From Gemmatimonadota bacterium (lineage in GTDB: Bacteria > Gemmatimonadota > Gemmatimonadetes > Gemmatimonadales > GWC2-71-9): a stretch of DNA of 64,000 nt. Below are positions 1 through 64,000 of this stretch, piece after piece (the first letter of the stretch is position 1; each line of letters opens with the position of its first letter). The notes under the pieces were generated by a model. The model made no database searches and was not told where the DNA came from. It saw nothing but the letters and a program-made list of their open reading frames with translations. Position numbers and translations under genes: made by a program. The DNA lies in assembly GCA_039591615.1 (NCBI GenBank), contig JBDHDH010000013.1:39-64038 (forward strand), in the 5' to 3' direction.

Positions 1-326
1 AGCACCCCGGCCTCGGCAATCAAGGCCATGCCGAGGACCGGGACGAGGGTCCACCAACGCTCGAGCTTGGGGCTGGTGGCGGGGGAACGCGTGGGCTGGC
101 CGCGACCGTACAGCCACAGGAAGGCGACGAAGACCACCGCGCCGATCACGAGAATAGCCCCCGTGGTGAGAAGCAGGTACCGGATCACACCGTCGACCCC
201 GACCCCGTGCTGCGACGCCACCGGTGGGAGCCAGTTCGTGGCAAACCCGATAACTGTGAAGAGCGCAATCCCGAGAAACAAGAGAATGACGGCGATGATC
301 TCAGCAGTTTGTCGACGTTCATTCAT
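1..326 (-). CDS. cytochrome c oxidase subunit II-like membrane protein, N-terminal part (gene continues beyond window start)
   Basis: Absent from the ORF track because no stop lies inside the window. Reading the reverse strand from ATG at 326-324 gives MNERRQTAEIIAVILLFLGIALFTVIGFATNWLPPVASQHGVGVDGVIRYLLLTTGAILVIGAVVFVAFLWLYGRG... This is two hydrophobic helices around an AS.H...D loop, as in the COX2 TM domain. The + strand ORF 28..453 is an Arg/Pro-rich shadow. Confidence 0.4.
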   Translation of the reverse strand, partial: MNERRQTAEIIAVILLFLGIALFTVIGFATNWLPPVASQHGVGVDGVIRYLLLTTGAILVIGAVVFVAFLWLYGRGQPTRSPATSPKLERWWTLVPVLGMALIAEAGV

Positions 327-576
327 CGGCAGCTCTCGCTCTGCGAGTTTCTCGGTCGGTCGCAGGCCCCACCACTCCCAGCGCCCCCGAATGGGGCCCG
401 TAAGTCCGCCAAGCTGTCGTCTGATACGTGGGGACGCAAGGCCGGCAGGCTGAATGCACAGCGGCGGCGAGCGTGCCACACGCCCGTCCGGGTGCCTGCG
501 GATCCGAGTGAAGATCTCATGAGATTTCTCTGAATCTCGCTCTGGACACTTGACCAATTCTACCAAATATTCAAAA

Positions 577-594
577 TTTTAATGTACGTTAAAA
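577..594. promoter_or_regulatory. near-perfect 18-bp palindrome (candidate TetR operator) inside an AT-rich island, with TTGACC -35-like hexamer at 550-555
   Basis: TTTTAATGTACGTTAAAA pairs at 8 of 9 positions. It lies 22 nt upstream of the TetR start (616) in the only strongly AT-rich stretch of this divergent intergenic region. Confidence 0.4.
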
Positions 595-615
595 TGCCGA
601 GAGAAGGACTCGGGT

Positions 616-1242
616 ATGCCTCGCGGACCGACCGCAACCACGCAATCACCCTACGTGCGCAGGAAGCGCCGCCAGCGGCGCATGGAGATCCTCCACGCCG
701 CCCTCCGCGCCTTCAACGAGAAGGGCTATCACGCGACCACGTTGGACGACATCGCGGAACATCTCGGCGTCCGGAAGACGGCCCTGTATCACTACTTTCC
801 CGACAAAGAAGCCATCCTCTTCGAGAGCCATCGCGAATCCCTCGCGGAATTGGAACGACATTTTGGAGAGGCACGGGAGCGATTCGAGAGGGCGCCGGAT
901 CGCTTACGCTACATCATCCGCGAGCACGTCCGTGTCATGACCGACACGCTCGAAGGCTCGCCGTTGGCGTTCGAGATTCCCGCGCTCTCCCCGAAGCATC
1001 AGAACAAGATCGTCGCCGGTCGCGACCGCTACGAACAGGGATTACGGCAGATCATCACCGATGGAATCGAGCGTGGTGACTTCCGTAAGACTGATCCGAG
1101 AATCGCGACTTTTGCCATCCTTGGCGCCATCAACTGGATCGCCCGATGGTATCGACCCGAAGGATCGCTCCACGCTCCCGAACTGGGAGACGCATTTGCT
1201 GAACACCTGGTAGGAGGCCTCACATGCCGGCGGGCACGCTGA
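616..1242 (+). CDS. TetR/AcrR family transcriptional regulator
   Basis: N-terminal HTH ...EILHAALRAFNEKGYHATTLDDIAEHLGVRKTALYHYFPDKEAIL is a typical TetR_N. The length is 208 aa. The 3' end overlaps the next gene by 19 nt. Confidence 0.9.
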   Translation: MPRGPTATTQSPYVRRKRRQRRMEILHAALRAFNEKGYHATTLDDIAEHLGVRKTALYHYFPDKEAILFESHRESLAELERHFGEARERFERAPDRLRYIIREHVRVMTDTLEGSPLAFEIPALSPKHQNKIVAGRDRYEQGLRQIITDGIERGDFRKTDPRIATFAILGAINWIARWYRPEGSLHAPELGDAFAEHLVGGLTCRRAR

Positions 1243-2288
1243 CTCGAGAGTTCGTTCCACGTACGGCGGACTCATTCGCATTTCGCGACATCCTCTACCG
1301 CAAGAGTGATCAGGTCGCGTGGATCACCATCAACCGTCCGAATCTGTACAACGCCTACTCCACCATGGCTCTGGAGGAGATCGCCACGGCGTTTCGGGAC
1401 GCCAGCTTCGACGACGGCGTCGGTGTCATTGTCTTCACCGGAGCGGGAGACCGCGCATTCTGTACCGGTGGCGACGTGAAGGAGTATGCCGACAAATACG
1501 TGTCGACACCGAGGGATTACTGGAAGTACATGGCGCTCTTTCGAGCGTACATCGAAAGCATCCTCAACACCGGCAAGCCGGTGGTGGCTCGACTCAACGG
1601 CATGGCCGTGGGTGGCGGCAACGAGAGTCAACTCGCCTGCGACCTCACCGTGATGGCGCAACACACGTACATCAAGCAGGTGGGAACCCACGTCGGATCG
1701 GTGGCCTGCGGCGGGTCGACGCAGTGGCTCCCCATCACCGTAGGCGACAAACGCGCCCGGGAGATCCTCTTCCTCAACGAGCCCATCCCCGCCGACAAAG
1801 CCCTCGAGTGGGGGCTGGTGAACTGGGTGGTGCCGTCCGTCCGCCGGGGCGATACCTGGATCGAACGCGCATCGGCGCAGGAGATTCGCAAGGCCCAGCG
1901 AGGCGAAGACGGCTATAGCATCGACCTGACCAAGCTCGACGAGTTCGTGACCGACCTCTGTGCCCGACTTCTCGCGTCGTTCCCCGAGTGCACGCGGTAC
2001 ACGAAACAACAGTTGAACTTCTGGAAAGACCTCGCCTGGCATTCGACCGTGCGGCACGCACAGGACTGGCTCTCCCTGCATTACACCTGCTGGGAGCCCG
2101 TGGAGGGAATGCAGGCGTTCGTCGAAAAGCGAAAGGCCCGTTACGGGATGCTGCGCGAGCGCGCTGCCGACGGTCTGGCCAGCGAAACGCCTTGGGGCGC
2201 TTTCGTCCGACAGTGTGGCTCGTGCAACGCGAAGAATCTTCCGGCCAACCACGAATACTGCGGCGCATGCGGCCGACCGCTCTCGTAA
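1224..2288 (+). CDS. crotonase-superfamily enzyme, MenB/BadI/Oah(BamA)-like candidate ring-cleaving hydrolase, with C-terminal CxxC..CxxC tail
   Basis: Crotonase motifs FTGAGDRAFCTGGDVKEY and NGMAVGGGNESQLACDL. NLYNAYST resembles the QYNSYTT region I recall from BamA. At 354 aa it is longer than a plain hydratase. It ends in CGSCNAKNLPANHEYCGACGRPLS. Confidence 0.7.
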   Translation: MPAGTLTREFVPRTADSFAFRDILYRKSDQVAWITINRPNLYNAYSTMALEEIATAFRDASFDDGVGVIVFTGAGDRAFCTGGDVKEYADKYVSTPRDYWKYMALFRAYIESILNTGKPVVARLNGMAVGGGNESQLACDLTVMAQHTYIKQVGTHVGSVACGGSTQWLPITVGDKRAREILFLNEPIPADKALEWGLVNWVVPSVRRGDTWIERASAQEIRKAQRGEDGYSIDLTKLDEFVTDLCARLLASFPECTRYTKQQLNFWKDLAWHSTVRHAQDWLSLHYTCWEPVEGMQAFVEKRKARYGMLRERAADGLASETPWGAFVRQCGSCNAKNLPANHEYCGACGRPLS

Positions 2289-2980
2289 CCGGTGCCAGCG
2301 GAGGGATCGGCCGCGCCATCACGAAGGCGCTTGCTCGAGATGCAACCGTCGTCGCGTTGGACCGCACCTTCACCGATCCTCTTCAGGCGGCGAGCCGGGC
2401 GGTCGAGGTCGACGTAGCGAACGCCGCGGCGGTGATGAGCGCGATAGGAAAAGTCGGTGCCGAGCTGGGAGCGATCGACTGGGTCGTGTGCGCTGCAGGG
2501 ATCATCCGCGACCGGGTGAGCTGGAAGATGACCGACGAGGAATGGTCCAGCGTCATCGACGTCAATCTCACGGGGGTCTTCAACACCGCCCGCGCGGTGA
2601 CCCCGTTCCTTCGAAAGTCTTCAGCGGGACGCCTCGTGTTCATCGGCTCCATCAACGGAACGCGCGGGCGTTTCGGACAGGCGAACTACACGGCGGCGAA
2701 GGCAGGGTTGGTCGGACTCGCGCGAACGCTCGCTCTCGAGCTGGCCAGGGACCAGATCACGGTGAACGTGGTGAGTCCTGGCTTCATCGATACGCCAATG
2801 ACACGGTCGCTCCCGGCTGACCTGCAGGACCGAGCCGTCGCCCGCACGCCCCTGCGCCGAGCCGGATGTCCCGACGACGTGGCGGCCGCAGTCAGATTCC
2901 TGTGCAGTGCAGACGCGGGTTTCATCACTGGGACCGTTCTCCCCGTGGATGGAGGACAGCTCCTGGGGGAGGTGGCTTGA
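2267..2980 (+). CDS. short-chain dehydrogenase/reductase (FabG/BadH-like 3-oxo/hydroxyacyl reductase)
   Basis: Start chosen at the internal ATG giving MRPTALVTGASGGIGRAI (TGxxxGxG). The catalytic YTAAK motif is present. The upstream part of ORF 1988..2980 overlaps the crotonase and is Arg-rich noise. Confidence 0.85.
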   Translation: MRPTALVTGASGGIGRAITKALARDATVVALDRTFTDPLQAASRAVEVDVANAAAVMSAIGKVGAELGAIDWVVCAAGIIRDRVSWKMTDEEWSSVIDVNLTGVFNTARAVTPFLRKSSAGRLVFIGSINGTRGRFGQANYTAAKAGLVGLARTLALELARDQITVNVVSPGFIDTPMTRSLPADLQDRAVARTPLRRAGCPDDVAAAVRFLCSADAGFITGTVLPVDGGQLLGEVA

Positions 2981-2982
2981 GT

Positions 2983-3741
2983 ATGGCAGTCCGGACATCG
3001 ATCGACGACGGCATCGGGCACTTGGTGCTCAGTCACCCGCCCCTCAACATCCTGACTCGGGACGTCCTGCAGGCTATTCGCGGGGAGCTGGATCGACTCG
3101 CAAAAGAGCCGTCGCTGCGCGTCCTCTTGTTGAGCGCGGACGGAAAGCACTTTTCGGCGGGCGCTTCCGTGGAGGAGCACTTGCCGCCGCAGCACAAGGA
3201 GCTCATTCCGGAGTTCATGAACACCGTGGCCGAGCTCGATGCGTTCCCGCTCCCGGTCGTGGCGGCAGCGCAAGGGCGCTGTCTCGGGGGCGGATTCGAG
3301 CTCGTGCTCGCTGCGGACATCATCATTGCTGCCGAGGGGGCGACCTTCGGTCAACCGGAGATCCTCCTCGGCGTCGTGCCGCCAGCAGCGTGCGCCATGC
3401 TCCCTTATCTCACCTCCCGCAGCGTTGCGGCGGAGCTGGTGTATACGGGAGAGCCCTTGAATGCGCACGATGCACGAGAGGCCGGGCTCGTCGCCCATGT
3501 GGTCGCGGCCGACGAGCTCGAACGGGAGGCCCTTGCCTTCGCGCGGCGTATCGCCGCACGCAGCGCAGCCGCCCTGCGACTGGCGAAACGGACGATGCGG
3601 GGCCACGAGCGCACAGAGCGGGCGAATGAATTCGCTCGGGCATGCTACCTCTACACGGGAGCGTTGATGCAAACGCAGGACGCCCTCGAGGGGCTCAACG
3701 CCTTCATGGAAAAACGCCAGCCCGTCTGGAGCCACCGGTGA
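2983..3741 (+). CDS. enoyl-CoA hydratase/isomerase family protein (candidate dienoyl-CoA / cyclohexenoyl-CoA hydratase, Dch/BadK-like)
   Basis: Start at ATG 2983 (MAVRTSIDDGIGHLVLSHPPLN). Crotonase motifs FSAGASVEEH and GGGFELVLAADIIIAAEGATFGQPE. About 252 aa. Confidence 0.8.
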   Translation: MAVRTSIDDGIGHLVLSHPPLNILTRDVLQAIRGELDRLAKEPSLRVLLLSADGKHFSAGASVEEHLPPQHKELIPEFMNTVAELDAFPLPVVAAAQGRCLGGGFELVLAADIIIAAEGATFGQPEILLGVVPPAACAMLPYLTSRSVAAELVYTGEPLNAHDAREAGLVAHVVAADELEREALAFARRIAARSAAALRLAKRTMRGHERTERANEFARACYLYTGALMQTQDALEGLNAFMEKRQPVWSHR

Positions 3742-3745
3742 ACGA

Positions 3746-3788
3746 CAGTGAGCAGTGAGCAGTGAGCAGTCAAACAATTAGCAGTGAG
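3746..3788. repeat. heptanucleotide tandem repeat (CAGTGAG)3 plus degenerate units, directly after the stop codon at 3739-3741
   Basis: cagtgag cagtgag cagtgag cagtcaa acaatta g cagtgag. The TGA triplets fall in all three frames. Confidence 0.9.
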
Positions 3789-3810
3789 AAGTCGACAGGG
3801 GTACTGAGCC

Positions 3811-4995
3811 GTGATGAGTAACCGCACGATCGAGACCGACGTCTTCCCGGAGTGGCGGGGAGGCTCTTTGGACGAAGTCCTCTACCAATGCCGCGAGCTC
3901 TTGGAGGACACGAGCTTTCCCACCGTCAGCCGGTGGCGCGCCAACGGCGGGAAGGTCCTCGGCCACTTCCAGGTCTACTTCCCCGAGGAGATCGCCCACG
4001 CGGCCGGTCTCCTACCCTTCAAAGTCCGAGGCGCGCCCATCGAGCCGGTCCACTCGGATTCACGCTTCGGATCGTACCTCTGCTCCATTCTCAAGACCTC
4101 GCTCGAGTTGGCGCTGAGCAACGTTGTGGAACTCGAGATGTTCGTCACCCATCCCATCTGCGACGCCGCGCGAAATCTCGCTGGCGTGTGGGGACGTAAC
4201 GTCTCGTACCCGTGTCAGATCCTCTACCTCCCACAGAACGCCAACTCAGGCCACACCGTCACCTACCTCCGAGACGAGTACGACCGGCTCCGGCGAGCCA
4301 TCGAGGAGGTGGCGGGGCGAAAGGTGACCGACGAACACCTCCGACGGTCCACCGGGGAATTCAACCAGAACAGACAGCTCCTGCGCGACCTCTACGCCAT
4401 CAAGCGCGAGACGCCATGGCTTGTTTCCATCGACGAGGCATTCGTACTCGTCGCCGTTGGGGGTCTCATTCCCCGGGAAGAGCACAATGCGTTGTTGCGC
4501 ACCTCACTACCACTGATCCGCGAGCGGGCCGCGAGGCGTCAGGACAAGATCCGCGTGGTGTTCGAGGGCGGATTCTGCGAGCAACCTCCTCTCGATCTGA
4601 TTCGGGCGATTGGACGGTCTTGCTACGTCGTGGATGACGACTTGCTCGTCGGCCTGCGGTGGATCACCGAGGACGTACCGCTGAATGGTGATCCCCTCCA
4701 TAATCTCGCGGAGGCATACATCGAACGATCAGCGCACAGCCCGGTGCAACACGATCTTCGAAAACCGAAGGAGCGAATGCTCCTCGAGCGCATCCAGAAG
4801 TCCCGCGCGCAGGCCGCCATCGTCACGGCTGCCAAGATGTGTGAACCGGGCCTCGAGGAACAAGTCGTCAACACCCGGACGCTGGATCAGGCGAACATTC
4901 CCTATTTCGTGAGCGAGTTCGAGGAGAACATGACCAGCTTCGATCACCTCGAGATCCAGCTCGAGACATTCGTAGAGAACTTGCTTTTCGACTAG
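3811..4995 (+). CDS. benzoyl-CoA reductase / 2-hydroxyacyl-CoA dehydratase family, smaller catalytic subunit (BcrC/BadD/BzdN-type)
   Basis: The 394-aa size and sequence style ([22 protein letters not shown]..., [18 protein letters not shown]) fit the HgdB/BcrC family. It is followed by the partner subunit and two ATPase genes. ATG at 3814 is an alternative start. Confidence 0.75.
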
Positions 4996-5021
4996 CATGA
5001 GACACCGGTCTGCCACCACGT

Positions 5022-5099
5022 CCACCGATCCCACTGTTCCCACCGATTCACTGGGGACGGTCGAGGGAGGCGGCGGATCGGGCGGGATCGGCGGAACAG
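5022..5099. repeat. inverted/direct repeat structure in the spacer between the two large reductase subunit genes
   Basis: CCACCGATC occurs twice (5022-, 5040-) and is answered by GATCGGGCGG / GATCGGCGG (5077-, 5087-). CTGTTCC (5033-5039) pairs with GGAACAG (5093-5099). Confidence 0.5.
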
Positions 5100-5115
5100 G
5101 CAGAGGAGACCACAG

Positions 5116-6456
5116 ATGAGCAAAGCCGCGCACACCGACACCATTGTCGGGCGAGGAAACCGAGATGGCGCTCGTCTCTTTCGCGAGTGGTTCACGGGCC
5201 TTGGCCAGGCGGCCGCCGAGGAACGCCCCGCCGCGTACGTGTTCGTGATGGGCAGCATGGTCGAGCTGCTTCGGGTGTTCGACCTCCCGATCGTCTTTCC
5301 GGAGATCAACTCCCTTCAGACGGCGGTGCGGCGTGTGGCCCATGAGTATCTCGACGAAGCGGAGGACTACGGCTATTCACCTGACATCTGTGGGTATGTA
5401 AAGGCAGATGTCGCCACACAGCTGCGTGGCGGCGAACACCCCATGGGGCGGATCCCCAAGCCATCCATCGCCGTCTACACGAATGCCTGTAACACCTACA
5501 TCAAGTGGGCTGAGATCTGGGAACGGATGTATCAGATCCCGCTCTTCACCCTGGACATACCGGGAACCCGTGAAGCGGGTGCGCAGACCTGGCCCGGCGA
5601 AGAGGATTTCGAGCGCGATCGCCGCTACGTCGAAGGACAGATTAGGGAACTGATTCCCATGTGCGAGACCGTGTCTGGCATACCGTTCGACATCGATCGA
5701 CTCCGCGAGACCATGGAGCATGCCAACACCATGAGCCGGGCATGGAAGCGTTTGTTGGAGTTGAACCGGAGCAGGCCGTCGGTCTTCAGTGCGCTTTCCG
5801 AAGGAACCATCTATCTGGGCGTGTCGAATGGATTCCGAGGCTCCTCGGCTGGAGCCTCGTACTTCGAGGATCTCGTCGAGGAGATGGAATACAAGGTCGA
5901 TCACGGGATCGGTACGCTCACAGATGAGCGCTTTCGCTTGGTTTTTGTCGGCGTCCCCTGCTACCCGATTTTCCGGCGCTTCAACGAGCTCTTCACCGAG
6001 TGGGGGGGAACGTTCGTGAACTCCACGTACCTGTGGTTTGCCTCGGGTGGCTCCAACGTGGGCTTCGAGTACGACCTGGCTCGCCCCTTGCAGAGTTTGG
6101 CGGAAGGGGTGCTCATCAGTGTCCGGGACGCGATGGACAGCATGTTCTTTCAAACCCAGCTGCTGGCCGACATGATCGACACTCATCAAATCGATGGTGT
6201 CGTATTTCACCCTATCAAGAGCTGCCGCACCGTCTCCACGGGGTTGGCCGACAATCGCCGAGCGCTCATGGAACTGCGGGATGTTCCCAGCCTGTTTATC
6301 GAGTCTGACATGATGGACCGTCGCGTCGTATCGGAAGCCCAGCTCAAGAACCGGATCGATGCGTTCTTCGAGGGACTTCACTCCCGTGGGCAGCACGCCG
6401 CCCATGCCGAACAGGCGGCGGCGCGGGCCGAGGGTCGGCCCGATGGCACAGACTAG
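5116..6456 (+). CDS. benzoyl-CoA reductase / 2-hydroxyacyl-CoA dehydratase family, larger catalytic subunit (BcrB/BadE/BzdO-type)
   Basis: 446 aa, with VFVMGSMVELLRVFDLPIVFPEINSLQ, YSPDICGYVKADV, YTNACNTYIKW and HPIKSCRTVSTG, typical of the HgdA/BcrB family. Confidence 0.75.
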   Translation: MSKAAHTDTIVGRGNRDGARLFREWFTGLGQAAAEERPAAYVFVMGSMVELLRVFDLPIVFPEINSLQTAVRRVAHEYLDEAEDYGYSPDICGYVKADVATQLRGGEHPMGRIPKPSIAVYTNACNTYIKWAEIWERMYQIPLFTLDIPGTREAGAQTWPGEEDFERDRRYVEGQIRELIPMCETVSGIPFDIDRLRETMEHANTMSRAWKRLLELNRSRPSVFSALSEGTIYLGVSNGFRGSSAGASYFEDLVEEMEYKVDHGIGTLTDERFRLVFVGVPCYPIFRRFNELFTEWGGTFVNSTYLWFASGGSNVGFEYDLARPLQSLAEGVLISVRDAMDSMFFQTQLLADMIDTHQIDGVVFHPIKSCRTVSTGLADNRRALMELRDVPSLFIESDMMDRRVVSEAQLKNRIDAFFEGLHSRGQHAAHAEQAAARAEGRPDGTD

Positions 6457-6492
6457 GCGCCCTTCAATCATGAATCGCTGACCGAGGGAACC

Positions 6493-7305
6493 ATGGCATA
6501 CGCAGCCGGAGTGGATGTCGGCTCGACGCAAACCAAAGCCGTCATCATCAGCGAACAGCGAGTGATCATCGGAAGGGCATTGACGGACACGGGCGCCAAC
6601 GTGATTCGCGCTGCCGAGAGCTCGTTCCAGGAAGCGCTCCGCAATGGTGACGTGCGGGAGGAAGAGGTGGAGTACGTCGTGGGGACCGGTTACGGCCGCT
6701 ACAAGGTGACGTTCGGAAACACGCAGGTGACGGAGATCAGCTGCCACGGCCGCGGAGCCGTGCACATGTTCCCGAAGACCCGAACGGTGCTCGACATGGG
6801 CGGGCAAGACACCAAAGCGATCCGCGTATCAACAGGCGGCGAGATCCTCGATTTTTGCATGAACGACAAATGCGCGGCCGGCACCGGACGGTTCTTGGGG
6901 GCGGCGTCGAGCGCCCTGGACATCCCGCTGAACGACCTCGGACCGACGGCACTGCAGGGGGAACGCCCGGTGAAGATCAGTACCACGTGTACGGTATTCG
7001 CCGAATCCGAGGTCCTTTCGTGGCTCGGGAAGGGTAAGAAGATCGAGGACATCCTCTTGGGCGTCCATCAATCCATTGCCAGCCGATCGGTCGGATTGCT
7101 CCGGCGAGTCGGCATCGAGGAGGACGTGACCTTCACAGGAGGCGTGGCCCGAAACGTGGCAATGATCGGGGCGTTGAGCCAGCGCCTCGGTCTGTCGGTC
7201 AATGTGAGTGTCGAGTCTCACTTCATGGGCGCACTCGGTGCGGCATTGTTTGCGCTGGACCACATCCTGTCGAGCCGCGCACCCGCTCACGCCGCACGGG
7301 GATAA
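6493..7305 (+). CDS. BadF/BadG/BcrA/BcrD-type ATPase (electron-activating subunit 1 of the reductase)
   Basis: Acetate/sugar-kinase fold motifs [13 protein letters not shown] and [10 protein letters not shown]. Cluster-bridging Cys motifs [13 protein letters not shown] and [17 protein letters not shown] is also present. Confidence 0.85.
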
Positions 7306-7307
7306 CC

Positions 7308-8144
7308 ATGACGTACACCGCCGGAATCGACATCGGTTCGACGTACACCAAGGCTGTGATACTCAGTGAGCAGCATGACATCGTGGGCCGTGCGATGCAG
7401 CCGACGGGCTTTCGCTTGGCCGAAACCACCGAGCATACCTATCGCTCGGCCCTCGAAGCAGCATCCCTCGACGATGACAAGGTCGCCTATATCGTGGCGA
7501 CTGGCTTCGGGCGACACCAGACCGAGATCAGCAACATCCACGCGACCGATCTGACGGCCGCCGCCCGCGGAGCCACGTTCTTCTATCCCCAGACTAGGAC
7601 GATCCTCGATGTCGGGGGCCAGACGATGAAGGCCAGCCGGCTGGATGAGCACGCGAAAGTGAAATCGTTCCGTCTCAACGACAAGTGCGCAGCAGGAACC
7701 GGCGCATTCTTAGAAAAGACGGCTCGGTACATGGGATACACCACCGAGGAAATCGGTCCGCTCGTCACGACCTCAAAGGAGGCAATCCCCATCTCCGGAG
7801 TCTGTGCGGTTTTCGCTGAATCCGAGGTGATCAATCACCTCTCGCAGGGAGTCGCGCCAGCAGACATCATGCACGGTGCGATCGTCTCACTAGTCGGGCG
7901 GTCCGTGCAGCTCATGAAGCGAGTTCGGATGGAACCGGAGTTTACGCTCGTCGGAGGGATTCTACGCTTCGAGCGCATGGTCAAGGTCGTGGCGAACGAG
8001 ATCGGAGCCGCCGTCAACGTCCCGCCGGGCGACCTCGTCCAATACGTTGCGGCACTCGGTGCCGCCCTGTTGGGACGTCGGCGGCTGGAGAAGCTCCAAA
8101 GAGACGGAACGGGCTCTCAGCGCACAGCAGCGGTCGAGGGGTAG
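7308..8144 (+). CDS. BadF/BadG/BcrA/BcrD-type ATPase (electron-activating subunit 2, paralog of the preceding gene)
   Basis: [48 protein letters not shown]. The start lies 2 nt after the previous stop. Confidence 0.85.
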   Translation: MTYTAGIDIGSTYTKAVILSEQHDIVGRAMQPTGFRLAETTEHTYRSALEAASLDDDKVAYIVATGFGRHQTEISNIHATDLTAAARGATFFYPQTRTILDVGGQTMKASRLDEHAKVKSFRLNDKCAAGTGAFLEKTARYMGYTTEEIGPLVTTSKEAIPISGVCAVFAESEVINHLSQGVAPADIMHGAIVSLVGRSVQLMKRVRMEPEFTLVGGILRFERMVKVVANEIGAAVNVPPGDLVQYVAALGAALLGRRRLEKLQRDGTGSQRTAAVEG

Positions 8145-8152
8145 GCACAACC

Positions 8153-8524
8153 GTGGACGACCAGAGAGCGAAGGATCCGACACCGCAAGAGATGGCACGA
8201 GACGCCGCCAAGCGGCTGGGCTTGGTCGTCGAACAGGAGGCTCGACGGACCTTCACCGAGACACAGCTGGCTCCCGATCCGGCCCGTGTGGCAGCTGGCT
8301 GGGAGCGCCGCTTCGTGACCGACGCGACACGCGCGCACGAGGCAATGGACCTCTACGAGGAGCTGGGCTACGAGGTATGTGCCGATCCGGTTCAGGCCGA
8401 ATCGCTCGAGGATGAATGTCGTGACTGTTGGCTGGTAACGCAGCTTCGGTTCGTGACGATCTACACGAGGAAGAAAGGGCGGGAAGGGCATGAGGGAACT
8501 AAGGGGCATGGTGCGGGAGGCTGA
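8153..8524 (+). CDS. hypothetical protein, operon-embedded (no family recognised)
   Basis: 123-aa ORF wedged 8 nt after the ATPase gene and 3 nt before the ADH gene. It has only three Cys (YEVCADP, EDECRDCW), so it is not a 2x[4Fe-4S] ferredoxin. Confidence 0.55.
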   Translation: MDDQRAKDPTPQEMARDAAKRLGLVVEQEARRTFTETQLAPDPARVAAGWERRFVTDATRAHEAMDLYEELGYEVCADPVQAESLEDECRDCWLVTQLRFVTIYTRKKGREGHEGTKGHGAGG

Positions 8525-8527
8525 TCG

Positions 8528-9550
8528 ATGAAAGCCGCTGTCTATCACGGGGCCAATCGACCCCTCGAACTCACTGAGGTACCGGACCCGATTGCCAAGC
8601 GTGACGAGGTCGTGGTCCGGGTCGCCGGGTGCGGCCTCTGTCATACCGATCTCCATTATCTCGATCACGGGGTGAAGACCTTCAAATCGCCGCCTCTGAT
8701 CTTGGGACACGAGGCGGCTGGCACGGTCGCCGCGCTGGGCGAGGGCGTAGCGGGGTGGACCGAAGGCGATCGGGTCTTGATTCCCGCGGTCTTGTCCTGC
8801 GGCCGCTGCGGCTATTGCCGGCGCGGCCGGGAGAACCTGTGTGACAACATGGTCATGCTGGGCAACAATATCGACGGCGCCTACGCCGAACTCGTCGCGG
8901 TACCGGCGTCAGAACTCATCGCCGTCCCCGACGAGCTCCCCCTCGAACGGGCGTGCGTCGTTGCGGACGCCATCTCAACGCCGTATCACGCCGTCAAACA
9001 CCGGGGACGCGTGCGGGCCGGCGACACGGTTGGCGTCGTCGGATGCGGCGGGGTGGGACTCAATGTCGTGCAATGCGCCGCCGTAGCGGGGGCGCACGTG
9101 ATCGCAGTGGACATCAACCGCGCGCGTCTCGACGTCGCCCAGCGTCTGGGAGCAGTCGAGACGGTGAATCCGCAACAGGTGGATCGTGTGGACAAGCACG
9201 TTCGCGCGCTCACCGACGGCGGCGTGGACATCGCCTTCGAGGCAATCGGCACGCCTGAAACCATTCGCATGGCGTACGGCCTACTCCGACGGGGTGGTCG
9301 ACTCTGCGTCATCGGATACTCTCACAAAGACGCGACGCTCTCTGCCGCACGACTGATGTACTACGAGCTGGAGATCGTCGGAAGTCTCGGCTGCGGCGGA
9401 GGAGAATACCCGGAAATCATCGGCCTGGTCCGAGACGGTCGTCTCAAGCTAGATCCGATCGTCAGCGGCTCCCTCCCGCTCAACGACATCAACGAGGGAT
9501 TCGAACGCCTTCGGAAGGGAGAGGGTATCAGATGGGTCGTCACACCGTAG
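8528..9550 (+). CDS. zinc-dependent alcohol dehydrogenase (MDR) family; candidate 6-hydroxycyclohex-1-ene-1-carbonyl-CoA dehydrogenase (Had-like)
   Basis: GLCHTDLH and GHEAAGTV are catalytic-Zn motifs. CGRCGYCRRGRENLC is the structural Zn site. VGCGGVGLNV is the Rossmann motif. The Had assignment comes from context only. Confidence 0.85.
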   Translation: MKAAVYHGANRPLELTEVPDPIAKRDEVVVRVAGCGLCHTDLHYLDHGVKTFKSPPLILGHEAAGTVAALGEGVAGWTEGDRVLIPAVLSCGRCGYCRRGRENLCDNMVMLGNNIDGAYAELVAVPASELIAVPDELPLERACVVADAISTPYHAVKHRGRVRAGDTVGVVGCGGVGLNVVQCAAVAGAHVIAVDINRARLDVAQRLGAVETVNPQQVDRVDKHVRALTDGGVDIAFEAIGTPETIRMAYGLLRRGGRLCVIGYSHKDATLSAARLMYYELEIVGSLGCGGGEYPEIIGLVRDGRLKLDPIVSGSLPLNDINEGFERLRKGEGIRWVVTP

Positions 9551-10008
9551 AACCAGACCCGTTCCGGCAGTTCGAAGCCGAGCACGATGAAGCGTTGCGC
9601 GTTTTGATCCGCCTGGAGCACGCAGCAGAGGCGCTGGAGCACGGTGAACGTCCCGAGCCGCACCTCGAGATCGTGAGAGAGGCACACACGTTCGTCACGA
9701 CCGCCGTCCGAGCCCACAACGACAATGAGGAGCGGGCCCTCTTCGAGCTCCTCAACCTGCTCGATGAGGATGCACCAGTTGCCATCTTCGAGGACGAGCA
9801 CCGTGCCCTCAGACAACTCGAGGGAAACCTCGGCGCTGCGCTCGACGGCCCCCACCCCGCAACCGAAGTCCCCAAGGCCGCTCGGACCATGATCGACCTC
9901 CTCCGGGAGCATATCGAGCGGGAAAACGAGATGCTGTTTCCCTTGGCCCGAACACTCCTCGGACCCGAAGGCGTGGCCTTGGTAGCGCGGCGACTCACCG
10001 AGCCATAG
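9532..10008 (+). CDS. hemerythrin HHE cation-binding domain protein
   Basis: Four His/Glu helices: FEAEHDEA, HNDNEERALF, FEDEHRAL, REHIERENEMLFP. It overlaps the ADH gene by 19 nt. Confidence 0.75.
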   Translation: MGRHTVEPDPFRQFEAEHDEALRVLIRLEHAAEALEHGERPEPHLEIVREAHTFVTTAVRAHNDNEERALFELLNLLDEDAPVAIFEDEHRALRQLEGNLGAALDGPHPATEVPKAARTMIDLLREHIERENEMLFPLARTLLGPEGVALVARRLTEP

Positions 10009-10160
10009 GCGGGCTCGCCTGCACCCCGAAGTACGCCGAAACCTGGAAGGGTTATTCACCTTCCCACCCGCAACCGAGTTTCGATGGTCATTGTATCGAG
10101 AAGCCTCACCGACCAATTCGTCATTAGACTTCTGCAGAACTCCAACTCCTGGATGCAACC

Positions 10161-12581
10161 ATGATCGTTCTCGGAATCGCCGCCCTCGCGCTCCTTGGGG
10201 TTGCTCTCCTCTACGTTGGCCTCCCGTTCTGGGCGTGGTTTCTCCCCGGCGCCGCGGCGTTGGCGTGGTGGGGCATGGCTACCGGCGCGGAGTCGATCGT
10301 TTTTCAAATCTCCGCAGTAGCCTTCACAGGTGCCGCACTCGTGTTGGGGATCCGTCCCGTACGGCGCGTGCTGGTGAGCGGATGGCTCATGAGAATCATG
10401 GGAGGCGTGCTCCCCCGCATGGGGGAGACCGAACGCATCGCCCTCGAGGCCGGTACCGTATGGTTTGATGGAGACCTCTTTTCGGGTCGCCCCGATTGGC
10501 GCAAGCTCCTGGCTTTTCAGGTCCGGCCCTTGTCAGACGCCGAGCGCGCGTTCCTGGATGGTCCGGCGGAAGAACTGTGTCGGATGGTCAACCAGTGGGA
10601 CGTGGTACAGCAGGGTGATCTCGACTCCGACGCCTGGGACTTCCTCAAGCGTCATGGGTTCTTCGGCATGATCATTCCGGAAGAGTACGGTGGACTCGGA
10701 TTCTCGGCGGGCGCGCATTCCGCCGTCATCACCAAGCTTGCAAGTCGGAGTGTGACCGCCGCCGTCACCGTGATGGTCCCGAACTCGCTGGGGCCGGCTG
10801 AGCTCTTGCTGCACTACGGAACAAAAGAGCAAAAAGAGCACTACCTACCGCGTCTCGCAACCGGCCAGGAGATCCCCTGCTTCGCCCTGACCGGTCCGGA
10901 AGCCGGGAGCGACGCTGCCGCTACCCAGAGCATCGGCGTCATCTGCCGCGGCACCTTCCGCGGCAAAGAGGTTCTCGGCATGCGCTTGAACTGGCGCAAG
11001 CGCTACATCACCCTGGGGCCCGTTGCCACGGTGATCGGTCTCGCCTTTCGGTTACTGGATCCGGATCACCTCTTGGGCGACAAGGACGACCTGGGCATCA
11101 CCTGCGCCCTCATCCCCGCCGACCTGCCAGGCATCGACATCGGTACACGCCACGACGCTATGGGAGTTCCTTTCCACAACGGCCCCAACTGCGGGACCGA
11201 CGTCTTCGTGCCGGTGGACTTCATCATCGGCGGACGGCAAATGGCTGGAGAGGGATGGCGCATGCTCATGGAGAGCCTCGCTGCCGGACGCTCCATTTCG
11301 CTTCCCTCACTCGCCACCTCTTCCGGCGAACTGGCAGCCCGGGTCGTCGGCGCCTATGCGACCGTACGGGAGCAGTTCGACACCCCCATCGGCCGCTTCG
11401 AGGGAATCGAGGAGCCCCTCGCCCGTATCGGTGGGCTCACCTATATAATGAATGCCGCCAGGCGGCTCACGGCCGGTGCCGTCGATGCCGGCGAGAAGCC
11501 AGCAGTGCTCTCGGCCGTCGTCAAAGCGTATCTCACCGAAGCAATGCGCGTCGTCGTGAACGACGCCATGGACATCAGGGCAGGAGCCGCGATCTGCCGA
11601 GGCCCGCGCAACATCCTCGCCCGTGCATACCAGGCGGTTCCAATTGGTATCACCGTCGAAGGCGCGAACATCCTCACCCGTTCTATGATCATCTACGGAC
11701 AGGGGGCGATCCGCTGTCACCCATACGTCCAAGAGGAGATGCGTTCCGTTGCGGTTGGTCACGCGGCGCGCTTCGACCGCGCGTTCTTCGGTCACATCGG
11801 GTTCGTGTTCAGCAACATCGCACGCGCAGTGGCGCTCGCGCTCACCGGAGCTCGCCTCGCACGCGCGCCCACCGACGGCCGGATAGGCGGTTACTTCAAG
11901 CAGCTGTCACGGATGAGCGCGGCGTTCTCCGTGCTCTCGGATACCGCCATGGCCACACTCGGCGGAAAGCTCAAGCGACGCGAGAAGATCAGTGGTCGCC
12001 TTGCCGACGCGCTGGCGTGGATGTACCTGGCTTCCGCCGCTCTCAAGCGTTTCGCAGACGATGGGAAACCGGCACGGGACCTTCCATTCGTTGAGTGGGC
12101 GTGCGGCCACGCCCTGCACCAAATCCAGACGGCCCTCGTGGGTATCCTGGACAACCTTCCAAATCGGCTGGCGGCGTCGTTGCTGCGCCCCCTCCTCTTT
12201 CCCCTCGGTGCGCGGTATCGGCCTCCGTCCGATCGCACTGGCTCCGCCGTCGCGCGCGAACTCCTCGAAGACCGGGAGGCCCGTCTGCAACTCACCGCGG
12301 ACATTTACATCCCGCCGCGCGACGAGCCGGGTCTGGGACATCTGGAAGCCGCGCTCGACGAAGCCGTGGCGGCCCTTGCGGTCGAAACCAAGATTCGCGA
12401 TGCCGTGCGGGCGGGACTCTTGGACAAGGCCCCGGGAGACGTTCTACTGGAAGCTGCCGTCGACGCGGGGATCATCACTTCGCAAGAGCGCGAACAGGTC
12501 CTCTGCGCCGACCAGGTGCGTGACGAAGTCATTCAGGTGGACGCCTTCGATCAAGAGCGATTCCTCGCGCTGCGAGGGTGA
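10161..12581 (+). CDS. fadE: long-form acyl-CoA dehydrogenase FadE
   Basis: 806 aa with N-terminal TM helices followed by ETERIALEAGTVWFDGDLFSGRPDW, which closely parallels the E. coli FadE N-terminus. An ACAD core and C-terminal extension follow. Confidence 0.85.
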   Translation: MIVLGIAALALLGVALLYVGLPFWAWFLPGAAALAWWGMATGAESIVFQISAVAFTGAALVLGIRPVRRVLVSGWLMRIMGGVLPRMGETERIALEAGTVWFDGDLFSGRPDWRKLLAFQVRPLSDAERAFLDGPAEELCRMVNQWDVVQQGDLDSDAWDFLKRHGFFGMIIPEEYGGLGFSAGAHSAVITKLASRSVTAAVTVMVPNSLGPAELLLHYGTKEQKEHYLPRLATGQEIPCFALTGPEAGSDAAATQSIGVICRGTFRGKEVLGMRLNWRKRYITLGPVATVIGLAFRLLDPDHLLGDKDDLGITCALIPADLPGIDIGTRHDAMGVPFHNGPNCGTDVFVPVDFIIGGRQMAGEGWRMLMESLAAGRSISLPSLATSSGELAARVVGAYATVREQFDTPIGRFEGIEEPLARIGGLTYIMNAARRLTAGAVDAGEKPAVLSAVVKAYLTEAMRVVVNDAMDIRAGAAICRGPRNILARAYQAVPIGITVEGANILTRSMIIYGQGAIRCHPYVQEEMRSVAVGHAARFDRAFFGHIGFVFSNIARAVALALTGARLARAPTDGRIGGYFKQLSRMSAAFSVLSDTAMATLGGKLKRREKISGRLADALAWMYLASAALKRFADDGKPARDLPFVEWACGHALHQIQTALVGILDNLPNRLAASLLRPLLFPLGARYRPPSDRTGSAVARELLEDREARLQLTADIYIPPRDEPGLGHLEAALDEAVAALAVETKIRDAVRAGLLDKAPGDVLLEAAVDAGIITSQEREQVLCADQVRDEVIQVDAFDQERFLALRG

Positions 12582-12624
12582 CCCGGCGAGGACTCTCACG
12601 CTAGTTGCCGTCTTGCGACCCCGC

Positions 12625-13749
12625 TCATGAGACCGCGGCCGCGCGAAACCGCCGCGCCGCGTACCAGAGGAGGAAGCTGCCCAGAACGAGCAACGCCACG
12701 TACTGTGGCCAGAGGGCGGACGACCCCACCCCCTTCAGGAACACGGCCCGAACGATGTCGATGTAGTGACGAACCGGGTTGATGACCGTCAGCCACCGGA
12801 AGACGGCAGGCATGCTGCTCACCGGAAACATGAAGCCGGACAGCAAGATAGTCGGCATGAACACGAGAAAGCTGGCCATAAAGGCCTCCTGCTGTGTCTT
12901 GGAGATGGTCGAGATCAGCAGACCCAGCCCGAGTCCGGAGAGAAGAAACAGGACACTAGCTGCGAAAAGCAGCAGAAGGCTCCCACGGAAAGGCACACCG
13001 AACCAAAACAGGGCGACAGTGGTGACGAGGGTGAGATCGGCCAGCCCGACGAGGGCAAATGGCAGCGTCTTGCCGGCGATGAGCTCTCCTGACGTCAAGG
13101 GACTCACCCGGAGCTGCTCCAGCGTTCCTATCTCTCGCTCGCGCACCACGGCCAGGGAGGTGAGCAGTAAGCACACCAGGAGGATGAGGACACCCACCAC
13201 CGCGGGCACATTGTAGTCACGACTCGACAGATCCGTATTGAACCAGGGCCGCTCTCTGAAATCGATGACTGTGCGAGACGGGATGGAGGCTTGACGGAAG
13301 CCATAGCTCAAGATGATGCGCTCGGCGTAGCTCCGGACTATCGAAGCCGTGTTGGAATTTGTGCCGTCGACGAGGAGTTGAACCTCTGCCCCATGTCCGC
13401 TAAGGAGATCGGCGGCGAACCCGGCTGGGATTTCCAATCCCACCGCAGCCACCCCGTGATCGAGGGCGTGGATGAGGTCCGCTGATCGCTCCGACCGGGC
13501 ACTGACCTCGAAATAGCCCGATGCCGTGAGAACCGCCACTAACTCGCGGGATATGTGTGAGTTGTCATGGTCCACGACGAAGGTAGAGGTCTTCCAGATG
13601 TCGGTCGACACCGCATACCCGAACACCACCAGCTGAATGACAGGCGCGACGAAGATCACCCGGGCCATGCGCGGGTCTCGAAAGATCTGTCGGAATTCCT
13701 TTCCCAATATTCCGAGCACTCGCTCAACTCGCTCCCCCCACACACCCAC
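12625..13749 (-). CDS. ABC-2 type transporter permease (YbhR/YbhS-like)
   Basis: The C-terminal ~372 aa of ORF 12625..14370 are a 6-TM ABC-2 permease (LGILGKEFRQIFRDPRMARVIFVAPVIQLVVFGYA...). The first ~208 aa are Arg/His-rich read-through over the upstream gene. The likely start is GTG at 13749 or 13743. Confidence 0.8.
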   Translation of the reverse strand: MGVWGERVERVLGILGKEFRQIFRDPRMARVIFVAPVIQLVVFGYAVSTDIWKTSTFVVDHDNSHISRELVAVLTASGYFEVSARSERSADLIHALDHGVAAVGLEIPAGFAADLLSGHGAEVQLLVDGTNSNTASIVRSYAERIILSYGFRQASIPSRTVIDFRERPWFNTDLSSRDYNVPAVVGVLILLVCLLLTSLAVVREREIGTLEQLRVSPLTSGELIAGKTLPFALVGLADLTLVTTVALFWFGVPFRGSLLLLFAASVLFLLSGLGLGLLISTISKTQQEAFMASFLVFMPTILLSGFMFPVSSMPAVFRWLTVINPVRHYIDIVRAVFLKGVGSSALWPQYVALLVLGSFLLWYAARRFRAAAVS

Positions 13750-14864
13750 TACTGGATCTCCTTCCTGAAGACCCGCGTGGCGGCGAACAGCCCCAACACG
13801 GCGAAGGCGATCATCAGCAACCCCTGGACCCGAAGGACCTCCACGCCCACCCCTTTGAGGAAGATGCCTCTCGTAACGACGAGGAAATATCGAGCGGGAA
13901 TGAGATACGTCACGGCCTGCAGCGGAGTCGGCATGACATCGATGGCGAACATGAACCCCGAAAGCAGGAACGCCGGGAGGAAAGTGGTGATCATCGCCAT
14001 CTGGGTCGCGAGTAGCTGCGAGCGTGCAACCGCCGAGATGAACATGCCGAGGCCCAGGGCGCCGATGAGGAACGCCAGGGAGAGCATCATGAGGAGAATC
14101 GGGCTTCCACGAAACGGTACGTCGAAGAGCACCACGCCGATCACGGTGACCGCAACCACATCGACGAGTCCGATGGCCACGTAGGGTAAGAGCTTCCCCA
14201 ACACCACTTCCCCGCGTCGCACCGGCGTCGCGGCCAATTGCTCCATCGTCCCGCGTTCCCATTCCCGAGCAATGGTGAGCGACGTGAGCATGGCGGCGAT
14301 GATCATCATGATCACGGCTACCAGCCCCGGAACAATCATGTTCTTGCTCAGGAGCTCTTCGTTGTACCACACTCGGGTCTCGGTACGAATCGGCCGTGTT
14401 ACCGGTTGGCCTTCGAAGCGGACCCGCGTGGAATACGACTGGACGATGGCCCCAGCGTAGCCCAGGGCAATGGTCGCAGTGTTGGCATCACTCCCATCCA
14501 CCAACGCTTGCAGCTGCGCGGCGCGACCGGCGTCCAGATCTGCCGCGAAGCCGATGGGAATGACGAGAGCGACACGTACCCGCCCGCGATTCAGCAGGCC
14601 ATCGATCTCGTCATATCGCTCTGCGTTCCGTCGGAGAGTGAAGTAGCCCGAAGCCCAAAAGGCTTCGAGAAGATCCCGGCTCCGCTGTGACTGGTCGCGA
14701 TCGAGAACAGCGGTGGGGATATCGTCCACGTCCCAACTGATAGCGTACCCGAACAGAATCACGAGTAAGATCGGCAGTAGGAACGCCAACATCAGGCTCC
14801 GCGTATCACGGCGGAGCTGGATGACCTCCTTCCGGGCCACGGCAAGGAGTCGGCTTCGACTCAC
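13749..14864 (-). CDS. ABC-2 type transporter permease (YbhS/YbhR-like)
   Basis: MSRSRLLAVARKEVIQLRRDTRSLMLAFLLPILLVILFGYAISWD..., a large periplasmic loop, then 5 TM helices. It is a paralog of the downstream permease. Confidence 0.85.
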   Translation of the reverse strand: MSRSRLLAVARKEVIQLRRDTRSLMLAFLLPILLVILFGYAISWDVDDIPTAVLDRDQSQRSRDLLEAFWASGYFTLRRNAERYDEIDGLLNRGRVRVALVIPIGFAADLDAGRAAQLQALVDGSDANTATIALGYAGAIVQSYSTRVRFEGQPVTRPIRTETRVWYNEELLSKNMIVPGLVAVIMMIIAAMLTSLTIAREWERGTMEQLAATPVRRGEVVLGKLLPYVAIGLVDVVAVTVIGVVLFDVPFRGSPILLMMLSLAFLIGALGLGMFISAVARSQLLATQMAMITTFLPAFLLSGFMFAIDVMPTPLQAVTYLIPARYFLVVTRGIFLKGVGVEVLRVQGLLMIAFAVLGLFAATRVFRKEIQ

Positions 14865-14967
14865 GGAAGCGCCATCACCCGCGTCGGAACCGATGAGCCA
14901 TGGACACGACCGTCACCTCCGCGTCTGCTAGTGCCATTCGGTGTTCTGCATTCCGCGCTCGTCGCCA

Positions 14968-15918
14968 CTAGTCCACTGGCGCACCACCCTCGGCCCGGAC
15001 GCGAGACACGAAGACATCTTCCAACGAGGGAGGAATCTCCCGTAGCTCGGCAACGCCAATCCCGCATTCCCTCAGACGCACGGGTATTCGATGCCGCGCG
15101 GTCGCGACGTCTTCGACTGCCACGTGCAACGCGCGGCCGAACATCGCTGCCTCGATGATCCCCGGAACACCCTGCAACGCCTCGACGGCCCGCGGGCTGT
15201 CGTCGACCAGCAGCTCGACGATGGGTTCCTGCATATCGCGCCGCAGGCGCTCCGGCGTATCCAGGGCGATCAGCCGGCCACGGTTCATGAGGGCCAGCCG
15301 ATTGCAGTACTCGGCCTCCTCCATGTAATGGGTGGTCACGAAGACGGTTGTCCCCTGGTCGGCCAGTCCGTAAATGAGGTCCCAGAAGTTCCGCCGGGAG
15401 ATGGGGTCCACGCCAGACGTGGGCTCGTCGAGGAAGAGGATCGGTGGCTCGTGGAGGACGGCGCAGCCCAAGGCCAACCGCTGTTTCCACCCCAGGGGCA
15501 GTTCGCCGGTGAGCCTGCGTCTGTGATCCCCGAGCCCCGCCATCTCCACGACCCAGTCCCGTCGTTCGCTCCGACGTTCCCGCGGAACTCCGTACAGCCG
15601 ACCGAAGAAACTGATGTTCTCGTCCACCGTGAGATCGGCATAGAGCGAGAACAACTGTGACATGTATCCGATATGGCGTTTGATGGCTGCCGGTTCCTCC
15701 ATGACATCGAAGCCGGCAACGGCGCCGCGACCGGAGGTAGGAACCAAGAGCCCCGCCAACATCTTGATCGTGGTCGTCTTTCCGGCACCGTTCGGTCCCA
15801 GAAAGCCGAAGATCTCCCCGACCCTCACCTCGAAGGACACACCGTCAACCGCGGTGAAAGCGCCGAACTGCTTGGTGAGATCCTCGGCGAACACTGCCGG
15901 GGTCGACAATCCGCTCAT
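14968..15918 (-). CDS. ABC transporter ATP-binding protein
   Basis: Walker A GPNGAGKTT, Walker B ILFLDEPTSGVD and a C-terminal ABC-2-associated domain. Confidence 0.9.
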   Translation of the reverse strand: MSGLSTPAVFAEDLTKQFGAFTAVDGVSFEVRVGEIFGFLGPNGAGKTTTIKMLAGLLVPTSGRGAVAGFDVMEEPAAIKRHIGYMSQLFSLYADLTVDENISFFGRLYGVPRERRSERRDWVVEMAGLGDHRRRLTGELPLGWKQRLALGCAVLHEPPILFLDEPTSGVDPISRRNFWDLIYGLADQGTTVFVTTHYMEEAEYCNRLALMNRGRLIALDTPERLRRDMQEPIVELLVDDSPRAVEALQGVPGIIEAAMFGRALHVAVEDVATARHRIPVRLRECGIGVAELREIPPSLEDVFVSRVRAEGGAPVD

Positions 15919-16850
15919 GCGCCCCCGGCCTGCGTGATCCGTTCGATGAAAACGTCCTCGAGCGACGGCTCGATCGTGCGCACGTTAGAGACAGTGAACC
16001 CCGCATCCCGCAGGGCCGCCGTAATCAAGGGAATCTCTACCGCGGCGGAGGCCACCCTCACGTGCAGCTGGTCACCAAAGACTGCGGCGCCACGCACGGC
16101 GGAGTGGCCAACGAGAACGTCCCGTGCGCCCCGGACTCGATCCACTGTGACCGCGAGGACCTCTCCACCAAGGGCCTGCCTCAACGCGTCCGGGGTGTCG
16201 AGAGCCAATACCCGACCTCGATGGAGCAAGGCGACGCGGTCGAAGCGCTCTGCCTCATCCATGTAGGCCGTGCTCACGACGACCGTCACCCCCTGAGCAA
16301 CCATCTCGTGGACGATGAGCCAGAGGTCCCTCCTGGAGATGGGGTCCACGCCGAAGGTCGGCTCGTCGAGGAGGAGGAGCCTCGGCTGATGGATGAGCGC
16401 GCAGGACAGGCCGAGCTTTTGTTTCATGCCGCCGGAGAGCTGGCCGGCAAGGCGATCCTGAAAAGGCCCGAGATTCGAAAACCGAAACAGTCTGTCGAGG
16501 CGTGCCGGACGCTCCGCCTTGGGGACCCGATACAGGTCGGCGTAGAACTCGAGATTCTCGAGGACCGTGAGATCGGCGTACAGTCCGAAGCGCTGGGACA
16601 TATACGCGGTCTCGTGTTTCACACCTTCCGGGTCCCGCGCCACGCTCACCCCGTTTACGAGGGCGTCGCCAGCCGTGGGCCGGAGCACACCAGCCAGCAT
16701 GCGGAGGGTAGTCGTCTTTCCCGCTCCGTCAGGACCCACGAGGCCAAACAGCTCGCCCTGTCGGACCGCGAACGTGATTCCATCCACCGCCAAAACGGCG
16801 CGGAACCGTCGCGTGAGCCCGTCGACCCGAACCACGGCCGCGTCGACCAT
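15915..16850 (-). CDS. ABC transporter ATP-binding protein
   Basis: Walker A GPDGAGKTT, signature LSGGMKQKL, Walker B LLLLDEPTFGVD. There is a 4-nt overlap with the next ATPase gene. Confidence 0.9.
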   Translation of the reverse strand: MVDAAVVRVDGLTRRFRAVLAVDGITFAVRQGELFGLVGPDGAGKTTTLRMLAGVLRPTAGDALVNGVSVARDPEGVKHETAYMSQRFGLYADLTVLENLEFYADLYRVPKAERPARLDRLFRFSNLGPFQDRLAGQLSGGMKQKLGLSCALIHQPRLLLLDEPTFGVDPISRRDLWLIVHEMVAQGVTVVVSTAYMDEAERFDRVALLHRGRVLALDTPDALRQALGGEVLAVTVDRVRGARDVLVGHSAVRGAAVFGDQLHVRVASAAVEIPLITAALRDAGFTVSNVRTIEPSLEDVFIERITQAGGA

Positions 16851-16914
16851 TAACGAAACACCGGCATCGTGAGCCAGCTGCGCTGGCGGGACGGGAACCG
16901 AACTCGTACCCCCA

Positions 16915-17916
16915 CTAGGACGACTCCAGCGCGAGCCTCACGTCCGCCGGCATTCCTGGTTTCAGATCGAATGCCGCGTCACCCGTGATCCGTACCTTCA
17001 CGGCATAGACCAGCTTCACACGCTCTTCCGTCGTCTGGACGCTCTTCGGTGTAAACTCCGCTTCCGACGCCAAGAACATGACCTCACCGGCGTACGACCT
17101 CTCTCGATACGTGTCGGTGGTGATGGTCGCCGCCGTGCCGAGCTTCACCGCGCCAATCCGATCCTCCCGCACGTAGATCCGGACCCAGCGGTCAGCCGGG
17201 TTCATGATCGTCAACACGGGAACTCCAGCCGCCACCGTCTCGCCGGGCTCGTGATGCCGCACGGTCGCGACCCCATCGACCGGAGCCACGACCGTCATGT
17301 TGGCTAGGGTCGCTTCGATCGCGCGGAGGGAGGCCCGGGCCTGCGCCAACTGCGCACGCTGTGCCTCGATCCGCTCCGGGCGCGGGCCCGCCTCCAACAG
17401 CTTGAGCTGCTCCTCCGCCTGGGCACGCTGGTGCACCGCAACCTCGCGCACGACCGCGGCCTTGTCATAGACCTCGCGACTGATGGCCCCACCCTCGTAC
17501 AGTTGTTCGGCACGCGCGAGATCGTGCTCGGCATCAGCCAACCGCTCCTGCGCGGCGTCCCGCGCCGCGCGAGCCTGTGCCACCTCTTCACGCCGAAATC
17601 CCCGCTCGAGCTCCCGAAGCAGCGCTCGGGCATGGGCGACCTGTGCCTCCGCCTGCGACCGTCGAGCGAGCACTTCTTCGCGATCGAGCCACGCCAACTC
17701 TTGGCCGGCCGTCACCGGATCGCCCTCGCGCACGCCGACGCTGTCGATGCGTCCGGGTACCTGAAACCCGAGCCGCGCCTCTGTGGCCTCCACCGTTCCG
17801 TACGCCACCAGGGCGTCGCCACGATCACCGCCCGGCACCACACTGACCACCAGGACGAGAATCAGGATGACGACGACACTCCCAATTACCACCATGCGAC
17901 GTCGCGTCGTGCTCAT
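16915..17916 (-). CDS. HlyD-family membrane fusion (periplasmic adaptor) protein, YbhG-like
   Basis: Start taken at ATG 17916 (MSTTRRRMVVIGSVVVILILV), which forms an ATGA overlap with the TolC stop. It has a long Ala/Arg/Glu coiled coil and a C-terminal beta-barrel region. Confidence 0.85.
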   Translation of the reverse strand: MSTTRRRMVVIGSVVVILILVLVVSVVPGGDRGDALVAYGTVEATEARLGFQVPGRIDSVGVREGDPVTAGQELAWLDREEVLARRSQAEAQVAHARALLRELERGFRREEVAQARAARDAAQERLADAEHDLARAEQLYEGGAISREVYDKAAVVREVAVHQRAQAEEQLKLLEAGPRPERIEAQRAQLAQARASLRAIEATLANMTVVAPVDGVATVRHHEPGETVAAGVPVLTIMNPADRWVRIYVREDRIGAVKLGTAATITTDTYRERSYAGEVMFLASEAEFTPKSVQTTEERVKLVYAVKVRITGDAAFDLKPGMPADVRLALESS

Positions 17917-19277
17917 CGTGCGATCTCCACGTACCGCTCGAGCCATGGGACGTCCAGCCTACCCACGATGCGGGCCAGCTCGACCCGGGCAGCCATCTCC
18001 CGATGCTGGGCATCCACCAGGCCCGCCCGAGCCACCAGGAGCTCGGCCTCGGCGTTCAGGTAATCGGTTTCCGTCCCCGCACCGGCATCGAGTCGCAGCC
18101 GCTCGATCCGAGCAACCTCGGCGAACCGAGCGACGGCCGTTCGCAGGCTCAGCACTCGCGCCCGAGCCTCCTCGACCGTTGACCGGGCACGGTCCACGTC
18201 GTGGGCTACGCGGCTCTCGATGAGGCGCAACCGCTCGTCGGATGCCCGCCGTGCCGCATCAGCCCGTGCGACTCCACGGCTTACGGCACCTCCTGAGAAC
18301 ACGAGATAGGAGAACTGGAGCCCGACATTCCACTCGGCTGTGAAATCGCCTTCGGCCGAGCCCCGATCGATCCAGCCACCGAAGAGATCAAGCCGGGGCC
18401 AGCGGGCACTGCGAGCGAGCCGCTGATTCGCCCGATCGGCTCCCACCCCACGACGTGCCTGCGCCACAGTCGGGCTCGCTTCCAGCGCATGACGGTAAAG
18501 ACCGTCCCGATCGGGGAGCGTCGTATCGGACCACGTAACGGCAACCAGACGATCCGCACGGGTCTCCTCAACGTCCACTCCGATGAGGCGCGCAAGATCT
18601 CGCTCCGCCACGTCGAGTGCGGCCGCCAGCCCCACACGCTCGGCCCGGGCGCTCGCTAAGGCTGCTTCCACTCGTAAGACGTCTACGTCCGCCGCCTTTC
18701 CCGCATCCCGCCGTTGTCGGACCCTCGACTCCTCGGATGTCAGGGCGGCCAGCCGACGATCGTGTGCATGGAGAATCCCCTGTCCGCTGAGAGCGGAGAG
18801 ATAGGTCGATACGACCCGCGCGATGAGCTCCTGCCGTGCCTCGTCATACGCCGCGTCCGCCGCTAACGCCTGCTCCCGGACCGACCGAACGCGGGCCGGC
18901 CGGGCGCCGCCTTCGAACAGCGTATAGCTGAGCGTGGCTCCTGCCTGGAGAAGGGTCTCGTCGAAGGGAGGCGTCTGTCCGGGCTGAAAGTCGTGAATGG
19001 GACTCACGATCATGGGCTTCTGGTAACGGGTCGCCGCGGCCGTGACGGCCACCCTCGGGAACCAGGAAGCCGAGGCCTCACCCACGGCAGCGGAGGCAGC
19101 GTCGCTGCTCGCGGCGGACGCCCGAACGGCGGGATCGTGCGTCAGGCCGCGGCGTATCGCGTCCGGAAGCGTGAGGCTCGGCGGGTCCACGGGCTCCTGC
19201 CCGACGAGCGCCAGACACGGCACGCTCAGCAACACACCCACGAGCCCCACTGCGGGAGCCGTGATGACCTTCGTCAC
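17913..19277 (-). CDS. TolC-family outer membrane efflux protein
   Basis: Signal peptide followed by two internally repeated helix/strand halves (...YQKPMIVSP..., ...LQFSYLVFSGG...). 454 aa. Confidence 0.85.
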   Translation of the reverse strand: MTKVITAPAVGLVGVLLSVPCLALVGQEPVDPPSLTLPDAIRRGLTHDPAVRASAASSDAASAAVGEASASWFPRVAVTAAATRYQKPMIVSPIHDFQPGQTPPFDETLLQAGATLSYTLFEGGARPARVRSVREQALAADAAYDEARQELIARVVSTYLSALSGQGILHAHDRRLAALTSEESRVRQRRDAGKAADVDVLRVEAALASARAERVGLAAALDVAERDLARLIGVDVEETRADRLVAVTWSDTTLPDRDGLYRHALEASPTVAQARRGVGADRANQRLARSARWPRLDLFGGWIDRGSAEGDFTAEWNVGLQFSYLVFSGGAVSRGVARADAARRASDERLRLIESRVAHDVDRARSTVEEARARVLSLRTAVARFAEVARIERLRLDAGAGTETDYLNAEAELLVARAGLVDAQHREMAARVELARIVGRLDVPWLERYVEIAR

Positions 19278-19894
19278 TCTTGACCTCCTGGGTCTTGCGT
19301 CAATCCTCGTCGCACGAAAAGGACGACGCTTTCCACGAGTTGCTCCCTGGTTCCAGGATCGTCCTGATCGAGGGAAGCGCCTTCCATGAGGGCCTGGCGG
19401 GTGAGGGAGAGGAACATGGGCTGGGCGCCTACACTCAGCGCCATCAGGAACGGGTCACCCCCTCGGACGGAACCGTCGCGCTGCCCCGCTGCAATCAGCT
19501 GGCTGAGCAGGCCAACGTTCCCCCTCATCGTTCGTCTTCCCGGCTCGGGCATAGGGCGAGCGCCGGCAAGATGATGGACGAGCAGCCGAGGGAGCTCGGG
19601 ATGCTCGTGGAGGTACTCGAAGAATGCGCGCACGAATCGCTCGATTCGTTGGAGGGGCGTGCCGATACCCGAGGCAGCCCGTGTCAGGTACTGAACGCTG
19701 GGCTCGACGACGGCGGCAAACGCGGCCTCGTACAGAGCGTCCTTGGAACCGAAGTGGTAGGTGATGGCGCCGAGGTTCGTGCCAGCCCGGCTGGTAATGG
19801 CCCGCACCGAGGTTCCCTCATATCCGTGGTGCGAGAAGAGCTCGGTGGCGGCCGCAACGAGGTCGGATGCAGTACCTGAGAGGCTGTCATTCAT
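19274..19894 (-). CDS. TetR/AcrR family transcriptional regulator
   Basis: HTH AATELFSHHGYEGTSVRAITSRAGTNLGAITYHFGSKDALY. It is the first gene of the efflux operon and overlaps tolC by 4 nt. Confidence 0.9.
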   Translation of the reverse strand: MNDSLSGTASDLVAAATELFSHHGYEGTSVRAITSRAGTNLGAITYHFGSKDALYEAAFAAVVEPSVQYLTRAASGIGTPLQRIERFVRAFFEYLHEHPELPRLLVHHLAGARPMPEPGRRTMRGNVGLLSQLIAAGQRDGSVRGGDPFLMALSVGAQPMFLSLTRQALMEGASLDQDDPGTREQLVESVVLFVRRGLTQDPGGQE

Positions 19895-19984
19895 ACGTAT
19901 GACTTCCGCCTCAGTCTAAGGCTCCCTTCTATCCATCGCAAGGGCTTATTACAGCAACGCGGTTTTGGGGGAGCTCGCCCCTCG

Positions 19985-20290
19985 TTAGGTCTCCTCGAAT
20001 ATCAGGTCGCGGAGGGCTGCAAGATCCTCGAGAATGCGGAGCCTCAACGACCCGGGCCCTGCGTGCTTCTTGTCACGCAACATCACGTCCGTCCAAGCCC
20101 GGAGCGCGGTGAGCTTTTCACCTATCCGATCTGCCGGTCCCGGAGCAGCCTCGAGGCTGGAGAGGATGAGGCCCGCTGTCCGGGCGGCCTCCAGGTCCTC
20201 TCCATCTTCATCGGACAATCGGACCAAACGATCCAGTTCCTCGATCAGCGTGACAGCATTCTCGTGGGTCAGCGGTTCGCGCACGGCCAT
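19985..20290 (-). CDS. hypothetical helical protein (101 aa)
   Basis: Start taken at the internal ATG (MAVREPLTHENAVTLIEELDRLVRL...). No family recognised. The longer ORF to 20524 looks like non-coding read-through. Confidence 0.4.
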   Translation of the reverse strand: MAVREPLTHENAVTLIEELDRLVRLSDEDGEDLEAARTAGLILSSLEAAPGPADRIGEKLTALRAWTDVMLRDKKHAGPGSLRLRILEDLAALRDLIFEET

Positions 20291-20419
20291 CCTCGACCTC
20301 CGGAACACGGTTCTCCCCACCATTTTGACTCGAGGCGCAGCTTGACGGAACCCACCCAGGTACGTGACAGTTGGGGCGACGGAAAAACCGTTCACCCGTG
20401 CTGGGAGCGATTCCTCCAA

Positions 20420-21949
20420 ATGTATGAAGCTCTGCTGGTGGATCTCGACGGCGTAGTGACCCGGACTGCCGCGGTGCACGCCGCGGCCTGGAAGCGGCTG
20501 TTCGACGAGTTCTTGGGGCGGCACGCGGAGCGCACGGCGGTTGGGTTCGAGCCCTTCGACATCGACCGGGATTACCGCACCTACGTCGACGGGCGGCCTC
20601 GGTACGCGGGCGTTGAGAGCTTTCTCGCATCGCGCGGGATCGAGCTGCCGTACGGCACGCCCGAGGACAGCGCTGATCGTGAGACGGTCTGCGGCCTAGG
20701 GAATCGCAAGAACCTGTATTTTCGTCAGCACCTCAGGGAGAATGGTGTCGGTGTGTACGACGATGCGGTGGCCCTCGTTCGAAGAGCCAGGGAGCAGGGG
20801 CTCAGGGTGGCCGTGGTCTCGTCGAGCAAGAACTGCGGGCCCGTGCTGGAGGCTGCGGGACTGGCCGGCCTGTTCGAGGAACGGGTAGACGGTCTCGACG
20901 TCGCCGGTCTCGGTCTCCAAGGCAAGCCGGCCCCCGACATGTTCCTGGAGGCTGCGAGGCGGCTTGGCGTCGACCCGACGGGAGCCGTCGTGCTCGAGGA
21001 CGCGGTGTCTGGCGTCGAGGCCGGGCGCCGTGGCGGGTTTGGGCTCGTGGTGGGCGTCGATCGCGGCGACCATGCCGAGGAGCTTCGCCGTCACGGCGCT
21101 CACGTTGTGTGCTCCGATTTACGGGAACTCGAGCTCGATTCTTCCCCAGCCCTCCCATCGGCGCTGGAACATCTCAACGACATTGCGCAAGAGATCCGCG
21201 GACGACGTCCGGCCGTGTTCCTCGATTACGATGGCACCCTGACGCCTATCGTCGATCGTCCCGATCTCGCCGTTCTCTCCGCACAGATGCGCGACACGGT
21301 TCGCCACCTGGCCGGCCGGTGTACCGTCGCCGTGGTGAGCGGTCGGGATCGGCAGGATGTGGAAGCGCTGGTCGGTCTCGAGTCGCTCGTGTATGCAGGA
21401 AGCCACGGGTTCGACATCGCCGGACCCGGCGGGTTCGAGATGCACCACGCTGGCAGTGCCGAGGATCGGTCCTTCCTCCACGATGCAGAGGAAGATCTCC
21501 GGAACGTGCTCTCAGGGATTGGTGGTGTCCTCATCGAGCCCAAGCGCTATGCTCTTGCGGTCCATTATCGGCTCGTGCGGGACCAGGACTACCCGATGGT
21601 GCGGGACGCCGTCGAGACGGTGGCTGCTCGATACCCTCAGCTGCGGCGAACGGGAGGGAAGAAGATCTTCGAGCTTCGACCACGACTCGACTGGGACAAG
21701 GGCAAGGCGGTCCTCTGGCTGCTCGAGGCCCTGGGGCTCGACACGCCGGACGTGCTTCCCTTCTATCTCGGTGACGACCTGACGGACGAGGACGCGTTTG
21801 CGGTGCTGGAGGAGCGCGGGATTGGTATTCTGGTGAGCGAGTCCCCAGAGGCCGCCTCGCGGGCCACCTACGGCCTGCGCGATCCTGGGGAAGTTCGGGT
21901 CTTTCTGGAGCGCGTGATCGCCATACTGGGGGAGGACGATCGTGAGTGA
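20420..21949 (+). CDS. bifunctional HAD protein: beta-phosphoglucomutase-like domain fused to trehalose-6-phosphate phosphatase (OtsB-like) domain
   Basis: Start at ATG 20420 (MYEALLVDLDGVVT, HAD motif I). The second HAD module is AVFLDYDGTLTP...VVSGR...YLGDDLTDEDAF, typical of T6PP. Confidence 0.8.
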   Translation: MYEALLVDLDGVVTRTAAVHAAAWKRLFDEFLGRHAERTAVGFEPFDIDRDYRTYVDGRPRYAGVESFLASRGIELPYGTPEDSADRETVCGLGNRKNLYFRQHLRENGVGVYDDAVALVRRAREQGLRVAVVSSSKNCGPVLEAAGLAGLFEERVDGLDVAGLGLQGKPAPDMFLEAARRLGVDPTGAVVLEDAVSGVEAGRRGGFGLVVGVDRGDHAEELRRHGAHVVCSDLRELELDSSPALPSALEHLNDIAQEIRGRRPAVFLDYDGTLTPIVDRPDLAVLSAQMRDTVRHLAGRCTVAVVSGRDRQDVEALVGLESLVYAGSHGFDIAGPGGFEMHHAGSAEDRSFLHDAEEDLRNVLSGIGGVLIEPKRYALAVHYRLVRDQDYPMVRDAVETVAARYPQLRRTGGKKIFELRPRLDWDKGKAVLWLLEALGLDTPDVLPFYLGDDLTDEDAFAVLEERGIGILVSESPEAASRATYGLRDPGEVRVFLERVIAILGEDDRE

Positions 21950-24353
21950 TGCATGGTCGCTCGTCTACCATGGTTTCGATCCTAAGGCGGAGGGCCTTCG
22001 GGAGGCACTCTGCACACTTGGCAACGGCTACTTCGCCACCCGCGGTGCCGCGCCGGAGGCATCCGACGACGGCGTGCACTATCCGGGAACGTATGTGGCC
22101 GGATGCTACAACCGCCTCAAGACCGAGATAGCCGGTCGTGACGTCTGGAACGAAGATCTGGTCAATGTGCCCAACTGGCTGCCCCTGACCTTTCGGCCCG
22201 AAGGCGGGGAGTGGTTCGACCTCCGCGATGTCGAGCTCCTGGATTACCGCCAGGAGCTTCACCTGGCCACCGGGGAGCTCCGACGCGCCCTCCGGTACCG
22301 CGACAGCGGTGGGCGCGAGACGAGCGTCGCATCTCGCCGCTTCGTTCACATGGCTCATCCACACCTCGCCGCCGTCGAGACGACCATCGAGCCATTGAAC
22401 TGGTCTGGTACACTCGACGTCCGCTCGGCACTCGACGGGCGCGTCGTCAACAACGGTGTCGCTCGCTATCGGCGGCTCAACAACAGACACCTGGAGGCCG
22501 TGGAGACCGAGGCAGTGGGGGACGATGCCATCTTCCTGAGGGTTCGGACGAGCCAGTCGCGGATCGACTTGGCAATGGCCGCACGTACACACGTCTATCC
22601 GAACGGATCTCTCAAGAACACCGACCGACGGTTGGTCCAAGACGCGGCATACATCGCGCACGATCTCACCGTGCCAATAACACAGGGCGCCGCTCTCACC
22701 GTCGAAAAAGTGATTGCGCTCTACACGTCGCGAGACCATGCCATTTCGGAGTGTGGTTTGGAAGCCCGCAAAGCCGTCGGACGGGCTCGTACCTATGACG
22801 CACTGCTACGGACTCATGCCCGCGCCTGGGAGCACATCTGGCGGCGATTCGACATCGCGATCGTGCCGGACCGTGAGGATGGTGATGACAAGCGCGAGCT
22901 ACGCATCCTGCGACTCCACGTCTTTCATCTCCTTCAGACCGCCTCGCCGAACACCATCGACCTCGATGTCGGCGTGCCGCCCCGGGGGCTCCACGGTGAA
23001 GCGTACCGCGGCCACATCTTCTGGGACGAGCTCTTCATCTTCCCACTCTTGAATCTCCGGATGCCGGAGATAACCCGCGCACTCTTGATGTACCGATACC
23101 GCCGGCTGGATGAGGCCAGAATCGCGGCGCAGGAGGCTGGGTTCCAGGGAGCGATGTTTCCGTGGCAGAGCGGGAGCAATGGAAGAGAGGAGACCCAACA
23201 ACTCCACCTCAACCCGAAGTCGGGCCGGTGGCTCCCGGACCGATCCCACCGTCAGCGCCACGTCAACGCCGCCATCGCCTACAACGTCTGGCACTACTAC
23301 CAGGTGACGGAGGATCTGGAGTTCCTGTCGTTCTTCGGTGCCGAGATGTTCCTGGAAATCGCCCGCTTCTGGGCCAGCATCGCGACCTACAACGCCGATC
23401 ACGGTCGATACGAGATCCGAGGCGTCATGGGTCCCGACGAGTACCATGACGGCTATCCCGACACGGATCAAGCTGGCCTGCTGAACAACGCGTATACGAA
23501 TTTGCTGGCCGTTTGGGTGCTCTGCCGCGCCCTCGAGGTGATCGAGCTTCTACCTCAGAACCGATCACAGGAGCTTTGTGAGAAGCTCGCCATCTCCCCG
23601 GACGAGTTGGGGCGCTGGGACGAGATCAGTCGGCAGATGCGCTTGGTGTTCTTTGACGACGGAATCCTGAGTCAGTTCGAGGGTTATGAGCGGTTGGACG
23701 AAATTGACTGGGACCGTTATCGCGAGAAGTACGAGGACATCCACCGCCTTGATAGAATCCTCGAAGCCGAAGGCGATACGCCGAACCGCTACAAGCTGTC
23801 CAAGCAGGCCGACGTTCTGATGCTCTACTACCTCTTCTCGACGGAGGAGATCAAAGAGCTGCTCGAGCGCCTGGGATACACCTTCAGCCCGGACGCTGTC
23901 CCGAAGACCATCGAGTACTACATGGCCCGTTCGTCTCACGGCTCCACCCTGAGCCGCATCGTCGACTCATGGGTCCTGGCTAGATCCAATCGCCCTGGTT
24001 CTTGGGAGCTCTTCACCGAGGCCCTGGAGAGCGACGTGCGTGACATCCAGGGAGGAACGACACCAGAGGGCATTCACCTGGGCGCCATGGCCGGCACCGT
24101 GGATATCGTTCAGCGGTGCTACAGCGGCATCGATACCCGCGGCGACGTACTGTGGCTGAACCCGCGCATCCCCGAGCAGCTGCGCTGCCTTCGACTCCGA
24201 ATACTGTATCGGGGACAGCCCATCGAGCTCGATATGGAGCGCGACCGCCTCATGGTCACGTCACTCCCGTCGGCCGCGCACACCATCCAGCTCGGGTTCC
24301 GCGACGAGATCTTCCAACTCCGTCCCGAGGAAACGAGGGAGTTTTCCCTCTGA
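21942..24353 (+). CDS. glycoside hydrolase family 65 disaccharide phosphorylase (trehalose/maltose/kojibiose phosphorylase family)
   Basis: LCTLGNGYFATRGA, GHIFWDELFIFP, MFPWQSGSNGREETQ. 803 aa, with an 8-nt overlap on the preceding gene. Confidence 0.85.
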   Translation: MSDAWSLVYHGFDPKAEGLREALCTLGNGYFATRGAAPEASDDGVHYPGTYVAGCYNRLKTEIAGRDVWNEDLVNVPNWLPLTFRPEGGEWFDLRDVELLDYRQELHLATGELRRALRYRDSGGRETSVASRRFVHMAHPHLAAVETTIEPLNWSGTLDVRSALDGRVVNNGVARYRRLNNRHLEAVETEAVGDDAIFLRVRTSQSRIDLAMAARTHVYPNGSLKNTDRRLVQDAAYIAHDLTVPITQGAALTVEKVIALYTSRDHAISECGLEARKAVGRARTYDALLRTHARAWEHIWRRFDIAIVPDREDGDDKRELRILRLHVFHLLQTASPNTIDLDVGVPPRGLHGEAYRGHIFWDELFIFPLLNLRMPEITRALLMYRYRRLDEARIAAQEAGFQGAMFPWQSGSNGREETQQLHLNPKSGRWLPDRSHRQRHVNAAIAYNVWHYYQVTEDLEFLSFFGAEMFLEIARFWASIATYNADHGRYEIRGVMGPDEYHDGYPDTDQAGLLNNAYTNLLAVWVLCRALEVIELLPQNRSQELCEKLAISPDELGRWDEISRQMRLVFFDDGILSQFEGYERLDEIDWDRYREKYEDIHRLDRILEAEGDTPNRYKLSKQADVLMLYYLFSTEEIKELLERLGYTFSPDAVPKTIEYYMARSSHGSTLSRIVDSWVLARSNRPGSWELFTEALESDVRDIQGGTTPEGIHLGAMAGTVDIVQRCYSGIDTRGDVLWLNPRIPEQLRCLRLRILYRGQPIELDMERDRLMVTSLPSAAHTIQLGFRDEIFQLRPEETREFSL

Positions 24354-24362
24354 GTCACTTCC

Positions 24363-25874
24363 ATGAGCTCAATGCCGTATACATTCGAGGGTTTTGAGAA
24401 ACGAATTGACACGAACTGGTTCGACGACGACGAGCTGCTCCAGAAGCTGCTCGTTCGCTACGCCGGAGGGGCAGATCACGGCCCGGCACTCGCAGAATGG
24501 GGTGGCCTCTGCAGCGGCACGCTGCGAGAGCTCGCCGAGCGTTCAGCACTCCTCGAGAACCGTCCCGTGCTGCGACACGTCGACGCGTACAATCAGCGAG
24601 TGGACGAAGTCCTGCTCCCTCCTTCCACCCTCCGCGCCCTCCAAATCGTAGAGGGCCAGCATCGTCTGGGAGCCCTCCATGGGCACCCTCAGGTCTTCCA
24701 CGCGAAGTGGTATCTCTACAATCAGAACGGTGAGGCGGGGGTTGGCTGTTCGCTGGCGTGCACCGATGGCATGGTACGGGTGCTGGAGCGGCTCGGCGAC
24801 CAACCGATTCACAGTGAGGTCGTGCGGCAAGTTCGGGATTCGACGTCCGAACGGTATGTGCACGGAGCCCAATTCGTCACGGAGATTCAGGGGGGCTCGG
24901 ACGTCGGCGCCAACGTTGTGAAGGCGCAAAACGAGTCGGGTCGCTGGACGCTCCACGGACAAAAGTGGTTCTGCTCGAACATCAACGCCGACTACTTCCT
25001 GGTCACCGGACGGCCAACAGGCGCACCGTCGGGGCCCGAGGGGGTTGCCCTTTTTCTCGTCCCGGCATACCGCGACCAGGACAGGCGGTATCGCAACGGC
25101 TACACGATCGACCGACTGAAGGACAAGTTGGGGACGTGCGAGCTAGCAACCGCGGAGGTGACGTTCGATGGCGCGCGAGCGTATCCGGTCGGACCACTCG
25201 ACCGCGGCCTGCCGAACCTCGTGGCTCACGTTCTCGTTCCCTCCCGGCTCGCGTGCGTCAACATGGCCGCTGCCTCACTGCGGCGAGCAGAGCGCATCGC
25301 CGGGGCCTACACCGACTTCCGCTCCGCTTTCAGCAAGAAGTTGAATGAGTACCCGCTGGTCAGGCATGCGCTGGATGAGTTGCGCACCGCCCGCGAGCGC
25401 TCACTCGGAGCAGTGATTGAACTGATTCGTATGTGGCAATCAGCGGAAGAGCGCGCAAACGAGACCGTCGAGGCCCTGGACTTCCGTTATTTGTTGAGCC
25501 TCTGCAAACCCGTGCTGACGAGGAACGCAACGCGGCTCCTCAACGACGCGATCATGCTTCTCGGCGCAAATGGAGTGGAGGAACGGTTCTCCCCACTCCC
25601 CCGCCTGTGGCGGGACGCCATCGTCATGGAAACTTGGGAGGGCCCACACAACGTACTGCTCGCACAGGCCCTGCGAGACATGACCCGGTTCGAGGTCGAG
25701 CCGGCGACATTCGTGGAGCGCACTGCCGGCGAACCCCGCCCCGATCTCGCCCGGGAACTGGCTAACATCATCCGCGCGCCACGGGATCCTGCGTCGACCG
25801 TAGCCTTTGCTCGGTGGGCACCGAAACTCGTCGAGGCTTTCGGTGACCGAGTAAGACAAGATACCAGAGGGTGA
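24363..25874 (+). CDS. acyl-CoA dehydrogenase family protein (AidB-like)
   Basis: 503 aa with an N-terminal extension, then the ACAD middle and C-terminal domains (FVTEIQGGSDVGAN, QKWFCSNINADYFLV, WEGPHNVL). Confidence 0.75.
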   Translation: MSSMPYTFEGFEKRIDTNWFDDDELLQKLLVRYAGGADHGPALAEWGGLCSGTLRELAERSALLENRPVLRHVDAYNQRVDEVLLPPSTLRALQIVEGQHRLGALHGHPQVFHAKWYLYNQNGEAGVGCSLACTDGMVRVLERLGDQPIHSEVVRQVRDSTSERYVHGAQFVTEIQGGSDVGANVVKAQNESGRWTLHGQKWFCSNINADYFLVTGRPTGAPSGPEGVALFLVPAYRDQDRRYRNGYTIDRLKDKLGTCELATAEVTFDGARAYPVGPLDRGLPNLVAHVLVPSRLACVNMAAASLRRAERIAGAYTDFRSAFSKKLNEYPLVRHALDELRTARERSLGAVIELIRMWQSAEERANETVEALDFRYLLSLCKPVLTRNATRLLNDAIMLLGANGVEERFSPLPRLWRDAIVMETWEGPHNVLLAQALRDMTRFEVEPATFVERTAGEPRPDLARELANIIRAPRDPASTVAFARWAPKLVEAFGDRVRQDTRG

Positions 25875-26023
25875 GTCCGACATCGTGAGCAGTGATCGAG
25901 ATCCCCGGAGAATGCCCGGTCGGCGATGCTCGCAAACCACCACCGATGGACGGCCATCTGTCCACCCGCTAGATTGCTCGCTCGGAGCTTTCACCGGACT
26001 CGATCCGGCAAGGAGAATATGGA

Positions 26024-26266
26024 ATGGCCATTACCATTGAGCGGTTCGTCGAGAAGCTCGAGAAGCTCAGGCAAGAAATGGACGCCGGTGCGCTCAAGCA
26101 CGGCGAATACGACATGCGTCTCGCACGGGTGATCACCGAGTTGCGCGAAGAGAAGCTGGACGCCGACCGGGAGAAACTGGGGTCCACCATCGACACGCTA
26201 CTCGAACGGGGCACCATTACGCCCTCCGTCAAAACACACCTGTGTAAGCGCCTCGGCCTCGAATAA
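26024..26266 (+). CDS. small hypothetical protein (possibly SHOCT-like)
   Basis: 80 aa. LEKLRQEMDAGALKHGEYDMRLARVI loosely resembles a SHOCT motif. No other support. Confidence 0.4.
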   Translation: MAITIERFVEKLEKLRQEMDAGALKHGEYDMRLARVITELREEKLDADREKLGSTIDTLLERGTITPSVKTHLCKRLGLE

Positions 26267-26529
26267 CCGACACTCGGCGGCGGAGCCCCGCCGGCAGGCC
26301 GCTGGACCGATGCCGGCGCCGACGACCGACAACCCGTGAGCACCCCGCGCGAAATGCCTTGCTACCGATCCGGCCGCTGCAGGGCGTACACCCAACGGGC
26401 GCCCAGCCCTAAAGGGCTATCCGGCCGATCACTTGATGGAAGCCGACTGAACTCTCTCGATGCTGGCTTTCCCGGCCGGGGGAGGAAGGATCCCGCGGGA
26501 GACTGCGGGCCGAGCCGGACAAGATCGCC

Positions 26530-26557
26530 GTAACATTTCCCCCGTCCCGACTGTCTA
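26530..26557 (+). promoter_or_regulatory. candidate ECF-type autoregulated promoter (GTAAC-N17-TGTCTA)
   Basis: It has an AAC-containing -35 and a GTC-containing -10 with a 17-nt spacer, ending 13 nt before the sigma start codon. That implies a very short leader. Confidence 0.25.
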
Positions 26558-26569
26558 TCTTTATGAGCA

Positions 26570-27142
26570 ATGGCCGAGCAACGCGCCGCGGTGGGAGACG
26601 CATCTCTGGTCGCGGAGGCACGGCGCGGCAGCGCCGCGGCCTTCGAGACCCTCGTTCGCAGGCACTATCGCGCCGCGTTCTCAGTGGCCCTCGCCCTGTG
26701 CGGCAACGCCATGGACGCCGAGGATGTCTGCCAGGATGCATTCCTGCGCGCCCTCGAGCGACTGGAAGATTGTCGACACCCGGACCGGTTCGCCGCGTGG
26801 CTGCTCCGAATCGTCCGCAACCGGGCCCACAACTTCCGTGATTACCGGCGTGTCCGCGCCGGGGTGCCGCTGGAGTTCGCCGACGCGCCCAGCCCCTCCG
26901 ACTCGGCTCGTGACTTCGACCGGATCGAACTGCGAGAACAGCTCGAGGCAGCCCTCGCCGAGCTGAATCCGACGGAACGGGAAGTCGTCCTCTTGCATGA
27001 CCTCGAGGGCTGGAGGCACCGCGCCATCGGCGACGCCCTCGGCATTTCGGAGGGCCGGTCGCGCCAATACCTCTTCCATGCGCGCCGGAAGCTCCGGACA
27101 TCGCTTGGCGGAGAAGCTTTGAGGGAGCATCTCAATGAGTGA
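26570..27142 (+). CDS. RNA polymerase ECF sigma-70 family factor
   Basis: Region 2 FETLVRRHYRAAFSVALALCGNAMDAEDVCQDAFLRA...FAAWLLRIVRN. Region 4 LEGWRHRAIGDALGISEGRSRQYLFHARRKL. Confidence 0.9.
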   Translation: MAEQRAAVGDASLVAEARRGSAAAFETLVRRHYRAAFSVALALCGNAMDAEDVCQDAFLRALERLEDCRHPDRFAAWLLRIVRNRAHNFRDYRRVRAGVPLEFADAPSPSDSARDFDRIELREQLEAALAELNPTEREVVLLHDLEGWRHRAIGDALGISEGRSRQYLFHARRKLRTSLGGEALREHLNE

Positions 27143-27494
27143 GGAGCGTATCGACTTCGAACCGCTGGACCCCACCACCGATCCTGCCCGCTTCGACGAG
27201 CTCGTACGGGCCATTGGAGATCGCGCCGCCGGTGAGCTCGTACGTCGCCAGGCGCGATGGACGGCAATCGGACAGATCGCTCGGTGGCAACGACCGCTCC
27301 TGGCAGCCGCAACGATCACGGCCCTCATCTCGGGCGCCGTGCTGTGGCAGACCCGAAGGGGGGAAAGCAGCAAGGAGACCGCTACGGAAGTCGCTGAGGC
27401 ACTGGGACTACCGGGCGCAGTCGCCACATGGGTCCAAGGGGAAGGCACACCGACGATCGAACAGCTGCTAGTCGCCCTCGGAGAAGGTCAATGA
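27135..27494 (+). CDS. putative single-pass membrane anti-sigma factor
   Basis: It overlaps the sigma gene by 8 nt and has one TM helix (LLAAATITALISGAVLW). There is no HxxxCxxC zinc motif. The assignment is by position only. Confidence 0.45.
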   Translation: MSEERIDFEPLDPTTDPARFDELVRAIGDRAAGELVRRQARWTAIGQIARWQRPLLAAATITALISGAVLWQTRRGESSKETATEVAEALGLPGAVATWVQGEGTPTIEQLLVALGEGQ

Positions 27495-27964
27495 AGAAGG
27501 GCATCGAGTCTCTCGGGCGCATACGGGTACAGGGGGCCGTCCTCCTCGCGGTGGCGTTCCTCGTGGGAGTGCTGGCCGGCGTGGCCGGCGATCGCGCGGT
27601 CCTCCAGCGGGGAACCGAGCCACCACCTCTTGGACCACCTCGCGCCGGCCGGGGGTTTCTGCCGCCGCCGCTGGAACGCCTGGACCTGAGCGCGGAGCAG
27701 CGTCGACAGATCACAGATATCCTGGAGCGCCGGCGGCCACGCACCGACTCCGTATTGGAAGAGGCCCTGCCTCAGCTTCGCTCCATCATGGACTCGATCC
27801 GGGAGGAACTTCGGAACGTTCTGACGCCCGAGCAGCGGGAGCGCCTCGGCCGCGATTCGCCAAGGCTCCTCGGACCCCGTGGGATGCGGAGACGTCCCGG
27901 ACCGAGGGGTCGGCGACCGGAAGAGTTCTCGGACACGCCACCCAGAGGCCGGACTCCACCGTAA
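27491..27964 (+). CDS. periplasmic LTXXQ-motif protein (Spy/CpxP / heavy-metal-sensor family)
   Basis: ATGA overlap start (MKKGIESLGRIRVQGAVLLAVAFLVG), followed by LSAEQRRQI and LTPEQRERL motifs. Confidence 0.7.
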   Translation: MKKGIESLGRIRVQGAVLLAVAFLVGVLAGVAGDRAVLQRGTEPPPLGPPRAGRGFLPPPLERLDLSAEQRRQITDILERRRPRTDSVLEEALPQLRSIMDSIREELRNVLTPEQRERLGRDSPRLLGPRGMRRRPGPRGRRPEEFSDTPPRGRTPP

Positions 27965-28106
27965 GTCGGCCATAAACCGGCAAACGAGGTGACCAACGGC
28001 CGGAGCCACGCGGTCCCGGCGGAGCTTCGCGGTATGGTTACATTGCGGTGCGCTGGGAAACCCACTGCGACTTAACCACGTAGAGGGACTAGCTCGCCAA
28101 TCTCCG

Positions 28107-28631
28107 ATGCGCAAACACCTGGCCCGAGCACTCGTGATCGTCCTGATGCTGGCGATCATCGTGACCCTGGTGTCGATCACACTGGGGCGGGAACTCATGG
28201 CCGGCCGCCAGCCGACCCTCGAATCGTTTTCGCTCATCCACTTCGGGGGATACCTCTTTTTCCTGGTGATGCCAGTGGAGATTCTCGTCCCGTATTACCT
28301 CGCCGAGGGGCATCAGGCAGGGGTGCTGGTGTTCGTCGCCATCGCGACTGCCATGGCCGCACAACTCATTGACTACGGGATCGGTTACTTGTTGAGCGAC
28401 CGGGTCATCAACACGTTGGTTGGGCCAAAGCGGTACGCCCGCGCCCGGCACGCAATCAATGACTATGGGCGATGGGCGGTCCTCCTGTTCACCCTCCTTC
28501 CGCTGTCCTCCCCTACGCTACTCCTCGCGGCCGGAATCGTGCGGTTTCGGCTCGGTCTGGCGGTCACCTACAGTCTCGTGGGGCTGAGCCTCAAGTACGT
28601 CGCCATCGTCTATCTCTTCAACGTCCGGTAA
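28107..28631 (+). CDS. YqaA/DedA-like (VTT/SNARE-associated domain) membrane protein
   Basis: 174 aa with 4-5 TM helices. The LIDYGIGYLLS...LLFTLLPLSSPTLLLAAG pattern fits the family. Confidence 0.6.
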   Translation: MRKHLARALVIVLMLAIIVTLVSITLGRELMAGRQPTLESFSLIHFGGYLFFLVMPVEILVPYYLAEGHQAGVLVFVAIATAMAAQLIDYGIGYLLSDRVINTLVGPKRYARARHAINDYGRWAVLLFTLLPLSSPTLLLAAGIVRFRLGLAVTYSLVGLSLKYVAIVYLFNVR

Positions 28632-28757
28632 GATCATCGGTTCCTCGGGTAGTGGAGCCGTCATTCTGCGAACGGGCCCTCGCCACGCGCTCGCAGCTCG
28701 GATCGAGAACCAGCCACCGAGGACGCGCGCCACGTCATGGCTGGTTGCGACGCCGCG

Positions 28758-29636
28758 TTAGGTACGACCTGACGCGAGCGCCTCGGCCCTGCGCACCAGG
28801 TTCGGGGCCTCCAAGAACTCACAGGTCCGTTCGAACGCCGGTGTGGGGCCGGACCACACGAGGTCATGCACGGCTGGGCTCACGGGTGCCGTGACATCGA
28901 GGATTGCCAACCGGCGGAACAAGAAGGCCAAGTCCCGTTGCGCAAGCAACGTCGCCGCGAGCCTCGCAGCGCCGCGTACGTCGACATCCCATTCAGCCCG
29001 ATCCTGAGGGATGTCCTCCAGGTGACGATATCGCGCCAAGACTGCTGACGCCGACTTCGCACCCCACCCTTTGAGTCCCGGATACCCGTCTGCGCTGTCA
29101 CCAACGAGGGCCAGATAGTCCGGAATGGATTGCGGCTCGACACCGAACTTGGCCCGGACGCCCGCCGCATCGACAACCTGACGCTTCCGTCGATCGAATT
29201 GCACCACGCGGTCGTCCACGACGCACTGTGCGAGATCCTTGTCTGGGGTACAAATGAAGACACGATCAACCCGCTCGTCGGCGGCTGCCATCGCCGCGCC
29301 GGCTGCGAGTGCGTCATCCGCCTCGAACTCAATCATAGCCCAGACCACAACTCCCATCGCCGCCAGGGCGTCCTCGAGAGGCTCGAACTGGGATCGGAGA
29401 TCTTCCTCGATTCCGGAGCCGTCCTTATAGCCCTCCCAAAGATCGTTCCGAAACGACTCGATCACATGGTCGGTGGCGACGGCCACGTGGGTGGCTCCAC
29501 CATTCAGAAGACCAAGCACAGACTCGAGCACGCCGCGCGTCGCAGCCACCTCCCGACCGACCGCGTTCAGGTAACTAGGGAGGCCGTAGTAGTGACGAAA
29601 GAGTTCGTATGTGCCGTCGAGGAGATGGACGTTCAA
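28758..29636 (-). CDS. 5'-3' exonuclease / flap endonuclease (PIN + H3TH)
   Basis: MNVHLLDGTYELFRHYY, ATDHVIESFRNDLWEGYK, FEADDALA, TPDKDLAQ, IPDYLALVGDSADGYPG. Confidence 0.85.
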   Translation of the reverse strand: MNVHLLDGTYELFRHYYGLPSYLNAVGREVAATRGVLESVLGLLNGGATHVAVATDHVIESFRNDLWEGYKDGSGIEEDLRSQFEPLEDALAAMGVVVWAMIEFEADDALAAGAAMAAADERVDRVFICTPDKDLAQCVVDDRVVQFDRRKRQVVDAAGVRAKFGVEPQSIPDYLALVGDSADGYPGLKGWGAKSASAVLARYRHLEDIPQDRAEWDVDVRGAARLAATLLAQRDLAFLFRRLAILDVTAPVSPAVHDLVWSGPTPAFERTCEFLEAPNLVRRAEALASGRT

Positions 29637-29850
29637 CCCGATACCCTGTTGCCTGTCGACTCAGAGGCCCGCCAACGCGGTGTTGCATGTTCGCATGGTG
29701 CGCGAAGGTCGACTGGAGTGTGTTGTCTGTCGGCCGTCATCCTTCGGCGCCGTCTCGAGGAGAGTGCGGAAGGGCGCAACCGAGGAGCCAGGTCAAGCAT
29801 AAGGAAATGCGCGGATATGGCAATCGAGCACCTCTGAGCAACGGCAGCCA

Positions 29851-31260
29851 TCACAGGTCCTCCGCGGCCATCTTGATTCGCTCCCATGCCTTCTCGACGT
29901 GCTCCCGCTTCGTCTTCGCCTGTCCCACCACGAGGCGCAACGCCACTCGCTCGCGGATCCGTGCATGGGTGAGATAGATGTGGCCAGAGGCATTCACGCG
30001 GTCCATGATGGCCTGATTGGCCGAGTCACCGCCTCTGTGTTTGAAGCAAATCAAATTGAGATGTACCGGTGTCGCGAGTTCGAAATCCGGATCCAACTCG
30101 ACCCACTCCGCGAAGGCTTGAGCAAGGCTCACATGCTCGCGAACCATCGCGCGAAGCCCCTGCACACCGTACCACCTGATGACCAACCACAGCTTGAGCG
30201 CGCGGAACCGCCGCCCGAGGGGAATCTGCCAGTCGCGGTAATCGATGACCGCACCCGAAGCGGTGGCTTCGTTCTTGAGATATTCAGGGAGGATGCTGAC
30301 CGCGTTGATCAGCGCTGCCCGATCGGCAACGAACAGAGCGCTGCAATCGAAGTTCGTCAGCATCCATTTGTGGGGGTTGAAGTTGTAACTATCGGCGAGC
30401 TCCAAGCCATCGTGCATCGAGCGGTACTCCGGACAGACGGCAGCCGTTCCTGCCATGGCGGCGTCCACGTGCAGCCACACGCCCTGCTCCCGACACACCT
30501 CACCGATCGCCCGCAACGGGTCGAAAGCCATCGACGAGGTCGTTCCCACCGTGGCGCAAACGAAACAGGGCACCGCACCGGCAGCACGGTCGCGCGTCAT
30601 CCTTTCCGCCAGGCGCTCGGGACGCATGGCAAGGACGTCATCGACAGCGATGAGGCGCAGGTTATCGCTTCCGAGTCCGGCGATCTTCACCGCTTTCTCG
30701 ATGGAGGAATGGCCCTGGGATGACGTGTACGCGGTGAGCGTCCCGTCGGTGCCGGTGGCGTTGCTGCGACCACCCGTGACCCGCTCGCGGGCGGCCAAGA
30801 GTGCGCAGAGCACTCCGCTGCTAGCGGTATCCTGAATGACGCCGCCTCCGGAGCCCGTCGAGAGAAACCGGTCGGGGAGACCCAACATAGGGACGAGCCA
30901 ATCCAGCATGAGGGCCTCCAACTCGGTACATGCGGGACTGGTTGCCCAGAGCATCCCCTGCACGCCGAGGCCGGCGGAGAGCAACTCGCCAAGGATCGAT
31001 GGCCCCGAGTTGTTCGCTGGGAAAAAGGCGAAGAAGGTGGGGGACTGCCAGTGGGTTATGCCCGGCATGATGACGCGATCCAGGTCATGTATGACGGCTT
31101 CGAGCGATTCACCTTGGGTAGGCGGCTCGGCTGGGAGCTTCGACCGGATCTCCCCTGGCCCCACCTGAGACAGGACCGGGTAGGCCTCGACCCGCTCCAT
31201 GTACTTCGCGATCCATTCCACCACCAGGTGTCCACCTTCGCGAAACTCATCAGGAGTCAT
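29851..31260 (-). CDS. pyridoxal-dependent aromatic-L-amino-acid/group II decarboxylase
   Basis: Start at ATG 31260 (MTPDEFREGGHLVVEWIAKYM). Motifs HWQSPTFFAFFP and the PLP-lysine motif NFNPHKW. About 469 aa. Confidence 0.85.
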   Translation of the reverse strand: MTPDEFREGGHLVVEWIAKYMERVEAYPVLSQVGPGEIRSKLPAEPPTQGESLEAVIHDLDRVIMPGITHWQSPTFFAFFPANNSGPSILGELLSAGLGVQGMLWATSPACTELEALMLDWLVPMLGLPDRFLSTGSGGGVIQDTASSGVLCALLAARERVTGGRSNATGTDGTLTAYTSSQGHSSIEKAVKIAGLGSDNLRLIAVDDVLAMRPERLAERMTRDRAAGAVPCFVCATVGTTSSMAFDPLRAIGEVCREQGVWLHVDAAMAGTAAVCPEYRSMHDGLELADSYNFNPHKWMLTNFDCSALFVADRAALINAVSILPEYLKNEATASGAVIDYRDWQIPLGRRFRALKLWLVIRWYGVQGLRAMVREHVSLAQAFAEWVELDPDFELATPVHLNLICFKHRGGDSANQAIMDRVNASGHIYLTHARIRERVALRLVVGQAKTKREHVEKAWERIKMAAEDL

Positions 31261-31532
31261 CGTGCCGATTTCCTCTCTATCTGGTATGCCCCTCTCATTG
31301 GCCAGGCGTCCGACGGGCGGGCGAGGGTATCTGTAGTAAAGGTCTTGGGATTCGAGAGGAGTTGGAAGTGCCGGTCGCGGGGTTGAGAGATTTCGGCGGC
31401 GTGCACCACGCCTGAGTAACGATCTCGAGTCGGGGTCATCAACCAGCGACCCAGCACGGTGTTCGCTCGCTGCTCGCCCACGGGATGGCCATGGAGATCG
31501 ACAAACTCGCATTCACGCAGGCTAGATTATCT

Positions 31533-31551
31533 TTGACTGCAACGCAGTCAA
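31533..31551. promoter_or_regulatory. perfect 8+8 inverted repeat TTGACTGC-AAC-GCAGTCAA in a divergent promoter region
   Basis: Seen directly, 78 nt upstream of the rhodanese start. It is statistically modest: roughly 10 such repeats are expected by chance per window once spacer length is left free. Confidence 0.3.
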
Positions 31552-31628
31552 CTATGGCGAGCGGGGGTGAAGGACGGTACACGGGAGCGGTCTTCGGCCT
31601 TTGTACCCGCTGGCATCGGGAGGTACGT

Positions 31629-32573
31629 ATGCGCGGTTTGCGGACGGTACCGCTTCTCATTCTCATCGCTGTGATCGTGGCCGTTGCAGCCATTATCCTC
31701 AGCCGCGTGGGTGTCAAGCGTGGACCCGACGCAGTCGAGGAATGGGGTCACCTCGTATCGACGGCTTGGTTGGCTGACCACCTGGACGATGCCGACGTCG
31801 TCGCGCTCCACGTCGGTCGCGACTCGACTGCCTACCTGACCGGTCACATTCCCGGGGCTCGCTTTCTCCCCATCGCACGCTTCGTGGTAGAGCGCGATGG
31901 GCTGCCGAACGAACTCCCTGCGGTGGACGACCTGGTAGCCCTGTTCGAGTCTCTCGGCATTTCGAACGACTCCCGCGTGGTTCTCTATGGGGATTACCGC
32001 GGTCTCTGGGCTTCTCGGGTGTTCTTCACCTTTGACTACTTGGGGCTGGGCGAGCGAACCGCCCTCGTGAACGGTGGGCTCGAGGCTTGGCGTGCCGAGG
32101 ACCGGCCCGTCACCAGCGAGCTCCCAGTCGTGAGCGCCGGCCGGCTCTCCGTTACCCCTCGACCCGAGCTCGTAGTCGGTGGCGAGTGGGTCTACGAACG
32201 CCTCGGCGCCGCCGGAATCAAGCTACTGGACGCCCGCCCGGTCGAACACTATCGAGGCGACGAATCGGGCAGAGAAATCGAGCGGCCGGGCCACGTGCCC
32301 GGCGCCGTCAGCCTCCATTGGGAGGAGACGGTCGGGAGCCGGGAGCGCCCCGTGCTCCTCGACCTCGAGACAATCCGCCGGATGTACCGCGAGCGGGGAA
32401 TCGTCGAGGGGGACACCATCGTCACCTACTGCCGGACGGGGATTCAGGCGAGCCACGCCTATTTCGTCGCCAGGCTGCTGGGCCATCCTCTCAAGCTCTA
32501 CGATGCGTCGTATCTCGAGTGGAGCAACCTCACGGACTACGCGGTAGAGACCGGAATGACGAATGATGAATGA
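31629..32573 (+). CDS. tandem-rhodanese thiosulfate/3-mercaptopyruvate sulfurtransferase
   Basis: Start at ATG 31629 (signal/TM MRGLRTVPLLILIAVIVAV). It has two rhodanese domains, with the active-site loop YCRTGIQASHAY. Confidence 0.8.
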   Translation: MRGLRTVPLLILIAVIVAVAAIILSRVGVKRGPDAVEEWGHLVSTAWLADHLDDADVVALHVGRDSTAYLTGHIPGARFLPIARFVVERDGLPNELPAVDDLVALFESLGISNDSRVVLYGDYRGLWASRVFFTFDYLGLGERTALVNGGLEAWRAEDRPVTSELPVVSAGRLSVTPRPELVVGGEWVYERLGAAGIKLLDARPVEHYRGDESGREIERPGHVPGAVSLHWEETVGSRERPVLLDLETIRRMYRERGIVEGDTIVTYCRTGIQASHAYFVARLLGHPLKLYDASYLEWSNLTDYAVETGMTNDE

Positions 32574-32588
32574 CGAATGCCGACCGAC
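32554..32588. repeat. heptanucleotide tandem repeat GAATGAC/GAATGAT x4-5 spanning the rhodanese stop codon
   Basis: gaatgac gaatgat gaatgac gaatgcc gaccgac. Three TGAs lie 7 nt apart, and the third is the real stop (32571-32573). Confidence 0.85.
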
Positions 32589-32645
32589 CGAACGGGGCGG
32601 CTCGCACGGTCGAATGGCGATCGGCACAGCCTCTATCAATGATCC

Positions 32646-32708
32646 TTCAGCATTGGTATTTCAGCATTGCTGATTCAGCAGTCGTGATTCAAGCCTCGGT
32701 GTTCGAGG
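32646..32708. repeat. 14-nt-period degenerate tandem repeat (TTCAGCAnnGnnnn) x5
   Basis: TTCAGCA at 32646, 32660 and 32674, TTCAAGC at 32688 and TTCGAGG at 32702, with exact 14-nt spacing. Confidence 0.8.
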
Positions 32709-32873
32709 ACCCGGTACCTGTCAGCTGAACCAAGGCATGCCGCCCAGCACACCGAGCGCCCAAAACCGACCTCTCTCCTACACGATGTCCCAGCGGCGGT
32801 CCTTCGGAGGAAGAGCCGACCGAAGCAGGACTGCTGGGCACCACGCACCACGCAGAGCTTCCCGAACACCACT

Positions 32874-33863
32874 TTGCGATTGGAGAACCCCGTGCCCAGG
32901 AAAGCCGGCAAGGAAACCGCGAAGCGTCCCCGCAAGAAAAAGAAAGAAGCTCTACCGCAGTCACGCGGACTGCCTGCCCGGCGGCTGACCACCGCGACGC
33001 CGACTGCAACCGTCGAACGGCTCGTGGAAGCCATCGAAGACGATGGCGGGTCGGTCGTCGGCGCCTATCGCGATCCGCTGGGCGGCAACTGGCAGATCCT
33101 CGCTGGGCTCCCCGTCGATCGCGTACTGCCAACGCCCTTTCAGCGTGACGTGTCGCCCGCTCATGCGGCACGCCTGGGAGATGCTATCGAACGCCTCGAT
33201 CGCTTCCTGGACCCTCTGATCGCGGTGCGGACCGACGAGGGGACGTACTGGGTGCCAAACGGCGCGCATCGCCTCGCTGCCATGAAGCAGCTTGGCGCCA
33301 AGGCGGTCGTGGCACTCGTAGTTCCCGAGCGCGAGGTCGCCTATCGCATTCTGGCCCTCAACACCGAGAAGGCGCACAACCTTCGGGAACGCGCCCTCGA
33401 GGTTACGCGCATGGCCCAGGGACTTGCGGAGCTCGATGATCGCCCGGAGCGCGAGTTCGCGACGGAATTCGAGGATCCGGCCCTGCTGACCTTGGGGTTT
33501 TGTTACGAGGAGCGAGGACGCTTCTCAGGCGGTGTCTACCACTCGGTGGTGAAGCGGGTGGAGACGTTTTCCGGCGCGAGACTCTCCAAGGCACTCCTCA
33601 CTCGTCGGGAGCGAGCCGCACGCGTCCTCGAGCTCGACGAGGCGGTGAATGCAGTCGTCAACGAGCTCAAGGAGCGCGGATTCAAGAGCCCTTACCTCAA
33701 GGCGTTCGTCGTGGCTCGGGTGAATCCACTGCGATTCAAGCGAGGCGCGAAAGCCGAATTCCACGAGACGCTCGATAAGATGCTTGGCTCGGTGAGACGG
33801 TTCGACCCCGGTAAGGTGAGGGTCGACCAACTAGCGGGTGCCGGAGGCCCGCCGGACGAATGA
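32874..33863 (+). CDS. ParB/sulfiredoxin-like N-terminal (nuclease-like) domain protein with a polybasic N-terminus
   Basis: PTPFQRDVSPAHAARLGDAIE...YWVPNGAHRLAAMKQLG resembles the ParB/DndB (DGQHR-type) core. The N-terminus is PRKAGKETAKRPRKKKKE. The track start is TTG, so the true start is uncertain. Confidence 0.6.
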   Translation: MRLENPVPRKAGKETAKRPRKKKKEALPQSRGLPARRLTTATPTATVERLVEAIEDDGGSVVGAYRDPLGGNWQILAGLPVDRVLPTPFQRDVSPAHAARLGDAIERLDRFLDPLIAVRTDEGTYWVPNGAHRLAAMKQLGAKAVVALVVPEREVAYRILALNTEKAHNLRERALEVTRMAQGLAELDDRPEREFATEFEDPALLTLGFCYEERGRFSGGVYHSVVKRVETFSGARLSKALLTRRERAARVLELDEAVNAVVNELKERGFKSPYLKAFVVARVNPLRFKRGAKAEFHETLDKMLGSVRRFDPGKVRVDQLAGAGGPPDE

Positions 33864-34073
33864 CCAGATTGATCCCTGCAAAGCCTTGCACGGCACTGCA
33901 GAATTCCGCGGGCAGCCTCGTGCAGGGCAATCTTGCTCCAGCGCGTAAGCCAAGTTGGCATCCTGCCTGATATTGCCTGTCAGCCTTCTGATGCCGAGGC
34001 AAACATCGACGCCCGACCGTCGACTAAGGGTTGCGGTCGGCCCAGGGTACTCGGATTGGGTGTCGTGAGGACG

Positions 34074-34223
34074 TTACAGCGCCCCCGCCGCTCGCCACTC
34101 GTCGGGACGCCGACTCAGTCGAGGCCGACGTGCTCTCGCGAGTCGCCTCCGTGGCATGGAAGCCACGATGAGTGTGGCGCCGACCGCGCCAAGGGCCAAG
34201 ACGGCAAGTGGGAACCATCGCAT
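34074..34223 (-). CDS. possible small membrane protein (49 aa)
   Basis: ATG at 34223 is preceded by GAGGAG 6 nt upstream. The product MRWFPLAVLALGAVGATLIVASMPRRRLARARR... is one TM helix plus a basic tail. There is no homology support. Confidence 0.3.
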   Translation of the reverse strand: MRWFPLAVLALGAVGATLIVASMPRRRLARARRPRLSRRPDEWRAAGAL

Positions 34224-34386
34224 AGAATGCTCCTCTGACATCAGCCTTCTTCCCAACCGCCACCCGTTCCAGCCACGCGAGTCGCGGCATCCACCACCTC
34301 GGACCACCTGCAACTCCAGTGCCCACGTTTCGTGGACCTGCGTGCCAGAGGAAACGCTTTGACAGGTTACGCTTCAACAGCCCAGC

Positions 34387-35430
<1,044 letters not shown>

Positions 35431-35534
35431 TCAGTGCGATGGGAGGATATGTCGCAGGTGGCGTGTTGGCAATCGGCATCCAAGAGCAGCGAAAGACTGT
35501 CTAGATTGCTGCGAACGAGACACGGGACTCTGAG

Positions 35535-37580
35535 ATGATCCGACGCGCGAAGGCCTACTTCAGGCGCTTCAACAGCCGGTTTCGCCAGGCCGATCAGATC
35601 TATATGGTCCTGGCAGCCCTCGTCATCGGTCTCGTTGGAGGACTGGCGGCTGTCGCGTTTCGGCTCCTCATCGGCGGCGTGTCCCACTTGGGCTGGCGAA
35701 ACTCGGCCTATACCGTCGAGTATCTGGCAGGTCTCCCGGCGTGGTGGAAGGTGTTAGTACCAGCGGTGGGTGGGCTCGTCGTCGGACTCATCACCTATCG
35801 GTTCGCCCGGGAGGCCAGGGGACACGGCGTCCCCGAGGTCATGGAAGCAGTGGCCCTCCGAGGCGGGCGTATTCGCCCACGGGTCGTCGTCGCCAAGTTG
35901 TTTGCCTCCGGCATCTCCATCGGATCGGGTGGGTCCGTCGGCCGCGAGGGACCCATTGTCCAGATCGGGTCTGCCCTCGGCTCGACTCTCGGCCAGTGGC
36001 TTCGCGTAGACCATCGCCGACTCAAGACCCTGGTGGGGTGCGGCGCAGCTGCGGGGATCGCCGGCACCTTCAATGCACCGGTAGCCGGAGCCCTGTTTGC
36101 CGTCGAGGTCATCCTCGGAGACTTCGGTGTCTCCCAGTTCTCGCCCATCGTCATCTCGTCGGTGGCGGCGACGGTCGTTAGTCACCGCTTCTTGGGAGAT
36201 TTCCCGGCCTTTCAAGTACCGCTCTACAGCTTGGAGCACCCGCTCGAGCTGTTCGCGTACGCGGGGCTCGGGATTCTTGCGGCGCTCGTCGCGATACTTT
36301 TCATCCGCTCTCTCTACGCGAGCGAGGACTTGTTCGACCGGCTCGCGCTCGCCCAACCCTTGAAGCCGATGATCGGAGGAGTGCTCATCGGCCTCGTAGG
36401 TATCGGAGTACCCCACATCTTTGGCGTCGGGTACGATGCCATCACCCAGGCGTTGAATGGGGCCATCACCTGGCAGCTGCTGGTAATCCTCGTGGTCTTC
36501 AAGATCGTGGCGGTCTCCATCACTATCGGCTCAGGGGGCTCGGGTGGTGTGTTTGCGCCTTCACTCTTCATCGGCGCGATGCTGGGGGGCGCGGTCGGCA
36601 CACTAGTCCATTCAGTTTGGCCTCTGGCAACCGGAGGGGCTGGCGCGTACGCCCTCGTCGGAATGGGGGCGGTTGTCGCGGCGGGAACCCACGCACCCAT
36701 CACCGCCATCTTGATCATCTTCGAGCTCACAGGCGATTACGAGATTATCCTCCCGCTCATGATCAGCTGCATCATCGCCACGCTACTGGCTACGCGCATG
36801 CAGCCAGCCTCCATTTACACCCTCAAGCTGTTGCGTCGCGGCACCGATATCTACCGCGGACGCGCCGTCAACGTGCTGCAACCAGTTCCCGTGCGGGAGG
36901 TGATGCAGACCGATGTGGTCACCGTCTCCCCCGGCGATGGTCTGATATCCCTCATTGCGAAGTTCATCCACGAGCCGGGAGGGACCATCTTTGTCACGGA
37001 GAGCGGCGAACGCTTGGAAGGGATCATCACAGCCGATCAGATCACGCCCATCATGCAACATGCGGCAACGCTCGATCCGTTACTCATCGCAGCGGACATC
37101 ATGGTGGCGAGTGGCGTCCCAATCGTAGCCCCGGACGACTCCTTGGCAGACGTCATGAAGGTCCTGGGCGCACATCGTGGCGGGATCCCTGTGGCCGAAG
37201 CGGGGAGGCTCGTTGGCGTGATCTGGCCCGAGCACGTCATCGAGCGCTATAACACGGAGGTGTTCAAGCGCGACATGGCGAGCAGTATGGTCTCCGCGGT
37301 GACCGCTGAAAGCCCGCTGAGCACCGTCCCGGCCGTGGGGGATTCGGTCGTGGCGGAAGTTCCCGTACCCGCCGCGTTTGTCGGAAAGACGATCCGTGCG
37401 CTGAACATTCGCCAGCGCTTTGGGGTGAGCATCCTGATGGTGAAGCACCGCGCCGAGCGCGGCCGCGGAGGCTTGAACGCGAGCCCGGATCCCGAGTACC
37501 GGTTTCAGCGTGACGATCTCCTGCTGGTACTCGGACCGCAGGACGGCGTGCGGGACCTGAAGCGGGCCAGCGCGATCTGA
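35535..37580 (+). CDS. ClC-family voltage-gated chloride channel/antiporter with C-terminal CBS pair and TrkA-C (RCK_C) domain
   Basis: GHGVPEV, GREGPIVQIG, GVFAPSLFIGA. A CBS region follows (VMQTDVVTVSP...) and then a TrkA_C-like tail (VAEVPVPAAFVGKTIRALNIRQRFGVSILMV). Confidence 0.85.
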   Translation: MIRRAKAYFRRFNSRFRQADQIYMVLAALVIGLVGGLAAVAFRLLIGGVSHLGWRNSAYTVEYLAGLPAWWKVLVPAVGGLVVGLITYRFAREARGHGVPEVMEAVALRGGRIRPRVVVAKLFASGISIGSGGSVGREGPIVQIGSALGSTLGQWLRVDHRRLKTLVGCGAAAGIAGTFNAPVAGALFAVEVILGDFGVSQFSPIVISSVAATVVSHRFLGDFPAFQVPLYSLEHPLELFAYAGLGILAALVAILFIRSLYASEDLFDRLALAQPLKPMIGGVLIGLVGIGVPHIFGVGYDAITQALNGAITWQLLVILVVFKIVAVSITIGSGGSGGVFAPSLFIGAMLGGAVGTLVHSVWPLATGGAGAYALVGMGAVVAAGTHAPITAILIIFELTGDYEIILPLMISCIIATLLATRMQPASIYTLKLLRRGTDIYRGRAVNVLQPVPVREVMQTDVVTVSPGDGLISLIAKFIHEPGGTIFVTESGERLEGIITADQITPIMQHAATLDPLLIAADIMVASGVPIVAPDDSLADVMKVLGAHRGGIPVAEAGRLVGVIWPEHVIERYNTEVFKRDMASSMVSAVTAESPLSTVPAVGDSVVAEVPVPAAFVGKTIRALNIRQRFGVSILMVKHRAERGRGGLNASPDPEYRFQRDDLLLVLGPQDGVRDLKRASAI

Positions 37581-37736
37581 AGCTTCGGGTCTCTATTCTC
37601 CCGACCGGCCGTCCCACCCCGTGTGGTCGCAGGTTACCGTCTGCACGCTCAACGGGTTCGCCCTGATGATGAGAACTGAACGAAATGGAGACCGGGACAG
37701 TGGTCAGCGATCGCTACGATACAACGTGAATCGACG

Positions 37737-38042
37737 CTAGCCGGCTCCGCTTCCCATCATCGCATCAGCTGCCAGCAACCCGCGACCGTGAAGATAGATG
37801 GCTCCGAGCTCACTGGCCGAATCGTCGGGAAAGCCGTTGTCTCGGAGAAAACCCAACAGCGCCTCTCTGCTGAGGAGTGCCTGGTGGCTATGGCATGACC
37901 TCACAAATTGATAAAAGGCGAGCCAATCCTGGCGGCGGAGCGCCGACGGTGTGGCCTGTGTAATGAACGCCCGCAGATGTCTCCAGGCGTTGGGCGGAAG
38001 GTAGTCGATCACGTCCGATTCGCCGTAGTTCATCGTTCCCAC
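37737..38042 (-). CDS. hypothetical protein (101 aa)
   Basis: ORF only, no recognised family. The start is GTG at 38042 or ATG at 38033. Confidence 0.35.
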   Translation of the reverse strand: MGTMNYGESDVIDYLPPNAWRHLRAFITQATPSALRRQDWLAFYQFVRSCHSHQALLSREALLGFLRDNGFPDDSASELGAIYLHGRGLLAADAMMGSGAG

Positions 38043-38624
38043 GACTCAGTATGTCACCACTCGCTGTCCGGCCGTGCGCACCGTGCCAACGGGAGGGGCC
38101 ATCGGCGGCACCTCCGATTGTACGTGACGCCCGCTTGCCTGTTCCGTGAGGTTCATCACGAAGCAGACGGTCGCGGGGACTATTCTCGTCGCACACAAGA
38201 GCGCATGTGATTCACAGCACGGCTCTCCAGTGAGCAGCTTGCTACTCTCGCGAGAATGAACAGCGCGACGAGCCGATGCTCTTCCGCGGAGTTGCTTGGC
38301 CCGAACCGAGCCTTCGAGCGGGAACCGCAACTGAGACATCCACGACTGGAAGCTCAGAATGACCGTCGAGAATCCGTTCGCGTGCTCGATAGCCGACGCG
38401 GTCTTGCCCGTCAGGCTCTGCGGTGCAGGCGTAACAAAGCGGAGCGGTCGACGCAAACTCCGATATCAGTTCGACCTCGCGCGCAGCGGCCCCTCGGCCC
38501 GCGTCGACTTCCCAAGGCCACCGATGGCGCCATAGCTTCACGTGCATCCATCGGCTGGCCCGCACGTGCGCTGGTGTAACTGGTGGCGGCCGCTGGCGGA
38601 TATCTCAAACACCCTCGACTGGCC

Positions 38625-39092
38625 ATGTCGACACAGAGCGCCGGACTCCTGATGTTTCGCAGATCGCGACAGCGGTTAGAGATGTTGCTGGTTCATCCGG
38701 GTGGCCCTTTTTGGCGGAACAAAGACACCGGCGCCTGGACGATTCCAAAAGGGGAGTTTCGCGAGGGCGAAGACCCACTGGCCGCCGCTCGCCGTGAGTT
38801 CGAGGAGGAAACCGCGATTGAACCGACTGGGCCGTTCCTGGAGCTGACGCCGGTCACACAACGTGGAGGCAAGACCGTATACGCGTGGGCATTCGAAGGC
38901 GATTGCGACACCACGGCGGTCAGCAGCAATACCGTCGAGATGGAGTGGCCCCCCCGATCGGGGAAGACTCGAGAATTCCCCGAAGTAGACCGTGCAGAGT
39001 TCTTTTCTCTCGACCGAGCTCGGAAGAAGATCAACCCGGCCCAGCTATCGTTCCTCGAAGAGCTGGACCGGCGCCTTGCCGGGGGTTTCTAG
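38625..39092 (+). CDS. NUDIX hydrolase
   Basis: Start at ATG 38625 (MSTQSAGLLMFRR). The Nudix box is GEFREGEDPLAAARREFEEETAI. Confidence 0.85.
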   Translation: MSTQSAGLLMFRRSRQRLEMLLVHPGGPFWRNKDTGAWTIPKGEFREGEDPLAAARREFEEETAIEPTGPFLELTPVTQRGGKTVYAWAFEGDCDTTAVSSNTVEMEWPPRSGKTREFPEVDRAEFFSLDRARKKINPAQLSFLEELDRRLAGGF

Positions 39093-39286
39093 TCGACCAC
39101 CGAAGATGCTGCGACACCATCGATCCTCGGGGGGCGCTGGATGATACATCTTTGCGACAAATCGTGGGAGATCTTCACTGACTCTAGCGTCTCATGACGT
39201 TGCTTCAGGTGCCCCAACTCCCCCATTCCGGCAAAGCTAGCTCTCGCGACGGAGAGGTATGGTGTTTGCTGGGTTAGGCGGTCGAG

Positions 39287-39682
39287 ATGCCTCCAGCCGG
39301 CCAGCTCGCCGCCGAACCAGAAGTCGAGGTCACCATGGGCCGACGTAAGCGTGACAACCACAAGACGAAGGCGCAGCTCGTCAAGGAGCTGACCCAGCTG
39401 CGCGAACGCGTTGCCGAGCTCGAAGCTCAGGCCTCCAACCAAGAGAGCAACGGCAACACGAGCGGGAGCGTCGAAGCTCCGGTGCCTCCAACGGAGATGC
39501 AGCCACTTCATCGGATCGCGGAGCAGGTAGAGCAAACGCTCCGCCCCATCCTTCCCGAAGAGGTAGACATCCGCCTGTGCACCGAGGAACGATTGGGTTT
39601 GGTCCACGCCGATCCCGGTGTTTCCGAGCAACTCGTCGTGCACCTGTTTCTGACCCGCTCCAAGCCAAGACACCGGCCGTAA
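39287..39682 (+). pseudogene. probable remnant of a sensor histidine kinase (coiled-coil linker plus start of the HATPase_c N-box region; no H-box, no G-boxes)
   Basis: KAQLVKELTQLRERVAELEAQ, then ...LRPILPEEVDIRLCTEERLGLVHADPGVSEQLVVHLFLT, which mimics ...l.vxaDpgqleQvlxNLxxNA. The ORF then stops. Confidence 0.35.
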
Positions 39683-39892
39683 CAGATCGCGACGTTAGCG
39701 CGCTCAAATCTCCCTAACAGCACACGCAATCCCCGCACGTCCGATCACCACGGCGTATCATCCCCGGTCCGCCCGAAAGAGCCTGCAGCTCAAATCTCGG
39801 GGTTCCTATTGTCTCAGAGCGCCGATGTGAATACAATGGCAGGAGTTGCTATCGAGACTGCGCAAACCACGATCCTCAAGGAGATGTAATCG

Positions 39893-40231
39893 ATGTCTCA
39901 TCCACAATTCTGCCTCTTCCGTCGAAAGCGGGACGGCCAATTCTGTTTTCATCTCACTGCGAAGAACGGACAGGTCGTCCTTCAAAGCGAGGCCTACCGA
40001 TCGAGGGCCGCCGCCCAGAACGGCATCAAGTCCGTGAAGGCAAACGCCCGTTCCGCAAAGCGTTTCGAGCGACGCACGGCGCGAAACGGCAAGAAATACT
40101 TCGTTCTCACCTCACCAAACGGACAGATCGTCGGTCAGAGCCAGATGTACGCATCCGCCTCCAGTCGCGCCAACGGGATGCGGTCGGTCATCGCGAACGC
40201 TGGGCGCGCACGGGTAGCTGACGAGACGTAG
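39893..40231 (+). CDS. YegP-family (DUF1508) protein, two tandem repeats
   Basis: FHLTAKNGQVVLQSEAYRSRAAAQNGIKSV and FVLTSPNGQIVGQSQMYASASSRANGMRSV are the classic duplicated DUF1508 motif. Confidence 0.85.
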   Translation: MSHPQFCLFRRKRDGQFCFHLTAKNGQVVLQSEAYRSRAAAQNGIKSVKANARSAKRFERRTARNGKKYFVLTSPNGQIVGQSQMYASASSRANGMRSVIANAGRARVADET

Positions 40232-40258
40232 TTTCACCCAATCCCCCAACTCGTAATG

Positions 40259-40290
40259 CCCCGCTTCGGAGCACGCCTCCGAATGCGGGG
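40259..40290 (+). terminator. stem-loop downstream of the YegP gene (candidate intrinsic terminator)
   Basis: CCCCGC-TTCGGAG-cacgc-CTCCGAA-t-GCGGGG (13 bp, one bulge) followed by TTCCCGTGT. Its presence argues for the later start (40319) of the next gene. Confidence 0.45.
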
Positions 40291-40318
40291 TTCCCGTGTC
40301 ACATCCGGAGCGGACAAC

Positions 40319-41365
40319 ATGCGGATGATCTCTGTCCTCAGCATCGCAAGCATCCTGGCTGGCCCCGGCACGGCACAGGAACCAGCCAGCTGGGGAAGCG
40401 CCCTCGAGTTCTCGACCTTCTCGATTGCCGCGGTCGATCCGAGCACCGGTGAGGCCGGGGTCGCCGTCACGACGAGGGTGGCTTGTGTGGGAAACGGCGT
40501 GCCCTGGGTTCGGGCAGGGGTGGGTGCCGTCGCCACGCAGGCCTTCACCCGCACCGCCTACGGTACCGAACTGCTAGACATGCTGGCGGACGGTCGCTCG
40601 GCGGAGGAAGCCCTTCGCACCGCCGCAAGTCGGGACACCCTCGCTGCACGGCGTCAGGTTGGCGTTATCGGCCTGGAAGGCGGAAGTGCGCAGCATACCG
40701 GCGGGGAAACAAACCCATGGGCCGGACACCGTGCCGGTCCCGACTACGTGACGCAGGGGAATCTGTTAGTGGGCCCAGAGGTGCTGGAGTCTGTGGCACG
40801 GAGTTTCGAGGCTACGACACCATCCGGCCGGCACCTCGCCGATCGTCTCATCGAAGCACTCGCCGCGGGGCAACAGGCGGGGGGTGACGCGCGCAAGGGC
40901 CGAATGCAATCGGCCGCCGTGCTCGTCGCGGATCCCCGTCCTGGCCGATCGCGTCGTGCCGATGGCATCACCGTCCATATCAATGTATGCGAGCACCCGA
41001 CTCCGGTGGCAGAGCTCAGACGCATCTACGACACTATATCGCAAACCCTCGGATACCGTGAGCTTCAACAGTTCCGTGGTCGAGACATCTGGCAGCTCAA
41101 GGTGATACTCAACACATTGGGGTACTTCCGCCCCGACGCCGACAGCTTGGAGCGTGACGCGGACGCCTTCCTCTATACGCAGGAGGCAGTCCGCGCCCTT
41201 GACGCGTTCCGCGAGGCCGAAGGACTCGCTACGGCGGTCATGGGAACCCCGCCCGGCTACGTGGACCCTACGACCGTTGAGCGCCTCTGGCTGGTGCTCG
41301 AGCTGACGGGAAAGGCTGCCGACGTTCGTGCCACGCTGAAGGAACTCACCGCCGTCCGACGCTGA
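40319..41365 (+). CDS. DUF1028 (Ntn-hydrolase-like) protein with C-terminal peptidoglycan-binding-like domain
   Basis: Signal peptide MRMISVLSIASILAGPGTAQ, then TFSIAAVDPSTGEAGVAVTTR...GVGAVATQA. The C-terminal LNTLGYFRPDAD...AVRALDAFREAEGL is PG_binding_1-like. Confidence 0.7.
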   Translation: MRMISVLSIASILAGPGTAQEPASWGSALEFSTFSIAAVDPSTGEAGVAVTTRVACVGNGVPWVRAGVGAVATQAFTRTAYGTELLDMLADGRSAEEALRTAASRDTLAARRQVGVIGLEGGSAQHTGGETNPWAGHRAGPDYVTQGNLLVGPEVLESVARSFEATTPSGRHLADRLIEALAAGQQAGGDARKGRMQSAAVLVADPRPGRSRRADGITVHINVCEHPTPVAELRRIYDTISQTLGYRELQQFRGRDIWQLKVILNTLGYFRPDADSLERDADAFLYTQEAVRALDAFREAEGLATAVMGTPPGYVDPTTVERLWLVLELTGKAADVRATLKELTAVRR

Positions 41366-41447
41366 CGAGGCTGGTTTCTGGGAGCGCCGCCCCCCTCCGC
41401 TCCGTCTCGTTGGCCTCCCGCGCCACCGGCTGCAATCCCCTTTCGAC

Positions 41448-42140
41448 TCAGTCGATGAGGAAGCTCACGATGACAGGCTCCGGCAGCGCGGCGGCATCTA
41501 GAATGAGCTCGAATCGCCGGCCCTTGATGCCGGAGGCGGGAGAGGGGAAGTAGATGAAATCGACGAGGTAGCCAAAAGTCGGCAACGTGACTTCGTCGAG
41601 CACCACGCGGCGCGTGAAGGGTCCAGCTGCTCTCACCTCACGGGTCGGGCTGAACTTGCTCGGGTACGGATCGTGGGCCGCGAACGTCGATGCGACGACA
41701 CTGGGGAGTTCGGTCAAGGCCGAACGATCCATATCGAGGAAATCGTAGCCCTCGAGGAGCTCTCGTGGCGACGCCGGTTTGTAGCGACCGCCTTCGATAT
41801 CCACGAGAGTGAACGACTCACGAGTCAGCCGCAGAGCCTCGCCTGCGGTGTTCGCCACCGCGATCTCTATCGGAACGAAGCCCTCACCTTCGCGGAAGCG
41901 CGCCGCCTGCGTCCCGACGATCACCGTGGCACCCACCCCTTCGGCCACATAGGAAAACCGCGAGAGTCTGCGGTCGACCCACGCGCCGTCGCTGGCACCG
42001 CCGGTCCCATAACCCCCGCACCCGGACACGGCACTCACGGCGAAGACAATGCACGCCCCGCACAGATAACGACGGGCTCGTACTCCGCCCGGCGTTATGC
42101 CGGTTCCGCTACCGCCCAGGGCGCGTGACCGTGTATTCAT
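41448..42140 (-). CDS. hypothetical lipoprotein
   Basis: Start at the internal ATG (MNTRSRAL...). Lipobox AVSAVSGC. No recognised domain. Confidence 0.5.
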   Translation of the reverse strand: MNTRSRALGGSGTGITPGGVRARRYLCGACIVFAVSAVSGCGGYGTGGASDGAWVDRRLSRFSYVAEGVGATVIVGTQAARFREGEGFVPIEIAVANTAGEALRLTRESFTLVDIEGGRYKPASPRELLEGYDFLDMDRSALTELPSVVASTFAAHDPYPSKFSPTREVRAAGPFTRRVVLDEVTLPTFGYLVDFIYFPSPASGIKGRRFELILDAAALPEPVIVSFLID

Positions 42141-42966
42141 GCACTTGCCACTTCGTAAGAGGATCGAGCCCAGTGTCTCGGTGAATCCTCGCTGCGTCAA
42201 CCGCAGTGAGTGTCGCCCCACCCCACGTGCGAGGATCGCCAAACGCATAGCACGGACCGCCGCGCCGCTCCTCGGCAACGTACTGCTCGAACAGTTGCCG
42301 AAGATCCGTCCGCGACAGATCGAACGGAACCCACTCGCTGCTCGCGAGGACCCCGTCGTAGCGAAGGCCGGACCCCAAGCTCGCGAGGCTTCGAACACGC
42401 GCCTCACCATACTGAACCGAGATCTGGAGTAGGAGTTTCCCTCCGGGCTTCAGAAATGCCTTGGCTTCTGTGGCGACACGACGTCGATAAGTGAATCCGT
42501 CGTCGCCCGAGCTGCCCGGAGGGTTCGCCACGACGAAACTCAGATGACCCCGCAAGGAACGCAAGACTCGGCCTTCCGCTGCATCCAACGGTCGAAACGA
42601 ATCGGCCTGGATGACGTGAACGCGGCCGGTCGCATCGTTGAGCGCGACATTCTCTCTCGTGGCCGACACGTTGTCCACCGACACGTCCAGCGCGATTATC
42701 CGCTCGACAGCGACGTTCTTCGCCAGCAAAACCGCGATGCAGCCGGTGCCACACCCCCAGTCCACGCCGACCCCATGGAAGAGCTCGGGATGCCGACTGA
42801 CGGCGCGAAGCGTGATGGCACTCGCTTGCGTGATTGGGGTGCTGCCGGCAAAGTGCCGGATCCGAACGGGCGCAAAGGAACCAATGAGGTCCTCACGCAA
42901 GATCGCCTCAACAAACCGGGGGTCGGAAACGCTGAGTCCCTCCTGTTGCTCGAGGTTTCCACTCAT
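42109..42966 (-). CDS. class I SAM-dependent methyltransferase (HemK/PrmC-like fold, NPPG motif)
   Basis: Motif I VDWGCGTGCIAVLLA. Motif IV FVVANPPGSS. Confidence 0.7.
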   Translation of the reverse strand: MSGNLEQQEGLSVSDPRFVEAILREDLIGSFAPVRIRHFAGSTPITQASAITLRAVSRHPELFHGVGVDWGCGTGCIAVLLAKNVAVERIIALDVSVDNVSATRENVALNDATGRVHVIQADSFRPLDAAEGRVLRSLRGHLSFVVANPPGSSGDDGFTYRRRVATEAKAFLKPGGKLLLQISVQYGEARVRSLASLGSGLRYDGVLASSEWVPFDLSRTDLRQLFEQYVAEERRGGPCYAFGDPRTWGGATLTAVDAARIHRDTGLDPLTKWQVHEYTVTRPGR

Positions 42967-44543
42967 GGCACGAGCCGGAGATCCGCACTGGCCACAGCCG
43001 CGAGGATCTGCATCCCCCGGAAGATATTCGCCACGCGGACATTCTCGTTGGCCGCGTGCTGGTTGTTGTCGTGATTCACCGTCGGGACGACGACGAACGG
43101 GGCGTGGAGAATGTCGGTATACACGTATGCTGGTCCGCTTCCGCCCATGGTTGGACTGATGACCGGTCTACCGAGACCGGTGCGACCGAGTGCGGCGATG
43201 ACTCCCTGCGCTGCGGGCTGAGACAGAGCAGTGCGACCGGCGGGATACCCGCGCTCGGCAGTCACCTTGACCAACCGCGGAGTGTTCACTCTCGTCGTTG
43301 AGTCGGGGTCCTCGTCGACCACCGTGTATCCCTGGCGTTCGATGTGGCGGATGAGCTTCTGTACCTGACGCTGGGGATCGTTTCCTGCAACGAGTCGCAG
43401 GTCCAACTCGGCGATGGCGACGTCCGGAATGATGGTGCGTGCCTGTTCTCCGACGAACATGCTCTGAAGCCCTCGGACATTGAGAGAGGGAAGAGCGATG
43501 AGCTCCTGGCGAGTCGCTCCACTGCCATCGAGCGAGCCGAGTTGCAGCTGCAGCCGCCGGCTTCGGTCATCGTGGGGATACGCGTTCCAGGCTTCCCGCT
43601 CCGCCGACCCGAGGGGGATCATGTCGTCCTCCCAGCCAGCGACGAGGATCTGACCGTCGGGGGCCTTCATGGTCGTGAGGAGTTGTGCCAAGCGCATGGC
43701 GGGGTTCGGCGCCCAATTGCCGTAATGCCCCGAATGAAGCGGCATGGCCGGCCCGTACATGGTGAGCGTGGCGCCGACCATCCCGCGTAGCCCGAAGTCC
43801 GCGGTTGGCCTTCCCGACGGGTGTATCGGCCCGTCCGCCATCACCACCAGGTCGGCCGTGAGGAGCTCGCGGTGCTCCCGAACGATTGCCGCCAAATAAT
43901 TGGATCCTGCCTCCTCTTCTCCTTCGAAGAGAAACTTGAGTCGATTGCGAAACGGAACATCCGCCGCGCGCCAGGCGTCGAGCATCCGCATGAGCGCGAC
44001 GATGGGCGCTTTGTCGTCGCTGGCCGAGCGCGCATAGATCCGCCATTCGGGATTCACTCTGCTTCCGGGTTCAGGCCAGTTATCGATCGGTTCGCCGCCG
44101 CCCTCGATCGCGCCGGTTCGCAGGATCGGCGTCCATGGGGATTCCTGCGACCACTTCTCGGGGTTAGCGGGCTGACCATCGTAGTGACAGTAGAACAGAA
44201 TCACCGGACGGTCCGGATCGCCGATCTCTCCGTATACGACCGGGGGGCCGCCGGTCTCCAACATCCGTGCGGAAACCCCTCTGGCTTGCAACATCGCCAC
44301 CAAGGTCTCGGCGTTCCGCCGAGTATTCAGACTGTCCGAGGCCACGTTCGGAATCGTCAGGAGATCTCGGAGCTCGAGAACGATCTCCCCTTGGTGGGTC
44401 TCGATGTACTCCCTCACGACCTCCACCGGATCCTGGCTCTTGACGGGCAGGGCCACGGCTGGCCCGAGGAACCCACACACCAGGAGGCTGGCGACCGTGC
44501 TCCGGCGCACTGAAGAGCGAGTTCCTTTCGATCGAGATGTCAT
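42963..44543 (-). CDS. secreted M20-family metallopeptidase (dipeptidase-like)
   Basis: Start at ATG 44543 (MTSRSKGTRSS..LLVCGFLGPAVA). Motifs ILFYCHYDGQPA, ARSASDDKAPI and FLFEGEEEAGS. Confidence 0.8.
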   Translation of the reverse strand: MTSRSKGTRSSVRRSTVASLLVCGFLGPAVALPVKSQDPVEVVREYIETHQGEIVLELRDLLTIPNVASDSLNTRRNAETLVAMLQARGVSARMLETGGPPVVYGEIGDPDRPVILFYCHYDGQPANPEKWSQESPWTPILRTGAIEGGGEPIDNWPEPGSRVNPEWRIYARSASDDKAPIVALMRMLDAWRAADVPFRNRLKFLFEGEEEAGSNYLAAIVREHRELLTADLVVMADGPIHPSGRPTADFGLRGMVGATLTMYGPAMPLHSGHYGNWAPNPAMRLAQLLTTMKAPDGQILVAGWEDDMIPLGSAEREAWNAYPHDDRSRRLQLQLGSLDGSGATRQELIALPSLNVRGLQSMFVGEQARTIIPDVAIAELDLRLVAGNDPQRQVQKLIRHIERQGYTVVDEDPDSTTRVNTPRLVKVTAERGYPAGRTALSQPAAQGVIAALGRTGLGRPVISPTMGGSGPAYVYTDILHAPFVVVPTVNHDNNQHAANENVRVANIFRGMQILAAVASADLRLVP

Positions 44544-44832
44544 AGCACGTTTCCCGCGGGGGCGAGATCGAAGACCCGATAGTCCCGGCCAGGTTCGAGA
44601 TAGGAGAACGATTCGTACGTCGCTCCGCGCTTGGTACGGCTCATCGTCGGCTCCCGGATGCGCTGAACCGTCAACAATAGTACACGCCATCGGCGTTGCC
44701 CGTGAGGTGGGCTCACCGATCTCCCCCCTAGCTCTCCTGCCTACCCATTTGTTTCCAAACGCAACGCTTCGAAACAGCTGTGCATCCAATCCGTAGGAGA
44801 GACCAGGGCGCGTCAGCGCCCCGGAGTCAGCT

Positions 44833-47184
44833 ATGCGCCCGACTCATTGGATCCTTCGTCAATCCAAGGCGAGAGTCGCCGTTCTCGGCTTCGTATTCCT
44901 CGCCGCGGCAGGTCCAGTCGCCATCGGTCTCGAAGCACTGACCCGGGCCCATCTGGACGACGTAGTGCTCCAGCCGCCACCTCGATTTTACACCCGCCCA
45001 ACGGTGCTCTACCCAGGGATGGCGGTGGACCGTCAGCGGCTCGCGGGTCAGCTCGATCGGCTAGGATATCAGAGATCTCGTAGATCGCGCGTGCTGATCG
45101 GCGAGTACTACGCTGGCACTCGCACCTGGGTCATTGGCCGCCGCACATTCCGATACGCCAACCGGCTCGACGCAGAGGCCGTATCTACCGTGCACGTCGG
45201 ATATGACGGGCGCATCCGGTCTGTTAACGATGAACGCGGCCGACGCCTCCGCTCTCTTGCGCTCGAGCCCGAGCTCCTTCCAGGCGCGCACGGAGGTACG
45301 CTGATCGATCGCACGCCCGTGACGCTAGAGGATGTGCCCCGGCAGCTGGTCGACGCCGTTTTGTCGGTCGAGGATCAACGGTTCTTCGATCACGGAGGGC
45401 TGGATCCCCGGCGGATCGTCGGAGCGCTGGTCGCAAACGTCCGTGCCCGTCGCGTCGTGCAGGGCGCCAGCACCCTCACGCAGCAGTTGGCCAAGAACCT
45501 GTTCCTCTCGCCGCGACGCACACCTCTCCGAAAACTCCGTGAGGTCGCCATGGCCCTCACGCTGGAGCGCCGCCATTCCAAGGAGGAGATCCTCCAGACA
45601 TACCTGAACCACGTGTACCTGGGCCAGGACGGCGCCCGGGCAATTCACGGTGTGGGCCGTGCAGCACAGTTCTACTTCGGCAAGGACGTGACTCGTCTGG
45701 AGCTCCACGAGGCTGCTCTCCTCGCCGGAATCATCAAGGGCCCGAGCTTCTACTCACTTGTCCGCCACCCAGATCGCGCCGCCGAACGGCGAAACCTCGT
45801 GCTCAAGGCGATGCGAGACCTGAACGTGATCGACGACGCCATGCGTACCCGCGCCGGTGCCGCGCCGGTTCGCTTGGCCAAACGTCCGCGCCGAGTTCAA
45901 CACGGCCGTCACTTCGTCGAGTACGTGGCGCAAGAGCTCCGGGAGCGGCATGGGCGCGGCGAGCTCGAGAAGGGGGTCACGGTTCTCACAACGCTCGACA
46001 TGGACCTGCAGATCTTCGCTGAGGAAGCGATGACACGCGGGCTCGCGCGCCTCGAGCGGGACTACCCTCGTTTCAGAGGAGACGACGCACGCCTCGAGGG
46101 AGCATTGATTGCACTCGATCCACGAAGCGGCGAGATCCTCGCTATGGTGGGTGGTCGAGACTACGGCGTCTCCCAGTTCAACCGTGCCGTCAACGCACGC
46201 AGGCAACCAGGAAGCGCCTTCAAGCCGGTGGTGGCGCTGACGGCCCTCACGCAGCAACGTGGCTACACGCTGGCAACGGCGCTCAGGGACGAGCCATTCA
46301 CGGTCGAGACCGCCGCAGGCATATGGCGGCCCGTCAACTACGACGGGAGATTTCGTGGGAGCGTGTCGCTCCGTGAGGCGCTGGAGCGGTCCCTGAATGT
46401 GCCCTTCGCCCGACTGGGGATGGACGTCGGACCGGAGCACATCGTCGAGAGCGCCAGGAAGCTCGGCATCGAGGGTCCGCTCAACCCGGTACCCAGCCTT
46501 GCCCTCGGTGCGTCCGAGGTGTCGCCCCTCGAATTGACCAGGGCGTTCGGGGTGCTGGCTGCTGAGGGATTCCGGGCTGACCTGCACACGACGCTCCAGG
46601 TCCTCGACGCTAGCGGCGAGGAGCTGAGTCGCTTCGAGTTCACCGGCGAGCGAGTCTACGATGCCGCCGAGACGTATCTGGTGACATCGGCCCTCCAGGG
46701 CGCCGTCGAGCGCGGGACCGGTCGCGGCTTGCGCGGCCTAGGGTACGGTGGGCCGGTGGCGGCGAAGTCGGGCACGACCAACGACTTTCGCGATGCCTGG
46801 TTCATTGCCTATACGCCTTCGATGGCTGTCGGGGTCTGGGTGGGATTCGACGACGGCCGCAGCCTCCAACTCCCCGGCTCGCGCGCCGCACTGCCGATCG
46901 TCGCCCGCTTCCTCAAGGCAGCACTCGGGCCGTACGGCAACCTCGACTTCACGATCCCCGCCGGAATCGACGTCGTGGAGGTAAACCGGGACACGGGCCT
47001 CCGGGCCGGACCGGGCTGCCGGGGCGACCCAGAGGTTTTCCTCCGAGGAACGGCACCCCAGGAGAGCTGTTCGCCGTACTGGGCGTCCGATTGGCGCGAC
47101 CGGCGGCGCCCTACCCGCCTCCCAAGGGAGCTCCGCGACCTGGTGGCCGATCTGCTCCGCCGATTGATGCGGGGCCGGAATTAG
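44833..47184 (+). CDS. bifunctional class A penicillin-binding protein (GT51 glycosyltransferase + transpeptidase)
   Basis: GT51 motifs VEDQRFFDHGG and GASTLTQQLAKN. Transpeptidase motifs GSAFKP (SxxK), SLN and KSGTT. Confidence 0.9.
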   Translation: MRPTHWILRQSKARVAVLGFVFLAAAGPVAIGLEALTRAHLDDVVLQPPPRFYTRPTVLYPGMAVDRQRLAGQLDRLGYQRSRRSRVLIGEYYAGTRTWVIGRRTFRYANRLDAEAVSTVHVGYDGRIRSVNDERGRRLRSLALEPELLPGAHGGTLIDRTPVTLEDVPRQLVDAVLSVEDQRFFDHGGLDPRRIVGALVANVRARRVVQGASTLTQQLAKNLFLSPRRTPLRKLREVAMALTLERRHSKEEILQTYLNHVYLGQDGARAIHGVGRAAQFYFGKDVTRLELHEAALLAGIIKGPSFYSLVRHPDRAAERRNLVLKAMRDLNVIDDAMRTRAGAAPVRLAKRPRRVQHGRHFVEYVAQELRERHGRGELEKGVTVLTTLDMDLQIFAEEAMTRGLARLERDYPRFRGDDARLEGALIALDPRSGEILAMVGGRDYGVSQFNRAVNARRQPGSAFKPVVALTALTQQRGYTLATALRDEPFTVETAAGIWRPVNYDGRFRGSVSLREALERSLNVPFARLGMDVGPEHIVESARKLGIEGPLNPVPSLALGASEVSPLELTRAFGVLAAEGFRADLHTTLQVLDASGEELSRFEFTGERVYDAAETYLVTSALQGAVERGTGRGLRGLGYGGPVAAKSGTTNDFRDAWFIAYTPSMAVGVWVGFDDGRSLQLPGSRAALPIVARFLKAALGPYGNLDFTIPAGIDVVEVNRDTGLRAGPGCRGDPEVFLRGTAPQESCSPYWASDWRDRRRPTRLPRELRDLVADLLRRLMRGRN

Positions 47185-47313
47185 GCCGGGGCGGGGCACC
47201 CCTGCTGCCCTCCGGCTCCCGGTTACCTGCCGCGTCGTCCCTGCCATCCGAATCACCCTCCATATGTGACTCATCACCCATTCTGCCGTGCCCCGTCCCT
47301 CTATCTTGCCCCC

Positions 47314-49251
47314 ATGTCCGGCGAGCGAGGAGATCTGCGGTCCTGGGTGGAGCGAGCGTGGCGTCACGGCGTCGAGGCGGCTGGCAGGCTAGGCAGCCTG
47401 GCAGCCGCCAAGCTGCCTGGTGCCGTCAAGGGGGCTCAGCGGCTGAGCCAGACGACCCTCGGACGGCTACGCCGCGGCATGCAGACACTCGGCGAGCGGA
47501 CCCTTCCCGCTGTCTCTCGGGGCGTTCGGGCACTCGCGGACGTGCGGCGCTACGTGGTGGCCCGCTTGCCGATGAACGTTCGGCTCGACAGCATCAAGAG
47601 TAAGATCGTGGTCTTCGCTCTCCTGGCCACGCTCATCCCTACCGTCATCACCGCCGTCATCGCCTACGCGAACAGCAGCCGGGCGATTACCGGTAAGATC
47701 ACCGAGCAGCTCCAGCGGGCGAGTACCTCCGCGGCACGAGAGATGGACCTCTGGTTCAAGGAACGCGTCTACGACGTCAAAGTCTTTGCCAGTTCGTACG
47801 AAGTCACCGAGAATCTCGACGCGATCCGTCTCCTGGGCAGCAATCCTATGGGCGGGAACGACATGCAGGCTCGGCTCGGCGACTACCTCAACGCCGTGCA
47901 AGAGCGGTTCACCGACTATGACGAGCTGTTCGTGCTCGACCAGGCTGAGCGGGTTGTTGCGTCGAGTGCCCAGCACGTCGCATCAGAGGTGCGGCTCCCT
48001 CCAGATTGGCTGACAACCATTCGGTCGGGTCGTCCCGTCGTCGGCGATCCCCAATGGGATGAGCACGTTGGACGCACGCTTCTACCGGTCGCCGTCCCTA
48101 TCCAAGCGGCTGGTGCACGCTTGCTCGGTGCGCTCGTGGCAAAGCTCAACTTCGAATCGGTAGACGAGATCCTCACGCGATTCTCACCGGAAGACGCCGG
48201 ATACGTGTATCTAGTCACGTCAGCCGGGACACCGGTCGTCGGAGACTGGCCAGACCAACACGACTCGACAGCGGTCCTCGCCGCAACCGACGCCCTGTTG
48301 GCCCGCGAGGGGAGCGTGGTTTCGTACCTGGGCGCCGGTGGAGACCATGTGGTTGGCACGCTCAGGCGCGTTCCTCAACTCGACTGGGCGATCGTCGCCG
48401 AGATCCCGCGAACACATGCGTTTGCACCCGTTGCCCGGCTGCGAAACGTGACGGTGATGGTGGTCTCCGGGCTGCTGCTGGGAGTGGGCGCCATTGCCTA
48501 CGGCCTTGGCTTGCTCATCGTCCGCCCTCTGGATCGGCTCACCGCCGCTGCCGCCGAGGTCGCTCGCGGAGATCTGGCCGTCGACCTGCCGGTGGCCGGA
48601 GGCGGCGAGGTGGGAATCCTCACCGAGGTCTTCAACGACATGGTTCGGCGCCTGCATGAGGGGCGACAGAAACTCGATTCCATCAACGAGAAGCTCCGGC
48701 TCAAGAACGAGGAGCTGGGCCGCCTCTCGGTGACCGACGCGCTCACCGGCCTGTCGAATCGACGACACCTCATGGAGCTCCTCGACCAAGAGGCCCGGCG
48801 CTCGCGACGCATGAAGCGCCCCTTCGGCATACTCGTCGTCGATGTCGATCACTTCAAGCGTTTCAACGACAGGTATGGACACCTCGCGGGAGACCGCATC
48901 CTCACGAAACTCGCCACCCTGCTGAAACGCACGATGCGCGAGATCGATAGCGCGGCCCGCTATGGCGGAGAAGAGTTCGTCGTGCTCCTCCCGGAAACTG
49001 ATCTGGCGGGAGCGGTACAAGCTGGAGAGAGGATCCGAACGCGTCTTGCCCGAGAAACGATCTCGGTGGGAGAGGACGAGGTCACGGTTACTGTGAGCAT
49101 TGGCGCAGCTGAGTTCCCCACCGACGGCGAGGTCGCCGACGCCGTACTCTCCAATGCGGATGCCGCGCTCTATGAGGCCAAGCGACAGGGGCGAGATCGT
49201 GTGGCTCGCACTCGGCGCCCCGAAGCCGGGACGGCTAAGCGCGAGGCGTAG
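47314..49251 (+). CDS. membrane diguanylate cyclase (Cache-like sensor - HAMP - GGDEF)
   Basis: A TM helix and periplasmic sensor region precede a second TM helix. The HAMP segment is LTAAAAEVARGDLAV. The GGDEF domain has the RYGGEEF active site and an REID I-site. The start is uncertain (47266 GTG, 47314 ATG or 47572 ATG). Confidence 0.8.
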   Translation: MSGERGDLRSWVERAWRHGVEAAGRLGSLAAAKLPGAVKGAQRLSQTTLGRLRRGMQTLGERTLPAVSRGVRALADVRRYVVARLPMNVRLDSIKSKIVVFALLATLIPTVITAVIAYANSSRAITGKITEQLQRASTSAAREMDLWFKERVYDVKVFASSYEVTENLDAIRLLGSNPMGGNDMQARLGDYLNAVQERFTDYDELFVLDQAERVVASSAQHVASEVRLPPDWLTTIRSGRPVVGDPQWDEHVGRTLLPVAVPIQAAGARLLGALVAKLNFESVDEILTRFSPEDAGYVYLVTSAGTPVVGDWPDQHDSTAVLAATDALLAREGSVVSYLGAGGDHVVGTLRRVPQLDWAIVAEIPRTHAFAPVARLRNVTVMVVSGLLLGVGAIAYGLGLLIVRPLDRLTAAAAEVARGDLAVDLPVAGGGEVGILTEVFNDMVRRLHEGRQKLDSINEKLRLKNEELGRLSVTDALTGLSNRRHLMELLDQEARRSRRMKRPFGILVVDVDHFKRFNDRYGHLAGDRILTKLATLLKRTMREIDSAARYGGEEFVVLLPETDLAGAVQAGERIRTRLARETISVGEDEVTVTVSIGAAEFPTDGEVADAVLSNADAALYEAKRQGRDRVARTRRPEAGTAKREA

Positions 49252-49254
49252 CGG

Positions 49255-50049
49255 CTACGGGACCTCCGACCGATTCCGCACCAGGCTGTGGAAGATCCAC
49301 CCTTCTCTGCCCTGCTCGTCGGAGACACGGACCCACTCCTCGGTATGAGAACGGCCGACGAGCGCCGTGCCCGGGCTCGCGGTATAAAGGATCTCGAAGC
49401 TCAGACCGGGGCCCTTCCGAACGTTGCTCCGGCGGACCGTTTCGAGGGATAGTGGTAGCGCGAATCGCACCTCTCCCGCACGCATCGCTCCGCCGTCACC
49501 CCCCGCCAAACGCCCTTCTCCCGCTCGCGCAATGTTCCGCGCCTCGCTGGCCAGGTATAACGAGCCGCCATAGTTGTCTTGATTGAACTCCGCAGTGCTC
49601 ATCTGCAATAGCTGCTCGGCCTGCCCAATCTCGGGAGCCGTGTCCGGGCCTGCCGCGCGGAGCGCGTCCAGAGCGATCTCGGCTTCCGCCATGGCGGAGG
49701 CCGCCTCCGCACGACTCGCCGTGGTCTGTAGCCTGGCCATCGATCGCACGACCTCTTGAATCGCCTCGTTGAGGCGCCGCTGAAGCTCGACAACCTGCGC
49801 ATCGCGTTCCATCAATTGCAGCTGGAGCTGGGCGATTCGCCGCTCGAGCGCTGGATTGGGATCCGCACTAGCCTCGACCGTTACCGTATCGATCACCACC
49901 ACCGTATCGGGCACGGGTGTAGCCGCGACCTCGACCGTTTTACCCGCACACCCAGTCAAGCACGACATGACCAGACCAACCACGGCGACGACGTGCCAAG
50001 GGATGGCACGCGTTCGGCGACAAGGGGCCACCGGCGAACGTGGCTGCAT
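49255..50049 (-). CDS. lipoprotein with coiled-coil region and C-terminal bacterial SH3 domain
   Basis: Start at ATG 50049 with lipobox LTGC. The central part is Ala/Glu/Gln coiled coil. The C-terminus VRKGPGLSFEILYTASPGTALVGRSHTEEWVRVSDEQGREGWIFHSLV is SH3_3-like. Confidence 0.65.
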   Translation of the reverse strand: MQPRSPVAPCRRTRAIPWHVVAVVGLVMSCLTGCAGKTVEVAATPVPDTVVVIDTVTVEASADPNPALERRIAQLQLQLMERDAQVVELQRRLNEAIQEVVRSMARLQTTASRAEAASAMAEAEIALDALRAAGPDTAPEIGQAEQLLQMSTAEFNQDNYGGSLYLASEARNIARAGEGRLAGGDGGAMRAGEVRFALPLSLETVRRSNVRKGPGLSFEILYTASPGTALVGRSHTEEWVRVSDEQGREGWIFHSLVRNRSEVP

Positions 50050-50622
50050 GGTCACTGCGCCCAAGAACGATCCAGCCGGTACATGGTCGTTACCCCCTGT
50101 TCGGTGACGGGCGAACGCAAAGCGGCATGCGTAGCCACCAATCTGGGCTCCTCCGAGCGAAGACGCCCTCAGACCGTAATGAAGATATGCCGACGGTACA
50201 GCACGTCCAACGCCCATGACTAGAGCAGCACCACGGCCACGGCGAAGGCCGGGGGAAGCCGTTCAACGGAGCTGGACAGTATCGGCACCTCCTTCCGGTG
50301 AGGAATTCCCCAACCAGTCCGGGGACGCCCACGCGGGCGAGGGGATAGCCCCACAGGCGCGACGGGGCGGCGGACCGTCTGGACAGGGTTCTTCAGGCCG
50401 CCGTCTGGCATTCGCAACCTCCGCCGCTGTAGGACGTTACAAAGGCGGCGCCGGACTGTGTCCCGGGATCAGGCCGGCGCTCGCTTGCGCCAAAGCGGCC
50501 CGGCCGAGAGTTTTGGCTGTATCGACTTGGGCGTGGCGGGCGTCTGGGTCCCAGTCGCACCCCAACCGGGCCCGCGAATCACCTGATGCTCGTCGCGTGC
50601 CGCTCCCCCCGAGGAGGCTGTC

Positions 50623-51870
50623 ATGCGAGCGTTCGCCGTCCTTGGCCTCGTCGTCACGATGCTGGTCGTCGTGCCCGGACTCGAAGCCCAAGCCGCTGCG
50701 TCGGACAACCCCGCAGCGCAGGCCGCCTTTGAGCGTGGCCACGAGCTCTACCTCGACACCGAGTATCGCCAGTCGCTTCCGTTTCTCTACCGGGCGTACG
50801 AGCTCGACACCAGCTTCGTCGTTCCGCTGGTCTTTGCGGCGCTGAGCCACAACAACTTACAGGAATACGCCAACACGGACTCCCTCGTGCAGGAGCTCGA
50901 GAAGCATAGCGATCACCTGGACGACTACCACACGGGTTGGCTGGCCTATCTCACCGGCCGGATCACCGGCGACAACGAAGCGGCGCTGCGTGCGATCAGC
51001 CGCACCGCCAAGATAGCGCCTGGCACCAAGGCGGTGTACAACCAGGCGTGGATCGCCATTAGCCTCAATAAAGCCCGACAGGCTCGCGAGGCGCTGGAGA
51101 GCCTCGACCCCGCCACGGAACCGATGCGCGGCTGGTTTCCCTACTGGAACCAGCTCACCTGGTCCTATTACATGTTGGGCGAGTACGACAACCAGCTCGC
51201 CGCGGCCCGCAGGGCTCGTGAGTTCTATCCGACGAGCATGGCGGCCCTGTTGCTCGAGGCAGAAGCGCATGCTGCCATCGGGAGGGAGAACGACATCGAG
51301 AGGCTCGTCGAGGAAGGCAAGTCGCTCCAGCCCGCGGCCGGGCTGAATCTCGGCGGGCTGATGACCAACACCGCAACGATCCTGGCTGCGCGCGGGCACG
51401 AGCGAGCCGCCCGTCGGCTCCTCGACCAGGCGCTCGAATGGCTCGACCTGCAGCCCCGTGAGGTCAAGCTCTCCAATGATCATCGGAGTTTGGTCGCGTG
51501 GACGCTCTACAGCGACGGACGGTGGCCGGAAGCGCGGCGGGCGTACCGAAGGCTGGTCAAGGATTTCTCCGAGGACCTCACTTACCGTGGCCGCCTGGCA
51601 GTTGCTTCGGCGCGGGACGGTGACACGGACGAAGCGGAGCTGATCGCAACGTGGTTGGGGGGAGACACGGGGCCGTACGTCTTTGGAACCAACACGTACT
51701 GGCGCGGCCACATCGCAGCGGCCCTGGGACGAAACGCCGACGCCGTACGACTCCTTCGGGAGGCCGTCGCGGAGGGAATGCTCCTCCCACGACTCTTCCA
51801 GGTCGATCTCAACCTTGCGGAACTACGACAGGACCCAGCCTTTCAGGAGTTCGTGAAGCCGCGCGAGTGA
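50623..51870 (+). CDS. secreted TPR-repeat protein
   Basis: Signal peptide MRAFAVLGLVVTMLVVVPGLEAQA with a GAGGAGG RBS. Repeated helical A..Y...G motifs run through the protein. Confidence 0.6.
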   Translation: MRAFAVLGLVVTMLVVVPGLEAQAAASDNPAAQAAFERGHELYLDTEYRQSLPFLYRAYELDTSFVVPLVFAALSHNNLQEYANTDSLVQELEKHSDHLDDYHTGWLAYLTGRITGDNEAALRAISRTAKIAPGTKAVYNQAWIAISLNKARQAREALESLDPATEPMRGWFPYWNQLTWSYYMLGEYDNQLAAARRAREFYPTSMAALLLEAEAHAAIGRENDIERLVEEGKSLQPAAGLNLGGLMTNTATILAARGHERAARRLLDQALEWLDLQPREVKLSNDHRSLVAWTLYSDGRWPEARRAYRRLVKDFSEDLTYRGRLAVASARDGDTDEAELIATWLGGDTGPYVFGTNTYWRGHIAAALGRNADAVRLLREAVAEGMLLPRLFQVDLNLAELRQDPAFQEFVKPRE

Positions 51871-52000
51871 CCGTGCGGATCAATAGAGAACCAACCCCAA
51901 GGGGGCGCGCGCCGAGCAGAGACGCTGGCCCCTTTTGTCGTGTGAATCGATAAGAAAGTCACCGGCTAGCCTGGATCACCCGAATTCACCGAGGTGTTCG

Positions 52001-54460
52001 ATGCAGCGATTCATTGCACTCACCGTGCTCGCCTTGCTCGTTGGCGGCACGTCGCTCCATGCGCAGCAGTCGGAACTCGCCGCGGTCTACCGCACGCCGG
52101 ATCAAGTGCTGGTAGACATCGTCGACGCCACCCCAACTCCAGCGGCCCAACTCGGTCCCGGGAGCGATTGGCTCCTGCTGCTGGACGTGCCGAGCCTTCC
52201 GTCCATCGAGGAGTTGGCGGAACGCGAGCTCAGGCTCGCGGGCATGCGGTTCAAGCCGCAGATCAACGGCCGGAGCCGGACGCGACACTACACGGGTCTC
52301 GCGCTGCTCCGTCTCCGAGATCGCATGGAGCGGTCAATCACCGGCTTGCCCGAGAAGGCGCGCTTGGAACACGTGGAGTGGTCTCCCGACGGAAGTCGCA
52401 TCGCTTTTACGCACACCACTCCGGACGGAATCGAACTGTGGATGGCGGAGGTCGCTACGGGAGCGGCGCAGCGTCTGACCCCACCGGTCCTCAATCTCAC
52501 GATGGGCAGCGGGCCCGAATGGCTTCCCGACAGCCGCAGCCTCCTCGCGACCCTCGTCCCCGACGGCCGGGGTCCGGAGCCCGAAGCGCCGCGGAGACCG
52601 ACCGGACCCGTGATTCAACAGAACGTCGGCAAGACCGCCCCTGCTCGCACCTATCAAGACCTGCTGAAAAACGCGCACGACGAACGGGTCTTCGAGCACT
52701 ACGCTACCGCGCAACTGGCGCGAGTTAGCACCGACGGCACCATCGATCCGGTCGGCGAACCGGGTCTCGTCTGGCGCGCCGACCCGTCACCGGACGGGAG
52801 ATTCCTGCTCGTGGAGACGCTGCACCGGCCGTTTTCCTACCTGGTCCCGGCGTATCGGTTCCCGCGCCGAATCGACGTGCTGGACGTCGAGGGCCGACAC
52901 GTCTACAGCCTCGCCGACCTCCCGCTCCAGGAAGAGGTGCCCATCGCCTTCGGGAGCGTACCCACCGGACCGCGAAGCGTGGGGTGGAGGGCTGACGCAC
53001 CTGCGACTCTGGTATGGACGGAAGCCCAGGACGGCGGGGATGCGGGCCGGGAGGCAGAGGTTCGAGACCGGGTCTTCGCGCTCCCGGCTCCTTTCACCGC
53101 TCAACCCTCACCGTTGGCGACGCTCGGCCTTCGCTATGCCGGCATTCAATGGGGCACGGACGGCATCGCCCTCGTGTACTCGCGGTGGCGGAAGACGAGG
53201 ATGGTTCGAACCTGGGTGGTGAAACCGGGGGAACCGGACCGCGAACCGGAACTGCTCTTCGACCGATCCTCGGAGGATCGTTACAACGACCCCGGCAGCC
53301 CCGACATGAAACGCAATACCGCCGGGCGCTGGGTCATGAACACCGGAAGCGACGGATCAACACTCTACCTCATCGGGACCGGTGCCTCACCGCAAGGGAA
53401 TCGCCCGTTCCTCGATGCGCTGAACATCAGAACAAAGGAGACGAAGCGCCTGTTTCGATCCGCCGCGCCATCCTTTGAGCGACCGATTCAGGTCCTCGAC
53501 GATGCGGGCAGCCGCGTCCTGACACTGCGCGAGTCCGTCGAAGAGCCACCGAACTACTTCTTGCGGGACGTGCGACGCGATCGACTGCAACAGATCACCC
53601 AGTTCACCAATCCGACGCCCCAGCTCGCGGGGATGCACAAGGAGCTGATCGAGTATGAGCGGCGCGACGGAGTCAAGCTGAACGGCACGCTGTACTTGCC
53701 GCCGGGCTACGAGCCAGGGGATGGCGCACTCCCAATGCTCATGTGGGCATATCCCCGCGAGTTCAAGAGCGCTGACGCCGCGGGCCAGATCACCGACTCG
53801 CCGTACCGCTTCGACCGCCTCGGCGGCTGGTCCAGGGTCATCTGGCTCACCCAGGGTTATGCCGTGCTGGACGGCCCCACGATGCCGATCATCGGCGAAG
53901 CCGACGAAGAACCCAACGATACGTACGTCGAGCAGCTCGTGGCGAGCGCGGAAGCGGCGGTGGACGAAGTCGTGCGCCGTGGCGTCGCCGAGCGGGGCCG
54001 TATCGGCATCGGAGGGCACTCATACGGAGCCTTCATGACCGCCAACCTCCTGGCGCATTCCGATCTGTTCGCCGCTGGTATCGCCCGCAGCGGCGCCTAT
54101 AACCGTACGCTCACCCCGTTCGGCTTTCAGGCGGAAGAGCGGACCGTGTGGGAGGCGCCGGAGATCTACTTCGGCATGTCGCCGTTCATGCACGCCGAGA
54201 AAGTGAACGAGCCGATTCTCCTCATTCACGGCGAGGCCGACAACAACTCGGGCACATTCCCAATGCAGAGCGAGCGATTCTACAAGGCGCTCAAGGGTCT
54301 CGGGAAGACAACCCGGCTGGTGATGCTCCCCCACGAGAGTCACGGTTATCGGGCACGGGAGTCCATCCTCCACATGTTGTGGGAGACGCAGGAATGGCTC
54401 GACAAGTACGTCAAGAAAGCTGAGCCTGTGACTGAAAGGGTGACGTCGGAAGAGAGGTGA
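52001..54460 (+). CDS. secreted S9-family serine peptidase (prolyl oligopeptidase / acylaminoacyl peptidase type, beta-propeller + alpha/beta hydrolase)
   Basis: Start at ATG 52001 (MQRFIALTVLALLVGGTSLHAQQ). WSPDGSRIAF is a propeller repeat. The catalytic residues are in GGHSYGAF, IHGEADNN and ESHGY. Confidence 0.85.
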   Translation: MQRFIALTVLALLVGGTSLHAQQSELAAVYRTPDQVLVDIVDATPTPAAQLGPGSDWLLLLDVPSLPSIEELAERELRLAGMRFKPQINGRSRTRHYTGLALLRLRDRMERSITGLPEKARLEHVEWSPDGSRIAFTHTTPDGIELWMAEVATGAAQRLTPPVLNLTMGSGPEWLPDSRSLLATLVPDGRGPEPEAPRRPTGPVIQQNVGKTAPARTYQDLLKNAHDERVFEHYATAQLARVSTDGTIDPVGEPGLVWRADPSPDGRFLLVETLHRPFSYLVPAYRFPRRIDVLDVEGRHVYSLADLPLQEEVPIAFGSVPTGPRSVGWRADAPATLVWTEAQDGGDAGREAEVRDRVFALPAPFTAQPSPLATLGLRYAGIQWGTDGIALVYSRWRKTRMVRTWVVKPGEPDREPELLFDRSSEDRYNDPGSPDMKRNTAGRWVMNTGSDGSTLYLIGTGASPQGNRPFLDALNIRTKETKRLFRSAAPSFERPIQVLDDAGSRVLTLRESVEEPPNYFLRDVRRDRLQQITQFTNPTPQLAGMHKELIEYERRDGVKLNGTLYLPPGYEPGDGALPMLMWAYPREFKSADAAGQITDSPYRFDRLGGWSRVIWLTQGYAVLDGPTMPIIGEADEEPNDTYVEQLVASAEAAVDEVVRRGVAERGRIGIGGHSYGAFMTANLLAHSDLFAAGIARSGAYNRTLTPFGFQAEERTVWEAPEIYFGMSPFMHAEKVNEPILLIHGEADNNSGTFPMQSERFYKALKGLGKTTRLVMLPHESHGYRARESILHMLWETQEWLDKYVKKAEPVTERVTSEER

Positions 54461-54465
54461 GGGAA

Positions 54466-54542
54466 GGCAGAAGGCAGAGGGCAGAGGGCAGAGGGCAGAA
54501 GGCAGAGGGCAGAAGGCAGAGGGCAGAGGACAGAAGGCTGAG
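54466..54542. repeat. heptanucleotide tandem repeat GGCAGA(R), 9 clean plus 2 degenerate units, starting 6 nt after the peptidase stop codon
   Basis: ggcagaa ggcagag x3 ggcagaa ggcagag ggcagaa ggcagag x2 gacagaa ggctgag. Confidence 0.95.
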
Positions 54543-54646
54543 CGCTAGCCCCACGCGGCGCCCGAGCATGCGAGGAACAATCGCACAACGCTGTCGACAA
54601 CTGGAATGAAGGGACGGTCCGCCTTGACGATCGGGATCGAGTAATC

Positions 54647-55849
54647 ATGAATACCCAGGCTCGAACGCTCGGGTCTTTCCGTTCATTTATACCGCTGGCT
54701 CTGGCGGCGGTGCTGCTGACCCCTTGTTGCGCGCCGGACCGACCCCCCACCGCGGCACCGGGAGAGCCTCTGCCTGGCTTGACCGAGGAGGAGTTGACGC
54801 GCTTCCGTCAGGGTGCCGTCCTGTTCGACCGAGTGTTCACCCCCGAGGAGGGGTTAGGGCCGCTGTTCAACGAGAATCAGTGCAGTGCTTGCCACACCGA
54901 CCCCGCGAGTGGCGGGTCGGGCGGCGTACGAGTCGACAAGGCGACGCGGTTCGTGCCACCCGACTCGTGTGACCTTCTGTCGGGATCAGGAGGTGAAAAT
55001 GTCCGCAGACAAGCGACACCCCTCGTGAGAGCGCACGGGATCGAGCGAGAGCCTTTCCCGAGCGAGGCGACCGAGCGAGGGAGGTTCACCCCGCCGTTTC
55101 TCTTTGGCCTGGGTCTCGTCGAGGCCATTCCGGAACGGACGATCCTGGAGCGCGCGGATCCCGACGATTCGGATGGAGACGGCATCTCGGGACGCGCGGG
55201 TCGCACCCGCGACGGACGGTTGGGGCGTTTCGGTCGCAAGGCCGAAATCGCGACGCTGCCGGAATTCAACGATACGGCCCTGCGCCTGGAGATGGGGCTC
55301 ACCACGCCGCTAACACCGATGGAGAGCGGCTTCAGCGGTGGGCCGCTTCCGTCGGGCACGGACCCGGTCCCGGAACCAGAGGTCGATTCGACGACGACCG
55401 CGCGACTCGTGGATTTCGTGCGATTCTTGGCTCTGCCTGAGCGAGCTGACCGCGGCGCAGCGCACCGCGACTCGGTGCAGCGGGGAGAGCGTCTCTTCCA
55501 GTCGCTGGGATGCGCCGACTGCCATACCCCAGCGATGACGACGGGCCCCAGCGACGTCGAGGCCCTGAATCGCAAGACGGTCTACCTCTACTCGGATCTC
55601 TTGCTGCACGACATGGGGCCTGGCTTGGCCGACGTTTGCGGGATCGGTGCTACCCCGTCGGAGGTTCGCACGGAGATGCTGATGGGGCTGCGCTACCGCG
55701 ACGTGTACCTCCACGACGGCCGCGCCTCGGCCGACTTACCGGCAGCGATCCGGCGCCACGCCGGGGAGGCGCAGGCGGCCGCCGATGCGTTTGCGGCGCT
55801 GAGTTTGAGAGCCCAACTGGACCTACTGGTCTTTCTGAGATCCCTGTGA
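54647..55849 (+). CDS. DUF1111-type di-haem cytochrome c / putative thiol-oxidoreductase-peroxidase
   Basis: Two CxxCH motifs (NQCSACHTDP and LGCADCHTP) at the spacing typical of the family, plus an N-terminal signal/lipobox region. Confidence 0.75.
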   Translation: MNTQARTLGSFRSFIPLALAAVLLTPCCAPDRPPTAAPGEPLPGLTEEELTRFRQGAVLFDRVFTPEEGLGPLFNENQCSACHTDPASGGSGGVRVDKATRFVPPDSCDLLSGSGGENVRRQATPLVRAHGIEREPFPSEATERGRFTPPFLFGLGLVEAIPERTILERADPDDSDGDGISGRAGRTRDGRLGRFGRKAEIATLPEFNDTALRLEMGLTTPLTPMESGFSGGPLPSGTDPVPEPEVDSTTTARLVDFVRFLALPERADRGAAHRDSVQRGERLFQSLGCADCHTPAMTTGPSDVEALNRKTVYLYSDLLLHDMGPGLADVCGIGATPSEVRTEMLMGLRYRDVYLHDGRASADLPAAIRRHAGEAQAAADAFAALSLRAQLDLLVFLRSL

Positions 55850-56317
55850 TCGCCGAGGCCGCGCCCCCGCTTCAACTGCAGGGGTTTGCATGACTGGTGA
55901 TTGGGCGGTTGGCGAAGGGGAGACCTCCTGAAGCTCGAAGTTGGACGAGGTGGTAAGAACGGTGCTCTCGCCCGTGATCGTCACCTCGATGCGCCCTTCG
56001 TGCGAGCCAAGCCCGTACTGGGTGATCAGATCCTCGGCATCCCCCACAAGGAACTCGAACGGTCCGTCGTACAGTTGCCGAAGTGCCTGGCTTCCGTGCA
56101 CGGTGTTGTCGATGAGGGCCGTTACCGTGAAGCTGCGCTCCGGAACCATGAGGAGGAAGAAGTTGAAGCTGACGACATCACCTGCCTGCGCCGGATTGGG
56201 AACGACCTGAAGGGTCCCCACCTCGAACGCCTTGTCGCCACCGATATTGCAGCCCGCCGCGAGCAGGATCGAGACCACGGCCACCAGGGTGCACAATCGC
56301 ACAAATCGGGATATCAA
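55823..56317 (-). CDS. hypothetical lipoprotein
   Basis: MISRFVRLCTLVAVVSILLAAGC lipobox. The rest is beta-rich with no recognised family. Its 3' end overlaps the convergent DUF1111 gene by 27 nt. Confidence 0.55.
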   Translation of the reverse strand: MISRFVRLCTLVAVVSILLAAGCNIGGDKAFEVGTLQVVPNPAQAGDVVSFNFFLLMVPERSFTVTALIDNTVHGSQALRQLYDGPFEFLVGDAEDLITQYGLGSHEGRIEVTITGESTVLTTSSNFELQEVSPSPTAQSPVMQTPAVEAGARPRRSQGSQKDQ

Positions 56318-56337
56318 TTTCCCCTCTCACATCGTCG

Positions 56338-56748
56338 CTACTGGGAACCTCGTCGAAAGAACGCCGAGGATGCGATATTGGGCGGAATGCGGAGCTGGAT
56401 CACGTCTCCCGCCTCCAGGAGCAGGTCATCGGAATAGAACAGTCCTTCGGCCGCAATGAAGCTGATCTCGAAGGCCAGCCGGCGGGGCTGCCACAGGATG
56501 GGTGCGAGGGGAGCTTTCGTCTTTCCGACAATCAACCCCAGGGAGTATCGGGCACCGCTGTCGTAGACGACATAGACTCGGGCATCGCTGTAGTGATCGT
56601 TGATCACTCGAACATAGACACTGTCGTTCACCATCGGCACGGCCGCGTGCTGGATTTCTACCTCTCGGCTGCCGCCGCAGGCAATAGCACAGGTAACCAC
56701 GAGTGTCATCATCGTGGCGGGTACCCCGCGTCCAGGAGTTACTCGCAT
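56338..56748 (-). CDS. hypothetical lipoprotein
   Basis: TLVVTCAIAC lipobox-like N-terminus. 136 aa, no recognised family. Confidence 0.5.
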   Translation of the reverse strand: MRVTPGRGVPATMMTLVVTCAIACGGSREVEIQHAAVPMVNDSVYVRVINDHYSDARVYVVYDSGARYSLGLIVGKTKAPLAPILWQPRRLAFEISFIAAEGLFYSDDLLLEAGDVIQLRIPPNIASSAFFRRGSQ

Positions 56749-56857
56749 GAGTTGGGTCGGGCTCTCTCATTTCAGTCCTCTCGGACTACTCCACCCACGG
56801 AGCCACGATTTGTCTTGTTCACGGGAGCGCACGCCCCAGCGTCGAGCCGAGGAAGTC

Positions 56858-57730
56858 TTACTGCGAGGACTGCCACCCCCGTCGGGTCCATACCACGATC
56901 GCGCCGCACTGTGTCTCGGTGCTCATGCCACCGAAGCGCGCGGGCACTTCCGAGCCTCGCCGGTATACCTCGACCGCCTCGACATCCTCCGGCATCACGA
57001 CGTCATCGAGCGCAATCTCGCGTCGCGTCGTCGGATCCCTTCCCGCCGCCTCGGAGCCGCGCTCCGGGTAACCCTGCACGTCCAATCCGTGCGGGCGCGC
57101 GTCGCCGCGGATCACCACGAGCCCATCGACGAACACACGCGGGTGGCATGGACCACCGCGCTGCTGAAGGGAGCCCCCGAACGAAATACCCGAGCGGTTC
57201 AGACCACTACTCGACGGTGCCGCGCGCGCCCCGGGGACGGTGAGTAGCAAATCGGTCATGCGTTCCGGCGACCGCCGTTCGATCTGCGGGCGCGTGATGA
57301 AGTGGCCGTAATCCACTTTCTGGCGCTCGTAGAACCCCACGCGCTGGAGGTAGGCTTGCTGGACGGCGGCCGGGGCCACCACCACGACGGGATCGAGCGG
57401 CACGGGAGTGGCCTGCAGATGGAAGGCGCTATCCCAGACCTCGTCGGCGGAGAGCTCGATGGGACCGTCGACCCACGCCCGGTACCCGAGGCGTCTCGCC
57501 TCGACGAGGTACATGCCAGGATTCGGTGCGTTGAGCTCATAGTGCCCGTCGGCGTCCGTCACGAAGGTCCGCAGACGCCCGCCCGTGCTGTCCATAAGCG
57601 TGATGACGCCGCCCTCGATCGGCTCGTCGGTGTCGAGGTCGAGGAGGCGACCGCGCAGCACTTGGGACTCGGCAGGTTGTACTGGCCCGAGCAGGAGCAC
57701 GGCTCCGATGACAATGGGCCAGACACGCAC
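56858..57730 (-). CDS. CarboxypepD_reg-like domain protein with TonB-receptor plug-like C-terminal half (no barrel)
   Basis: After a signal peptide comes LRGRLLDLDTDEPIEGGVITLMDSTGGRLRTFVTDADGHYEL (CarboxypepD_reg). This is followed by ITRPQIERRSPERMTDLLLTVPG (plug-like). Confidence 0.65.
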   Translation of the reverse strand: MRVWPIVIGAVLLLGPVQPAESQVLRGRLLDLDTDEPIEGGVITLMDSTGGRLRTFVTDADGHYELNAPNPGMYLVEARRLGYRAWVDGPIELSADEVWDSAFHLQATPVPLDPVVVVAPAAVQQAYLQRVGFYERQKVDYGHFITRPQIERRSPERMTDLLLTVPGARAAPSSSGLNRSGISFGGSLQQRGGPCHPRVFVDGLVVIRGDARPHGLDVQGYPERGSEAAGRDPTTRREIALDDVVMPEDVEAVEVYRRGSEVPARFGGMSTETQCGAIVVWTRRGWQSSQ

Positions 57731-57845
57731 CGTTCACCTCCTACTGTGAGGCGGTGGTCCACCTCATCCCTGCACCCGCAAGATATAATGCCCCGTCGGC
57801 ATCGGATTGATCCAGGGCCACGGGCTCGACCTTCTGAAGAATACA

Positions 57846-57877
57846 GCAGTGGGAGGTGCGCAAGCACCTCCCACTGC
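57846..57877 (-). terminator. perfect 14-bp GC-rich hairpin with tetraloop after the SusD-like gene (candidate intrinsic terminator)
   Basis: GCAGTGGGAGGTGC-gcaa-GCACCTCCCACTGC. On the - strand it is followed by TGTATTCTTC, and it lies 36 nt downstream of the SusD stop. Confidence 0.55.
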
Positions 57878-57912
57878 CTCACCTGCCCGATACTCCGTCC
57901 CAATACTCCCTA

Positions 57913-59313
57913 CTAGATACCCGGCGGCGTGAACGGATCGGCCGGCCTCTCGAGGTTGGGGTTGCCTTCATACTCTTCGATCGGCAACGGGAAGCACGTC
58001 CATGGGCCATAAACAGCCGGCGGGCGTTCGGGATTCGGGTGCGCGCCCGTGGGGAAGAAATCCCCCACGCCCTGCCGCGCCCAGCGCCGCAGGTCCCCGA
58101 GCCGCATCCCACCCATGTAGTGGTCACGCGCGCGCTGGCGCCGCAACTCGGTAAACAGGTCAGCGCCGGCGAAACTTGCCGGAGCCTCGTTGCCCACGGC
58201 ACGCCGGGCATTCACGAAGGCCAGGATCGGTCCTTCAGCGGCCCCACTCCGATACATCGCCTCGTACATGTGGTGCTGCGCCTCGACGTCGTCGGCAAGC
58301 ATGACATCTGTTGCCTGCTCGAACAGGATGACGTCAGTTCCTTCCACCGCACCACCCGCGATGGTCGCTCCGCTGTAGCCGCTGTACCGACGCCCCTGGA
58401 AGGGCTTGTACAGCTTGGTGGACCCGTCATGGCCCGTGCTGAAGTCGGACATGTGCTGAATCCGCGGGTCGGTCTGCCCGGCCACAAGCCCGTTATCCCC
58501 GTACGTGCCGTTCAGGAACGCCGGGTGCACCCCAATGGTGTGGTTCGAACCCGTGACCTCGTTGAACAGGTTGTTGTACAGATCCGTGTCCGCGTCGGAG
58601 TACTCCACCCAGTACACGAACCCGGCAGGTACGGCCTGCGCAAATGAGATTGCCTGGCCCCAATCCTCCAGACTCAAGTGCGCCCGTGCCATTCCGACAC
58701 GCGCCAGGTTGGCGATGTCGGTCTCGCCGGCGGCCGTCCCGACGTCTATCGCCCGCTGGAAATGCGGGATCGCCATCTGGAACACGTCGTTGGGGCTCCT
58801 CAGGTCCCCCGACAGGTTGTCCGGCGTGCTGAACACGGCATTACAGAAGTGCTCCCCAATGAACACGAAGCCATATCCCGTCAGCGCGGACGCGAGGGCC
58901 ACCCGGTCGTCTGATGCCGGGTCCGACGCCATGGATTCCAGCTGGTCCAATACCTGTTCCCCGAGGCGAACGATCTCGGACTGGTTCGACCAGATAAGGT
59001 CCACTGAACCTTCATTGTACTCCACGATGCGCTGGTTCTCCCGCTGCCAGTCTTCCCAGTTGAGGCCGGTGACCTCCTCGTCGGTCATGAATGTGCCACC
59101 CTGCACCACCCCCTCTTCGTCCCCAGCCATGTTCTCGGCGAAGCGGGCGATCAGACCCGCCAACTGCGCATCGAGCAGTGCCTCGTTGTCGAGATCGCCG
59201 ACCGGGATCTCCTCTGGGTTGCTCACGTCCAGAATTTCATTGCAGGCGGAGAGCGGCAGCAACAGCAACGCTGCGGCGAGTATCCCCGCCCACTTTGCGA
59301 GTCTCGTACGCAT
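57913..59313 (-). CDS. RagB/SusD-family outer-membrane nutrient-binding lipoprotein
   Basis: Lipobox LLLLPLSAC, TPR-like helical body, 466 aa. It sits immediately downstream of the SusC-like gene. Confidence 0.8.
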   Translation of the reverse strand: MRTRLAKWAGILAAALLLLPLSACNEILDVSNPEEIPVGDLDNEALLDAQLAGLIARFAENMAGDEEGVVQGGTFMTDEEVTGLNWEDWQRENQRIVEYNEGSVDLIWSNQSEIVRLGEQVLDQLESMASDPASDDRVALASALTGYGFVFIGEHFCNAVFSTPDNLSGDLRSPNDVFQMAIPHFQRAIDVGTAAGETDIANLARVGMARAHLSLEDWGQAISFAQAVPAGFVYWVEYSDADTDLYNNLFNEVTGSNHTIGVHPAFLNGTYGDNGLVAGQTDPRIQHMSDFSTGHDGSTKLYKPFQGRRYSGYSGATIAGGAVEGTDVILFEQATDVMLADDVEAQHHMYEAMYRSGAAEGPILAFVNARRAVGNEAPASFAGADLFTELRRQRARDHYMGGMRLGDLRRWARQGVGDFFPTGAHPNPERPPAVYGPWTCFPLPIEEYEGNPNLERPADPFTPPGI

Positions 59314-59327
59314 GATGCCCCCTCCTC

Positions 59328-62300
59328 CTAGAAGTTCACGCTGATGGACGCCGAGATCCGACGTGGCGGCGGCACCGACGCGTAATCCAAGGTCTCGAAG
59401 TTACTGTTCCTCCCGGATTCACCACCTCCTCTGGGTGCCCACAGCACCTCCGGATCGCCGGGCCCATCGTACTTCGTGGCGGTCCAGAGGTTGCGCGCCG
59501 CCAGGTTGATGGTCCACCTGCCTGCGCCGAACGGCCCGCCCCAACTCGCGGGAAGCGTGTAGCTGAGCGCCACCTCGCGGAGCTTCAGGAAGTCCGCCTG
59601 CTGGATGTACTCCACCGTCTGCCGGCTCTCCCAGTATGCGTCTGACGTGTCTGACCTCAGAGGATCGTTCCGCATCCACGTGTTCTCTTCGGAGCGGTTG
59701 TTGATCGAGCAGATCGCGCACAACTGGTAGTGGCCACCCTTGTAGTCCAGGTGCGCGAACACCCTGAGGTTGCCAAACAGCGTGAACGTGCTCGCGAGTC
59801 CCAGTTCCCGCGTCGGCGTCGGCGGCCCGACATACGCCTCCTCACAGCTGCCGCCGCGCCCGTCGGGGTCCTCGCTGTCGGGCCAGACGCACGTGTCCGT
59901 CAGATCGATGGGGAAGATGATGTTGCCGCTGGCGTCCCGGCGAGCATCCACGCTCCAGAATCCTCCGAGTGGATACCCCTCGCGGTGCCGCTGCGAGTTG
60001 GTGAAGGCTCCGAACTGCACCTCGTCCCGCGTTCCTCCGAACGACTCGAGCTCGTTCTTGTTTGTGGCGAACGTGAGCGTCATGTCCCAGGACAAGTTCG
60101 GACTGCGCACCGGGCTGATCGTAGCCAACATCTCGAAGCCCACGTTCTGCACCGTACCGATGTTCACGAGGTGTGTCCCGTTGAAGCCGGTCGACGGTGC
60201 GTCCGGGATGCTCATCAGCGCATCATTGGTGCGCTGATTGTAGTACGTCGCCTCGAGGCCGAGCAAACCGCCGAACAGCGACGCGTCGAACCCCGCCTCC
60301 CATTCCGAACCGGTCTCGGCCTTGAGATCGGGGTTTCCGAACTCGGACGTGACCAGCCCACCCGAGGCGTCTCCGTCAACCGTTGCCTTCTCCTGCTGGT
60401 AGGTCCGGTCGGCCGTGAACGGCGCGGGCGCGTTTCCTGCCTGCCCCCAGGCAAAGCGGAGTTTCAGGTCGTTCACGAACCCCAGGTTGAAGAAGTCCTC
60501 TTCAGAGATGATGTAGGAGAGGGAGAACTTGGGATAGGCGACCAACGAGAAGTCCGAGCCGAAGGCTGAATTGTCGTCGATGCGCAGGGCAACGGTCCCG
60601 TACAGTTTGTCCCGCCAGCCGATCTGCTCCTGCACGAAGAACCCGAGGGATGTCTGCTCCTCGAAGCCCTCGCTAGCCTCTGTGGTCGAGGCTGAACCGA
60701 CGAGGTTGATGTTGCTGGCCACGAGGCCAGTCCCCGTCGTCGTAAAGCGTCGGTACTGTCGGGAGTTCAGCTGCATGCCGCCCGAGAAGCGCGACGTGAG
60801 CGCGGGGGACAGGCGGAACCGGATCGATCCGCTGTAGTCTGCCGTCCACGTGTGAGTGAGCGGCAGGCGCTGGGTGATCTGCCCCCCGCACTCCGGCTCG
60901 CCCCACCAGCAGAGCGAATCGACCCGGTAGAACTCCGTCTCCCTCACGTCGTACTTGTCCAGCCCCACGACAAACCGGTTCTCGAACCACGGCCACGGAT
61001 TGAAATTCGCCGTCAGGCCGAGCGTCGTGCGCTCCTCCCGCATCTGGTAGTCATAGGAATTGGATTTGTCGGGACTCGCGCCGCGGAACCCAGGGGTCTC
61101 GTCGGAGTCGTCCCGAACCCGGGCGCGGGCCTCACCACGATAGGCATTGCGGAGCAGGCCACTCGAGGCGTTGTCGCTCAAGGGCAACGCCGCGTGGTAT
61201 CGGGTGTAACCCATGTTGAGCCCCAGACTCAATGTCCCGGTAGGCGTCCACTCGAAGTTGGCCCGCCCACCCGTGCGGTCTTGGAAATTGTTGAAGAAGA
61301 CGCCCTCTTCGTCCATCCGGTTGAACGACATGTAGTAGTTGAACAGTTGCCCGCCGCCGCGCGCGGACAACTTGACGTCGTACCCGTTGGCTTCCCGCAG
61401 TGCCCGCGGATGCCGCTGGAGGGGGTTGTCCGAGAGGACGAAGGAGCCGCCCCACGCGTCGTCGCGCAGAATGTCCTGCTCGGGGATCCCGGTCACGGGT
61501 CCGTCGGGTCCCTCCCAGACGACCGAGCTGGGGTCGACACAACCGGGGTAGGAGGAGGACGTCTGGCGGCTGGGCGTGCATTCCTTGTACGTGGTCGGGG
61601 TCTCCTTGACCCACTCCGACTGCGTCAGCTCGAAGCTGGCCGACCACTGCACGCGATCCGCTCCGCGCGTTCCCTTCTTCGTGATGATCTGGATCACGCC
61701 ACCGGCGGCATCGGCGCCGTAGAGCGTGGACGCCGCGGGACCCTTGATGACCTCGATCCGCTCGATGTCCGCCGGGTCGATGAACTCGAGCGGACTGCGG
61801 AACTGGACGGTGGCGTTGGAGAGGTTGTCGTTCAGTGGTGGACGGGGGTTCCCGTCGAACCGGATCCCGTCAATGTAGTAAACCGGGGCATACGACGCGT
61901 TGAGCGAACCCGCCCCTCTGATTTGCACGTTGGAGCTCGTACCCGTGAGCCCGGACCGCTTGTACATCGTGAGGCCCGGGGAACGGGCGTTCAGCAGCTC
62001 CTGGATGTTGGCGATGGGCGAGACTTCTGTGAGATCGGTGACATCGATGCTCGTCACCGCGTTCCCGATCTCGCGCCTTTCGGTGCGGCCGGCGGTGCCG
62101 GTGACGACGAGCGCATCGAGCTGGATCGCCGCCTGAGTGGCTGCGACGTCGAGGACCGTCTCTTGCCCGACCGTGACCGTGACGGGCTGCTCCATCCGCG
62201 AGTAGCCGATGAGCGTGAACTGGAGAGAGTACTGGCCGGCAGGAACCCCGCGCATCACGTAGACCCCGTCCGCGTTGGTCCGGGTCTCCTCCTGCACGAA

Positions 62301-62489
62301 GCCTTCGCTGACCAGGATCACACGGGCATTGGCGAGCCCGCGGAGCGTCGCCGCGTCCGTGACCGTGCCACGGACGGTCCCGCCAACTTGGGCCATCAGA
62401 GGCCCGGCGGCGCCAAGCCAGACGGCAAGCGCCGCGACGGCACCGAGCATCCGGAATCGCCCTTTAGATCGCCCTTTAGGTGGATACAT
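59328..62489 (-). CDS. SusC/RagA-family TonB-linked outer membrane transporter
   Basis: Start at ATG 62489 with an AGGAGG RBS. It begins with a signal peptide and a CarboxypepD_reg domain (VRGTVTDAATLRGLANARVILV). A plug follows (GAASTLYGADAAGGVIQIITKKG), then a ~22-strand barrel ending ...ISASISVNF. Confidence 0.9.
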   Translation of the reverse strand: MYPPKGRSKGRFRMLGAVAALAVWLGAAGPLMAQVGGTVRGTVTDAATLRGLANARVILVSEGFVQEETRTNADGVYVMRGVPAGQYSLQFTLIGYSRMEQPVTVTVGQETVLDVAATQAAIQLDALVVTGTAGRTERREIGNAVTSIDVTDLTEVSPIANIQELLNARSPGLTMYKRSGLTGTSSNVQIRGAGSLNASYAPVYYIDGIRFDGNPRPPLNDNLSNATVQFRSPLEFIDPADIERIEVIKGPAASTLYGADAAGGVIQIITKKGTRGADRVQWSASFELTQSEWVKETPTTYKECTPSRQTSSSYPGCVDPSSVVWEGPDGPVTGIPEQDILRDDAWGGSFVLSDNPLQRHPRALREANGYDVKLSARGGGQLFNYYMSFNRMDEEGVFFNNFQDRTGGRANFEWTPTGTLSLGLNMGYTRYHAALPLSDNASSGLLRNAYRGEARARVRDDSDETPGFRGASPDKSNSYDYQMREERTTLGLTANFNPWPWFENRFVVGLDKYDVRETEFYRVDSLCWWGEPECGGQITQRLPLTHTWTADYSGSIRFRLSPALTSRFSGGMQLNSRQYRRFTTTGTGLVASNINLVGSASTTEASEGFEEQTSLGFFVQEQIGWRDKLYGTVALRIDDNSAFGSDFSLVAYPKFSLSYIISEEDFFNLGFVNDLKLRFAWGQAGNAPAPFTADRTYQQEKATVDGDASGGLVTSEFGNPDLKAETGSEWEAGFDASLFGGLLGLEATYYNQRTNDALMSIPDAPSTGFNGTHLVNIGTVQNVGFEMLATISPVRSPNLSWDMTLTFATNKNELESFGGTRDEVQFGAFTNSQRHREGYPLGGFWSVDARRDASGNIIFPIDLTDTCVWPDSEDPDGRGGSCEEAYVGPPTPTRELGLASTFTLFGNLRVFAHLDYKGGHYQLCAICSINNRSEENTWMRNDPLRSDTSDAYWESRQTVEYIQQADFLKLREVALSYTLPASWGGPFGAGRWTINLAARNLWTATKYDGPGDPEVLWAPRGGGESGRNSNFETLDYASVPPPRRISASISVNF

Positions 62490-63047
62490 GTCCGCCTCCT
62501 GTGAGGGGTTGTAGCGGCATCGCCTACCACCGTGGCGGCTGCCGCTTTCCAAGAACATCCTCCCCGCTTGGGGAGCGACGTTTCAATCTGCCGTTCGGGC
62601 GCGTCCGTCCACGGCGCAACAGGCCGCCCACGGATGGCGAACGGATTCCGCTGCGAGCGAGAGCACAGGCCTCCCGCTGCTTTCTGTGCCGCCTCAGGAG
62701 TGCCCAGACGAATACACACCGCCTCGGCGACAGGGCTTGTTTCGTTTTTTTTGGAGATGGTGAGGAGCCGCGGCAGGCCGAGGGATTACCCCACCCTACA
62801 ACCACCCCGCTCGGTTCGAGGAGAGGGGTCCGAACCGCGTGCGCGCGTCTGAGACTGGAATGGCTGGTTGAATGCCGTAGACAAGACGCTACGCCCTGTG
62901 GAGGACGTCGGCCCACATTGCCGCTACGCTCCATCATCCGAACAAATCACGTCAGCCGGGGCACCTCCTTTCGGCACTGGAAGGCCTGCTCCGGACTCAC
63001 CCGCCGGTGGAACCGCAGTCCCAATACGGGGGTTTCGGGATGGATCC

Positions 63048-63078
63048 GTCCTTAAGTAGGTCCTTACTAGGTCCTTAC
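63048..63078. repeat. three phased copies of GTCCTTA (11-12 nt spacing), including an 11-bp direct duplication TAGGTCCTTAC x2
   Basis: gtcctta agtag gtccttac tag gtccttac, inside a locally AT-richer patch flanked by CTTAAG and GTTAAC. Confidence 0.8.
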
Positions 63079-63235
63079 TGGAGACAGTTAACATCAGGAG
63101 CCCGGCACGCGCAAGGCTCAGATCGCGTGTTTCAACTTGTACCGCACGGGCGCGACGACGAGGGCCAGCCGCTGTAGCCCGAAGACCCGGCCGCGGGGAA
63201 ACCGACCGTGAAAAGCACGAACGGATGCGCCCCGA

Positions 63236-63868
63236 TTGCCTCTCGCACGGCGCGACTACGTCGGCCCTGACAATGAAATCGACCAAGCGTCCACCAGGAC
63301 GCACGAGCAAGATCCCGAAGGAAAGGAAGGCAGGGGGGTCGGGGCCATCGGTTCGCTCGGGGAGCACCACGGGCCGGCAGCCCACTGGGAGATCTGGATG
63401 GCAGCGTCAGCGCTGGGACCTCTGGAGGCGCTGCGGGTCACCAGCGCACACGGCGCCCACTTCCTCGGCGTTGAGCAAGACCTCGGCACTCTGGAGGCAG
63501 GCAAGCTGGCCGACTTACTCGTCCTCAACGCGAACCCGTTGGACAACATCCGGAACACGATGGACATCCTGTACGTGATGAAGGGGAGACTCGTGTACGA
63601 GGCCGAGACTCTCGACGAGGTATGGCCAAGAAGGGGACGCTCACAACCCTCCTCCAGCGTCTCCCGTCGCGCCCTCCACCACAAAGCTTTCACCGCCCCC
63701 CAAACACCACCCTTCCTCCCACAAACACGGCACGGCCGCGCGACGGGAAGCCCACCACTTCCTGATAGTCCTCGTCGAACAGATTCTCGACGCGGCCCGT
63801 CACGGCGAATCCCGGTGCATGACCCCGCGGTCGGACAACGCTCAGCTCGCCTGCGAGACCCACGGTGA
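63236..63868 (+). pseudogene. C-terminal fragment of an amidohydrolase-family protein (only about the last 100 residues recognisable), apparently without its native stop
   Basis: HGPAAHWEIWMAASALGPLEALRVTSAHGAHFLGVEQDLGTLEAGKLADLLVLNANPLDNIRNTMDILYVMKGRLVYEAETLDEVWP matches the usual amidohydrolase C-terminus. There is no metal-binding N-terminal part upstream. The ORF then runs on antisense into the receptor gene. Confidence 0.45.
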
Positions 63869-64000
63869 CATAAGGCGGAAGCTCCACACGGGTTGCGGGA
63901 AACTCGGCGAAGTCGAGATCATCCCGGCCACCCACCACGTTCACGTCGACGCTGGCCGACCCGCGACTGCCAAAGCGATACGCAGCCGCCGCGTTGAGCG
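63690..64000 (-). CDS. TonB-dependent receptor, C-terminal end (gene continues beyond window end)
   Basis: The reverse frame is open to the window edge. ...LNAAAAYRFGSRGSASVDVNVVGG...VTGRVENLFDEDYQEVVGFPSRGRAVFVGGRVVF is the typical last set of barrel strands. Confidence 0.7.
   Translation of the reverse strand, partial: LNAAAAYRFGSRGSASVDVNVVGGRDDLDFAEFPATRVELPPYVTVGLAGELSVVRPRGHAPGFAVTGRVENLFDEDYQEVVGFPSRGRAVFVGGRVVFGGR

Follow-up and report, generated by a model that had tools for sequence, protein, structure and literature searches.

A predicted MBR-type class I benzoyl-CoA reductase operon in an uncultured Gemmatimonadota bacterium

Gene layout and extent of the operon

The window, the whole 64-kb stretch of DNA that we analysed, carries twelve ORFs on its forward strand between positions 616 and 12581. 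An ORF check found all of them at the coordinates below, bearing out the first-pass annotation, which had described twelve same-strand genes with overlaps or short gaps. With refined starts, the spacings in gene order are -19, -22, 2, 72, 120, 36, 2, 8, 3, -19 and 152 nt. Every family assignment made in that annotation was likewise recovered by Pfam and NCBIfam. The features are:

543-595, forward strand: promoter-like hexamers (543-577) and a 20-nt AT-rich palindrome, ATTTTAATGT/ACGTTAAAAT (576-595), consensus matches only
616-1242, forward strand: TetR-family regulator (TetR_N and TetR_C_24; Pfam 111.5 and 68.7 bits), overlapping the next gene by 19 nt
1224-2288, forward strand: Oah-like crotonase, putative ring-opening 6-oxocyclohex-1-ene-1-carbonyl-CoA hydrolase (best NCBIfam match TIGR03200)
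2267-2980, forward strand: FabG/PhaB-like SDR, putative 3-hydroxypimelyl-CoA dehydrogenase (TIGR01830, 233 bits; acetoacetyl-CoA reductase, 222 bits)
2983-3741, forward strand: Dch-like crotonase, putative cyclohexa-1,5-diene-1-carbonyl-CoA hydratase (best NCBIfam match TIGR03189, 182 bits, cut-off 292.5)
3814-4995, forward strand: reductase gamma subunit, MbdN/BcrC-like, HGD-D family (PDB 9g87_B MbdN, E 1.7e-161)
5116-6456, forward strand: reductase beta subunit, MbdO/BcrB-like, predicted substrate-binding active-site subunit (PDB 9g87_A MbdO, E 1.7e-154)
6493-7305, forward strand: ATPase alpha subunit, MbdQ-like, BcrAD_BadFG, 270 aa (PDB 9gai_D, E 2.4e-122)
7308-8144, forward strand: ATPase delta subunit, MbdP-like, BcrAD_BadFG, distinct from alpha (PDB 9gai_C, E 5.5e-92)
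8153-8524, forward strand: orf123, conserved small protein of unknown function that accompanies MBR-type reductases
8528-9550, forward strand: Zn-dependent alcohol dehydrogenase (Zn-ADH), putative 6-hydroxycyclohex-1-ene-1-carbonyl-CoA dehydrogenase, Had-like and divergent (TIGR03201, 252 bits, cut-off 338.65)
9532-10008, forward strand: hemerythrin HHE-domain protein (PF01814, 57 bits), overlapping the Zn-ADH gene by 19 nt
10161-12581, forward strand: FadE-type acyl-CoA dehydrogenase, 806 aa (Pfam ACDH_C, 338 bits), adjoining and probably outside the conserved unit

The conserved unit runs from TetR through hemerythrin (616-10008), because the FadE gene is missing beside the cluster in all 80 related loci (L001-L080). 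FadE starts 152 nt past the hemerythrin gene and adjoins the cluster only in near-identical contigs; it had been listed as a cluster member and is probably not part of the unit. The hemerythrin gene closes the operon in other loci as well (L004, L007, L050, L010, L089), and its product is possibly a sensor of, or protector against, O2 or NO. At the other end, TetR heads the operon in many related loci (59-73% identity). Its best PDB relatives are 3vpr and 3dcf; it resembles MbdR (4uds) in the HTH only, a further difference from the Mbd system. The palindrome ends 20 nt ahead of the TetR start and is possibly the operator, a weak candidate; none of 25 related loci showed a loosened form of it ahead of TetR.

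No AMP-ligase and no 2-oxoacid:ferredoxin oxidoreductase was found when the main ORFs of the window were searched against Pfam, and a CxxCxxCxxxC ferredoxin motif is missing from all of its frames, in agreement with the earlier statement that the window has no CoA ligase, ferredoxin or ferredoxin-reducing enzyme. This negative result counts against the pathway proposed below. Two other calls held up less well: the upstream ORF described as cytochrome oxidase II-like has a faint COX2_TM match (E 0.079, under cut-off), and the match behind the SusD call is equally faint.

Identity of the reductase

A sequence search of the PDB gave 541, 518, 411 and 311 bits for the four subunits against the solved MbdN, MbdO, MbdQ and MbdP, whereas dehydratase, activator or Bzd chains reached 94-225 bits. 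The closest system is the 3-methylbenzoyl-CoA reductase MbdONQP, an MBR-type enzyme known from Thauera chlorobenzoica and Aromatoleum sp. CIB (PDB 9g87, 9gai, 9gal, 9gba). The subunits pair one-to-one with MbdN/O/Q/P of T. chlorobenzoica (60, 53, 71 and 55% identity) and with the Magnetospirillum XM-1 homologue (58, 55, 69 and 57%), share the short alpha ATPase of 270 aa, and have an identical pattern of beta and gamma cysteines. Six gamma cysteines (27, 91, 117, 256, 271, 344) are kept in 9/9 MBR-type gamma subunits compared. As an NCBIfam control, the characterised T. chlorobenzoica MbdO and MbdN scored 221 and 230 bits, below cut-off like the window beta and gamma subunits (201 and 255 bits).

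Several features set the window apart from MbdONQP. The gene order is N-O-Q-P as opposed to O-N-Q-P in proteobacteria, the window clade forms a separate multi-phylum branch, and the cluster is without the CoA ligase, thiolase and 3HCDH of the Mbd cluster. Two beta positions that belong to the active site in BzdO, Tyr128 and Val280 in the window, are Phe and Thr in T. chlorobenzoica MbdO, so substrate preference may differ from that of the characterised enzyme.

Gene order in the window (gamma-beta-alpha-delta) is also that of Thauera aromatica, bcrCBAD, and the Bcr models of NCBIfam are the top-scoring reductase models for beta, gamma and delta. Yet all four Bcr models fall far under cut-off (201/486.55, 255/421.15, 212/578 and 139/312.85), the main BcrA match spans just the C-terminal model positions 229-432 of 432, and, unlike at the T. 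aromatica locus, ferredoxin/KGOR genes do not lie nearby in the window.

The first-pass annotation had seen a resemblance to the Azoarcus Bzd-type enzyme, which our comparison did not uphold. With BzdNOPQ of Aromatoleum sp. CIB (PDB 8s02; PMC11971306) the window enzyme shares the superfamily, two short ATPases and, in beta, Cys92, Cys125 and Cys370, which align with BzdO Cys95, Cys128 and Cys380, together with Tyr94 and Tyr305, which align with Tyr97 and Tyr298; in BzdO these residues are cluster ligands or thioester contacts (PMC11971306). However, the bzdN, bzdO and bzdQ models, whose cut-offs are 380-454 (near 450 for bzdN and bzdO), gave just 86, 94 and 197 bits, and three gamma-subunit cysteines at most align with those of a BzdN equivalog. 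Several BzdO residues are replaced in the window beta subunit (His131 by Tyr, Gln274 by Val, Glu381-Gly382-Leu383 by Arg-Thr-Val), and a Bzd-type assignment was rejected. Genuine BZD-type genes are present in other Gemmatimonadota and look quite different from those of the window.

We also considered whether the HGD-D pair and the ATPases might form a 2-hydroxyacyl-CoA dehydratase with its activator, serving amino-acid fermentation, with the crotonases and dehydrogenases belonging to ordinary beta-oxidation. HadBC with HadI and HgdAB with HgdC do share the HGD-D fold, the BcrAD_BadFG ATPase family and the three-cysteine [4Fe-4S] site, and in the PDB search HadB and HadC rank second. These dehydratases use a single homodimeric activator, whereas the window encodes two different ATPases, each pairing specifically with MbdQ or MbdP; delta is ~38% identical to the alpha-type subunit, and Cys127 and Cys166, the cluster-bridging cysteines that the earlier annotation had pointed out, occur in both. 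The catalytic chains match HadBC/HgdAB at just 110-115 bits, MbdO and MbdN match ~400 bits better, and the NCBIfam models for HadB (cut-off 750) and HadC (cut-off 700) give 131 and 147 bits. Gene context points to ring degradation, not amino-acid fermentation. In a sister Gemmatimonadota locus (L026), a near-identical reductase (76-86% identity) lies beside a Had (451 bits, cut-off 338.65) and an Oah (558 bits, cut-off 464.45) that both pass equivalog cut-offs. The dehydratase reading, which the first-pass annotation had also set aside, is effectively refuted by sequence, and we give it next to no credence. We assign the enzyme to the MBR-type class I benzoyl-CoA reductases, the third type beside BCR and Bzd.

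Directly 3' of the delta gene lies orf123, which had been taken for an orphan but is a genuine gene, belonging to an uncharacterised CxxC family. It has 161 homologues, every one unnamed or called hypothetical, and its family comprises 860 cluster representatives, of which the 150 listed are 69-155 aa long. In 59 of 66 loci it comes directly after the delta gene, and T. chlorobenzoica has a homologous ORF behind mbdP (E 3e-9). Its substitutions fall preferentially at third codon positions, and a core of ~70 aa holds invariant W50, R53, F54, Y68, G72, C89-x-x-C92 and Y104-T-R106. Searches of Pfam, NCBIfam, PDB sequences and Foldseek returned no match.

Ring-processing enzymes and the substrate

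The neighbouring enzymes have Oah, Dch and Had as their best NCBIfam matches, which, with the four subunits being closest to solved MbdNOQP, strongly supports the original reading of a class I, ATP-dependent dearomatisation and ring-cleavage cluster. The pathway logic resembles that of T. aromatica Bcr/Dch/Had/Oah: reductase, dienoyl-CoA hydratase, Zn-dependent dehydrogenase, ring hydrolase. Counting against this explanation, the Dch-, Had- and Oah-like proteins all score under equivalog cut-offs (182/292.5, 252/338.65 and 212/464.45 bits). The Zn-ADH, named Had by JGI, is no closer to the solved Had (7quy, 183 bits) than to generic alcohol dehydrogenases (1rjw, 186 bits), which likewise counts against it. 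The Dch-like gene lies directly 5' of the reductase in most loci (50-67% identity).

An alternative is a Rhodopseudomonas-type route, in which the ring would be reduced to cyclohex-1-ene-1-carboxyl-CoA and then processed by BadK-like (second crotonase), BadH-like (SDR) and BadI-like (354-aa crotonase) enzymes, the Zn-ADH being unrelated. An SDR and two crotonases are indeed present, and BadI is in the top three matches of the 354-aa protein. Its 165 bits, however, compare with a cut-off of 467.6 and are exceeded by Oah at 212 bits (MenB, 167), and the protein shares with the L026 Oah residues of a C-terminal extension that lies beyond the MenB/BadI-matched part. The top 25 NCBIfam matches of the SDR belong to the FabG/PhaB type and include no BadH model, and the Zn-ADH is translationally linked within the operon and kept there. 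We consider this route very improbable. The co-occurrence of SDR and Zn-ADH, earlier thought unusual, is not so in this operon family, where the pairing recurs across phyla. The SDR is itself kept in the operon across phyla and adjoins a thiolase in one locus (L090), which fits 3-hydroxypimelyl-CoA oxidation, its putative role.

The same machinery could instead act on another substrate. Under this reading, the window represents a "type A" operon, with divergent Had- and Oah-like partners, for substituted or non-benzoyl aryl-CoA (methyl-, halo- or hydroxy-benzoyl-CoA), whereas in sister genomes a canonical "type B" operon takes plain benzoyl-CoA. The closest characterised enzyme is reportedly a promiscuous methyl- and halobenzoyl-CoA reductase. 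The Had- and Oah-like proteins reach just 41% and 39% identity (the latter over its length) with their bona fide counterparts in L026, Had and Oah, which lie beside near-identical reductases. The predicted Oah-like protein is a divergent subtype, with relatives in the PDB at MenB level only, an extra C-terminal CxxC-X11-CxxC zinc ribbon and without a 20-aa insert. Some Gemmatimonadota hold a bona fide BZD-type reductase adjoining the MBR-type one, and this hints that the two enzymes share out the work. On the other hand, the twelve beta positions compared do not differ between loci of the two operon types, which makes the reductases themselves look equivalent. The Had- and Oah-like proteins of type A are no closer to T. 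chlorobenzoica MbdX and MbdY (40% and 30%) than to canonical Had and Oah, and no second canonical Had/Oah set lies nearby in any type A locus examined. The divergent pair may simply be a separate lineage with the same function, and we regard a different substrate as the less likely case, though one to be taken seriously.

Distribution and proposed pathway

MAG contigs match the window at 99.9% identity. JGI's existing names for these proteins, benzoyl-CoA reductase subunit B and Had, agree with our reading. At least 592 stretches in a one-genome-per-species collection carry the N-O-Q-P core, spanning Gemmatimonadota, Acidobacteriota, Chloroflexota and others, and operon synteny is kept across these phyla. 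The closest relatives in the collection are Gemmatimonadota MAGs, so the earlier guess of a lineage not classically linked to anaerobic aromatic degradation was right in spirit. In the literature we found no paper describing a member of the multi-phylum clade; the mentions we did find, of class I BCR genes in MAGs of this kind, were at the level of annotation.

The four-subunit homology, the retained cluster ligands and thioester-binding tyrosines and the synteny across phyla are observed. The individual catalytic steps, the substrate and what orf123 and hemerythrin do are inferred. In the proposed pathway, the TetR repressor heading the operon would sense an acyl-CoA. The alpha/delta ATPase pair (6493-8144) would hold a bridging [4Fe-4S] cluster and take an electron from reduced ferredoxin, presumably encoded elsewhere; ATP hydrolysis would push this electron to a very low potential and on, through the gamma Fe-S cofactor, to the three-cysteine [4Fe-4S] cluster of beta. 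There the aryl-CoA would have its aromatic ring reduced, giving a cyclic 1,5-dienoyl-CoA to which the Dch-like hydratase would then add water. Next, the Zn-ADH would oxidise the 6-hydroxy group, the Oah-like hydrolase would open the ring to 3-hydroxypimelyl-CoA, and the SDR would start beta-oxidation.

The region is very probably an operon with which an uncultured bacterium, most likely a member of the Gemmatimonadota, degrades benzoyl-CoA-type aromatic thioesters under anaerobic or low-oxygen conditions. The system is of a kind already known, an MBR-type operon, here in an uncultured Gemmatimonadota bacterium.

Layout of the operon and its surroundings

All twelve same-strand genes that the first-pass annotation had placed at 616-12581 were recovered as ORFs, and each family was supported by Pfam and NCBIfam, which confirms the gene cluster. 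The intergenic spacings, from TetR to FadE, are -19, -22, 2, 72, 120, 36, 2, 8, 3, -19 and 152 nt.

Genes of the cluster, with refined starts (coordinates, strand, product)
616-1242, +, TetR regulator
1224-2288, +, 354-aa crotonase (Oah-like)
2267-2980, +, SDR
2983-3741, +, second crotonase (Dch-like)
3814-4995, +, HGD-D protein, 393/394 aa (gamma)
5116-6456, +, HGD-D protein, 446 aa (beta)
6493-7305, +, BcrAD_BadFG ATPase (alpha)
7308-8144, +, BcrAD_BadFG ATPase (delta)
8153-8524, +, 123-aa ORF (orf123)
8528-9550, +, Zn-ADH
9532-10008, +, hemerythrin
10161-12581, +, FadE

FadE, previously counted as an operon member, does not keep that place: it adjoins the cluster only in near-identical contigs and does not stand beside it in related loci. 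At the other end, TetR was considered as a relative of MbdR and dropped, the similarity being confined to the HTH. The stretch from the promoter-like hexamers to the start of TetR contains, at 576-595, an AT-rich palindrome of 20 nt (ATTTTAATGT/ACGTTAAAAT), in a genome of 63% GC. It was rejected as a conserved operator, as a search of 25 related loci for a loosened form gave no match upstream of their TetR genes.

Convergent with the FadE gene is a separate TetR-led efflux cluster at 12625-19894 (-), encoding a TolC-like OEP, HlyD, two ABC ATPases and two ABC-2 permeases; no link between it and the aromatic operon was established. Besides this ABC-2/HlyD/TolC exporter, the 64 kb outside the aromatic operon carries genes for trehalose metabolism, peptidases, a PBP and a TonB-dependent receptor. 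Two neighbours named in the first pass were borne out in part. The upstream ORF at 3-566 (-), described as cytochrome oxidase II-like, gave only a faint COX2_TM match (E 0.079), and of the proposed SusCD locus at 57913-62558 (-) the SusC-like TonB receptor is clear but the SusD-like neighbour faint (E 0.11). Contigs from four NCBI MAG assemblies, GCA_039589015.1 among them, match the window at 99.9% identity. Its probable phylum, Gemmatimonadota, is that of the MAGs giving the closest matches in the species collection. Existing JGI names for its proteins include 'benzoyl-CoA reductase subunit B' and '6-hydroxycyclohex-1-ene-1-carbonyl-CoA dehydrogenase'.

Class and type of the reductase

Three class I types are recognised, BCR, MBR and BZD (PMC11971306). 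We assigned the MBR type where each subunit is nearer to its Mbd counterpart than to any protein of Bcr, Bzd or Had type; a further mark of the type is preference for meta-substituted (methyl or chloro) benzoyl-CoA. By Pfam, the four reductase genes encode two HGD-D and two BcrAD_BadFG proteins. Compared against all PDB chains, every subunit matched best a chain of the Thauera chlorobenzoica 3-methylbenzoyl-CoA reductase MbdONQP.

Best PDB chain of each subunit, and identity to the T. chlorobenzoica protein and to the Magnetospirillum sp. XM-1 homologue
gamma: MbdN (9g87_B), E 1.7e-161; 60% and 58%
beta: MbdO (9g87_A), E 1.7e-154; 53% and 55%
alpha: MbdQ (9gai_D), E 2.4e-122; 71% and 69%
delta: MbdP (9gai_C), E 5.5e-92; 55% and 57%

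The next-best non-Mbd chains (dehydratases, dehydratase activators and BzdN/BzdO) scored 110-225 bits, 185 to more than 400 bits below the Mbd matches. Judged by its sequence, the window reductase is an MBR-type class I enzyme. The earlier observation of two non-identical ATPase genes beside the catalytic pair also stands, with alpha pairing with MbdQ and delta with MbdP, each at only ~38% identity to the other ATPase type.

Other classes were weighed against this assignment using NCBIfam models. Thauera-type Bcr models rank top for beta, gamma and delta, yet far under the equivalog cut-offs: for TIGR02259-02263 the scores were 201, 255, 212 and 139 bits against 486.55, 421.15, 578 and 312.85, and the BCR type (Thauera/Rhodopseudomonas BcrCBAD/BadDEFG) was rejected. 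The resemblance to the Azoarcus Bzd-type enzyme proposed in the first pass was not upheld, the bzdN, bzdO and bzdQ models (TIGR03190-03192) reaching 86 bits (cut-off 454), 94 bits (cut-off 449) and 197 bits (cut-off 380) and ranking below the Bcr models for beta and gamma. The characterised T. chlorobenzoica MbdO and MbdN, run as a control, gave the same sub-cut-off pattern, so missing the Bcr and Bzd equivalog cut-offs is normal MBR-type behaviour. A 2-hydroxyacyl-CoA dehydratase was likewise rejected, with NF052455 at 131 bits (cut-off 750), NF052456 at 147 bits (cut-off 700) and two distinct ATPase genes in the locus. The MBR-type enzyme is predicted to catalyse an ATP- and ferredoxin-dependent two-electron reduction of aryl-CoA to 1,5-dienoyl-CoA, with benzoyl-CoA or a substituted analogue as putative substrate.

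Both ATPases carry the cysteine motifs first noted, with Cys127 (NDKCAAGTG) and Cys166 (C.VFAESEV) present in alpha and delta; we take these to be ligands of the subunit-bridging [4Fe-4S] cluster. In alignment, beta has Cys92, Cys125 and Cys370 where BzdO has the three cysteines that ligate its aqua-[4Fe-4S] cluster (Cys95, Cys128 and Cys380), and Tyr94 and Tyr305 where BzdO has Tyr97 and Tyr298, which bind the thioester (PMC11971306). Beta Glu63, which is common to the MBR-type sequences compared and lies outside the HMMER alignment with BzdO, is probably the equivalent of BzdO Glu65. The BzdO signature is replaced: His131 by Tyr128, Gln274 by Val280, and Glu381-Gly382-Leu383 by Arg-Thr-Val.

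Beta positions that correspond to BzdO active-site residues
5497-5499, +, Tyr128 (BzdO His131 equivalent)
5953-5955, +, Val280 (BzdO Gln274 equivalent)

Tyr128 and Val280 occur in all 21 clade sequences compared (window included) and also in Magnetospirillum XM-1, whereas T. chlorobenzoica MbdO has Phe and Thr at these positions; the two residues may help to trace how such enzymes differ in substrate or proton donor. Six gamma cysteines (27, 91, 117, 256, 271 and 344) are present in 9/9 MBR-type sequences compared, but just three have a cysteine opposite them in a bona fide BzdN, the cofactor of which is a double cubane.

Putative lower-pathway enzymes and related loci

The first-pass annotation had found the surrounding enzymes compatible with either of two lower pathways. 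Those of the Thauera type (Dch/Had/Oah) were the top matches, though below cut-off; the Rhodopseudomonas-type route was tested and did not hold. The SDR is of the FabG/PhaB-like kind.

Best NCBIfam models of the accessory enzymes (score, cut-off)
354-aa crotonase: Oah (TIGR03200), 212 bits, cut-off 464.45
second crotonase: Dch (TIGR03189), 182 bits, cut-off 292.5
Zn-ADH: Had (TIGR03201), 252 bits, cut-off 338.65

The 354-aa crotonase aligns full-length with bona fide Oah (39% identity) and end to end with MbdY, and it has residues in common with Oah in a C-terminal extension past the crotonase core. It differs from bona fide Oah in lacking a 20-residue insert and in having an extra C-terminal CxxC-X11-CxxC zinc ribbon, also present in a Caldilineaceae homologue. 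The Dch-like homologue in L001, a related locus, stands beside a bona fide BZD-type reductase and scores 193 bits, near the 182 of the window protein. Zn-ADH scores 183 bits against solved Had (7quy) and 186 bits against a generic ADH. Because the model scores are below cut-off and Zn-ADH is no nearer Had than generic ADHs, the putative Oah, Dch and Had assignments rest on best match and context.

In L081, a near-identical NCBI MAG contig, short stretches are missing inside the Oah-like and Dch-like genes (near 990-997 and 2985; window 1598-1625 and 3620-3679). The Oah-like gene is there split into calls of 131 and 211 aa, and the call for the Dch-like gene has 238 aa where the window has 252. 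Both genes are intact in the window, the difference being an assembly or population variant.

As the first pass had stated, the 64 kb yielded neither an aryl-CoA ligase nor a ferredoxin, and no enzyme that reduces ferredoxin; a search across them for a 2-oxoacid:ferredoxin oxidoreductase was likewise negative. Genes for the electron donor and for substrate activation must lie outside the window.

A search of one genome per species with the beta subunit found at least 592 stretches encoding a relative. The best 80 of these have 72-82% beta identity and are mostly from Gemmatimonadota, together with Blastocatellia, Terriglobia, Vicinamibacterales, Anaerolineales, Rokubacteria, Acidimicrobiia and one Akkermansiaceae MAG. 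In a small NJ tree, built without BcrB, BadE, HgdA, FldB and LcdA and used alongside HMM scores, the relatives group in a single clade with short branches, and its sister group is made up of proteobacterial MbdO and the Magnetospirillum homologue. Such a pattern suggests horizontal spread. The gene order also differs, being N-O-Q-P (gamma, beta, alpha, delta) in the window clade and O-N-Q-P in Thauera and Magnetospirillum.

Two layouts recur. Type A, that of the window, runs TetR, zinc-ribbon Oah, SDR, Dch, N-O-Q-P, orf123, divergent Zn-ADH and often hemerythrin; type B runs TetR, Had, Oah, SDR, sometimes thiolase, Dch, N-O-Q-P and orf123. In the type B locus L026, Had (451 bits) and Oah (558 bits) clear their equivalog cut-offs, which ties the clade to the canonical pathway. 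Type B loci carry an HMGL-like (homocitrate/isopropylmalate-synthase-like) gene downstream of orf123 (L026 14592-18448, L001 13399-17011, L088 11015-12268), followed in L026 and L001 by indolepyruvate:ferredoxin oxidoreductase genes, a candidate ferredoxin-regenerating system without counterpart in the window.

Further gene content was seen at single loci or small groups of them. Just upstream of the type B TetR in L088 (1-1189) is the gene of an 893-aa ADP-forming acyl-CoA synthetase-like protein (CoA_binding, Succ_CoA_lig, ATP-grasp_5 and acetyltransferase domains), possibly an unconventional aryl-acid activating enzyme. In some Gemmatimonadota, at L001 (757-8640, CP070815.1) and also at L008, L024 and L042, a bona fide BZD-type reductase lies directly upstream of the MBR-type N-O-Q-P-orf123 genes, accompanied there by a Dch-like gene and a GltD-like Fe-S oxidoreductase of 855 aa; in L001 its bzdN, bzdO and bzdQ all score above equivalog cut-offs. 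These loci thus hold two class I reductases in tandem. In Magnetospirillum sp. XM-1 (L087 10878-12533), an acyl-CoA dehydrogenase and a rubrerythrin follow the delta gene in place of orf123; like the window hemerythrin, this rubrerythrin is an oxygen/peroxide-related iron protein beside an MBR-type reductase.

The orf123 family and the meaning of the operon

The 123-aa ORF, called an orphan in the first pass, belongs to an uncharacterised small CxxC family that follows the delta gene across phyla. It is a real gene, given its 161 homologues (every one hypothetical or unnamed), 860 cluster representatives (69-155 aa among the 150 listed), substitutions skewed to the third codon position (853/640/1512 at positions 1/2/3) and invariant residues that include W50, R53, F54, Y68, G72, C89-x-x-C92 and Y104-T-R106. 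It lies directly 3' of the delta gene in 59 of the 66 loci with room for it and is missing in the other seven, six Blastocatellia-type loci and L004. In T. chlorobenzoica (L085 10791-11117), an ORF overlapping the end of mbdP matches the orf123 profile (E 3e-9) and keeps GWE.R, Y.ELG.EV and CxxC; it is uncalled in the gene table of the NCBI record and called in a related Logan contig.

Searches for a function gave no Pfam or NCBIfam match, a permissive Pfam run (E up to 1) included, and no fusion partner among the best 150 of the 860 cluster representatives. The best profile match among PDB sequences, to a dynein docking protein (E 0.003), was put down to chance, and the profile matched no chain in the solved MbdONQP entries; an AlphaFold2 model (pLDDT 77) gave nothing at E 0.001 with Foldseek against the PDB. 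An accessory role in electron entry, maturation or protection is plausible. A stronger reading, which we consider unlikely, makes orf123 an overlooked fifth MBR component and has the type A operon dearomatise a non-benzoyl aromatic thioester under fluctuating O2. Here orf123 could be a dedicated electron-entry adaptor, cluster-maturation factor or protection factor, and the zinc-ribbon Oah, divergent Zn-ADH and hemerythrin would let Gemmatimonadota, usually regarded as aerobic, run ATP-driven dearomatisation.

The preferred reading, in which we have high confidence, is that the cluster, most likely from a Gemmatimonadota MAG, is a true operon for an aryl-CoA reductase of class I and MBR type, coupled to a Dch/Had/Oah lower pathway in the style of Thauera. 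Class I benzoyl-CoA reductases are best studied in denitrifying Thauera and Aromatoleum (PMC11971306). The presence of such genes is not new, since genes for class I BCR or the benzoyl-CoA pathway have been listed in metagenomic surveys for MAGs of Acidobacteriota, Zixibacteria and Gemmatimonadota; we found no characterised member of the window's MBR clade in the literature. The finding extends known biology and sets no new principle; what gives it value is how broad the clade is and that a small accessory gene is conserved. For enzymologists, orf123 is a concrete candidate for a missing accessory factor of a just-solved enzyme. The clade, with at least 592 stretches, comes from soils, sediments and groundwater and spans Gemmatimonadota, Acidobacteriota, Chloroflexota, Rokubacteria and others. 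Should the enzymes prove active, ring reduction driven by ATP would be common among the abundant uncultured phyla of soil and sediment, with a bearing on the turnover of lignin- and pollutant-derived aromatics where oxygen is scarce.
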